Shown: one piece after another, positions 1 through 32,000 of the stretch
How positions within the stretch are numbered: position 1 is the first letter of the stretch
Layout of the letters: every line of letters begins with the position of its first letter
Source of the DNA: Gemmata obscuriglobus
GTDB lineage: Bacteria; Planctomycetota; Planctomycetia; Gemmatales; Gemmataceae
Assembly (NCBI RefSeq): GCF_008065095.1
Contig: NZ_CP042911.1
Span: 6,600,001 to 6,632,000, forward strand
Reading direction: 5' to 3'
Length of the DNA: 32,000 nucleotides
Notes under the pieces: model-generated
Told to the model about the DNA's origin: nothing
What the model saw: the letters and a program-made list of their open reading frames with translations, nothing else
Database searches by the model: none
Position numbers and translations under genes: made by a program

Positions 1-2
1 AC

Positions 3-3000
3 CTGACCTACCGGGTCGAGTTCACCGGCGGGCGGAGCGACGACTTTCGCGTCAAGGTGTTCGAGCACCCCGAGCTGCGGAAGGTGAACGCGGGTCTGGT
101 GTTCCCGAACTATACCGCCCTGGAGCCGAAGACGATCGACGACGTCCGCCACGTCACCGCGGTGGAAGGCACCGAGATCACGTTGTACTGCCACCTCAGC
201 AAGGCGGTCACCCGGGCGGTACTCGTTGACAAGCAGAAGCAGGAGCAGCCGCTCATTCCGCACGACATCGAGCGTCACGTTTACAAGATCACCCTGACCC
301 CGACCGCTTCCGAGCGGTATCAGGTGCAACTCGCGGACGCCGACGGCCGCGCCAACAAGCTGCCGGCCGACATCACGATCAACGTGACCCGAAACATGCC
401 GCCCGTTGTGACGGTGCCGCAACCCGGCCGCGACGCCCGCGTCTCGCCGCTGGAAGAACTGCCGCTCAAAGCCGACCTGCGGGACGATTTCGGGGTCGTG
501 CGGCACGGCCTCACGGTCACGGCGGTCGGTCAATCTCCCCAAGAGGTCGTGCTGGGGGAGGGCGCCGGGAAGGCGGCCCCGAAGCGGGTGCAGCCCACAC
601 ACCTGATCGACTTCGAGAAGCTGAAGGCGCAACCGGATCAGGTGGTGTCGTACTACTTCTGGGCCGAGGACATTGGCCCGGACGGCAAGCCACGCCGCAC
701 CTCCGGGGACATGTACTTCGCGGAGGTCCGCCACTTCGAGGAGATCTTCCGCCAGGGCGAGCAGCAGACCGCCGAGCAGCAAGAGCGGGAGCGCCAGGAG
801 CGCGAACAGCAGGGTCAACAAGGCGGTAACGCCGAAGCCGCCGACCAGCTCGCGGAGATGCAGAAGCAGATCGTGAACGCCACGTGGCGCCTGATCCGCC
901 GCGAGGTCTCGATCACCCCGACCGACAAGTTCGCCCCGGATGTCAAGCTGCTCGGCGAGTCGCAGCAGGCGGTCATCGATCGGGCCGGCGCGCTGTCCGA
1001 GCGCCTCCAGGGCGAGTCCGCCGAGCACCTCGGCCGGGCGGTCAAGTTGATGGAAGAGGCGAAGAAGCGGCTCGGCGAATCGGCGGACCAGAACGCCCCC
1101 GGGACGCTGCCCGCCGCGCTGGCGTCGGAACAGGCCGCGTACCAGGCGCTCCTGAAGCTCCGCGCCCGCGAGTTCGACGTGACGCGGAACAACTCCCGCC
1201 AGCAGCGGCAGAGCGGTTCGTCGGCGAACAGCAGCCGCAGCCCCTCCCAGCGGCAGCTCCAGCAACTCGACCTGGCCGACGAGCGGCAGCGGTACGAGAC
1301 CCAGAGCGCCGCCCGCGAGCAGCGCAACCAGCAGGCCCAGCGGGACCGCGAGCAGCGCGAGAACCAGGAGTTGGCCGACCGGCTCAAAGAACTGGCCCGC
1401 CGGCAGACCGACCTGACCGACCGGGTGAAGGAGCTGCAATCGGCGCTCGAGCAGGCCCGGGACCAGAAGCAGAAAGAGGAGCTGCAACAGCAGTTGAAGA
1501 AGCTCCGCGACCAGCAGCAGCAGGTGCTCCGCGACACCGACCAGCTTCAGGAGCGGTTGGAGCAGGAGCAGAACCGCGACCGGCTGGCCGGCGCGCGGGA
1601 GCAGGTCGAGCAGAGCCGCGAGGCCGTCCGGCAGGCGTCCGAGGCGCTCGAGCGCGGCCAGTTGGGGCAGGCGGTCAACGAGGGCACGCGGGCGCAGCGG
1701 CAGCTCGACGCCACGCGCGAGCAACTCCGCCGCGAAACGGCCGCCCGGTTCGGCGAGGAGATGCGCGACCTGCGCCAGCAGGCCCGGAAGCTGGACGACG
1801 AGCAGCAGAAGCTCACCAAACAGCTCGACGAGCTGAAGCAGAGCCCGAAGCCGGGGCTGAACTCCGGCACGGACCGCGAGCAGGTGCAAAAGGGGCTGGA
1901 GGAGCAGAAGAAGCAGCTCGACCAGATCACGGATCGGGTGCAGAAGGTGGTTCAAGAGGCGGAGAAGTCGGAGCCGCAACTGGCGCAGGAGCTGTACAAC
2001 ACCGCCCGCACCGCGGCCGAACAGAAAGTCGGGTATTCACTGGATCTGGCCCGCCGGCTCGCCGCGGGCGGGCTCCCGGAGGCCGCCGACGCGTCGCGCA
2101 AAGCGGCCGAGGGCACCGCACAGCTCCGCAAGGGGATCGAGAAGGCGTCCGAGGCCGTCGTGGGCGACCAGACCGACGCGCTGCGGCGCGCCCAGCGCGA
2201 GCTGAACGACTTGTCCGACCAAGTGAACCGCGAAGTCGCCCAGGCGACCGGCCGCCCACAGCCAGGGCAGAACCAGAACCAACCGGGGCAGAACCAACCC
2301 GGACAGAATCAGCCGGCGGCTGCCGGAAAAGAGCCTGGACAGAATCAGCCCGGACAGGGGCAACCGGCCCAGGGCCAACCGGGGCAGAACCAACCCGCGC
2401 CCGGACAGGGGCAACCCGCGCAGGGGCAGCCGGGGCGCAACCAGCCCGGTCAGGGCAACCAACCAGACCAAAATCAGCCCGGGCAGGGGCAACCGGGACA
2501 GGGACAGCAGGGACAACCCGGACAAGGGAACGCGCCCGGTCGGAACCAACCGGGGCAGAACCAAACCGGCCAAGGACAGCCGGGGCAGGCGCAACCGGGA
2601 CAGGGACAGAATCAGCCGGGACAAGGGAACCAACCGGGGCAGAACCAGCCCGGCACCCCGAACCCGCGGCGGCTGACCGATCCGTCCGGCCAGCCCGGCG
2701 GCCGTCCGCAGTTGGGCGGGCGTGAGCAGGGCGAACCCGGCGGAACGGGGGGCGGGGCGGCCGGCGGGCCGATCCGGGAAGAAGGCTTCCGCGAGTGGTA
2801 CGACCGGATGCGGGCGACCGAAGAGCTGATCGACGACCCGCAGTTGCGCGCCGAGGCGGCGCGGATCCGCGAGCGCGTCCGCTCCGCCCGCGAGGAGTTC
2901 AAGCGGCACTCCAAGGAGCCCGACTGGGGCCTGTTCCAGAAGACGGTCGCGCAGCCGCTGAACGAGCTGCGCGACCGGGTGGGCGAGGAGCTGCGCCGCC

Positions 3001-3104
3001 GCGAGTCGCCGAACGCCCTGGTGCCGATCGACCGCGACCCGGTGCCGCCGGAATTCGCCGACGGCGTGCGGCGGTACTACGAGCGCCTGGGGAGCGGCAA
3101 ATGA
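3..3104 (+). CDS. Large coiled-coil/low-complexity envelope protein, 5'-partial. Component of a Bat/aerotolerance-like (MoxR-vWA type) cluster, possibly DUF4175-like.
   Basis: The reading frame is open from the window edge; codons 3-56 have no stop and read LTYRVEFTGGRSDDFRVK. Beta-rich N-terminal modules are followed by a Q/E/R-rich coiled-coil region (about 700-2250). A PGQ(N/G)Q low-complexity tract spans 2256-2665. The C-terminus reads PVPPEFADGVRRYYERLG. The TGA stop overlaps the ATG of the next gene (ATGA at 3101-3104). Confidence 0.6.
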   Translation: MTYRVEFTGGRSDDFRVKVFEHPELRKVNAGLVFPNYTALEPKTIDDVRHVTAVEGTEITLYCHLSKAVTRAVLVDKQKQEQPLIPHDIERHVYKITLTPTASERYQVQLADADGRANKLPADITINVTRNMPPVVTVPQPGRDARVSPLEELPLKADLRDDFGVVRHGLTVTAVGQSPQEVVLGEGAGKAAPKRVQPTHLIDFEKLKAQPDQVVSYYFWAEDIGPDGKPRRTSGDMYFAEVRHFEEIFRQGEQQTAEQQERERQEREQQGQQGGNAEAADQLAEMQKQIVNATWRLIRREVSITPTDKFAPDVKLLGESQQAVIDRAGALSERLQGESAEHLGRAVKLMEEAKKRLGESADQNAPGTLPAALASEQAAYQALLKLRAREFDVTRNNSRQQRQSGSSANSSRSPSQRQLQQLDLADERQRYETQSAAREQRNQQAQRDREQRENQELADRLKELARRQTDLTDRVKELQSALEQARDQKQKEELQQQLKKLRDQQQQVLRDTDQLQERLEQEQNRDRLAGAREQVEQSREAVRQASEALERGQLGQAVNEGTRAQRQLDATREQLRRETAARFGEEMRDLRQQARKLDDEQQKLTKQLDELKQSPKPGLNSGTDREQVQKGLEEQKKQLDQITDRVQKVVQEAEKSEPQLAQELYNTARTAAEQKVGYSLDLARRLAAGGLPEAADASRKAAEGTAQLRKGIEKASEAVVGDQTDALRRAQRELNDLSDQVNREVAQATGRPQPGQNQNQPGQNQPGQNQPAAAGKEPGQNQPGQGQPAQGQPGQNQPAPGQGQPAQGQPGRNQPGQGNQPDQNQPGQGQPGQGQQGQPGQGNAPGRNQPGQNQTGQGQPGQAQPGQGQNQPGQGNQPGQNQPGTPNPRRLTDPSGQPGGRPQLGGREQGEPGGTGGGAAGGPIREEGFREWYDRMRATEELIDDPQLRAEAARIRERVRSAREEFKRHSKEPDWGLFQKTVAQPLNELRDRVGEELRRRESPNALVPIDRDPVPPEFADGVRRYYERLGSGK
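2256..2665 (+). repeat. In-frame degenerate tandem repeat encoding about 135 aa of PGQNQ/PGQGQ low complexity
   Basis: Direct reading shows iterated ccggggcagaaccaacc / cccggacaggggcaacc units. The translation is QPGQNQNQPGQNQPGQNQ...PGQGNQPGQNQPG. Confidence 0.9.
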
Positions 3105-5440
3105 CGGCACCGTCCGTTGTACTCGGGTCCCCGCAGTGGCTGATCCCGGCCGCGGCTCTGGTCGCGGTCGGGGCGTTCATGATCGTTTGGAGCGCCGCCC
3201 GCTGGCGCGGCCGCCGGTCGGTGGCCGTTGCGGCGGCGGCCCTCAAGTTGGCCGGCGTCGCGGCGCTCGCGCTGTGCCTGGTCGAACCGCTCCTGACCGG
3301 GTCGCGCGCCCAGCCGGGCGCGAACGTGTTCGTTGTGCTCGTCGATAACAGCCAAAGCCTGCGGGTCCGGGACGGCGACTCCGCGCGCACCGGGGGTGAC
3401 CGGGTGCGCGCGCTGCTCGAAACGGACGCACGCTGGCGGAACCGGCTGGGCCAGGACTTCGACGTGCGGAACTTCGTGTTCGACACGCACCTCCGCGCGG
3501 CCGACGGGTTCGACGGCCTCGCGTTCGACGGCACGGCCACCTCGCTCCACACCGCCCTCGCCGCGGTCGCCAAGCGGTACCAGGGCCGCCCCCTCGCCGG
3601 CGTGATCCTCGTCAGCGACGGCAACGCCACCGACGCCCCGGACATCGACTGGTCCGCGCTGCCGCCCGTGTACCCGGTCCTCCCGCCCGAGTACGCCGCC
3701 CCGAAGGACGTTGCCGTCCGGCGGGTGACGCTCAACCAAACCAACTTCGAGGCCGCGCCGGTCGCACTTCAGGCGGACATCGCTACCCACGGGTTCCCCG
3801 GGCAGGCCGTGGTCGCGATCGTGACCGACGAAGCGGGAAAGGAAGTCGCCCGGCAAGAAACGACACCGACGGGGGCCGACGAGACGCTGACGTTCCGGTT
3901 CCAGTTGCGACCGGAGCGCGCGGGGGTCGGGTTTTACCGCATCCAGGCGCGGCTGGCCGCCGAAGCCGCGCTCGCGGCCGGCGCACCGTCCGCCGAGGCG
4001 ACGCTGGCGAACAACAGCCGGCTCGTGACCGTGGACCGCGGCGGCGGGCCGTACCGGGTGCTGTACGTGTGCGGCCGACCGAACTGGGAGTTCAAGTACC
4101 TGCGGCGCGCGGTGGACGAAGACCCCGAGGTGCAACTGGTCGGCCTGGTGCGGGTGGCGCGGCGGGAGCCGAAGTTCGACTTCCGCGCGCCCCGCGGGCA
4201 GAACAACCCGCTGTTCCAGGGGTTCGAGCACCCGGACGCCGAGACCGCCGAGCGGCGGGACCAGCCGGTGCTGATCCGGCTCGGCACCCAGGACGCGGTC
4301 GAACTCCGCGGCGGGTTCCCGCAAACCGCCGCGGACCTGTACCGCTACCACGCGGTCATCCTCGACGACATTGAGGCCGCGTTCTTCACACCGGATCAAC
4401 AGTTACTGTTGCGGAACTTCGTCGCCAAGCGCGGGGGCGGGTTCCTGATGCTCGGCGGGCCGGACTCGTTCGCGTCCGGCCGGTACGACCGCACCCCGGT
4501 CGGCGACCTCCTCCCGGTCTACCTCGACGGCGCGGCCCCGCCCACCGGGGGCGAACACCAGTTGGTGCTGAGCCGCGAGGGGTGGCTCCAGCCGTGGGTG
4601 CGGACGCAGCGCACGGAGGGCGAGGAAACCGCCCGGCTCGGCGCCATGCCACCGTTCCACACGCTGAACGCGACGGGGGCGGCCAAGCCCGGCGCGGCCG
4701 TACTGGCCCACGCCCGCGACACGTCCGGCAACACGCTCCCGGCGCTCGTCGTGCAACCGTTCGGCAAGGGCCGGTCGGCCGCGGTGCTGGTCGGCGACCT
4801 GTGGCGCTGGGGGTTGCGGCGGGCCGACCCGGCGCGGGACGATTTTGAGCGCTCGTGGCGCCAAACGGTGCGCTGGCTGGTGGGGGACGTTCCCGGTCGG
4901 GTGGAGGTGCGGGCGGTGCCGACGGCCGGCACGGCGTCGCCCGCCGTCGAACTGACCATCAAGGCAGCGGACGCCACGTACCTGCCGCTCGACAACGCGG
5001 GCGTATCGGTGCGTGTGACGAAACCGAACCGGGAAGAACTCACGCTGACCGCCGAGTCCGACGCGCGCGAAGCCGGCGTTTACGGGGTGAAGTTCGTGCC
5101 GCGGGAGCCGGGCGCGTACCGGGCGGTCGCGACCGTCACCGGACCGGACGGCGCACCCGTCGGCCGCCGCGAGGTCGGCTGGTGCGTGCAGCCCGAGGCG
5201 GACGAGTTCGCCCGGCTGGAACCGAACCGGGAACTGCTCGCGACAGTGGCGAGCCGGACGCGCGGCGAAACGGTCCCCGCCGACGGACTAACAGAGTTCG
5301 TCGCCGGTTTGCCGACCCGCCAGGCGCCGAACATGGCGGCCTGGGTGTCCCCGCTGTGGCACCGGGGGGCGTACTTCCTCGTCGCCGTACTGTGTCTGGT
5401 CGCCGAATGGGGCCTCCGGCGCCGGTACGGCTTGGCCTGA
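3101..5440 (+). CDS. BatA-N-terminal/vWA-like/GATase1-like membrane protein (aerotolerance-cluster type)
   Basis: The ATG at 3101 overlaps the upstream stop. The N-terminus has two TM helices (WLIPAAALVAVGAFMIVW, LKLAGVAALALCLVEPLL), followed by FVVLVDNSQSLRV. The central segment YHAVILDDIEAAFF...GGGFLMLGGPDSF is typical of class-I amidotransferase-like domains. There is a C-terminal TM anchor (AYFLVAVLCLVAEW). I discount the longer ORF-track start at 2795 because it overlaps the previous gene. Confidence 0.7.
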   Translation: MTAPSVVLGSPQWLIPAAALVAVGAFMIVWSAARWRGRRSVAVAAAALKLAGVAALALCLVEPLLTGSRAQPGANVFVVLVDNSQSLRVRDGDSARTGGDRVRALLETDARWRNRLGQDFDVRNFVFDTHLRAADGFDGLAFDGTATSLHTALAAVAKRYQGRPLAGVILVSDGNATDAPDIDWSALPPVYPVLPPEYAAPKDVAVRRVTLNQTNFEAAPVALQADIATHGFPGQAVVAIVTDEAGKEVARQETTPTGADETLTFRFQLRPERAGVGFYRIQARLAAEAALAAGAPSAEATLANNSRLVTVDRGGGPYRVLYVCGRPNWEFKYLRRAVDEDPEVQLVGLVRVARREPKFDFRAPRGQNNPLFQGFEHPDAETAERRDQPVLIRLGTQDAVELRGGFPQTAADLYRYHAVILDDIEAAFFTPDQQLLLRNFVAKRGGGFLMLGGPDSFASGRYDRTPVGDLLPVYLDGAAPPTGGEHQLVLSREGWLQPWVRTQRTEGEETARLGAMPPFHTLNATGAAKPGAAVLAHARDTSGNTLPALVVQPFGKGRSAAVLVGDLWRWGLRRADPARDDFERSWRQTVRWLVGDVPGRVEVRAVPTAGTASPAVELTIKAADATYLPLDNAGVSVRVTKPNREELTLTAESDAREAGVYGVKFVPREPGAYRAVATVTGPDGAPVGRREVGWCVQPEADEFARLEPNRELLATVASRTRGETVPADGLTEFVAGLPTRQAPNMAAWVSPLWHRGAYFLVAVLCLVAEWGLRRRYGLA

Positions 5441-5456
5441 TACGAAGGAGCAACCC

Positions 5457-6422
5457 GTGAGCGTGCTGGTCGCTGTAACGGCTGTGTTAATGGGGCTCGC
5501 GCCGGGCGACCGTCCGCACGTGCTGGTCGTGGTCGGGGCGGCGGGAACGCCGGAGTACGGAGCGGCGTTCCAGAAGTGGGCCGACCGGTGGGGGGCCGCC
5601 GCGCAGAAGGGCGGCTCCGAGTTCATGTGCATCGGCCGGGAACCGGAGGCGAAAGAGTCGGACCGGGACAAGCTTCAGGCGCTCCTGGCCCGGCTCCCGC
5701 GCGCCGGCGCGGCCCCGCTCTGGGTTGTCCTCATCGGCCACGGCACCGACGACGGCCGCGAGGCGCGGTTCAACCTGCGCGGGCCGGACGTCACCGCCCG
5801 GGAACTCGCCGACTGGCTCGGCCCGGTGAAGCGGCCGGTCGCGGTGGTGAACTGCACATCGGCCAGCGGGTCGTTCGTCACCCACCTGTCCGGGCCGGAC
5901 CGGGTCGTCGTCACCGCCACCCGCAGCGGCAGCGAGTCGAACTACGCCCGGTTCGGCGAGCACATCGCGAACGCCATCGGGGACCCGACCGCGGACCTCG
6001 ACAAGGACGGCCAGGTGTCGCTCCTGGAGGCGTTCCTGACCGCCTCCGACCGGGTGCGCGAGTTCTACCGGAGCGAAGGCCGGCTCGCCACCGAGCACGC
6101 CCTGCTCGACGACAACGGGGACAAGCTCGGCTCGGCGGCCGACTGGTTCCAGGGCGTCCGGGCCGTGAAGCGGGCCAAGGACGGCGCGCCCGTTGACGGC
6201 ACCCGCGCCCACCAGTGGCACCTGATCCCGAGCGTGCGCGAGCGGGCGCTCCCGGCGGAGGTCCGCAAGCGCCGCGACGAGTTGGAACTCGCCCTCGCCG
6301 GACTCCGCGACCAGAAAGGTCGTATCGGCGAGGACGAATATTACGCCCGCGTCGAAAAGCTCATGGTCGAACTCGCCCGTCTGTACGCCACGGCGTCCCC
6401 CGTCCCGGTGCCGAAGCCCTGA
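5457..6422 (+). CDS. Secreted hypothetical protein with a legumain/caspase-like (clan CD, C13-like) His-Gly...Cys dyad
   Basis: The start is GTG, preceded by GAAGGAG (5444-5450). The N-terminus is hydrophobic and signal-like (MSVLVAVTAVLMGLA). WVVLIGHGTDDG is followed about 38 aa later by VAVVNCTSASGSF. That spacing and the strand context resemble the legumain HG...EACESGS pattern. Confidence 0.5.
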   Translation: MSVLVAVTAVLMGLAPGDRPHVLVVVGAAGTPEYGAAFQKWADRWGAAAQKGGSEFMCIGREPEAKESDRDKLQALLARLPRAGAAPLWVVLIGHGTDDGREARFNLRGPDVTARELADWLGPVKRPVAVVNCTSASGSFVTHLSGPDRVVVTATRSGSESNYARFGEHIANAIGDPTADLDKDGQVSLLEAFLTASDRVREFYRSEGRLATEHALLDDNGDKLGSAADWFQGVRAVKRAKDGAPVDGTRAHQWHLIPSVRERALPAEVRKRRDELELALAGLRDQKGRIGEDEYYARVEKLMVELARLYATASPVPVPKP

Positions 6423-6480
6423 ACGCGACGGCGCGAGCCGGAAACTCAAGTCGTGATCTCTGGAGTGCCGGGCGGTGGGC

Positions 6481-6488
6481 TATAAAAT
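6481..6488 (+). promoter_or_regulatory. Candidate -10-like AT box (TATAAAAT) upstream of the triad
   Basis: This is the only AT-rich octamer in the 106-bp gap between the Bat-like cluster and the vWA gene. I found no convincing -35 element. Confidence 0.2.
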
Positions 6489-6528
6489 GAGGGCCTGATC
6501 GAACCGCGCGCCCACAACCGATGGCCCG

Positions 6529-7368
6529 ATGCCCTACTCCGCCCAGATCAGCCGAACGAACCCGGCCTGCCTGCTGTTCCTGATCGATCAATCCGGCTCG
6601 ATGGCCGACCCGTTCGTCGGGACCGGCGGGGCGTCCAAAGCGGCAACCGTAGCGGACGCCGTCAACCGGCTGCTCCAGAACGTGGTGCTCCGCTCTGCCA
6701 AGGCGGACGGGGTCCGCGACTACTTCCGGGTCGGCGTCATCGGGTACGGCACCGCCGTCAAGGCCGGGCTCGGCGGCACCGCGCCCTTCAACGTGCTCAC
6801 CCCGATCAGCAAGGTCGGCGATCAGCCGCTGCGGGTCGAGACGCGCACCAAGCTCATCCCCGACGGGGCCGGCGGGGTGCTGGAACAGAAGATCAAGTTC
6901 CCGGTCTGGTTCGACCCCGAGGCGGGGGGCAAAACCCCGATGTGCGAGGCGATGGCCGCGGCCGGGCTGGCGGTGAAGGGGTTCGTCGAGCAGTACCCAG
7001 ACGCGTACCCGCCGATCGTCCTGAACCTCACCGACGGGCTCCCCTCCGACGGCAACCCGCAGGAGCACGCCAAAGCGCTCCGCAAGCTGGGGACCAGCGA
7101 CGGCACCGCCCTGCTGTTCAACCTGCTGATTTCCGGTACGCCCGTGGCCCCGGAGTTCTTCCCGGCCGGGGAAGAGCACCTCACCGACAAGTGCTCCAAG
7201 CTCCTGTTCCGGATGTCGAGCGTGCTCCCGCCGCAACTGTGGGAGGCGGCGCGGGCCGAGGGCCACGACCTGAAGCCGGGCGCGCGGGGGGTGGTGCTCA
7301 ACGCGGACCCGACCGCCATCGTCCGGTTCCTCGACATCGGCACCCGCGTCACGCCCTCCGGGAAGTGA
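6529..7368 (+). CDS. Cytoplasmic von Willebrand factor A (vWA) domain protein, TerY-like
   Basis: The MIDAS motif DxSxS is present in LLFLIDQSGSMAD. A downstream PMCEAM and NLTDGLPSDG (TDG motif) are also present. No signal peptide is visible. The stop lies 2 nt before the next ATG. Confidence 0.85.
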   Translation: MPYSAQISRTNPACLLFLIDQSGSMADPFVGTGGASKAATVADAVNRLLQNVVLRSAKADGVRDYFRVGVIGYGTAVKAGLGGTAPFNVLTPISKVGDQPLRVETRTKLIPDGAGGVLEQKIKFPVWFDPEAGGKTPMCEAMAAAGLAVKGFVEQYPDAYPPIVLNLTDGLPSDGNPQEHAKALRKLGTSDGTALLFNLLISGTPVAPEFFPAGEEHLTDKCSKLLFRMSSVLPPQLWEAARAEGHDLKPGARGVVLNADPTAIVRFLDIGTRVTPSGK

Positions 7369-7370
7369 AC

Positions 7371-8114
7371 ATGCCCGCCATTCGGCCCCCGGAGTGGGTC
7401 TGCGTAACCGCCCCCAAGCGCGGCAACCGCGAGGACGAGAACGAGGACGCCGCCCGCGGGACCGCGGACGGGCTCCGGTTCGTCGTCTCCGACGGCGCCA
7501 GCGAGGGCTGGGAGTCGCGCCCGTGGGCGGCGCGCCTGGCCGAGGCGTTCCTGGCCCGCCCGCCCGGCCCCACCGACTTCGCGGAGTGGCTGCGCGGGGT
7601 TCGCGCGAGCTGGGCCGCACCCGAGCCGGCCGGGCCGGTGCCGTGGTACGCGTCGGTGAAGCGGGAGCAGGGCTCGTTCGCCACGCTCGCGGGGCTGGAG
7701 CTGCGCCGGTCGCAGAACCCGGTCGGCTGGGCGTGGCGGGCGGTCGCGGTGGGCGACAGTTGCCTGTTCCACGTCCGCGGCGACGAGGTGCGGGCCGCGT
7801 TCCCGGTCGACACGCCGGCCGGCTTCGGGAGCCGGCCCCGGCTGGTGCCCAGCACCGGCCCCGCGTGCCCCGAGCCCGAGTGGCTCGCCGGCCGCGCCGA
7901 GCCCGGGGACCTGCTCCTCCTCGCCACCGACGCGGTGGCCGCGCGGCTCCTCGCCCCCGCCGCCCGCGACGTCGGCCTGGCGGCGGCCCGCGCGGCCCTC
8001 GCCGCCCGCGCGCCGGATGTCGTACTGAGCTGGTTCCGTGCGATCCAGGACGCACACAACGACGACGTGTCCCTGATCGCGGTCCGACTGCCCGAAGCCC
8101 CGGAGGTCGCGTGA
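7371..8114 (+). CDS. PP2C-family (PP2C_2/SpoIIE-like) Ser/Thr phosphatase
   Basis: Motifs seen are GNREDENEDA (the NED metal-site motif), FVVSDGASEG, AVGDSCLFHVRG and LLLLATDAV. The stop TGA at 8112-8114 overlaps the GTG start of the kinase at 8111. Confidence 0.8.
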   Translation: MPAIRPPEWVCVTAPKRGNREDENEDAARGTADGLRFVVSDGASEGWESRPWAARLAEAFLARPPGPTDFAEWLRGVRASWAAPEPAGPVPWYASVKREQGSFATLAGLELRRSQNPVGWAWRAVAVGDSCLFHVRGDEVRAAFPVDTPAGFGSRPRLVPSTGPACPEPEWLAGRAEPGDLLLLATDAVAARLLAPAARDVGLAAARAALAARAPDVVLSWFRAIQDAHNDDVSLIAVRLPEAPEVA

Positions 8115-11100
8115 GCTGGCCCCTGTCGCACGAGTTCAACGAGGCGATCCAGAACCCGAAGGTGGCGTTCGCCGACCCCGAGCTGCGGGACGGGGAGCCG
8201 GTGGTCGGGGCGGCCGGCCTGCCGCTGCCGCGGTCCGGCAACTTCGCGGACGTGTACCAGGTGCGCGGGGCCGGCGGGCGCGACTGGGCGGTGAAGTGCT
8301 TCACCCGGCCGGTCGCGGGGCTGGCCGAGCGGTACGCCCGGGTGAGCGAGGCGCTGGAGCGGGCGAACCTGCCGTTCAACGTCGGGTTCAAGTTCCTGGC
8401 CGAGGGCATCCGGGTGGGCGGGGCGTGGCGCCCGGTCGTGATGATGGAGTGGGTCGAGGGGCTGCTGCTCAACCAGGTGGCCCGCGAGGCGGCCGGGAAG
8501 CCGCAGACGCTCGGCGCGCTGGGCCAGATGTGGGCGAAGCTGTGCCGGCGGCTGCGCAAGGCCGGGATCGCGCACGCGGACCTGCAGCACGGCAACGTGC
8601 TCATGGTGCCCGGGAACCGGGCCGGGGCCTACGGGCTGAAGCTGATCGACTACGACGGCGTGTGGGTGCCGGCCCTGGCCAACGTCCCGAGCGGCGAGTC
8701 CGGGCACCCGTCGTTCCAGCACCCGGCCCGGGCCGCCACCCGCACCTACTCGCCGGACGTGGACCGGTTCCCGCACCTGGTGGTCGCCGCCGCGCTGCGC
8801 GGGCTGGCGGTCGGCGGCGCGGCGCTGTGGGAGCGGTACGACAACGGCGACAACCTGCTGTTCACCGAGGACGACTACAAAAACCCGGCCGAATCGAAGC
8901 TAATGCGGGAGCTGTGGGGGCTGCACGACCCCGCGGTTCAGGCGCTGGTCGGGCGGCTGGCGATCGCGTGCGGCCAGCCGATCCCGCAGACCCCGTGGCT
9001 GGACCGGATCGCCCCCGAGGGGGAGCCGGTGCCGCTCGACGAGCCCACCCGGCTGGAAGCAGCCGCGGCCCTCGGAATCGCCCTGTCGGTGCCGGTCGCG
9101 CTGCCGCCCGAACCCGGCGCGGAGCCCATACCCGAACTCGTCCCGCTACCCGTACCGGAGGAGCCACCTTTTACGGTCGTCGACGAAGAGTACGACTACG
9201 ACGACGAGGATGACGAGAACGATGACGAGCACGACCATGAGTATGACCCCGAGCCGCAGAAGAGAACCCGCTCGACCTTCGAGCGGCCGAGGACGCGCGG
9301 GAGTAAAGCGCATCCGAAGGCAAAGGCCGGCGGCGGAAAAGTGATTGTGTTCGCGGCGATCGGTGCTGCGGCGGTCGTGCTGGTCGGTGCCCTCGCCGCG
9401 GCGGTGGTACTCGGCGGGGGCCGGTTCAAGCCGGACGGGACCGCCCAGACCCCGCCCAAGGACGCGCCGCCGACAGCCGCGGAACAGGGGGCACCGAAAG
9501 CCCCCCACGCGGGGCCGCAAACGGACCCCGAGCCCGAAATCCCCTTCACCGTACCGCACAGCGTCCCGTACCCGCCCGCCGGCGGGCGATACGGGCTCAG
9601 GCTGGTGTGGACCACTGCGGAAGATCTCGGGGGCGGGCTGTACCCAGTTTGCACCCTGAATTCCAGGCTGGTCGCGTTTCCCGGGGTGATGGGCGGCGAC
9701 TCGCGCGGGGCGGTACTCGACGCCGCGACCGGGAAACGGGTCGCGCAGAGCCAGGCGCGCCCCGCGGCCGGTTCGTTCGATCGGCTCCAGCCGCTCAACG
9801 ACGAGCGGTTCGCGGTCACGGCCCAGCACTCGCTGGCGCCGATCCCGGTCGTCGACGCCCGCACCGGACAGACGACCGAACTCCCTTACATCCCCGGGCC
9901 GCGACGCGTGACCTTCGAGCAGGTCTCGCCGGGCGCTCAGTACGTCGCGCTGTGCGTGCCGCCCCTGGCGCCCGACGTCGGCTCGTTCAAGCTGATGCGC
10001 ACCAGCGACGAGCGGGTACTTTTGGACCTCCCGTGCCCGGCCGTCCGGGCGCACTTCGCCGCGGACGGAACCCGGGTGCTCCTGGTGGAGAGAACCGGCG
10101 CGTGCCGGTGGTTCAAGCTGCCGTCCGGCCGGCCCGACGGACAGTTCGACCTGCCGATCGCGACCGACAAGTGGCAAGGGGGCGGGCTGTCGGCCGTGTC
10201 CGCCGACGGGTCCGTACTGGTCTTCTCCGGGTCACTTCACGGGCACACCGGCGACGCCCACATTCTCGACGGCCGGACCGGGCGCGTCCGCGCGTCGATC
10301 GCCCAGCCCCACGTCACCACGCACCCGTCGTTGTCCGCCGACGGCGCGCTGCTGGTGGTGACCAGCTCGTCCCAGGGGAAAACGACCGTGTCGGTGCTGC
10401 GCACCGACACGGCGGCGGTGGTCGCCGAGCTGGAAGCCCGCCCGGGGGCCACGTACTGCCCCGCCATCCTGCCCGACGGGCGCGGCTTTGTTGTGAGGGT
10501 ACACGTGCCGGGCGAGCGGCGGTCGTACGCCCAGCGGTACGACTTCGCCCCGGCCGGCGCGCTGCCCCCGGAAGCGACCGCCGGGCGGGAGCGGCTCAAG
10601 GTCGATCTCAACTTCCAACCGCAGTTCGCCCGGTTCAGCGGGGACGGGCAGGCGCTAACGGCTCACGCGGACAAGAGCAAGTGGTTCGCGCTGATCGACG
10701 CGCGGGCCGGCAAGGTTCGAATCATCCCGACCACCGGCGACCTTCGCGCGTACAGCTTCGTTCCGCTGGCGCGCGGCCGGGTCGGCGTGTTCGACGAGGG
10801 CACCAACGTCGTCCGTGTCCTCAGCGCGGAAACCGGCGCCCAAACGGACACGATCAATCTGCCCCAGTTCCCCGCCGGGTACGCGTCGTCCTTCCGCACG
10901 ATCCGGCCCTCGCCGGGCGGGCGGTTCGTCGCGGTCGGTTGTTTGGGCGGGGTGCGTTTCAACCCGGAGACCAAGCGCACGGACGAGATCCCGGGGCCGG
11001 TGCAGGTGTTCGACACGCGGACCGGTAAAACCGTCGTCTCGACCGAGTGGTACGGGGACGTGATGCACACCGGGTTCGCGTTCAGCCCGGACTCGTCGCG

Positions 11101-12619
11101 CGTGCTGGTGATCGACCGGCGGCTCCGCGGGCGGTGGTACAAGCTGCCGTCGGGCGAGCCGGACAGCGAGTGGGTGTACGGCGGGGGGGCCGGGGCGCCG
11201 GCCGGAGCGGCCGTGTCCGTCGCCCGGCTGTCTCAAGACGGCCGGGCCGTGCTCTGCAACGGGTTCGCGGCCGGGCGGCCCGGCGCGTTCACCCTCGACG
11301 CGGCCACCGGCGCGCTGGGCACCGTGTTTGAAGGGGCTTACGGGATCGGCGAACTGTCCGCGGACGGCACGCGGGCGCGGCTGGCGGCGAACAAGCCGGG
11401 GCGGCACACCTCGGTCGTCGTGAACACGAGCACCGGGTCGGAAGTCGGCCGCGTCGAGATCGCCACCGGTCCCGACAGCGCGCCGAACGTCGAACTGGCG
11501 CCGGACGGCCGGGCGCTGCTCCATTTCGACGGCAGCAAGCGCGGCCCGCTGGTGGTGTACGACCTGGCCGGTGCGGCCGACGACCCGCCCGCACCGGCCG
11601 TCGGCGCGGGACCGAAGCCGCGCTGGACCGGCACCACACAGGTCACCGGCCAGGCGGTCCGACTGCACGCGGACGCGGAATCGGACCTGCTGCTCGTGGC
11701 CGGGTCCGTCGGCGGCCTGAATGCGTTCAAACTGCGCACCGGGGCCGCGGTCAAAATCGACACGGGCCGCGCGGTCGCCGAGTTCTACGACATGACCGGC
11801 GGACAGGTCGGCGTCCGGCCGCGTACCACGATGGGCGAGTTGTTGATCCTGGACGCGGCCACCGGGCGGGAAATCAAGAAGGTGCCGGTACCCGCACTGC
11901 CGCCCGAGAGCGGGTCGCCGAGGCCCACGCCGGCGCTGTCACCGACCGGTACGCACGTCGCCATCACCCACGCGAACCTGAACGCACCCGGCCCGATGCG
12001 GGTGATCGATTTGGCGACCGGCAAACCGGTGGTCCAACTCGACTGGGCCGGCGGGACGGCACACTTCACCGCGGACGGGCGCCGGGTTCTGTTGGCCGAA
12101 CGGACCGGACGGTGCCGGTGGTACAAGCTCCCGTCCGGCGCCGCGGACGGCGAATGGGCCGGCCCGCCCGACGCCGACAGCACCCGGTATCAGGTGACGT
12201 CCATATCCGCGGACGGCGCGCTGGTCGGGTTCACAGTTCGGAGCGGGTCGTCCGGCCCGAACCGCGGGCCGGTGGTGCTGGACGGGCGCACCGGCAAGCC
12301 CGTCCACCGGTTCGGCGCCGACTACCGGCTCACCTCACCGGTTCAGCTCTCGGCCGACGGCCGCCGCGCGGCCGTGGCCCGGAGGCGCGACAGCGTGGAC
12401 GTGATCGACCTCCGAACCGGCGCGGTACTGGTGCGCGCGCCGATACAAGCACAGACCAGCGCCGCGCCGTTCGCGCTGAGCCGGGACGGGGCGGTGCTGG
12501 TCACGGTGCCCGAAGCGAGGGCGGTCCACGTGTTCGAGGTGGACGCAAGCAAGCCGCCCGCGCCGGCGGCCAACGAGAACAACAGTTTGGGCAAAGCCGC
12601 TTCGCCCGGCCCGCCGTGA
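8111..12619 (+). CDS. Transmembrane protein kinase with a three-fold repeated beta-propeller-like ectodomain
   Basis: The GTG start forms a GTGA overlap with the phosphatase stop. Kinase motifs are SGNFADVYQV (P-loop-like), WAVKCF (VAIK Lys), HADLQHGN (catalytic loop) and LIDYDG (DFG equivalent). An acidic linker VDEEYDYDDEDDENDDEHDHEYDPE follows. There is a single TM helix, VIVFAAIGAAAVVLVGALAAAVVL (about 9341-9420). The remaining roughly 1050 aa carry repeated xDxxTGxxV / SxDGxxL blade-like units. Confidence 0.8.
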   Translation: MSWPLSHEFNEAIQNPKVAFADPELRDGEPVVGAAGLPLPRSGNFADVYQVRGAGGRDWAVKCFTRPVAGLAERYARVSEALERANLPFNVGFKFLAEGIRVGGAWRPVVMMEWVEGLLLNQVAREAAGKPQTLGALGQMWAKLCRRLRKAGIAHADLQHGNVLMVPGNRAGAYGLKLIDYDGVWVPALANVPSGESGHPSFQHPARAATRTYSPDVDRFPHLVVAAALRGLAVGGAALWERYDNGDNLLFTEDDYKNPAESKLMRELWGLHDPAVQALVGRLAIACGQPIPQTPWLDRIAPEGEPVPLDEPTRLEAAAALGIALSVPVALPPEPGAEPIPELVPLPVPEEPPFTVVDEEYDYDDEDDENDDEHDHEYDPEPQKRTRSTFERPRTRGSKAHPKAKAGGGKVIVFAAIGAAAVVLVGALAAAVVLGGGRFKPDGTAQTPPKDAPPTAAEQGAPKAPHAGPQTDPEPEIPFTVPHSVPYPPAGGRYGLRLVWTTAEDLGGGLYPVCTLNSRLVAFPGVMGGDSRGAVLDAATGKRVAQSQARPAAGSFDRLQPLNDERFAVTAQHSLAPIPVVDARTGQTTELPYIPGPRRVTFEQVSPGAQYVALCVPPLAPDVGSFKLMRTSDERVLLDLPCPAVRAHFAADGTRVLLVERTGACRWFKLPSGRPDGQFDLPIATDKWQGGGLSAVSADGSVLVFSGSLHGHTGDAHILDGRTGRVRASIAQPHVTTHPSLSADGALLVVTSSSQGKTTVSVLRTDTAAVVAELEARPGATYCPAILPDGRGFVVRVHVPGERRSYAQRYDFAPAGALPPEATAGRERLKVDLNFQPQFARFSGDGQALTAHADKSKWFALIDARAGKVRIIPTTGDLRAYSFVPLARGRVGVFDEGTNVVRVLSAETGAQTDTINLPQFPAGYASSFRTIRPSPGGRFVAVGCLGGVRFNPETKRTDEIPGPVQVFDTRTGKTVVSTEWYGDVMHTGFAFSPDSSRVLVIDRRLRGRWYKLPSGEPDSEWVYGGGAGAPAGAAVSVARLSQDGRAVLCNGFAAGRPGAFTLDAATGALGTVFEGAYGIGELSADGTRARLAANKPGRHTSVVVNTSTGSEVGRVEIATGPDSAPNVELAPDGRALLHFDGSKRGPLVVYDLAGAADDPPAPAVGAGPKPRWTGTTQVTGQAVRLHADAESDLLLVAGSVGGLNAFKLRTGAAVKIDTGRAVAEFYDMTGGQVGVRPRTTMGELLILDAATGREIKKVPVPALPPESGSPRPTPALSPTGTHVAITHANLNAPGPMRVIDLATGKPVVQLDWAGGTAHFTADGRRVLLAERTGRCRWYKLPSGAADGEWAGPPDADSTRYQVTSISADGALVGFTVRSGSSGPNRGPVVLDGRTGKPVHRFGADYRLTSPVQLSADGRRAAVARRRDSVDVIDLRTGAVLVRAPIQAQTSAAPFALSRDGAVLVTVPEARAVHVFEVDASKPPAPAANENNSLGKAASPGPP

Positions 12620-12721
12620 AGGCCCCGTGAACGGCTCGGGCGCACGTTGACCGGGGCCCACATCCGCCTTAGGCTTTCTGATGTTGTTTTGTTACTCGCG
12701 CCCCTCCCCGCAGCGGAGTGA

Positions 12722-13495
12722 GTGCCGGCGGCCGATTCGCCCCGCCGACGGAGAAGCGACGTGTCCGAACCAAACGAGCAGGTCACCGGGTTGCGGCTGG
12801 ATCAGATCTCAACGCACGTCGCCACACTCGGCGACGCCGAGAAGTTCTTCGTCCGGTACGGCCGGGCCGTCGGCGGCTACCTCCGGGCCATCCTGCAAGA
12901 CCCGGGGGCGACCGACGAGGTGATGCAGGAGCTGGTGCTCGCGCTGCTGCGGCGCGGGGGCGTCGCAAAGTGGCCGGGGAAGGGTCGGTTCCGGGACTAC
13001 CTGAAGGCGGCGGCCCGGAACGCGGCGATCACCCACCTCCGCAGAACCGGCCGCCAGCCCGCGGCGGCGGAGCTGGGCGAGGTCGCCGACCCGCACAGCG
13101 CCGGCAGCGCGGCGGACCGCGCGCTGCTGAGCGAGTGGCAGAGCTGCCTGTTGGACCGGGTTTGGCGGGCGCTGGAGGGGCACGAGCGACGCACCCCCGG
13201 GAACATCTGCTACACCGCCCTCAAGGTGTTCACCGAGTTCCCGCACGAGCCGTCGCCGCGCCTGGCCGCGATCGCGACCCAGCGCACCGGGCACGCGGTT
13301 GGCGCGGAGGCGTTCCGGAAACAGGTGAGCCGCGCGCGGTGTCTGATGGCCGAGTTGATCCTCACCGAGGCCGCCCGCGGGGTGATCCCGCCGACCGCGG
13401 ACGGGGTCGAAGCCGAACTCCACGAACTCGGGCTCTGGTCCTACGTCGAGGACCACCTCCCGGACGACTGGCGCACCCGCTTCTTCAGCGCCTGA
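12722..13495 (+). CDS. ECF-like sigma-70 family RNA polymerase sigma factor with no adjacent anti-sigma gene
   Basis: The region-2-like segment reads FFVRYGRAVGGYLRAILQDPGATDEVMQELVLALLRR ... RFRDYLKAAARNAAITHLRR. The region-4-like HTH reads AIATQRTGHAVGAEAFRKQVSRARCLMAELI. The start is uncertain: GTG at 12722, or GTG at 12761, which is preceded by GGAG at 12749. Confidence 0.6.
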   Translation: MPAADSPRRRRSDVSEPNEQVTGLRLDQISTHVATLGDAEKFFVRYGRAVGGYLRAILQDPGATDEVMQELVLALLRRGGVAKWPGKGRFRDYLKAAARNAAITHLRRTGRQPAAAELGEVADPHSAGSAADRALLSEWQSCLLDRVWRALEGHERRTPGNICYTALKVFTEFPHEPSPRLAAIATQRTGHAVGAEAFRKQVSRARCLMAELILTEAARGVIPPTADGVEAELHELGLWSYVEDHLPDDWRTRFFSA

Positions 13496-13628
13496 CGCCA
13501 GATGGTCAATCCGGCCGAATCGGTAACCGCAGACGCAGACGGGGCGCGACCGCGTGCAACTCCGCCCGTGCCATCTGTAATGTGGTGGCTCGTCGTCTCC
13601 AACAAAATGACCCGCACCGGGCAGGGAG

Positions 13629-13877
13629 TCTTGAAGGGAGGACAACCTACCCCCCGGCCCCCTCCCTGAAGGGAGGGGGTGGCGCCTGGAGTGCTGGTCC
13701 CGGTGCGGCCCACACACGCGAAGCGAAGCCCCATCTCCAGCCCCTTTCATAGGGAGGGGAGGAAAACACGGGCGAACTCGAAGCGTCGCGCGCTCCTTTA
13801 GCGCCGGGACCAGCGCTCCAGGCGCCCCCCTCCCTTCAGGGAGGGGGCCGGGGGGTAGGTTGCCTTCCCTTCAAGGA
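13629..13877. repeat. Long imperfect palindromic repeat element (MITE/REP-BIME-like). Two inverted arms of about 78 nt flank a 94-nt spacer.
   Basis: Arm A (13629-13706) reads cttgaagggaggacaacctaccccccggccccctccctgaagggagggggtggcgcctggagtgctggtcccggtgc. It is nearly the exact reverse complement of arm B (13801-13877). Each arm also contains its own hairpin, CCCCCTCCC-TGAA-GGGAGGGGG. Confidence 0.85.
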
Positions 13878-14416
13878 GGTGCCGGGGGCGAGGCGCAGGC
13901 GAAACACGTGCCAAACGACGGCCTCTCCCCTGCAACCCACGGACCGGGGGCACCGACGGGTCAACAACGGGACATCCGCTGGGGCTCACGCGGGCGTCGG
14001 ACTGGCGTATCGCTGGCAGGTCGCTACCACGAATCGCCCGCCGCAACGCCCCGGTACGGGGGTTGGGCCGCGTGCCGTGATGCAAGCGTCCGAACTGCAT
14101 GCGGAAAAAAGGTGGTCGAACATGCCCAATATGCGGATTGCTTCGGCTCAGGGCATGAAGCAGCGGTTTCGATTGAAGCGGCGGGGGGTGTTATCGAATG
14201 ACTTCATGGTACGAACGGTGCGGCGCCCCCTCTCACCCGCCACGGCCGGAGGGCCTACAATGGCGGGTAGCCACGCCTCACCTGAGCTGTTAGCCTAGCG
14301 GGTGGAATTTATCTGATCGCGCCGCCGAACCCTCCCAGGCGCGAAACTCGCGTCCACACAACCGGTAACTCCGGGTCTGTCGCGTTCCGATGTGGCGACC
14401 GGGTTGAGGGAGCGTC

Positions 14417-14998
14417 ATGCACACCACGTCCGTGACACTGCTGGCCCGTCTCCGCCAGACCGGAGACGGAGACGCGTGGGCGCGGTTCGTCCGGACGTAC
14501 TCGCCGCTCCTGTACGGGTGGGCCAGGCGGATGGCGCTCGCGCACGACGACGCGGTCGACTTGGTGCAGGACGTGTTCGCCGTTTTGGTCCAGCAAATCC
14601 CCCGGTTCGACTACGACGGGCAGCAGCGGTTCCGCGGCTGGCTGTGGACGATCACCCGCCGGCGGTGGGCGGACCGCAAACGGAAGGCGAGCCTTCCGAT
14701 CGACCCCGGGCGCGACCCGTCCGAACTGCCGGCGGCCAGCGCTGACATCGGACTGGAAGAGGCCGAGTTTCGCGCGCACCTGATCCGGCACGTGGTTCCG
14801 ACCCTTCGCGGGAACTTCCATGAGACCACCTGGCGGTCGTTCTGGAAGCACGTTGTTGACGGCCGGCCCGTGACCGAGGTGGCGGCCGAGGAGGGGGTCA
14901 CCGTGGCGGCGGTCTACAAAGCCAAGCTGCGGGTGACCGCCCACCTCCAAAAGGAACTGGCCGACCTGATGACCGATTCACCCGGCGACCCGTTATGA
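14417..14998 (+). CDS. ECF-type RNA polymerase sigma factor (planctomycete type, kinase-associated)
   Basis: The N-terminus reads TSVTLLARLRQTGDGDAWARFVRTYSPLLYGWARR. Region 2 reads DLVQDVFAVLVQQ...FRGWLWTITRRRWADRKR. Region 4 reads EVAAEEGVTVAAVYKAKLRVTAHLQKEL. The stop overlaps the next gene's start (ATGA at 14995-14998). Confidence 0.85.
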   Translation: MHTTSVTLLARLRQTGDGDAWARFVRTYSPLLYGWARRMALAHDDAVDLVQDVFAVLVQQIPRFDYDGQQRFRGWLWTITRRRWADRKRKASLPIDPGRDPSELPAASADIGLEEAEFRAHLIRHVVPTLRGNFHETTWRSFWKHVVDGRPVTEVAAEEGVTVAAVYKAKLRVTAHLQKELADLMTDSPGDPL

Positions 14999-17046
14999 CC
15001 CCGACCGACCCGTGCCCGCCGGCCGCCGAATTCGAGGCCTTCCTGCGCGGCCGGCTCGACGACGCCCGGTCCGACGCCGTGGAGCGGCACGTCGAGCGGT
15101 GCGCCCGCTGTCAGCGGACGATTGACGGGTTGAGCGTGGACACACGGCTGACGGACGCCCTTCGGGGCGACGACGATCTGGCCGGTGCCCTTTCGGACCC
15201 CGTCACCGACCCGCGGGTCGGGGCGATGGTGGCCCGGATCGAGGAGATGGCCAGCCAGTTCACCCCGGCCGGGTTCGACCTTCACCCTTCGGCCACCGGG
15301 TCCGGGAGCGAGTGCCCGCCGTTCGATCCGCCGCACGCCCCAGAGGACCTGGGGCGGATGAGCGGGTACCGCGTGGTGCGGTTGCTCGGCGGCGGGGGAA
15401 TGGGACTGGTGTATCTGGCCGAGGACGAGGCGCTGCGCCGGCCGGTGGCGGTGAAGATCCTCCGCCCGCGGCTCGCCCGCCACTCCCGCGCCCGGGACGG
15501 GTTCCTCCGGGAAGCCCGGGCGGTGGCGGCGCTCAAGCACGACAACGTGGTGACCGTTTTTCAGGTCGGCGAGGCGGTCGGCCCGGACGGCACGCCGGTG
15601 CCGTTCCTGGCCATGGAACTGCTGGAGGGTGAGAGCCTGGCGGACTGGTTGCGGCGCGGCGAGCGGGTGCCGGCCGGATGGGCCGCCCGGCTCGGTCGCC
15701 AAGCCGCCGAGGGGTTAGCTGCGGCCCACGCCCGCGGGGTCGTTCACCGCGACATCAAACCGGGCAACCTGTGGCTCGAGGTGCCGGCCGGGTGGGCCGA
15801 CCTGCCGCCGGACGGCCGGGCGCCGCTGCCGGCCGTCGCCCGCGTCAAAGTGCTCGACTTCGGACTGGCCCAGCCGGCCGGGATCGGGGACCGCGCGTCG
15901 GTAGCGTTCGGCACGCCGGCGTACATGCCACCGGAGCAAGCGGCCGGGCAGGAAGTCGATCACCGGGCCGACCTGTTCAGCCTCGGAGTCGTGCTGTACG
16001 AACTCGTGGCCGGCCGATTGCCGTTCCCGCGCACCGAATCAGACGAACGCAGCTACGCAACACCCGAACCGGTCGAGCGCCTCGCCCCGGGCGTGCCGCC
16101 GGGTCTCGCCTACCTGATCGGCAGGCTCCTGTCCCCCGCGCCCGCCGACCGCCCGGCCACCGCCCGACAGGTCGCCGCCGAACTCCTCGCGCTGACCACT
16201 GAGGGCGGGGGCACGGCCGGGCGTGACCTCCCCGCACGCCGTCGGTTGCGGCGCGTCGCATGGGCCTTCGGGCTGGCCGCCTTCGTGTTGCTCTTCGCGG
16301 GCATATGTCTGGCGGGTAACAAGTTCCGTCAGCCCGGCGGGCAGGTGGAGTCGGGACCGCTCACCCGCCCCGGCCCGCCGGACGACGAGTGGGTCGCCGC
16401 CGTCACCGCGCTGCCGGTCGACCGCCAGCCGGGCGCGGTGATCGACAAGCTCTGTGAACTCAACCCGGGGTACGACGGTCAGGTGGCCAAGCTCGGGTTC
16501 GAGAACGGAATGGTGACAGAGTTCGCAATCAAAACGGACGACGTGTCGGACATCCGCCCGCTCCGGGCGCTGACCGGGCTCAAATCCCTCTCAGTAACCG
16601 GTAGCGCCCCCGGGCTGGGGCGGTTGGCGGATCTGTCCGCGATTCGCGGCCTCCCGCTCACCGTCTTGAACATTTGGCAGAACCCCGCACTGACCGACCT
16701 GTCAGCGACCCGCGGGATGCAACTCACCGTGATGCAAGCCGGTGACACCGCCGTCGCGGACCTGTCGCCGCTGGAAGGGATGCCGATCAGCATTCTGGCG
16801 GTGAATAACTGCCGGGTGCGAGACGTGTCGCCGGTGCGGACACTTGCCAAGGTCCGCCTGTTCCGCTGCGACGGCTGTCCGATTGACACACTCGAACCGC
16901 TCGCCGGATCGAAGGTGCGGGAACTGATCTGCGATTTCCGACCGACCCGCGGTGACGCGGCCGTACTGGCGCGGATGCCGCAACTCGAATCGATCAACCG
17001 TCTTACCACCGCCGACTTCCTTCGCCGCCACGCCGCGGTTCGGTGA
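14995..17046 (+). CDS. Fusion protein: ZAS-type anti-sigma motif, Hanks Ser/Thr protein kinase, TM helix and extracytoplasmic leucine-rich repeats
   Basis: The signature C-x24-H-x3-C-x2-C is present (CPPAAEF...[11 protein letters not shown]). Kinase motifs are [34 protein letters not shown] and [10 protein letters not shown]. The TM helix is [21 protein letters not shown]. The C-terminus has LRR-like units (LKSLSVTG..., [16 protein letters not shown]...). Confidence 0.85.
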
Positions 17047-17185
17047 AATCGCAGAAAAAGTTCCGCGCGGTGTCCAATCCGGCCGGCTTCACACGAAGCT
17101 CTCATTCGAGGGCAGACCGGCCCTCCATTCATTCCTCTCCACATCCGCACTCGCCCACATCCGACACCCACCCAAAGGAGTGTTC

Positions 17186-18079
17186 ATGGTCGGGGTACGC
17201 ACACGGCCGCGGCGCGGCTTCACGCTGATCGAGCTGCTCGTCGTCATCGCCATCATCGCCATTCTCATCGGGCTGCTGCTGCCGGCCGTTCAGAAGGTCC
17301 GCGAGGCGGCCGCCCGCACCACCTGCTCGAACAACCTGAAGCAACTGTCGCTGGCCCTGCACAACTACGCCAGCAGTACCGGCGACAACAAGTTGCCGCC
17401 GCTCCGGATCACGCTGACCTCGGGCGGAACGAACAAGGCGAGCGCGATGGTCGCGCTGCTGCCATATGTCGAACAAGAGAACCTGTACCGCGCGCACACG
17501 ACGGCCGGGGACGTGGCCGTGAACAAGGGGGCCGTGGTCAAGACGTTCCTGTGCCCCGCCGACGACACCGCCGGAACCGGCGTCGGGCCGAACGGCTGGG
17601 CGGGCAGCTCGTACGCGGTGAACTCCCAACTGCTGGCCGCCAAAGCGTGGTTCGATGTCACCAACGTGGACCAGCCCCGCTACTCGATCGGGAACGTCCC
17701 GGACGGCACGTCGAACACGGTCGCGTTCGCCGAGCGGAAGGTGCTGACCGAGGGCACGCCGTACACCTGCAGTCGCGACATGCCGTACGGCTGGAACAGC
17801 CAGGACAAGTACTACACGGCCGCGTTCGCGATGTACCAGACCACCTACCCGTCGTACTGGGCCACCACGAACTGGTGGTACAACGACCAGAGCATCCAGC
17901 CGGGGGTGACCGGGACCAAGGGCACGCGGTGGGGGGCGAACTCGTCGCACCCGGCGACCGTGCAGCTCGGCATGGCCGACGGGAGCGTCCGCGGGGTGAA
18001 CCGCAGCACCAACATCCTGACCTTCTGGACGGCGGTGATGCCGGACGACAGCCTGGTCCTGCCCGCCGACTGGAACTAA
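17186..18079 (+). CDS. DUF1559 / 'H-X9-DG' protein with a prepilin-type N-terminal cleavage/methylation motif
   Basis: AAAGGAG lies 5 nt upstream of the ATG at 17186. The N-terminus reads [34 protein letters not shown]. The C-terminal [12 protein letters not shown] matches H-x9-DG. I discount the longer ORF-track start at 16952. Confidence 0.9.
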
Positions 18080-18092
18080 CCGGAGAACGCGC

Positions 18093-18488
18093 GTGACGCA
18101 GCTTTTTCGAGCGCTGGCTCTGGCGATCGGTGCCGGACTGGTGGGCGGGTGCGGGTCGTCCACTGGAGACGTGGACCAGCTCACGGGTCGGGTCACAATC
18201 GGCGGCCAACCGGCGAAGGACGTAACGGTAGTGGCGATCGGAACCGATCGGACCGAGGCGAGTGCCTTGACCGGTCCGAACGGGGAGTACGCGCTAACGA
18301 AACCGCCACGAGGTGCGCTGCGGTTCCGGGTAACGGCCCTGGTCCCGCCGCCCCCGGCCGGGGTTCAAGCTCCGCCGCCGCCACCGGGAACGGTGTCCGT
18401 ACCCGCGAAGTACGCCAAACCGGACAACGAACTGGCGTTCACATTCGACGGCGGCCACCAGACCTACGACCTGGAGTTGAAGCGGTAA
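18093..18488 (+). CDS. Small lipoprotein, carboxypeptidase-regulatory-like fold (typical DUF1559 neighbour)
   Basis: The signal peptide has a lipobox (LALAIGAGLVGGC). GRVTIGGQPAKDVTVVAIG...GPNGEYAL resembles CarboxypepD_reg-type domains. Confidence 0.6.
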   Translation: MTQLFRALALAIGAGLVGGCGSSTGDVDQLTGRVTIGGQPAKDVTVVAIGTDRTEASALTGPNGEYALTKPPRGALRFRVTALVPPPPAGVQAPPPPPGTVSVPAKYAKPDNELAFTFDGGHQTYDLELKR

Positions 18489-18503
18489 AGGTGTGAGCTC
18501 GGA

Positions 18504-18536
18504 CACGGCTGACCAGTGCTAGACCGGTCAGCCGTG
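18504..18536. terminator. Hairpin between convergent genes (candidate bidirectional terminator)
   Basis: A perfect 11-bp stem, CACGGCTGACC (18504-18514) pairing with GGTCAGCCGTG (18526-18536), encloses an 11-nt loop. AT-rich sequence (ATATTGCAGTTATTA) follows. Confidence 0.55.
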
Positions 18537-18592
18537 ATATTGCAGTTATTACGTATCGTCCGGTCACTTACAGATCGTGTTCGTCCATATTT

Positions 18593-19477
18593 CTACTTGA
18601 ACACAAGGCATTTCGGCAATGCGTTGCGAATAGTTTTAACGCCCGCGTCCGTCACCTGCGTGGACGTCAGATGCAACACTTTCAACTTCTTCAGCGAGGC
18701 GAGGCTTTTTACGCCCGCATCTGTCACCTGTGTTTTCTCGAGATGAAGCGTCGTGAGCTTATCAAGCGCGGCGAGCTCTTTTAAACCGCCGTCCGTGATT
18801 TTGCATTCCGACAATTGAAGAATCCTCAGCGACTTGAACGCTGCAATTTCCTTGAGACCAGCCTCGGAGATATCTGTCCCACTCAAATAGAGGCTGTGAA
18901 AGCCGTCAATGGCCGCGACCTGCTTCAAACCGACGCCAGTGATCTTGGCCCCATCCAAGCGGAGAGTCGTCAGCCCCTTTAACTTGGCCACGTTCTTGAA
19001 TGCGGCGTCAGTGATTTTTGTGCCCATCAACCATAGTTCCGAGAGGCGCTTCAAAGGCACTAGTTCTCCGATGCCCGCGTCCGTCACAGCGGTCTCGTCG
19101 AGGGCGAGCTTTTCAAGGTGTGTGAGCTTCGCAACATCCTTCAGTCCAGCGTCTGTCACTTTAGTGCGGCTTAGGAGAAGCTCTGTAAGGCCCTTTGATG
19201 AGGTTAGTTCTTTGAGGCCCGCATCGGACACCTGCGTGTCGTACAGGGAAAGGACGGCGAGATGCTTAAAAGCGGCCAGTTCCTTCAGGTCGGCGTCGGC
19301 AATCTTCGTGCCCTCCAACCAGAGTTCTATTACCGATCCGTCCGAATTCCGCGTGATTTTACCTCCAAGTTTTTCAACGAACGCGACCGCCTTGCTCTCA
19401 GCACCATCAGCCCCTACCGGTGCAGACGAACAGAGAACCGACAGCACGACCAACAGCTTCTGCGTGACACACGGCAT
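18593..19477 (-). CDS. Secreted leucine-rich repeat (LRR) protein
   Basis: An N-terminal signal-like segment (LLVVLSVLCSSAPVGA) is followed by about ten 24-aa repeats of the form L..L.L..T.VTDAGLKEL..LK. GC content and codon usage are markedly lower than in the neighbouring genes. Confidence 0.85.
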   Translation of the reverse strand: MPCVTQKLLVVLSVLCSSAPVGADGAESKAVAFVEKLGGKITRNSDGSVIELWLEGTKIADADLKELAAFKHLAVLSLYDTQVSDAGLKELTSSKGLTELLLSRTKVTDAGLKDVAKLTHLEKLALDETAVTDAGIGELVPLKRLSELWLMGTKITDAAFKNVAKLKGLTTLRLDGAKITGVGLKQVAAIDGFHSLYLSGTDISEAGLKEIAAFKSLRILQLSECKITDGGLKELAALDKLTTLHLEKTQVTDAGVKSLASLKKLKVLHLTSTQVTDAGVKTIRNALPKCLVFK

Positions 19478-19689
19478 AATCGCTCCTCAAGGGATACATC
19501 CGGCGTCATTCTATCCCAAGCTGGACTTACGAGACAATTTGCGCCCAGCCAATTTTCCCCCGCTCGCTGGGCTTGACACTGGCAGGGCCGTTGTGGGAAC
19601 CTCTACCCCCGTCAACACTGACACGACTGGCGCAGGTTACCGGGACGACGGCCCCTCACGGATCGAGGGGCGCTGCGAAGGATCACGGA

Positions 19690-20769
19690 ATGATCATCTG
19701 CCGGACCCCTTATCGCATCTCGTTCTTCGGCGGCGGCACCGACTACCCCGCGTGGTACCGGCAACACGGCGGCACCGTCCTCGCCACCGGCATCGACAAA
19801 TACTGTTACCTCACCTGCCGGTACCTGCCGCCGTTCTTTGAGCACCGCATCCGGGTCGTGTACCGGCAGATCGAGACGTGTCTGACGGCCGACGAGGTCG
19901 AGCACCCGGTGGTCCGGGCGGCGCTCCAGCACCTGAACATCGACCGCGGCGTAGAGATCCATCACGACGGCGACCTGCCGGCGCGCAGCGGGATGGGGTC
20001 GAGTTCCGCGTTCACGGTGGGCCTGCTCCACGCCCTGCACGCGCTCAAGGGCGAGATGCCCACGAAGCACCAGCTCGCGAAAGAGGCGATCCACCTGGAA
20101 CAGAACGTTCTGGGCGAAACGGTCGGCTCGCAGGACCAGACGGTCGCGGCGCACGGAGGCTTCAAGCACGTCAAGTTCCACAGCGACGGCGAAATCGAGG
20201 TCTCACCGCTGGTGCTCCCGGCGGGGCGCATCGCCGAGTTAAAGTCGCACCTGATGCTCGTGTACACAGGCATCGTGCGGACCGCGGCGGACGTGGCGCA
20301 GAGCTACGTTCCCGGACTCGAAACCCGGCGCCGGCAGCTCCGCATCATGAAAGAAATGGTGGACGAGGCGATCGAGATCCTGACCGGCGGGGTGAACCTC
20401 GTCGCGTTCGGCGAACTGCTCCACGAAGCGTGGCTCGCGAAGCGGAGCCTGAGCGCCGCGGTGTCGAACCCCGAGGTGGACGCACTCTACCACACCGCCC
20501 TTGAAGCCGGCGCGATCGGCGGGAAGCTCACCGGCGCCGGCGGCGGCGGGTTTCTGCTCCTGTTCGTCCCGCCCGAGCGGCGAAACGACGTTCTGGAAGC
20601 GCTGGACGGCTGCATTCACGTTCCGTTCGAATTCGAGAACGGCGGCAGCCAGATCATCTTCTACGAGCCGGGAACCGACTACGAGGCGGTCGACCGCGCC
20701 CGCGGGTCACGCCGCCGCACGTTCAAGGAACTGCCCCGCCCGGCCCTCCACCCGACGGAGGCCGCATGA
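19690..20769 (+). CDS. GHMP-family sugar kinase, COG2605/HddA-like (D-glycero-D-manno-heptose-7-phosphate kinase family)
   Basis: The N-terminus reads MIICRTPYRISFFGGGTDYPAWY. GHMP motif II is PARSGMGSSSAF and motif III is GGKLTGAGGGGFLLLF. The start is the internal ATG at 19690, not the TTG at 19573. Confidence 0.75.
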   Translation: MIICRTPYRISFFGGGTDYPAWYRQHGGTVLATGIDKYCYLTCRYLPPFFEHRIRVVYRQIETCLTADEVEHPVVRAALQHLNIDRGVEIHHDGDLPARSGMGSSSAFTVGLLHALHALKGEMPTKHQLAKEAIHLEQNVLGETVGSQDQTVAAHGGFKHVKFHSDGEIEVSPLVLPAGRIAELKSHLMLVYTGIVRTAADVAQSYVPGLETRRRQLRIMKEMVDEAIEILTGGVNLVAFGELLHEAWLAKRSLSAAVSNPEVDALYHTALEAGAIGGKLTGAGGGGFLLLFVPPERRNDVLEALDGCIHVPFEFENGGSQIIFYEPGTDYEAVDRARGSRRRTFKELPRPALHPTEAA

Positions 20770-21728
20770 CCCCGCACACGCGCGTTTTCGTGGCCGGCGG
20801 GAACACACTGTACGGTCACGCGCTCACCACCCTACTGCGCGCCGAAGGGTTTGAGAGCCTTGTTGGTGTGGGCACAGCCGAACCGGACCTGACCGACGCA
20901 GCGGCGACCGACGCGTTCTTCGCGCAGGAACGCCCCGAATGCGTCTTCCTGTGCGCCGGGCGGTCCGGCGGGATCGGGCTGAACCGCGCCGCGCCGGTCG
21001 AGCTGATGCGCGACAACTTGCTCACGACGCTCAACGTGCTGGCGTCCGCGCACCGGCACGGAACGGCGAAGCTGCTGTACCTTGCGAGTTCGTGCGCGTA
21101 CCCCAAGCACGCCGCTCAGCCGCTGCAAGTCGAGTCGCTCGGCACCGGCCCGATGGAACCGACCAGCGAGGCGTACTCGACCGCGAAGTTCGCCGGGTGG
21201 AAGCTGTGCGACGCGTACCGGCGCGAGTACGGGTGCCGATTCGTCACGGGCTTCCCGGCGAACGCGTTCGGCCCGCACGACGACTTCACGCCCGAGGGCG
21301 GGCACGTTATCCCCGCCCTGCTCCGCCGCGCTCACGACGCCAAGTCGCGTGGCGATGCGGAACTCGTGGTGTGGGGCACCGGCGCCCCGCGCCGGGAGTT
21401 CGTGTACTCGCGCGACCTGGCCCGCGCGTGCCTCTTCGTGGCCCGCAACTACGAAGGCGAGGCCCCGATCAACCTCGGCGGCGGCACCGACCTGAGCATT
21501 GCCGACGTGGCCCACGCGGTCGCGGAGGTTGTGGGCTTCAAGGGCCGGTTGGTTTTCGACACGACCAAGCCGGACGGCGCCCCGCTGAAGGCGCTCGATT
21601 CGGCACCGCTGCTGGACATGGGCTGGCGGCCGGAGTCGGACTTCCGGGCCGCACTGAACGAGACGTACCACTGGTTCCTGCACCACCGCGCCACGGAGGG
21701 CCGCACGCATGCACGCCGGGCTGTATAG
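20766..21728 (+). CDS. GDP-L-fucose synthase (Fcl) / GDP-L-colitose synthase (ColC)-like SDR epimerase-reductase
   Basis: It is about 320 aa with an N-terminal Rossmann segment, VFVAGGNTLYGHAL. It has LYLASSCAYP, the catalytic YSTAKF (YxxxK), and NAFGPHDDF...HVIPALL, which is typical of Fcl. It overlaps the preceding gene by 4 nt (ATGA). Confidence 0.7.
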   Translation: MTPHTRVFVAGGNTLYGHALTTLLRAEGFESLVGVGTAEPDLTDAAATDAFFAQERPECVFLCAGRSGGIGLNRAAPVELMRDNLLTTLNVLASAHRHGTAKLLYLASSCAYPKHAAQPLQVESLGTGPMEPTSEAYSTAKFAGWKLCDAYRREYGCRFVTGFPANAFGPHDDFTPEGGHVIPALLRRAHDAKSRGDAELVVWGTGAPRREFVYSRDLARACLFVARNYEGEAPINLGGGTDLSIADVAHAVAEVVGFKGRLVFDTTKPDGAPLKALDSAPLLDMGWRPESDFRAALNETYHWFLHHRATEGRTHARRAV

Positions 21729-22674
21729 GTCGCTGTATCGCATTCGCCGCGTCGAGGAAGAGATCGCGCGGGTGTACGCGACCGACAAGATCAAGAGTCC
21801 GGTCCACCTGTCGATCGGGCAGGAGGCGGTGTCGGTCGGCGTGTGCGACGTGCTGCGCCCCGACGATGTCGTGTTCGGCACCTACCGCGGGCACGCCATG
21901 TACCTCGCCAAGGGCGGGGACATGAGCGCGATGGTGGCCGAGTTGTACGGGAAGGTGACGGGCTGCACCCGCGGCAAGGGCGGGTCGATGCACCTCATCG
22001 ACACCGAGTGCGGGGTGATGGGCACGTCCGCGGTGGTGGGCACGACGATCGCCAACGCCGCCGGCTACGCTTACGCGCTGAAAGTGCGGCGCTCCGACGC
22101 GGTGGTGGTGTGCTTCTTCGGAGATGGCGCCACGGAAGAGGGTGTGTTCGCCGAAACGCTCAACTTCGCGGTGCTGAAGAAGCTGCCCGTGCTGTTCGTG
22201 TGCGAGAACAACGGGTACGCGATCCACACCGCGCAGTCGAAGCGTCAGGGGCTGCCGGACATCTGCGCCCGCGCCCGCGCCTACGGGATGCCGGCCGAGC
22301 GGCTCGACGGCAACGACGTCCTTACCCTCCGCGATAAGGCCGCGGACCTGGTCGCACAACTGCGGGCCGGCGCCGGGCCGCAGTTCCTCGAAGCCACCAC
22401 GTACCGCTGGCGCGAGCACGTGGGGCCGGGGCAAGACTTCAAACTCGGTTACCGGTCGCAGGCCGAGTGCGAGCGCTGGTACGAGAGCGATCCCGTGCGC
22501 GTGCTCGCGGCCCAATTGCCCGCGGATGTGCGAACGAAGATCGAGGCCGCGGCGGAGCGCGAGGTGGCCGCGGCGTTCGAGTTCGCCGAGAGCAGCCCGT
22601 TCCCGCACCCGTCCGAACTCATGACCGACATCTTCACGGAGGACAGCAATGAGTTTGCCGCTTGTGGGCGCTAA
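21709..22674 (+). CDS. Thiamine-diphosphate-dependent dehydrogenase E1 component, alpha-subunit-like
   Basis: Motifs are SPVHLSIGQEAVSVG, GKGGSMH and VVCFFGDGATEEGVFAETLNFA...PVLFVCENNGYAI, the last being the GDG-x(n)-NN ThDP motif. It overlaps fcl-like by 20 nt. Confidence 0.8.
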   Translation: MHAGLYRSLYRIRRVEEEIARVYATDKIKSPVHLSIGQEAVSVGVCDVLRPDDVVFGTYRGHAMYLAKGGDMSAMVAELYGKVTGCTRGKGGSMHLIDTECGVMGTSAVVGTTIANAAGYAYALKVRRSDAVVVCFFGDGATEEGVFAETLNFAVLKKLPVLFVCENNGYAIHTAQSKRQGLPDICARARAYGMPAERLDGNDVLTLRDKAADLVAQLRAGAGPQFLEATTYRWREHVGPGQDFKLGYRSQAECERWYESDPVRVLAAQLPADVRTKIEAAAEREVAAAFEFAESSPFPHPSELMTDIFTEDSNEFAACGR

Positions 22675-23752
22675 GACGGCGCCGCGGGTCGCCCCCAAAG
22701 TCGCGACCGAGCGAACGAAGTCCTTCGTCGAGGCCGTGCGCGAGGCCACCGAACTGGAAATGGCCCGCGACCCGAACGTCGTGCTGTTCGGGCTCGACGT
22801 GGACGACCCGAAGGCGATCCAGGGCACCACGCTCGGGCTGCCGGAAAAGTTCGGCGCGGAGCGGGTGTTCGGCACGCCGCTGTCCGAGGACGCGATGACC
22901 GGCGCGGCGATCGGCATGGCCCTCGCCGGGCTGCGCCCGATCCACGTCCACATCCGCATGGACTTCCTCTTACTGGCGGTGAACCAACTGCTGAACGTGG
23001 GGGCCAAGAGCCGCTACATGTACGGCGGGCGTGTGAATGTGCCGATGGTCGCGCGGGCGATGATCGGCAAGAGCTGGGGCCAGGGCGCGCAGCACTCGCA
23101 GGGCTTGCACTCGTTCTTCATGCACGTGCCGGGCATCAAGGTGGTCGCGCCTTCGACGCCCTACGACGCGAAGGGCACGCTGGCCGCGGCGGTCCGCGAC
23201 GACGACCCCGTGCTGTACGTCGAACACCGGTTGCTGCACTTCCAAAAGGGGCCGGTCCCGGCGGAGGCCTACACGGTCGAACCGGGCAAGGCGCGCGTCG
23301 CGGTTGCTGGCGACGACGTGACCGTGGTGGGCATCTCGTACATGCAGGTCGAGGCGCTCCGGGCCGCGAAGTACCTGGAAGACGTTGGCGTGAAGGCCGA
23401 AGTGATCGACCCGATCTGGCTCAACCCGCTGGACACCGACACCATCGCAGAATCGGTGCGGAAGACGGGCCGGCTTCTGGTGGTTGATACCGCGTGGACC
23501 AACTGCGGCGCCGCGGCCGAAATCGTGTCACGGGTGGCGGAGAAGCTCCAGGGCGAATGCGCGTTCCGGTTCAAGCGGATGGGCTTCGCGCCGACCACGT
23601 GCCCCACGACCCCGGTGCTGGAAGACGCGTTCTACCCGAACGCCCAGAAGATCGCGGCGGCGGCCCGCGACCTGGTTGAGGGTCGCGCGTGCGGGTGGAT
23701 CCCGGCCGAGCGCGCGGACCTGCGGAGCATCGAGTTCAAAGGCCCGTTCTGA
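22649..23752 (+). CDS. E1 component beta-subunit-like (transketolase pyrimidine-binding and C-terminal domains)
   Basis: Motifs are FVEAVREATELEMARDPNVVLFGLDV, RVFGTPLSEDAMTGAAIGMALAGLRP and VVAPSTPYDAKGTL. The C-terminal domain has VTVVGISYMQVEALRAA...GVKAEVIDPIWLNPLD. It overlaps the alpha gene by 26 nt. Confidence 0.8.
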   Translation: MSLPLVGAKTAPRVAPKVATERTKSFVEAVREATELEMARDPNVVLFGLDVDDPKAIQGTTLGLPEKFGAERVFGTPLSEDAMTGAAIGMALAGLRPIHVHIRMDFLLLAVNQLLNVGAKSRYMYGGRVNVPMVARAMIGKSWGQGAQHSQGLHSFFMHVPGIKVVAPSTPYDAKGTLAAAVRDDDPVLYVEHRLLHFQKGPVPAEAYTVEPGKARVAVAGDDVTVVGISYMQVEALRAAKYLEDVGVKAEVIDPIWLNPLDTDTIAESVRKTGRLLVVDTAWTNCGAAAEIVSRVAEKLQGECAFRFKRMGFAPTTCPTTPVLEDAFYPNAQKIAAAARDLVEGRACGWIPAERADLRSIEFKGPF

Positions 23753-23763
23753 TCTTGCCGGAG

Positions 23764-23784
23764 CGCGGGCCTCCGGCCCGCTTT
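23764..23784 (+). terminator. Intrinsic-terminator-like hairpin after the E1 beta gene
   Basis: GCGGGCC-TCC-GGCCCGC forms a 7-bp GC stem with a 3-nt loop. TTTT follows immediately, 12 nt after the stop codon. Confidence 0.6.
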
Positions 23785-23894
23785 TGCCCGGGCGCCGGTA
23801 ACACGGACAACGTCATCGCCGCGCACAGCGGAAGCGGGCCAAAAGCCCGCGCTCCGGCGCGACCACACACGGCAGTACACCACGGAAGACGCAC

Positions 23895-25094
23895 ATGCCG
23901 AGCACGAAGCCCGCGGCCAAACTGAACTGGCCGCTGATGAAGAACAACATCGCCCGCGAAGACCTCAACGCGGTCATCGAGCTGCTGCAACAGGAAGACC
24001 CGATCCTGACGCAGTCGAAGAACGTCCGTGCGTTCGAGGCCGAGTGGTCCCAGTGGCTCGGCGTGAAGCACAGCGTGTTCGTGAACTCGGGCTCGAGCGC
24101 GAACCTCGTCACGATCGCCGCGCTGAAAGAGTTGCACGGCGCCGGCGGCGAGGTGATCGTCCCCGCGATCACCTGGGTGTCGGACATCTCCGCGGTGCTC
24201 CACTGCGGGTTCACGCCGGTGTTCGCGGACATCAACCCGCGCACGCTCAGCATGGACACGGAGCAGATCCTGTCGAAGATCACGCCCCAAACCCGGGCCG
24301 TGTTCCTCACGCACGTCCTGGGGTACAACGGGCTCACCGATAAGCTCCTCACAGAACTGAAGGCCCGGGGCATCCCGCTGATCGAAGACGTGTGCGAGTC
24401 GCACGGCGCGACCTTCCGGAACCAGAAGCTCGGCAGCTTCGGCTGGGCGTCGAACTTCTCCTTCTATTACGCGCACCACCTCAGCACTATTGAGGGCGGG
24501 ATGGTGTGTACGGACGACGAGGACCTGTACGAAGCCGTCCGGATGATGCGCGGGCACGGGATGGTGCGCGAGCTCGCCGGCAGCGACCGCAAGGCCGGCT
24601 ACTTCGAAGAGAATCCGGACCTGAACCCGGACTTCATCTTCGCGTTCCCGGCGTACAACGTGCGCAGCACCGAGGTGAACGCCGTCATCGGCCGCTCGCA
24701 GCTCCCGCGCCTGGACGCGAACAACGAGAAGCGCACGGCGAACTTCATGCTGTTCCTGCGGAACCTGGACCCGGACCTGTACCGCACGGACTTCGACACC
24801 GAGGGGAGCAGCAACTACGCGTTCACTCTCGTGTTGAAGGAGCCGAACCAGGGTCTTTACGAGCGCGTCGTTGCGGCCCTGCGGGGCGCGAATGTGGAGT
24901 TCCGCCGCGGCACCGCGGGCGGCGGGAACCAATTGCGCCAGCCGTACCTGCGCCGGCTCCTGGGTGACGACGCCTGGAAGCAGTGCCCGATCGCGGACCA
25001 CGTCCACTTCTACGGGTTCTACATCGGCAACTACCCGACCCTCGACGCCGACAGCATTCTCAAACTGTGCGACCTCTTGAACGGTCTGAAGTAA
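23895..25094 (+). CDS. DegT/DnrJ/EryC1-fold PLP enzyme of the ColD / E1 (RfbH/DdhC) 3-dehydratase type, with His replacing the Schiff-base Lys
   Basis: From my recollection of ColD, the protein appears to align along its whole length. Shared segments include SVFVNSGSSANLVTIAAL, GGEVIVPAITW, LIEDVCESHGATF and SNFSFYYAHHLSTIEGGMVCTDDEDLY. The active-site segment has no Lys. The Cys-rich Fe-S motif of E1 is absent. Confidence 0.75.
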   Translation: MPSTKPAAKLNWPLMKNNIAREDLNAVIELLQQEDPILTQSKNVRAFEAEWSQWLGVKHSVFVNSGSSANLVTIAALKELHGAGGEVIVPAITWVSDISAVLHCGFTPVFADINPRTLSMDTEQILSKITPQTRAVFLTHVLGYNGLTDKLLTELKARGIPLIEDVCESHGATFRNQKLGSFGWASNFSFYYAHHLSTIEGGMVCTDDEDLYEAVRMMRGHGMVRELAGSDRKAGYFEENPDLNPDFIFAFPAYNVRSTEVNAVIGRSQLPRLDANNEKRTANFMLFLRNLDPDLYRTDFDTEGSSNYAFTLVLKEPNQGLYERVVAALRGANVEFRRGTAGGGNQLRQPYLRRLLGDDAWKQCPIADHVHFYGFYIGNYPTLDADSILKLCDLLNGLK

Positions 25095-25098
25095 CCCC

Positions 25099-25152
25099 CG
25101 CCTGCCCGGCGGGGCAGGCGTTCACCGCGCCGGGCGTGAGTGCTACGCCCGG
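25099..25152 (+). other. Two tandem GC-rich hairpins in the intercistronic spacer
   Basis: The first hairpin is CGCCTGCCC-GGCG-GGGCAGGCG (25099-25120). The second is CCGGGCGT-GAGTGCT-ACGCCCGG (25130-25152). Neither is followed by a strong T-tract. Confidence 0.5.
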
Positions 25153-25178
25153 CCGTGCCCCATCGACGGACACTCAAC

Positions 25179-26768
25179 ATGGCGCCACGACTCGACCTCG
25201 TTCTGATCAACCCGAGCAGCCGCACGCAGGTGTACCAGTCGCTGGGCACGGAACTCGCGGCGGTGGAAAACCCGGTGTGGGCCGGCCTGATGGCGAACTT
25301 CTGTCGCCAGAAGGGGCTGTCGGTCGAAATCATTGATGCCGAGGCCGAGTGCCTTTCGCCCTCCGAAGTTGCCGACCGAGTGGCGTACCTGCGCCCGGTG
25401 CTAACGGCGGTCGTGGCCTACGGGCACCAGCCATCGGCCTCGACGCAGATCATGACCGCGGTCAGCCGCGCGTGCTCCGCCGTAAAGGTGGCGTGCTCTG
25501 AACAGCCGGTTCTGCTGCTCGGCGGACACGTCGCGGCGCTGCCGGAGCGCACGCTCCGCGAGGAAGAAGCCGATTTCGTCGCCGCGGGCGAAGGGGTCCA
25601 CACGCTCGCCGGCCTGGTCGAAGCACTGAAGTCGGCGGTGCCGGACGTGAGCGCCGTGCCCGGGCTGTACTTCCGCGACAACGGCCGCGTCCGGCGCGGG
25701 CCGGCGGCACCGCTGCTGTCGAATCTCGACACCGAGTTGCCCGGAATCGCCTGGGACCTGCTCCCGATGCCGCGGTACCGGGCGCACAACTGGCACTGCC
25801 TCGGCGGGCACGAGCGCCAGCCGTACGCCGCCGTCTACACCACCCTCGGCTGCCCCTACCAGTGCTCGTTCTGCTGCATTCAGGCGCCGTTCAAGAACGG
25901 TGAGGTGGCCCCGCTCGGACAAAAACAGCCTCCAAACAGCTACCGGTTCTGGAGCATCGATCACGTCCTCGGGCAGATCGACACGCTGGTGAACAAATAC
26001 GGCGTGCGGAACATCAAGATCGCGGACGAGATGTTCGTGCTCAACAAGCGGCACGTCGTCGGCATCTGCGACGGCATCATCGCTCGGGGCTACGATCTGA
26101 ACATCTGGGCCTACACCCGGGTGGATACCATCAAGGACGGGATGCTGCCGAAGCTCAAGGCGGCCGGGTTCAACTGGCTCGCGGTCGGGATCGAGGCCGG
26201 GGCCGACCGCGTCCGCACCGACGTGGACAAAGCGTTCTCCCAAGAACAGGTCTATTCGGTGGTGCGCGAGATCCAGTCGGCGGGCATCAGCGTGATCGGG
26301 AATTACATCTTCGGGTTGCCCGAAGACGACCACGCCACGATGCGGGCGACGCTCGATCTGGCGCTCGACCTGAAGTGCGAGTTCGCAAACTTCTACTCCG
26401 CGATGGCCTACCCGGGCTCGCCGCTGTACGCCACGGCGACCCAGAAGGGCATCCCTCTACCCCGGCGCTGGACCGGCTACTCGCAGCACTCGCGCGACAG
26501 CCTGCCGCTGCCCACGCGGTACCTGCCGGCGCGCGAGGTGCTGAAGTTCCGCGACGCCGCCTTCACCGAGTACTACACCGACCCGGGCTACCTCGCGATG
26601 GTCGAGCGCCGCTTCGGCGCGCAATCGGTCGAAGAACTCCGACGCATGACGGCCATCACGCTCGAACGCGACCTGCTCTCGGGCGCCTTGGACGTGGAAC
26701 CGACGCTCCTCCCCCCGGACGAGGCGCAGACCACGCCGGCCGAGTTGCTTCAGCTCGCGAAACGGTAA
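25179..26768 (+). CDS. B12-binding-domain radical SAM enzyme (class B rSAM, methyltransferase-like)
   Basis: The N-terminus is a Rossmann-type cobalamin-binding-like domain (LVLINPSS...VVAYGHQPSAS...LLLGGHVAALPE). The radical SAM cluster motif CxxxCxxC is present in TTLGCPYQCSFCC. GIEAG and NYIFGLPEDD are typical of the family. Confidence 0.8.
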   Translation: MAPRLDLVLINPSSRTQVYQSLGTELAAVENPVWAGLMANFCRQKGLSVEIIDAEAECLSPSEVADRVAYLRPVLTAVVAYGHQPSASTQIMTAVSRACSAVKVACSEQPVLLLGGHVAALPERTLREEEADFVAAGEGVHTLAGLVEALKSAVPDVSAVPGLYFRDNGRVRRGPAAPLLSNLDTELPGIAWDLLPMPRYRAHNWHCLGGHERQPYAAVYTTLGCPYQCSFCCIQAPFKNGEVAPLGQKQPPNSYRFWSIDHVLGQIDTLVNKYGVRNIKIADEMFVLNKRHVVGICDGIIARGYDLNIWAYTRVDTIKDGMLPKLKAAGFNWLAVGIEAGADRVRTDVDKAFSQEQVYSVVREIQSAGISVIGNYIFGLPEDDHATMRATLDLALDLKCEFANFYSAMAYPGSPLYATATQKGIPLPRRWTGYSQHSRDSLPLPTRYLPAREVLKFRDAAFTEYYTDPGYLAMVERRFGAQSVEELRRMTAITLERDLLSGALDVEPTLLPPDEAQTTPAELLQLAKR

Positions 26769-26783
26769 CGGTTCCGCCCCCGC

Positions 26784-26912
26784 AGCACAGGGCTCCCGCC
26801 CTGTGCTAAGCCCGCCGGCCCCTCCGGGGCGGAATACAGGCACAACGGCGTGTCGGTTGTTTTTGCACCCCGGAGGGGTCGCCGGATGTAGCACAGGGCG
26901 GGAGCCCTGTGT
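26784..26912. repeat. Palindromic intergenic element of about 129 nt between convergent genes (REP/MITE-like; candidate bidirectional terminator)
   Basis: Hairpin AGCACAGGGC-TCCC-GCCCTGTGCT (26784-26807) has a reverse-complement copy, GCACAGGGC-GGGA-GCCCTGTGT (26891-26912). The nested inverted pair CCCCTCCGGGG / CCCCGGAGGGG lies between them. A central T-run, GTTGTTTTTGC, is present. Confidence 0.8.
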
Positions 26913-26917
26913 CCTCC

Positions 26918-28303
26918 TCACGACCGCTTCAGCCACTCGAACGGCTTCCGCAGCAACGAGCGCAACCAATCAGCCGCACGATGCCGTCGCGGCGGTACCG
27001 CCTGCTTTCGTCGCTCCAGTTCTTGATAGAACCCGAGTAGTGTCGTCCAGGCCGCGAGCGCATCCGCCGGCGGCAGATTGCCTGCGTGAGCGAACTGGCG
27101 CAGCACCCGCTGGTGGTTTGCGAACCAATTCGTGCTGCGCGAGAAGCCTCCCGGCCGGTGCCGGTAGTAGAACAGGTGCGCGGGCACCACACCGAGCCGG
27201 TGACCGGCGTGGACCAGTTTCACGAACGCTTCCCAGTCCTCGCATGAGGTGCCGCGGTCGGTCTCGTACCCATCAACGGCACGAAGCGCAGGCGTGCGGA
27301 AAATGGCGTTCGCATCGCCGTACACGTTGCGAATGCTGGCGAGCGCGTGCGGCCCGCCTGTTGGTCGAAGGGCGTACAGAAACTGTTCGGGAACGAAGCC
27401 CGGCGCCGGCACGTCGAACGCCAGGAAGTAGGACGACATCGCAGCAAGTTCGGGGTTCCGCTGCATGGCGCGCACGAACGTCGCCACCATCTCGGGCGTC
27501 GCGAGGTTGTCCGCGTCCACGGGAATAAAGAACTCGCCCCGGGCGAGTTCCAGGCACCGGTTACGGGTCACACCGATGCCCGCATTCGGCTGGCGCAGGA
27601 AAGTAAACCGCGGGTACTTTGTCCGCATCGCCTCAAACGTTTCAATCGATGCGGCATCCGTAGAGCCGTCGTCGATCGCGATGACCTCGAGGTTCGGGTA
27701 GGTCTGAGCGGCCAACGTCGCGAGCGTATCGGGGAAATATGCGCCCAAGTTGTAATGAGCGATGGCGAGCGTCACAAGCGGCGCGGCCTCTTGTGACGTT
27801 CCTGAATTGGGGGCGGGCAACGGCGAGGTGTTCTTCGCACCATTGCGCATCGCCCAGTGATTCCGCTTTACGAACTCGACCAGCTCGGCATCCGGGGTAT
27901 GTTGCTCGTCGGCGTTCTCGAACTGGTACCGTTCAATGTAATCCGTTTCCACATCGACAAAGCCTGACGGCCACCGCTGACCGGCCTCCCGATCCCGCTG
28001 GCTGTTGCCGTCAAGGATCACGGCGATCGGCACATCTCCGAACGCTAGTCCGGCCCGCTTCGCCTGCACCGATCGAAAACCCAGACCTCCCTGACCCACG
28101 AACGCGATCAGCCCGTACTGCCGCTCACGGTGCCGGGCTTCGAGCCAATACCGAACCCGGTCCGAGAGTTCGGCCGGGCCGTTTCCGTGATGCTCACGGA
28201 CCTGCGCGTCTCGCGGAAGATCCCCCACCGTATCGGCTGCGAAAACGTCCACGTCCCAACCCGCCCGGGTCAGTTCGCGCTGAGCGGGGTGTTGACGGAT
28301 CAA
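26918..28303 (-). CDS. Two-domain glycosyltransferase: GT-B-like N-terminal half plus a GT2 (GT-A, DxD) C-terminal domain
   Basis: The GT2 core reads VTLAIAHYNLGAYFPDTLATLAAQTYPNLEVIAIDDGSTD...FIPVDADN. The N-terminal half reads GWDVDVFAAD...YGLIAFVGQGGLGF...VPIAVILDGNS. The start is uncertain. One option is TTG at 28303, which forms a TTGA overlap with the glf stop. The other is GTG at 28360, which would overlap glf by 61 nt. The ORF-track start at 28642 is implausible. Confidence 0.7.
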   Translation of the reverse strand: MIRQHPAQRELTRAGWDVDVFAADTVGDLPRDAQVREHHGNGPAELSDRVRYWLEARHRERQYGLIAFVGQGGLGFRSVQAKRAGLAFGDVPIAVILDGNSQRDREAGQRWPSGFVDVETDYIERYQFENADEQHTPDAELVEFVKRNHWAMRNGAKNTSPLPAPNSGTSQEAAPLVTLAIAHYNLGAYFPDTLATLAAQTYPNLEVIAIDDGSTDAASIETFEAMRTKYPRFTFLRQPNAGIGVTRNRCLELARGEFFIPVDADNLATPEMVATFVRAMQRNPELAAMSSYFLAFDVPAPGFVPEQFLYALRPTGGPHALASIRNVYGDANAIFRTPALRAVDGYETDRGTSCEDWEAFVKLVHAGHRLGVVPAHLFYYRHRPGGFSRSTNWFANHQRVLRQFAHAGNLPPADALAAWTTLLGFYQELERRKQAVPPRRHRAADWLRSLLRKPFEWLKRS

Positions 28304-29445
28304 GCAGCCGGGGACAACGAGGCAGGCGCTCCGGCGCTCCGGCGGATCGTCTGAAAGCACGCGAGCGCCTCCTGAATCACTTCGTCGGTGTTGAAATATC
28401 GGTACTGCGCCAGCCGGCCGCAAAAGTACACACGGTTGCTCGCCGTTTCCGCCTCGGCAAGAGCACGATAGCGGGCGTACAGTTCCGCACTTGCACGTTG
28501 CGGCACCGGGTAGAACGGCTCTCCTTCGGCGCACGGCGTTTCGTAGCTCACGACCGTCTCGGCGTGGCACTGCCCGGTCACGTGTTTGATCTCGACGGAG
28601 CGCGTGTAGGTGAAGTCGTTGGGGTAGTTGATCTGCACGCACGGCTGGCGCCAGGCGACCGCGTGCGGCACGAACTCAAACTTCAACGACCGGTACGGCA
28701 GTTTCCCGAGCCTGTTATCGAAGTAGGCGTCCACCGGCCCGCAATAGACCGTTGCCCGGCGCGGATGGATCAGATGGCGCACCTCGCTGAAATCGCAGTT
28801 CAGAAGCGTGCGAATCTTCGGGTGCTTCAGCATCCGCGCGAACAACTTCGTGAACCCGCCGGCCGGCATCACCTGGAACTTGTGCCCCACGTACCGCCCA
28901 TCCCGGTTCAGGCGCACCGGCACCCGACCGCACACCTGCGGGTCGAGGTCGCGCGGGTGGACGCCCCACTGTTTCCGCGTGTAGTGGAGGTAAAACGCTT
29001 CGTACAGCTCGCGCCCCACTCGGCTGAGCACGTACTCTTCCGAGTTCGTGGGGTCGGCGATCGGCACACGGCGCTCCGCGAGGAGTTGCTCAGCGGAGTC
29101 CGCATCGAGCTTCCGGCCGAAAAACTGTTCGAGGGTGCCGAGGTTGATCGGGAACGGGTACAGTTGGTCGCCCACCAGCGACCGCACTTCGTACTTCGCC
29201 GGCGCGAACTCGGCGAACCGCGACAGGTACCGCAGCAGGTTCTCGTCGTCGGTGCGGAAGTAGTGCGGGCCGTAGTTGTGGACCAGAACGCCGTTCGTCG
29301 CGGGCGAGTCGTGGCAGTTACCGGCGATGTGAGGCCGCCGGTCGATGACGAGCACCTTCCACCCGAGTACGCTAGCGGCGCGCTCGGCGACCACGCACCC
29401 GACCGGCCCGGCCCCGCACACGAGCAGATCAACGTCGTCGAGCAT
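28300..29445 (-). CDS. glf: UDP-galactopyranose mutase
   Basis: The FAD-binding motif is DLLVCGAGPVGCVVAER. Also present are KVLVIDRRPHIAGNCHD, HNYGPHYFRT, YPFPINLGTLEQFFG, YTRKQWG and PYRSLKFEF. The ATG at 29445 is preceded by GAGG and lies just after the upstream stop. Confidence 0.85.
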   Translation of the reverse strand: MLDDVDLLVCGAGPVGCVVAERAASVLGWKVLVIDRRPHIAGNCHDSPATNGVLVHNYGPHYFRTDDENLLRYLSRFAEFAPAKYEVRSLVGDQLYPFPINLGTLEQFFGRKLDADSAEQLLAERRVPIADPTNSEEYVLSRVGRELYEAFYLHYTRKQWGVHPRDLDPQVCGRVPVRLNRDGRYVGHKFQVMPAGGFTKLFARMLKHPKIRTLLNCDFSEVRHLIHPRRATVYCGPVDAYFDNRLGKLPYRSLKFEFVPHAVAWRQPCVQINYPNDFTYTRSVEIKHVTGQCHAETVVSYETPCAEGEPFYPVPQRASAELYARYRALAEAETASNRVYFCGRLAQYRYFNTDEVIQEALACFQTIRRSAGAPASLSPAA

Positions 29446-29453
29446 TCCACACC

Positions 29454-30854
29454 TCAACGTCGTCGAGCCTTGTCAAAGGCCGTTTTAAGGCCGGCGTTCC
29501 AGCGCTCCGGCGTGAACCGCGTGGCGACGGCCTCGCGCGCCGCGGCGCCGAGCCGCCGGCGCACCGCCCGATGCTCCACGAGCAGCGAAACCGATTCGAT
29601 CAGGCCGTCGATCACCCGCTGGTCCGGGGCGAACAGCGGGCGGTAGTCCTCGCGCAACACGCCACATTCGGAGTCGGCCCACGACACCTTCCCGGCGCGC
29701 CCCGGAACGACCAGCCCCGTCACCCCGTGCTCCACGTACTCGGACATGCCCCAGCCGTCCGACACAACGACCGCCTGCCCGTATGACATCGCTTGCAGCA
29801 CCGAAACGATGTGAATGCGGGCGGCCGGCAGCAAAAAGATGTGCGACTCGGTTTGCAGCCGCGCGAGTTCGTCCGCGGGCATGAATCGGTCGATCACCCG
29901 CACCCACCCCGATTCCACCATGCGGTAGTGGCGCTCGTCGAGTTTCGGGAGCGCGGAGCGGACCGTGAGCCGCAGTTGCGGGTACCGGCGACGCAGCACG
30001 TCGAACGCTTCCAGAACGTCGATACCACCGCGATAGAAAAACCCTGCACTCAACTGGTGCCACGAGTTTGTGAACAGCAGGTTGATCGGCGCGTCCTCAC
30101 CCTCGTCGGCGTGCGCCTGCGGCCGTTCCGGCAGCGCGGCGCCGAGGGACGCGTAGGTCACCTTGCGGGCAATCGTCTCGCTGCCGAACAGGACCGGGAG
30201 CAGTTCCGCGGTCGAGCGCATGTGCGTCACGATGCCGCGGCAGGACTCGGCTTCGAGGAGCGCCTTCACCGCGCCAAAGCACGGGAGCGACCGCACATCA
30301 AGCGCCGCGGTGTGGCCGTTCTGCACGAACGGGAAGAACAGCGTGGAGGGGTCTTCGATCTCGATCACCCACGGGTTCTGACCGTAAGTGTACGGCACAC
30401 TCGTGAGGAACGCGAGCGCGGCGCGCGGGGTCATCACCTGCGACTGGAAGTTGCGCGAGTGCGCGAACCGCACCGACGGCAGCACCCGCCCCGTTTTGCG
30501 GACCAGCGACAGCACGAAGCGCGCGAACACGAAGAGGGTCGCGAGCGTGCGAAGCAAGCCGTGCTTGCGGGCGGTTTCGGCCAGCACCCACATGGATAGC
30601 CCGAGTGCGACAAGAGCGCGGCCGATGCGGGCCGAGAGACCGGGTGGCGTATCGTCATTCACACCGGGAGCGGAATTCCGAAAGGCGTACCCTTCGGGTG
30701 GAGCGTGCGTATGAGCGAACTGCGGGTGTACGCCACAATTCCCGAACCGCTTGAACACCGGTAGCCAGCCGAGAAACTCGACCGGAAACGGCTCCGCGGC
30801 GCCAGTCGGTTCTCCGCGCGGGCCAGCGATTTCGGCAGTACCGGTAGCGCTCAC
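29454..30854 (-). CDS. GT-B (GT4 / 'glycosyl transferases group 1'-like) glycosyltransferase with an N-terminal membrane-associated region
   Basis: The C-terminal half reads INLLFTNSWH...GGIDVLEAFDVLRRRYPQLRLTVRS...HIFLLPAARIHIVSVLQAMSYGQAVVVSDGWGMSEYVEHGVTGLVVP, which is the E-x7-E-type region. The N-terminus has hydrophobic segments. The GTG start at 30854 has no clear SD sequence, so the start is uncertain. Confidence 0.6.
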   Translation of the reverse strand: MSATGTAEIAGPRGEPTGAAEPFPVEFLGWLPVFKRFGNCGVHPQFAHTHAPPEGYAFRNSAPGVNDDTPPGLSARIGRALVALGLSMWVLAETARKHGLLRTLATLFVFARFVLSLVRKTGRVLPSVRFAHSRNFQSQVMTPRAALAFLTSVPYTYGQNPWVIEIEDPSTLFFPFVQNGHTAALDVRSLPCFGAVKALLEAESCRGIVTHMRSTAELLPVLFGSETIARKVTYASLGAALPERPQAHADEGEDAPINLLFTNSWHQLSAGFFYRGGIDVLEAFDVLRRRYPQLRLTVRSALPKLDERHYRMVESGWVRVIDRFMPADELARLQTESHIFLLPAARIHIVSVLQAMSYGQAVVVSDGWGMSEYVEHGVTGLVVPGRAGKVSWADSECGVLREDYRPLFAPDQRVIDGLIESVSLLVEHRAVRRRLGAAAREAVATRFTPERWNAGLKTAFDKARRR

Positions 30855-30887
30855 GTTGAGGGTCCGTACTCTTGGGGAGGTGAGAGC

Positions 30888-31826
30888 CTACTCCATCCGC
30901 GAACCGGGTGTCAACGCGGGCCGCGCGAGGCGGTTCCGGACGGCCCGCACGAACCCGCTCGCGTTCTTGCGTCGGGCACAGTTGATCAGCCTCGTCAGCG
31001 CCGCCAGGCTCTCCCGAACCGGGCGCCACCACGGTCGGCGTATCACGATTTGCCGCCCCGGCGTGCGAACGTCGAACGAATGCCCGACCGCGGCGAGCGT
31101 CGCCCGCCACTCGCCCTCCGCGGTCGAATTTGTCCAGCCCTCGATCACCGCCCGCAGCCGCAGGGCGAGCTCTTTTCGCTCTGGAAGGAGTGCGTCGAAC
31201 AGCGGCGCGTCGAGAGCGAGAACCGCGGGATCGGACATGTACACCACCCCGGCTTCCGGGTGCTGCACCGCGTTGTCGTGCTCGAAGATCACGTCCGGCA
31301 GGTACACGATGCGCCGCTCGCCCAGCACCGCGAGCAGATTGAACGCGTCCTCAATGTGATCGTCGATCCGGTAGCGGTGATAACAGGGCGGACAGATGCC
31401 CCCGGCCAGTTCGCAAAACGCACGCGACACCAGGGGGAACACGCACAGGTTGTCGCGCATCAGGGTGTCGTTGACGTGAACCAGCGCGAACGGGTCCGGG
31501 AACCGCCGCAGGCAGCCAAAAACGAGAGCGTCCCAGCCCGGCGTGCGGGCGGTCACGTCGTCGTTCAGCAGCATGACGTAATCGCCGGTCGAAGCTTCGT
31601 AGCCGGCGCTATTGAGCGCGCCCATCGTGCGGCCTGGCGGAACGACCACGTGCCGCACCTTCAACCGCGGGTGGGTTACCGCACTGGCGGGATCGTCCGC
31701 GTCGATCACAAGAACGACTTCGAGCCGCTCGGGGTGATAGGCGGTCGCCGCCACGCTGTCGAGCATGCGGCGCAACTTCGCGGGCCGTCCGCGCGTCGGA
31801 ACGATCAACGAAAGGCACCGTCGCAT
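30888..31826 (-). CDS. GT2-family (GT-A fold) glycosyltransferase
   Basis: Motifs are LSLIVPTRGRPAKLRRMLDSV, LEVVLVIDADD and DYVMLLNDDV (the DxD-like region). Confidence 0.7.
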   Translation of the reverse strand: MRRCLSLIVPTRGRPAKLRRMLDSVAATAYHPERLEVVLVIDADDPASAVTHPRLKVRHVVVPPGRTMGALNSAGYEASTGDYVMLLNDDVTARTPGWDALVFGCLRRFPDPFALVHVNDTLMRDNLCVFPLVSRAFCELAGGICPPCYHRYRIDDHIEDAFNLLAVLGERRIVYLPDVIFEHDNAVQHPEAGVVYMSDPAVLALDAPLFDALLPERKELALRLRAVIEGWTNSTAEGEWRATLAAVGHSFDVRTPGRQIVIRRPWWRPVRESLAALTRLINCARRKNASGFVRAVRNRLARPALTPGSRME

Positions 31827-31855
31827 GTCGCGTGCTCGTGATGAAACAGCCGCAG

Positions 31856-31896
31856 GCGATTTTGACGGGATCGACAGAATCCCGTCAAAATCGCCT
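31856..31896. other. Perfect 17-bp inverted repeat with a 7-nt spacer (hairpin or operator)
   Basis: GGCGATTTTGACGGGAT (31856-31872) and ATCCCGTCAAAATCGCC (31880-31896) are separated by cgacaga. The element lies 30 nt upstream of the GT2 start on the minus strand. It also lies about 50 nt downstream of a possible minus-strand stop at 31946. Confidence 0.8.
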
Positions 31897-31945
31897 AACT
31901 CAGCGTCCTATAAATCCCGTTTATCTCGTCAACGGCCCTTCTCGC

Positions 31946-31999
31946 TCAGGCCATCAGCGGGTCGACGTTGAACGCGCGGCTCAGGCCTTCGTAGTGGAA
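31946..31999 (-). CDS. Possible 3' end of a minus-strand gene running off the window
   Basis: The minus-strand frame reads ...FHYEGLSRAFNVDPLMA*, with TGA at 31948-31946. Only 17 codons are visible, so this is weakly supported. Confidence 0.25.
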   Translation of the reverse strand, partial: FHYEGLSRAFNVDPLMA

Positions 32000-32000
32000 C

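Follow-up and report, generated by a model that had tools for sequence, protein, structure and literature searches.

Single-pass Ser/Thr receptor kinases with PASTA sensors, such as PknB and StkP, are encoded alongside a cognate PP2C phosphatase (PstP and PhpP, respectively). In Sulfolobus, the FHA and vWA proteins ArnA and ArnB are under the control of Ser/Thr kinases and a phosphatase, so that a cytoplasmic vWA protein is set by phosphorylation. A vWA protein, a PP2C phosphatase and a kinase also make up the TerY-P triad, which has been described in more than one setting. With an OB-fold kinase, TerY-P is reported to be a stand-alone anti-phage system (PMC11090510, PMC7699616), and these two citing papers confirm its anti-phage listing by Gao et al. 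(2020), which the preliminary description of the present locus had mentioned. In the Ter and McrBC-CoCoNuT clusters (Anantharaman et al., 2012; Bell et al., 2024, PMC11090510), the TerY-P kinase has a zinc ribbon at its C-terminus, and the triad adjoins McrBC, helicase, nuclease or ter genes (PMC11090510). The GTPase-centric GAP1-N2 conflict systems of actinobacteria contain an active kinase, which has a zinc ribbon/beta-rich domain or is 'fused to TM helices', together with a PP2C and a stand-alone vWA protein (Kaur et al., 2020, PMC7159879). Here we describe a triad of Gemmata obscuriglobus whose kinase is predicted to be a membrane receptor.

The triad lies in a window of 32 kb, which is the whole stretch of DNA that was analysed, and consists of three adjacent, co-directional plus-strand genes encoding the vWA protein, the phosphatase and the kinase in this order. 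Because the upstream ORF stops at 6422 and the vWA gene starts at 6529, a 106-nt intergenic gap (6423..6528, +) precedes the triad and presumably holds its promoter and 5' UTR; a scan of this gap, blind to planctomycete promoter types, found no sigma-70 consensus. Between the vWA stop codon TGA (7366-7368) and the phosphatase ATG at 7371 lie 2 nt ('ac'), and the GTG start of the kinase at 8111 overlaps the phosphatase stop TGA (8112-8114) as GTGA; the kinase gene ends at 12619 and encodes 1502 aa. The intergenic region, both junctions and all the vWA, phosphatase and kinase motifs that the preliminary description had quoted could be read in the sequence. The 4-nt overlap is kept in 10 of 17 related loci, one of them from Armatimonadota, and all three genes are under purifying selection, with a dN/dS of 0.15-0.32 against G. 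algarum, where the locus is syntenic. Because the overlap recurs and all three genes are under such selection, the packing goes beyond chance, and the genes are predicted to form one co-translated cassette.

The first gene (6529..7368, +; GobsT_56260, WP_010044389.1) starts with ATG and encodes a TerY-type vWA (MIDAS) protein of 279 aa, predicted to be cytoplasmic; a hydropathy scan found no hydrophobic segment in it. PADLOC TerY matched it with E=2.1e-94, covering positions 1-273 of the 277 in the profile, and its match to Pfam VWA_2 was below threshold at 1e-4. The DQSGS motif occupies aa 20-24, 11 relatives all share the MIDAS residues D20, S22, S24, T136 and D169, and Foldseek matched an AF2 model (pLDDT 87) to vWF-A3, integrin I domains and CMG2. 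These data uphold the intact MIDAS site proposed before; the metal site is complete. Neither an effector domain nor a GAP1 domain was found on the G. obscuriglobus vWA protein. The second gene (7371..8114, +; GobsT_56270, WP_010044386.1), also with an ATG start, encodes a PP2C/PPM-type Ser/Thr phosphatase of 247 aa. It matched PADLOC PP2C at E=5.3e-26 with the N-terminal part of the model only (profile positions 8-149 of 242), and a profile search of the PDB returned the bacterial PPM phosphatases tPphA, PppA and SpoIIE (best E=8e-5), in line with the suggested fold. The motifs NED, SDGASEG, GDS and ATDA are present. Residues E23, E25, D26, D41, G42, D129, D187, D231 and D232 are invariant, as are all the ED, DGA, GDS, TDA and DD motifs among relatives, and the PPM catalytic set is complete.

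The third gene opens, from its GTG within the overlap, with a TerY-P-type protein kinase domain (aa 1-330; 8111..9100, +). This domain matched PADLOC STK_OB at E=1.9e-60 over profile positions 1-291 of 562 only, and positions 292-562, the OB-fold half, found no match in the kinase. Pfam Pkinase did not match the protein, and APH alone appeared at 6e-3; a profile of the domain retrieved the Hanks kinases CaMK1G, PAK1, DAPK and PknA from the PDB at about 1e-11. The motifs AVK, HADLQHGN and DYDG are present, H155, D157, N162 and D180-Y-D-G183 do not vary, Gemmataceae conserve K62, and the dN/dS of the domain is 0.145. No signal peptide was found at the kinase N-terminus. Both the kinase fold and the complete catalytic set claimed earlier are borne out, and the domain is predicted to be an active Ser/Thr kinase of the TerY-P clade on the cytoplasmic side of the membrane. 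The matches to PADLOC TerY, PP2C and STK_OB (2.1e-94, 5.3e-26 and 1.9e-60) likewise agree with the earlier assignment of the locus to TerY-P.

Beyond the kinase domain lies a juxtamembrane linker (9182..9340, +), predicted to be cytoplasmic, in which an acidic run (aa 358-381; 10 D/E in the densest 12 residues) gives way to a basic cluster (aa 384-410). Of 220 relatives, 45% have an acidic patch with 5 or more D/E in 12 aa, compared with 4% in an ectodomain background. The linker leads into a single predicted transmembrane helix (aa 411-434; 9341..9412, +) of N-in/C-out orientation, as judged by Kyte-Doolittle hydropathy and charge. Its 19-residue maximum of 2.75 is the sole window above 1.6 in the three proteins, the 40 residues before it contain 10 K/R (all in the 27 nearest the helix) and the 40 behind it 4, and a Pro-rich stalk comes after the helix. 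Among 236 close relatives, 220 have a single hydrophobic segment at residues 300-520; the mean K+R around the relatives' helix is 6.2 before and 3.4 after, with basic residues on the kinase side in 83%. On the basis of hydropathy and positive-inside charge rules, together with the ectodomain types of relatives, the kinase is predicted to be a single-pass membrane protein with the kinase domain inside and the repeats outside. The acidic linker and the one helix of the preliminary description were found again, and its placement of the repeats outside the membrane is favoured by the charge distribution and by those ectodomain types.

The region past the helix is beta-rich over about 1068 aa, close to the 1050 aa of propeller-like repeats first proposed, and is composed of three tandem units of about 335 aa, all predicted to be periplasmic. 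Unit 1 (aa 485-824; 9563..10582, +) was recognized by the unit HMM at E=1.5e-73, has WFKLPSG at aa 667, shares 28-30% identity with units 2 and 3 (E=1e-20 to 1e-26), and is a putative beta-propeller by homology to unit 3. Unit 2 (aa 825-1156; 10583..11578, +) was recognized at E=6e-79 and has WYKLPSG at aa 1009. Unit 3 (aa 1157-1490), which with a short C-terminal tail and the stop codon covers 11579..12619 (+), was modelled by AF2 as a 7-bladed beta-propeller of about 27 beta strands (pLDDT 87.2, pTM 0.86), and Foldseek matched the model to 7-bladed propellers, including G-beta, WD40 proteins and the E. coli periplasmic YncE (TM 0.65-0.70, about 1e-13). Pfam gave sub-threshold matches alone, to Beta-prop_THOC3 in unit 3 and to PD40 in unit 1. 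The dN/dS of the propellers is raised, at 0.31-0.55 on average, without overall positive selection. Three 7-bladed propellers, modelled for unit 3 and predicted by homology for units 1 and 2, would occupy the place where canonical TerY-P kinases have a nucleic-acid-binding tail on the cytoplasmic side, an OB fold or a zinc ribbon.

The plan of kinase, transmembrane helix and ectodomain is shared by 220 of the 236 close relatives, whose ectodomains comprise one to four propellers, or PA14, FGE-sulfatase, DUF1080, ricin or WD40 modules. Both the number and the type of ectodomain change quickly among close relatives, and several kinase paralogues occur per genome. The kinase domain alone retrieved 3551 clusters at E<=1e-30, the closest 150 being receptor-sized proteins, and hundreds of receptor-like kinases of this type are present in Gemmata-family planctomycetes, where the public records examined label them 'TolB', 'WD40 repeat protein' or 'hypothetical'. 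Hence the kinase, described at first as unusual, is so in comparison with the canonical OB-fold and zinc-ribbon kinases, but within Gemmataceae its architecture is the rule in a very large family. We further found 27 related loci from several phyla, comprising 17 full triads, 3 loci without the phosphatase and 7 orphan kinases; the order vWA, PP2C, kinase is the same in 17 of the 27, and so the three genes do co-occur in related genomes. Orphan kinases share genomes with full triads, as in F. tundricola (P0005 and P0027) and in the MAG palsa_1347, which has four loci. Several fusions were observed: P0048 joins kinase, kinase and TerY vWA as a Rosetta-stone protein, and related triads contain DarT-vWA fusions and, in the close planctomycete relatives L002 and L029, GAP1-N2/M-vWA fusions. 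Because relatives join the vWA protein to a DarT toxin or to GAP1-N2 domains, the family is tied to conflict systems. The actinobacterial relatives L023 and L025 are kinases of about 406 aa that end right after a C-terminal hydrophobic tail. No triad relatives were found on viral contigs; this, together with the synteny in G. algarum, fits ordinary signalling as well as defence.

The triad shares the window with an envelope cluster, sigma factors and a sugar/polysaccharide biosynthesis cluster. Pfam and PADLOC searches of the large ORFs of the window detected no ter genes, McrBC or other DNA-processing genes and no defence island, which agrees with the earlier statement that ter genes are missing nearby, and the scanned ORFs of the window yielded neither a GAP1 nor a GTPase match. 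A search of the neighbourhood for defence systems, suggested at the outset, yielded nothing specific when PADLOC was run on ten neighbouring ORFs. For the label 'Bat-like' of the upstream genes, the only matches were weak ones to DUF4175 and GATase1_like. Downstream, 141 nt past the kinase stop, lies a divergent sigma-70/ECF-like gene of 244 aa (12761..13495, +), probably outside the system. Its match to Pfam Sigma70_r2 (9e-9) is above the family cut-off, with only region 2 detectable, and NCBIfam gave sub-threshold ECF matches alone. The sigma-like gene was called a lone ECF sigma; its position stands, but a second ECF sigma gene, joined to an anti-sigma-kinase gene by an ATGA overlap, lies 1 kb beyond it. 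The sigma-like gene follows the kinase in G. obscuriglobus and G. algarum only, and the other related loci searched, F. tundricola among them, lack it at this place.

Compared with PknB and StkP, the Gemmata protein is predicted to have the same layout of a cytoplasmic kinase, one transmembrane helix and an extracytoplasmic repeat sensor, with a PP2C encoded next to it; it differs in being too divergent for Pfam Pkinase, in belonging to the TerY-P clade, in having propellers instead of PASTA domains, and in its obligatory vWA partner. To ArnA/ArnB there is only a distant structural likeness (Foldseek matches of the vWA model include the ArnAB structure 8s05_B, TM about 0.46, 14% identity), and the two systems differ in gene context and in kinase family. 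With stand-alone TerY-P the locus shares the gene order, a TerY vWA of about 277 aa, the PP2C and the kinase, with MIDAS and catalytic residues intact, but the OB-fold half of the kinase is replaced by a transmembrane helix and three propellers, and there is no defence island. With the Ter and CoCoNuT triads it shares the three protein families and the proposed metal-dependent, phosphorylation-controlled switch, whereas a zinc-ribbon kinase end, McrBC, helicase, nuclease and ter genes were not found in the Gemmata window. The GAP1-N2 theme, in which a kinase of predicted active type with a transmembrane segment is linked to a PP2C and a stand-alone vWA protein, recurs here, but no GAP1-N2 protein or DO-GTPase turned up among the ORFs scanned in the window; a long modular ectodomain and a large planctomycete radiation are absent from the description of those systems (Kaur et al., 2020, PMC7159879).

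Taken together, we consider it fairly probable that the locus is a TerY-P phosphorylation triad in a membrane-receptor form, with surveillance of the envelope during conflict or defence as its most likely role. There is good evidence that the C-terminal module would be the sensor of this kinase family, because it is exchangeable and may be an OB fold, a zinc ribbon, a bare transmembrane tail, or a helix with an ectodomain. In Gemmata, the propellers would read a periplasmic or surface ligand, which may be a protein or a glycan, as relatives place PA14, ricin, DUF1080 and FGE-type modules there. Ligand binding would probably cluster the single-pass receptors and switch on the cytoplasmic kinase, which could then phosphorylate the TerY vWA protein encoded with it, or a partner bound by the MIDAS of that protein; the PP2C would reset the switch. 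The vWA protein may act as the output or adaptor arm, since fusions to DarT, to GAP1 and, once, to a kinase-kinase protein point to it as the regulated output. Within one genome, the vWA/PP2C pair may also take input from orphan receptor kinases that have other ectodomains.

Defence-type surveillance is the most likely role, although we rank it only slightly ahead of ordinary environmental sensing. The same machine may instead be a housekeeping device, one of many planctomycete envelope or nutrient sensors, in which a receptor kinase with its cognate phosphatase and a vWA adaptor would report on polysaccharides or envelope state and play no part against phages or other invaders, a reading that we hold to be possible but the less probable one. 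It would suit a neighbourhood of envelope, sigma and sugar/polysaccharide genes without a defence gene, a location that G. obscuriglobus and G. algarum have in common, with purifying selection on all genes, and the lack of copies on viral contigs. Several paralogues per genome are a pattern typical of sensory families, and PA14, ricin lectin, DUF1080 and FGE-sulfatase are classic glycan-binding or glycan-processing modules. However, the vWA protein and the kinase N-terminus strongly and nearly full-length match models made from a validated anti-phage system (the phosphatase matches only the N-terminal part of its model), related triads fuse the vWA protein to the DarT toxin or to GAP1-N2 conflict domains (PMC7159879), and ectodomain number and type turn over fast between close relatives, all of which speaks against the housekeeping reading.

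Another target of the kinase would be the sigma-like protein encoded downstream, under the kind of Ser/Thr control of sigma factors proposed for ECF-kinase pairs, with the vWA protein and PP2C as accessories. We regard this as very unlikely: the vWA protein and PP2C are conserved across phyla, whereas the sigma gene is absent at all other related loci searched, including F. tundricola, and only its region 2 is detectable, with ECF scores below the family cut-off. The idea draws on a Sigma70_r2 gene located past the kinase, and on its strand, in both G. obscuriglobus and G. algarum; no anti-sigma gene adjoins it, and the ECF sigma/anti-sigma-kinase pair with its ATGA overlap 1 kb on indicates that the theme exists in this genome. 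Even more improbable, to the point of being almost negligible, is a cytoplasmic location of the repeats, with a segment that does not span the membrane or an inverted topology, and propellers forming a scaffold inside the cell, as WD40 domains do in many cytoplasmic bacterial STKs. Although kinase-fused WD40-type propellers are common in cytoplasmic bacterial proteins, and the Foldseek matches are mostly cytoplasmic eukaryotic WD40 proteins, the segment reaches 2.75 on the Kyte-Doolittle scale and recurs at the same position in 220/236 relatives, 83% of relatives have the basic residues on the kinase side, and the Pro-rich stalk comes past the helix. The PA14, ricin and FGE modules at the equivalent position in relatives, the kinase N-terminus without a signal peptide, and the actinobacterial relatives that stop after their hydrophobic tail, consistent with a tail-anchored kinase, also speak against it.

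In summary, the C-terminal swaps and the vWA fusions provide concrete, testable roles for all three components of TerY-P. We speculate, as a rather doubtful extension of the surveillance reading, that the TerY-P-type receptor kinases of Gemmataceae with their interchangeable ectodomains (propellers, PA14, lectins, FGE) are pattern-recognition receptors that watch the periplasm or cell surface for phage particles or other invaders, converging on one vWA/PP2C switch. If true, this would be a bacterial immunity that senses attack outside the cytoplasm and is laid out like the receptor-like kinases of plants; should the radiation be used in defence, it would count among the rare examples of bacterial immunity with sensing outside the cytoplasm. 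If instead it serves ordinary sensing, it would represent a large, so far unrecognised receptor-kinase family in a phylum with unusual envelope biology.

The three genes of the triad lie on the plus strand in the arrangement that the preliminary description had read from the sequence alone, and both the ORF table and the sequence bore this out. The vWA gene (6529–7368, 279 aa) is preceded directly by a 106-nt intergenic region and followed, after a 2-nt gap, by the phosphatase gene (7371–8114, 247 aa), whose TGA stop overlaps the GTG start of the kinase gene (8111–12619, 1502 aa) as GTGA. All the motifs quoted in that description were also found. All three proteins have identical database entries: GobsT_56260 (WP_010044389.1) for vWA, GobsT_56270 (WP_010044386.1) for the phosphatase, and, for the kinase, a 1502-aa protein of G. 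obscuriglobus labeled 'translocation protein TolB' by NCBI. A promoter/terminator scan of the locus gave nothing informative.

Pfam alone returned weak matches, each below threshold (VWA_2, 1e-4; SpoIIE, 4e-3; APH, 6e-3). The three consecutive genes strongly matched the three PADLOC models of the TerY-P system, and these models support the TerY-P assignment: TerY with E = 2.1e-94 (profile positions 1–273 of 277), PP2C with E = 5.3e-26 (positions 8–149 of 242), and STK_OB with E = 1.9e-60, the last over positions 1–291 of 562 only. The OB-fold half of the STK_OB model was unmatched in the kinase. Single-sequence searches of the PDB with the three proteins gave nothing useful, profile searches were required, and no close solved homologue was found there for any of the components. 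A profile built from 13 kinase domains matched CaMK1G, PAK1, DAPK, and PknA at about 1e-11, and residues H155, D157, N162, and D180-Y-D-G183 were invariant in it. The phosphatase profile matched tPphA and PppA, two PPM enzymes of bacteria, at 8e-5, and its ED, DGA, GDS, TDA, and DD motifs have invariant acidic residues; the MIDAS residues of the vWA protein (D20, S22, S24, T136, and D169) were invariant as well. Modeled with AlphaFold from an alignment of database homologues (pLDDT 87.1), the vWA protein matched vWF-A3, integrin I domains, the vWA domain of CMG2, and ArnB. Because of the three core proteins and their gene order, we file the triad in the TerY-P family. What makes it a distinct variant of TerY-P is its kinase, in which the defining C-terminal module, an OB fold or a zinc ribbon, was looked for and not found.

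In place of such a module, the kinase domain is followed by a conserved short segment, an acidic run (kinase aa 358–381), a basic cluster (aa 384–410), a hydrophobic segment (aa 411–434; Kyte-Doolittle 2.75, the sole such segment across the three proteins), a Pro-rich stalk, and three tandem repeats (aa 485–824, 825–1156, and 1157–1490). Pairwise identity among the repeats is 28–32% (E = 1e-20 to 1e-29), and every one of them contains a W[FY]KLPSG motif. Structure prediction covered repeat 3, from 24 trimmed homologous units, and gave an all-beta model of about 27 strands (pLDDT 87.2, pTM 0.86), matching the seven-bladed propellers of G-beta, WD40 proteins, and periplasmic E. coli YncE. By homology, repeats 1 and 2 probably adopt the propeller fold as well. 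The acidic linker, single predicted TM helix, and propeller-like repeats that had been proposed earlier were all recovered. Ten K/R residues lie in the 40 residues before the helix, all in the last 27, as against four in the 40 residues after it. The basic residues are therefore on the kinase side of the helix, which points to a predicted N-in/C-out topology.

A search with the full-length kinase returned more than 600 relatives, nearly all of them from Gemmataceae and other Planctomycetota. Orthologue-like proteins, such as a 1512-aa protein of Frigoriglobus tundricola, share about 40% identity across the full length. Many more relatives match the kinase domain alone, at 55–80% identity, with different C-termini, including one to four propeller units, PA14, FGE-sulfatase, DUF1080, ricin, and WD40 arrays. 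A single hydrophobic segment comes right after the kinase domain in 220 of 236 relatives, with a mean K+R count of 6.2 before and 3.4 after it. An acidic cytoplasmic linker (at least 5 D/E in 12 residues) was present in 45% of relatives versus 4% in a control region; we speculate that it could act as a MIDAS ligand. With the kinase domain as the sole query, an exhaustive search yielded 7168 clusters at E ≤ 1e-3, of which 3551 passed E ≤ 1e-30, and the best 150 clusters were at least 53% identical and 389–2025 aa long.

The kinase ends differently in more distant triads: the Armatimonadota kinase is soluble (299 aa), that of Bacteroidota (524 aa) carries an Lcl_C domain, and that of Actinobacteria (about 406 aa) ends in a hydrophobic tail. 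Because of this difference the C-terminal module is the variable part of the kinase family, and the same C-termini indicate that membrane anchoring predates the planctomycete ectodomains. A 908-aa relative, P0056, was observed without a TM helix and with two tandem TerY-P-type kinase domains and an FGE-sulfatase domain. Two loci binned as 'uncultured Alcaligenaceae' (L017 and L018) hold full triads with TM kinases of about 1880 aa, 55–58% identical to the Gemmata kinase domain, on contigs with a G+C of 0.65–0.70; they may be mis-binned planctomycete contigs or a case of horizontal transfer.

The three genes were found to co-occur in related genomes. In a survey of 27 kinase loci, the full triad was present at 17, vWA and kinase genes without the phosphatase at 3, and an orphan kinase at 7. 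Ten of these 17, the Armatimonadota locus among them, keep the 4-nt overlap between phosphatase stop and kinase start. At L007 and L015 no phosphatase gene separates the vWA gene from the kinase gene, which follows it directly. At L002 the slot between vWA and kinase genes holds, in place of the PP2C gene, a 313-aa ORF (5984–6925 of that locus) that contains a signal-like hydrophobic stretch and matched no family. Several genomes combine one full triad with orphan receptor kinases, as with P0005 versus P0027 of F. tundricola, and the MAG palsa_1347 has four loci, a full triad alongside orphan receptor kinases. G. obscuriglobus itself encodes a second TerY paralogue (AWM42221.1, 73% identity). 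Comparison with G. algarum revealed purifying selection on all three triad genes, with dN/dS of 0.19 for vWA, 0.18 for PP2C, and 0.145 for the kinase domain; values for propellers 1, 2, and 3 were 0.31, 0.34, and 0.55, respectively.

Fusions of the vWA domain bear on how the triad may be wired. A metagenomic protein of 939 aa, P0048, is a single chain of two tandem TerY-P-type kinase domains and a TerY vWA domain and lacks a TM helix. In a Paludibacteraceae MAG with a full triad (L024), the TerY vWA protein (4636–6165 of that locus) has an N-terminal DarT domain (Pfam 2.5e-33), an ssDNA ADP-ribosyltransferase toxin domain, and the kinase has a C-terminal Lcl_C domain, not an OB fold. Among the closest full-length relatives, two loci (L029 of F. 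tundricola CP053452.2, 6774–8867, and L002, 4027–6093) encode a protein of about 690 aa with TerY vWA as its C-terminus and GAP1-N2 and GAP1-M at its N-terminus, each above the Pfam cut-off. Because vWA is the component gaining effector or adaptor domains, the vWA protein is likely the output arm of the triad. Through the GAP1-vWA fusions, the planctomycete triads are also connected with the GAP1-N2 conflict systems that Kaur et al. (2020) described.

Synteny of the flanks of the triad was found with G. algarum only. The Bat-like vWA envelope cluster described upstream stood in part: large envelope-type ORFs are there, but they gave only weak matches to DUF4175 and GATase1_like. Directly upstream, a plus-strand 321-aa ORF (5457–6422) had no Pfam, NCBIfam, or PADLOC match, and its conservation in G. 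algarum is 96% (dN/dS 0.15); a detached GAP1 domain was considered for it and rejected, as BLASTP against the N-terminus of the F. tundricola GAP1-vWA protein found no similarity. Downstream, the reported lone ECF sigma gene is indeed a sigma-like gene with no adjoining anti-sigma gene, but it is divergent, and a second ECF sigma gene lies further on. This sigma-70/ECF-like gene (12761–13495, plus strand, 244 aa, GTG start) begins 141 nt past the kinase stop; region 2 alone was detectable (Pfam 9e-9), and the ECF superfamily score was under the cut-off. We discarded it as a conserved fourth triad gene, its position being shared by G. obscuriglobus and G. algarum alone. When the flanking ORFs of related loci were clustered all against all, no universal fourth gene emerged, and the one ORF that recurred was RicinB-like (about 300 aa) and lay downstream at four close loci.

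The intergenic stretch that separates the two sigma genes holds a large imperfect palindrome (13630–13875) with outer arms of 50 nt (96% complementary), inner arms of 30 nt (90%), 94 nt between them, and a core, CCCTCCCTTCAGGGAGGGGG, that is self-complementary; this may be either a MITE-/REP-like element or a strong bidirectional terminator. The second, an ECF sigma factor gene (14417–14998), overlaps the next gene as ATGA; both are on the plus strand. That gene (14995–17046) encodes a 683-aa protein with an anti-sigma zf-HC2 motif at the N-terminus, a Hanks Pkinase domain (1.4e-39), and LRRs at the C-terminus, and the two form a sigma/anti-sigma-kinase pair unrelated to the TerY-P kinase clade. 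A DUF1559 protein and then a sugar/polysaccharide biosynthesis cluster (19573–31826) also lie downstream, the latter with a GHMP kinase, an epimerase, E1/transketolase-like subunits, a DegT aminotransferase, a B12 radical-SAM enzyme, and glycosyltransferases. G+C drops to 0.59–0.60 at 18000–20000, versus 0.66–0.76 elsewhere, at the site of a minus-strand LRR protein gene (18593–19477).

Two settings of TerY-P are described in PMC11090510, PMC7699616, and PMC4978471: in one the kinase has a zinc ribbon and adjoins McrBC/CoCoNuT or Ter clusters, in the other it has an OB fold and the triad stands alone as an anti-phage system; points on Anantharaman et al. (2012) and Gao et al. (2020) come from papers citing them. 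No ter genes were found among the scanned ORFs of the window, as described before, and PADLOC on ten neighboring ORFs gave no defence island, only generic kinase-domain matches to the Hanks kinase at 14995–17046. A plasmid origin was rejected for lack of a megablast match in the plasmid collection, and a phage origin for lack of a relative on viral contigs. The local context favors neither defence nor ordinary sensing, and it is the relatives of the family that favor a role in conflict. The closest published description is that of the GAP1-N2 systems (Kaur et al., PMC7159879), which covers membrane anchoring; in contrast, the long modular ectodomain and the planctomycete radiation are not in that paper. 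Literature searches found no planctomycete or Gemmata version of TerY-P.

The interpretation offered in the preliminary description was essentially right. Most likely, the triad is a four-part transmembrane phospho-switch, in which periplasmic propellers would sense a ligand, the cytoplasmic kinase would become activated, the vWA protein would serve as the phosphorylation-controlled output, and PP2C would reset the switch. Within the searchable literature, both the kinase architecture and the family size are new, and together they open the roles of the TerY-P components to testing.

Follow-up and report, generated by a model that had tools for sequence, protein, structure and literature searches.

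The six-gene cassette and its products

The window covers 32,000 nt of the Gemmata obscuriglobus genome, and a cassette of six plus-strand genes occupies 19690-26768 (Table 1). Gene calls made independently on public contigs of identical sequence matched the ORF coordinates, which agreed with the initial annotation of six co-oriented genes with 4-, 20- and 26-nt overlaps. These overlaps join, respectively, the kinase to the Fcl-like SDR, the SDR to E1 alpha, and E1 alpha to E1 beta; a 142-nt gap separates E1 beta from the DegT-type PLP gene. The radical SAM gene was called from 25179, with a possible in-frame GTG further upstream at 25140. The family first assigned to each of the six proteins was upheld by Pfam, NCBIfam and PDB comparisons, and none of the proteins reached the curated cut-off of an NCBIfam equivalog model.

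Table 1. Genes of the cassette and of the convergent operon within the window
Feature	Position	Strand	Basis
GHMP sugar kinase, HddA-like (D-glycero-D-manno-heptose 7-phosphate kinase type), 359 aa	19690..20769	+	Pfam, NCBIfam, PDB
Fcl/ColC-derived SDR (GDP-4-keto-sugar epimerase/reductase family), 320 aa	20766..21728	+	NCBIfam, PDB, motifs
ThDP-dependent 2-oxoacid dehydrogenase E1 alpha-type subunit, 321 aa	21709..22674	+	Pfam, NCBIfam, PDB, ThDP motif
E1 beta-type subunit (transketolase-like pyrimidine-binding and C-terminal domains), 367 aa	22649..23752	+	Pfam, NCBIfam
ColD-type PLP/PMP-dependent sugar 3-dehydratase, 399 aa	23895..25094	+	Pfam, PDB, active-site His
Cobalamin-type (class B architecture) radical SAM enzyme, 529 aa	25179..26768	+	Pfam, CxxxCxxC motif, PDB
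Family 2 glycosyltransferase, gene of the convergent operon closest to the cassette	26918..28360	-	Pfam Glyco_tranf_2_3 and Glycos_transf_2, identical contigs
UDP-galactopyranose mutase (GLF)	28300..29445	-	Pfam GLF and NAD_binding_8
Family 1/4 glycosyltransferase	29454..30593	-	Pfam Glyco_trans_1_4
Family 2 glycosyltransferase	30888..31826	-	Pfam Glycos_transf_2
Further GT2 gene, 3' end, cut by the window end	31946..32000	-	Gene calls on L001, L085, L086

The kinase contains the Pfam domains GHMP_kinases_N and GHMP_kinases_C. Its top NCBIfam model was HddA (137 bits, far under the cut-off of 600), and its closest PDB entries were the heptose kinases WcbL (4usk/4usm), 3k85 and 4n3o, at ~1e-35. 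The Fcl-like SDR scored 346 bits with the NCBIfam GDP-L-fucose synthase model, under the cut-off of 500, and matched PDB GDP-fucose synthases at 1e-81 to 1e-77, with ~45% identity to the true ones. Its Ser-x-Cys and YxxxK motifs are kept; in its cassette clade the Rossmann motif reads G-x-x-T-x-x-G instead of G-x-x-G-x-x-G, and the position equivalent to His179 is variable and often Gly. Judged by these residues the protein is a divergent subfamily, and its first description as an Fcl/ColC-like 3,5-epimerase/4-reductase stands at the family level with that qualification.

E1 alpha matched Pfam E1_dh (210 bits), has a GDG...NN ThDP motif, and scored 308 bits with the NCBIfam PDH E1 alpha model (cut-off 394) and 1e-45 against PDB PDH and BCKDH E1 alpha entries. 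E1 beta has Transket_pyr and Transketolase_C domains and scored 258 bits with the PDH E1 beta model, under the cut-off of 321. The PLP enzyme (Pfam DegT_DnrJ_EryC1, 225 bits) aligned end to end with its top PDB match, ColD (2gms/3gr9), at 4e-53, compared to only 3e-31 for the E1/RfbH-type entry 3bcx. Its 'AHH' aligned with the 'SHH' of ColD, which includes His188, the residue altered in the PDB variants H188N and H188K; here His replaces the Schiff-base Lys. This His was found in 61 of the 62 PLP homologues encoded beside the radical SAM gene (Lys in the remaining one, L084), confirming the earlier reading of the enzyme as ColD-type and not an ordinary aminotransferase. No CxC iron-sulfur motif was found in its sequence.

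The radical SAM enzyme combines Pfam B12-binding and Radical_SAM domains with a CxxxCxxC motif, CPYQCSFC. Its top NCBIfam models were HpnJ (127 bits), BchE (122) and ApyD (112), all far under their cut-offs. A PDB sequence search matched AprD4 and MgmA only, AprD4 at 5.9e-13 and 51 bits (63 bits against the NCBIfam cut-off of 500). The predicted fold was closest to TsrM, OxsB, CysS, AprD4, TokK and MgmA, and by this comparison identity to solved members was at most ~19%. Homologues at 49-82% identity occur in more than 10 phyla.

Co-conservation and genomic surroundings

Co-occurrence was counted in 38 loci with full flanks, drawn from more than 10 phyla and anchored on the radical SAM gene, and recurrent gene families were drawn from 80 related loci. 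Alongside the radical SAM gene, the 38 loci contained a His-type PLP dehydratase in 35 cases, a ThDP pair (E1 alpha/beta or, in its place, a split transketolase) also in 35, the GHMP kinase in 34, the Fcl-like SDR in 29, a Cj1427-like SDR in 27 and an NTP-transferase in 22. The six-gene order was kept, at 55-83% identity, in Planctomycetota, Cyanobacteria, Nitrospirota, Verrucomicrobiota and Proteobacteria MAGs, and the cassette is common to hundreds of bacteria in many phyla. Because the same six genes recur in the same order at this identity across phyla, the arrangement is well past chance expectation, and the co-conservation initially claimed for these genes was observed. E1 beta invariably accompanied E1 alpha, and no E2 or E3 gene was present in the window or among the gene families recurrent in the 80 related loci, consistent with the first description of the pair.

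The cassette might be read as an incidental juxtaposition, in which a fragment of central metabolism (the E1 pair, from a pyruvate or acetoin dehydrogenase) and an unrelated 'coproporphyrinogen oxidase/BchE-like' radical SAM enzyme lie beside an ordinary GDP-fucose/GDP-colitose operon. Public annotations do call the radical SAM protein 'coproporphyrinogen III oxidase' or 'anaerobic Mg-protoporphyrin cyclase', and the E1 subunits score highest against PDH models. However, all scores fall under the curated PDH, HemN and BchE cut-offs, the genes overlap translationally and keep their order across phyla, and the ThDP pair is nearly always retained with no recurrent E2/E3. We regard this explanation as barely credible, as the co-conservation data already contradict it. 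No characterised cluster equivalent to the cassette was found, nor any NCBIfam equivalog, in line with the initial statement that no characterised pathway combines all of its parts. The cassette is genuine and widespread, and represents an uncharacterised version of the established routes by which nucleotide sugars are tailored.

The convergent operon next to the cassette encodes, in order, GT2, GLF, GT1, GT2, GT2, a Cj1427-like SDR and a sulfotransferase, the last two outside the window. Genes of the same family as the GT2 at 30888..31826 (cluster c18) also come after the cassette in 8 further loci. Beyond the operon are genes for a polyprenyl-phosphate-type GT2, which shares 67-84% identity with the GT2 proteins of this type accompanying the cassette in 16 loci, and for a 543-aa membrane protein.

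Predicted substrate and 4-keto intermediate

Neighbouring genes in related loci matched GmhA (206 bits with PRK13936, a model for phosphoheptose isomerase with a cut-off of 276, and 195 bits with TIGR00441, cut-off 209), GmhB (159 bits, over the cut-off of 150) and HddC- or ManC-like nucleotidyltransferases. Where a locus also contained gmhA, gmhB and an hddC-like gene, the HddA-like GHMP protein was the only kinase candidate. The Gemmata Cj1427-like SDR gene lies ~1 kb past the window end (~32932-33873, minus strand). Its product matched PDB 6VO6 end to end at 2.6e-102, and the recurrent SDR of the related loci did so at 3.6e-98; judging by the depositor's molecule name, we take this entry to be Cj1427, the GDP-heptose C4-dehydrogenase. 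Of the 80 related loci, 49 encode an SDR of the family to which the Gemmata protein is 68-86% identical. Because of the gmhA, gmhB and hddC-like genes and the Cj1427-like SDR, the substrate of the cassette is most likely GDP-heptose. Of the 'hexose or heptose' suggested initially, this context favours the heptose and speaks against the hexose. The initial statement that the nucleotidyltransferase and the 4-keto-forming enzyme (there a 4,6-dehydratase) are missing from the window was correct, and the 4-keto-forming gene is located just past its end.

No 4,6-dehydratase was found among the genes recurring with the cassette in related loci, although the genome may encode a separate one elsewhere. 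Since the cassette-linked enzyme forming the 4-keto group is a Cj1427-like SDR and not a 4,6-dehydratase, this group is probably made without 6-deoxygenation and the C6 hydroxyl is probably kept, predicting a 3-deoxy rather than a 3,6-dideoxy product. The initial annotation had instead proposed a GDP-3,6-dideoxy sugar made by a 4,6-dehydratase, ColD and ColC, to which the E1 pair then adds an acyl or hydroxyethyl branch at C4, the radical SAM enzyme a C-methyl group, or both. Its family assignments were right, E1-type branching (PMC12247030) and ColD/ColC chemistry (PMC10680097) are established, and C. jejuni 3,6-dideoxy-heptoses are formed by way of a 4,6-dehydratase and a PLP 3-dehydratase (PMC10680097). 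Among the genes recurring with the cassette, however, the 4-keto-forming enzyme is not the expected 4,6-dehydratase but the Cj1427-like SDR, present in Gemmata and 27 of the 38 loci, and the hexose form of the prediction is at odds with the gmhA, gmhB and hddC-like context. The prediction is also opposed by L-2-hydroxyglutarate oxidase genes beside the Cj1427-like SDR (seven loci; 355 bits, cut-off 299), L-2-hydroxyglutarate being the by-product of Cj1427 (PMC10680097). We consider this version unlikely.

The capsular GDP-heptose modification pathways of C. jejuni (GmhA/HddA/GmhB/HddC, Cj1427, the HS:5 PLP C3-dehydratase and Cj1428-type C4-reductases) have the same precursor logic and share with the cassette an HddA-like kinase, a Cj1427-like SDR, a His-type PLP 3-dehydratase and an Fcl-family reductase, with GmhA-, GmhB- and HddC-like proteins in the related loci (PMC10680097). 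Unlike the cassette, they include neither a ThDP enzyme nor a radical SAM enzyme, and the cassette kinase and reductase score under the equivalog cut-offs. In vitro, Cj1427 and a PLP C3-dehydratase yielded GDP-D-glycero-3-deoxy-4-keto-heptose; GDP-3-deoxy-heptoses are listed there as novel products of such enzyme mixing (PMC10680097), whereas C4-dehydrogenase and 3-dehydratase are naturally encoded together here. The GDP-colitose pathway (Gmd, ColD, ColC) likewise pairs a ColD-type PLP enzyme having the active-site His with a ColC/Fcl-family SDR. It differs in its substrate, a 6-deoxy-hexose where a heptose is predicted for the cassette, and in its Gmd-type 4,6-dehydratase, which has no cassette-linked counterpart; the cassette in turn has four additional enzymes (the kinase, two E1 subunits and the radical SAM enzyme).

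Branching, the radical SAM step and the proposed route

E1-type pairs without E2/E3 add C2 branches to keto sugars, as KbDH alpha/beta did in vitro (PMC12247030), and this precedent, invoked in the initial annotation, holds. By analogy, we infer that the ThDP pair of the cassette adds a C2 unit to a keto sugar. In 8 of the 38 full-flank loci a split transketolase stands in the place of the pair, and such a swap between ThDP families favours C2 transfer over a PDH function. A 2-hydroxyacid dehydrogenase in three of these eight loci (L037, L041, L052) could be a hydroxypyruvate source. The actinomycete E1-type (alpha-keto acid dehydrogenase 2 superfamily) enzymes of aldgamycin, kibdelomycin (KbDH alpha/beta), avilamycin (AviB1/B2), trioxacarcin and paulomycin place a pyruvate-derived C2 unit on a keto sugar (PMC12247030). 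They resemble the cassette, by family and gene context, in having an orphan E1 alpha/beta without E2/E3 within a deoxy-keto-sugar gene set, but act on dTDP-hexoses in secondary metabolism rather than in a GDP-heptose surface-glycan context in many Gram-negative phyla. The order of 3-deoxy-4-keto nucleotide sugar, ThDP carboligation and reduction is also that of yersiniose and erwiniose (YerE/YerF, ErwE/ErwF; PMC9306805). Those are branched 3,6-dideoxy sugars made from CDP-hexoses by E1/E3 (RfbH-type) 3-deoxygenation with no radical SAM enzyme, and YerE-like enzymes are ThDP enzymes of the decarboxylase (acetolactate-synthase-like) superfamily, whereas the cassette pair is of the E1 type.

With its N-terminal B12-binding domain followed by a CxxxCxxC core, the radical SAM enzyme resembles the group comprising the methylases GenK, GenD1 and Fom3, OxsB, AprD4, and the carbocycle formers HpnJ and calditol synthase. 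It is distant from the solved members and curated models of this cobalamin-dependent group, and its candidate reactions are methylation, dehydration and C-C bond formation. The initial annotation was correct about the B12-binding radical SAM family; the C-methylation it proposed is just one option, as the nearest curated models (HpnJ, BchE) and the nearest solved relative by sequence, the diol dehydratase AprD4, are not methyltransferases.

The AprD4 match, the best by sequence to a solved structure, counts towards a side-chain route. Here the radical SAM enzyme would dehydrate the C6-C7 glycol as a 1,2-diol to a 6-deoxy-7-aldehyde, the E1 pair or transketolase would add two carbons to give a nonose, and the Cj1427-like, ColD-like and Fcl-like enzymes would carry out colitose-like ring 3-deoxygenation and C4 reduction. 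Transketolases and E1 enzymes usually act on aldehyde acceptors, which suits this scheme, and the Fcl-like enzyme would keep its canonical C4-reductase role with no contest for the C4 ketone. On the other hand, the match is weak by both its PDB and NCBIfam scores, AprD4 is not known to use cobalamin, whereas the cassette enzyme has a recognisable B12-binding domain, and we know of no precedent for heptose side-chain dehydration of this kind. We judge this route rather improbable.

The HpnJ and BchE matches are tied to carbocycle formation, and a C2 unit at C4 could be linked by the radical SAM enzyme to C7 through the branch carbonyl, giving a caryose-type cyclopentane-fused sugar (4,8-cyclo-3,9-dideoxy-nonose). 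Caryose, whose biosynthesis is described as unknown (PMC9092360), fits such a retro-biosynthesis atom by atom (3-deoxy, C6-OH kept, tertiary C4-OH, C9 methyl from pyruvate). Against this, those scores are far under their cut-offs, and no Burkholderia or Trinickia homologue was among the top matches of a betaproteobacterial query. In addition, the radical SAM and kinase genes occur with no PLP or ThDP gene nearby, for example on Azospirillum lipoferum 4B plasmid p6 and in L063 and L065, so that the conserved job of the radical SAM enzyme cannot hinge on the branch and it may act earlier, or independently. Caryose-type closure therefore appears very unlikely.

From the gene content, protein families, active-site His, co-conservation and heptose context, we infer a substrate for each tailoring enzyme, an order of steps, and a chemistry for the radical SAM enzyme, ThDP pair and Fcl-like enzyme. 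With somewhat better than even confidence, we propose a seven-step route by way of GDP-heptose to a 3-deoxy, C2-branched, radical SAM-modified sugar for a surface glycan. First, GmhA, the HddA-like kinase of the window, GmhB and an HddC-like guanylyltransferase would make GDP-heptose, the gmhA, gmhB and hddC-like partners in Gemmata presumably being sited elsewhere in the genome. Next, the Cj1427-like SDR would oxidise C4, with 2-oxoglutarate recycling the bound NADH and the C6 hydroxyl untouched, and the ColD-type enzyme would strip the C3 hydroxyl to give GDP-3-deoxy-4-keto-heptose. The orphan E1 pair would then decarboxylate pyruvate and transfer the two-carbon unit to a sugar carbonyl, the C4 ketone being the likeliest acceptor, to form a 4-C-acetyl or 4-C-hydroxyethyl branch. 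In the fifth step the radical SAM enzyme would alter an unactivated heptose carbon, with C-methylation, e.g. at C7, as the leading guess. The simplest role of the Fcl-like enzyme, C4 reduction, would compete with ThDP addition, because this addition and ColC-like reduction both need the single C4 ketone; in the sixth step we assign it a putative final ketoreduction, with or without epimerisation. The product would finally pass to the adjacent glycosyltransferases, and perhaps in addition to the polyprenyl-phosphate GT2 and large membrane protein encoded further downstream. The most probable function of the cassette is thus to convert a seven-carbon sugar nucleotide into a deoxygenated sugar of unusual type, lengthened in carbon, for a surface glycan.

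The six-gene cassette and its conservation

ORF coordinates and gene calls reproduced the six co-oriented genes with overlaps of 4, 20 and 26 nt that the initial annotation had described (see the table), and Pfam and NCBIfam agreed with all six of its family assignments, including both the N- and C-terminal Pfam domains of the GHMP kinase. None of the six cassette proteins reached the cut-off of a curated NCBIfam equivalog model. On contig ABGO01000264 of GCA_000171775.1 the PLP protein is encoded without any difference, and the radical SAM protein shares 100% identity with a G. obscuriglobus entry.

Features of the cassette and its surroundings (window coordinates; occurrence refers to related loci whose flanks reach 8 kb or more on both sides of the radical SAM gene)
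Feature	Position	Strand	Best curated model (bits/cut-off)	Occurrence	Remark
1741-aa ORF	7394-12619	+			weak C-terminal beta-propeller match only; apparently unrelated neighbour
Ser/Thr protein kinase	14995-17046	+			apparently unrelated neighbour
DUF1559 protein	16952-18079	+			N-terminal methylation motif typical of planctomycetes; apparently unrelated neighbour
LRR protein	18593-19477	-			upstream of cassette, divergent
GHMP kinase	19690-20769	+	HddA (137/600)	34/38	cassette gene 1
Fcl-like SDR	20766-21728	+	GDP-fucose synthase, NF047922 (346/500)	29/38	cassette gene 2; 4-nt overlap with kinase
E1 alpha	21709-22674	+	PDH E1 alpha (308/394)	35/38 (as ThDP pair, E1 alpha/beta or split transketolase)	cassette gene 3; 20-nt overlap with Fcl-like SDR
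E1 beta	22649-23752	+	PDH E1 beta (258/321)	as E1 alpha	cassette gene 4; 26-nt overlap with E1 alpha
DegT-type PLP enzyme	23895-25094	+	RfbH (183/423)	35/38 (His-type)	cassette gene 5
B12-binding rSAM	25179 (publicly called start)-26768	+	HpnJ (127/578)		cassette gene 6
Glycosyltransferase (GT) operon		-			convergent, downstream of cassette; GT2, UDP-galactopyranose mutase, GT1, GT2, GT2
UDP-galactopyranose mutase (GLF)	28300-29445	-			within GT operon
Cj1427-like SDR	~32932-33873	-		27/38 (314-aa family)	beyond window end, inside GT operon; L001:12935-13876 = L085:7311-8252 (contigs matching the locus); sulfotransferase follows
256-aa GT2, polyprenyl-phosphate type	about 35.3-37.8 kb, with next		AglJ, dolichyl-phosphate hexose transferase	9/38 (GT2 of this type)	L085:5063-5833; past the operon
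543-aa polytopic membrane protein					L085:3353-4984; adjoins 256-aa GT2; no Pfam match

A one-genome-per-species scan with two peptide motifs of the cobalamin-type radical SAM protein (rSAM) returned at least 542 confirmed relatives. The best 80 of these loci, at 49–82% identity, span Planctomycetota, Cyanobacteria, Verrucomicrobiota, Nitrospirota, Acidobacteriota, Myxococcota, Elusimicrobiota, Omnitrophota, Poribacteria, Chloroflexota and four proteobacterial classes. By tblastn, all six genes stand in the same order, at 55–83% identity, in at least 14 of the 80, and the full gene set occurs in Planctomycetota, Cyanobacteria, Nitrospirota, Verrucomicrobiota, Acidobacteriota, Myxococcota, several proteobacterial classes and candidate phyla. 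The initial annotation had allowed that the genes might prove not to be co-conserved; gene order is in fact kept across phyla, and the families recur in most of the 38 loci (see the table). The cassette is a genuine unit, and a mobile one.

The G+C content drops to 0.59–0.60 at 18001–20000, a stretch that takes in the LRR gene and the first part of the cassette, from 0.66–0.76 upstream, and is 0.63–0.69 over the cassette and GT operon. A glycan island gained by horizontal transfer would fit this dip. Four minus-strand ORFs (20832–21881, 21538–23007, 23736–25007 and 25401–26333) overlap real genes and were rejected as high-GC shadows; 'homologues' of such shadows also turn up repeatedly in the related loci. 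An Rfam search of the window found no riboswitch or other RNA, and promoter and terminator scans of it gave nothing above chance.

The probable heptose precursor and its predicted deoxygenation

All ORFs of the loci were clustered and the recurrent families annotated. Extra partners in the related loci include a GmhA-like isomerase, a GmhB phosphatase (above its cut-off), a NUDIX hydrolase, an HddC- or ManC-like nucleotidyltransferase (22 of 38 loci) and a 314-aa SDR. The cassette kinase matches the heptose kinases WcbL, 3k85 and 4n3o in the PDB at ~1e-35. It is the sole kinase candidate beside GmhA, GmhB and the nucleotidyltransferase in L017, L018, L033, L039 and L045, among other loci; within the Gemmata window it has no such gmhA/gmhB/hddC association.

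The recurrent 314-aa SDR matches PDB entry 6VO6 at 3.6e-98, and the Gemmata copy does so at 2.6e-102 over residues 1–312 of 313. We take 6VO6 to be Cj1427 of Campylobacter jejuni, with which the depositors' name, 'Putative sugar-nucleotide epimerase/dehydratease', is consistent. The Gemmata protein would supply the 4-keto-forming step for which the window has no enzyme, and it is not a 4,6-dehydratase. Cj1427 recycles its bound NADH with 2-oxoglutarate, yielding L-2-hydroxyglutarate, and together with the PLP C3-dehydratase of HS:5 it converts GDP-heptose to GDP-D-glycero-3-deoxy-4-keto-heptose, for which m/z 616.08 is reported (PMC10680097); that paper counts GDP-3-deoxy-heptoses among novel modifications obtained by mixing enzymes in varied combinations. 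The early steps of the cassette mirror the C. jejuni heptose pathways, with the difference that Cj1427 and a PLP C3-dehydratase were mixed in vitro in the C. jejuni study, whereas here they are encoded together in the genome.

Because of the GmhA-, GmhB- and HddC-like partners and the Cj1427-like SDR, the substrate of the cassette is most likely a heptose, and its C6 probably keeps the hydroxyl. The '3,6-dideoxy' sugar of the initial annotation should thus read '3-deoxy', since the linked 4-keto-forming enzyme is Cj1427-like and not a 4,6-dehydratase. For the same reason we rejected a route to erwiniose, in which 3,6-dideoxygenation of a heptose, C2 branching and C7 methylation would give a 3,6,8-trideoxy-4-C-hydroxyethyl-octose; the literature, moreover, derives erwiniose from CDP-3,6-dideoxy-4-keto-hexose and a C5 keto acid via a YerE-like enzyme (PMC9306805). 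Bradyrhizose was set aside as well, as no link to the cassette could be drawn; a paper on it mentions, in little detail, a cluster of 11 genes, among them one for a dTDP-glucose 4,6-dehydratase.

An L-2-hydroxyglutarate oxidase gene occurs in seven of the 38 loci and lies in the sugar cluster of L018, L028, L033, L041, L052, L068 and L071; there is none near the Gemmata cassette. The L052 copy reaches 355 bits for NF008726, whose cut-off is 299, and the other copies are 32–36% identical to it. This co-location would be explained by the L-2-hydroxyglutarate output of Cj1427, and the oxidase fits a role in recycling the by-product of a Cj1427-type enzyme. Our searches found no published mention of a link between the two.

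The PLP enzyme has the DegT/DnrJ/EryC1 fold-type I scaffold (PF01041, 225 bits) and aligns end to end with ColD (2gms, 4e-53), and less well with the E1 dehydrase 3bcx (3e-31). Its 'YAHHLST' stands opposite 'YSHHIAT' of ColD, placing His-His at ColD His188-His189; the column of residue 188 was fixed by the PDB variants 3b8x ('SNH', H188N) and 2r0t ('SKH', H188K). This His is present in 61 of 62 aligned cassette-linked homologues, the exception (L084) having Lys, and is kept in a second clade only ~33% identical to the Gemmata protein. The [2Fe-2S] Cys motif of the E1/RfbH type is absent from the Gemmata enzyme, which has five scattered Cys and no CxC, and no E3-type reductase was found among the recurrent neighbours of the cassette loci. 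Because of the His at the ColD His188 position and the lack of an iron-sulfur Cys motif, we assign the enzyme, from its sequence, as dehydratase-type with predicted C3 deoxygenation of a GDP-4-keto sugar, glutamate being the expected amino donor, and not as an ordinary aminotransferase. The ColD-type 3-dehydratase of the initial annotation thereby withstood its main challenge, namely that the protein might group with aminotransferases.

Proposed two-carbon transfer and candidate radical SAM reactions

No E2 or E3 gene was found in the window or among the gene families recurrent across the 80 loci, and both E1 subunits fall below the curated PDH cut-offs; in this the pair differs from the E1 of a PDH complex, which works with E2 (lipoyl acyltransferase) and E3. 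Orphan E1-type pairs are recognised C2-branching enzymes for keto-sugars in the aldgamycin, kibdelomycin, avilamycin, trioxacarcin and paulomycin pathways, with branching demonstrated in vitro for kibdelomycin (PMC12247030). The branching role that the initial annotation had given for AviB1/B2 is sound. The cassette fits this pattern of an orphan E1 alpha/beta pair inside a deoxy-keto-sugar cluster, as in the AviB1/B2 and KbDH alpha/beta family.

L034, L036, L037, L041, L049, L052, L055, L079, L082, L083 and L084 encode a transketolase split into N- and C-terminal subunits. It takes the place of the E1 pair, at the same position in eight of the 38 loci, except that in L052 and L084 it occurs beside that pair. 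Transketolases have been proposed to attach hydroxyacetyl branches in miharamycin (PMC12247030). Since a split transketolase can hold the same position, and given the miharamycin proposal, the predicted C2-transfer role of the thiamine-diphosphate (ThDP) pair is supported; the pair would add a C2 unit to the sugar by pyruvate-dependent carboligation, with C4 as the presumed acceptor carbon. The transketolase loci L037, L041, L049 and L052 (L037, L041 and L052 within the set of eight) also carry a D-2-hydroxyacid dehydrogenase, which could feed hydroxypyruvate to the transketolase, and the transketolase loci may represent a hydroxypyruvate-fed variant in which the unit transferred is hydroxyacetyl and not acetyl.

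Fcl/ColC-like enzymes normally reduce a C4 ketone. After ColD-type deoxygenation C4 would be the sole ketone, and Fcl-like reduction and ThDP addition would compete for it. GDP-fucose synthases match the cassette SDR at 1e-81, and the Gemmata protein carries SSC, YSTAK and GPH. In Fcl/ColC the SDR catalytic residues are Ser...YxxxK, and the acid/base pair for epimerisation is Cys109 and His179 (E. coli numbering); the His179 equivalent is Gly in most cassette orthologues, and all members of the cassette clade have G-x-x-T-x-x-G in place of G-x-x-G-x-x-G. Because this clade is atypical and missing from 9 of the 38 loci, we propose that the enzyme may instead reduce the new branch carbonyl, or work at another point in the order.

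The rSAM protein carries a CxxxCxxC motif ('CPYQCSFC') and scores 51.8 bits for PF04055 and, marginally, 33.7 bits against a cut-off of 32.1 for the B12-binding PF02310. Its nearest curated NCBIfam models are HpnJ and BchE, and its only PDB sequence matches are AprD4, a diol dehydratase and the closest, and MgmA. An AlphaFold model of mediocre confidence (pLDDT 66) has TsrM, OxsB, CysS, AprD4, TokK and MgmA as Foldseek neighbours. This predicted model confirms the general cobalamin-rSAM fold, which is silent on reaction type. Methylation of unactivated carbons is well precedented for this architecture, GenK and Fom3 turning CH2OH into CH(OH)CH3, and class B methyl transfer uses two SAM, giving SAH and 5'-deoxyadenosine; the same combination of B12-binding and radical SAM domains is shared by the non-methylating OxsB, AprD4, BchE and HpnJ. 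C7 of a heptose would be the site analogous to the GenK and Fom3 substrates. We tentatively entertain methylation as the reaction; side-chain dehydration seems unlikely, carbocyclisation very unlikely, and some other reaction takes up the rest of the probability.

The most constant pair among the loci is rSAM and the GHMP kinase, which is also found where PLP or ThDP genes are missing. Among plasmids of cultured Azospirillum strains, L087 (A. lipoferum 4B plasmid AZO_p6, 12690–17382) encodes the Fcl-like SDR, rSAM, kinase and a NUDIX protein. L088 (A. argentinense Az39 plasmid p5) encodes a split transketolase, a second cobalamin protein, a methyltransferase, rSAM, a Cj1427-like SDR and the kinase, and has no PLP enzyme. 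Similarly reduced sets make up L063 and L065, and rSAM also occurs in A. ramasamyi and on pDMC1 of Solidesulfovibrio magneticus RS-1. Therefore the conserved reaction of rSAM is independent of the C2 unit, which makes cyclisation of the caryose type less likely. Caryose is a 4,8-cyclo-3,9-dideoxy-nonose whose biosynthesis is stated to be unknown (PMC9092360). Such cyclisation by rSAM has a low probability, as rSAM occurs without the genes that would supply the ThDP and PLP steps and no Burkholderiaceae are among the best 120 matches of a betaproteobacterial query. Two paralogous rSAM copies are present in each of L046, L047 and L063.

A broader proposal is that the ThDP pair and rSAM jointly rebuild the skeleton of GDP-3-deoxy-4-keto-heptose into a nine- or ten-carbon sugar, either chain-extended or fused to a caryose-like carbocycle. 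We consider this improbable. If true, such higher or carbocyclic LPS sugars would have their first gene set in this cassette, and what rSAM does to the sugar nucleotide would be a new reaction, either formation of a C-C bond or diol dehydration, in place of methylation. C-methylation adjacent to the keto group seems to be an optional decoration in its own right, as a TylC3/EvaC-type SAM-dependent sugar C-methyltransferase (Methyltransf_13/14) is encoded in L027, L031, L036 and L065.

Proposed delivery to a glycan, and significance

The convergent operon runs on past the window end with the SDR and then a sulfotransferase, and its four GTs, GLF, Cj1427-like SDR and sulfotransferase tie the cassette to glycan assembly; GLF implies galactofuranose in the same glycan. 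The 256-aa GT2 beyond it shares 67–84% identity with cassette-linked GT2s in 16 loci. This GT2 and the adjoining 543-aa protein might provide a lipid-carrier route and a GT-C-like transferase; if so, a lipid-phosphate carrier may serve to transfer some of the product on the periplasmic side.

Literature searches for this gene combination found none and no curated family model describes it, in line with the statement of the initial annotation that it knew of no characterised pathway combining all the parts. The enzyme types are individually known, and we found no description of their combination on GDP-heptose, on which the predicted reactions of the ThDP pair and rSAM are unprecedented. The predicted new enzymology comprises a natural route to 3-deoxy-heptoses, an E1-type carboligase specific for GDP-sugars with a transketolase alternative in some loci, and a highly conserved cobalamin radical SAM enzyme. 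Public annotations of rSAM are generic or wrong ('coproporphyrinogen III oxidase', 'anaerobic Mg-protoporphyrin cyclase'), and solving the pathway would mend the widespread misnaming of its enzymes as coproporphyrinogen oxidase, BchE and pyruvate dehydrogenase, besides telling glycan analysts which mass and composition to expect. The breadth of the cassette implies a common, structurally uncharacterised surface sugar of environmental bacteria.
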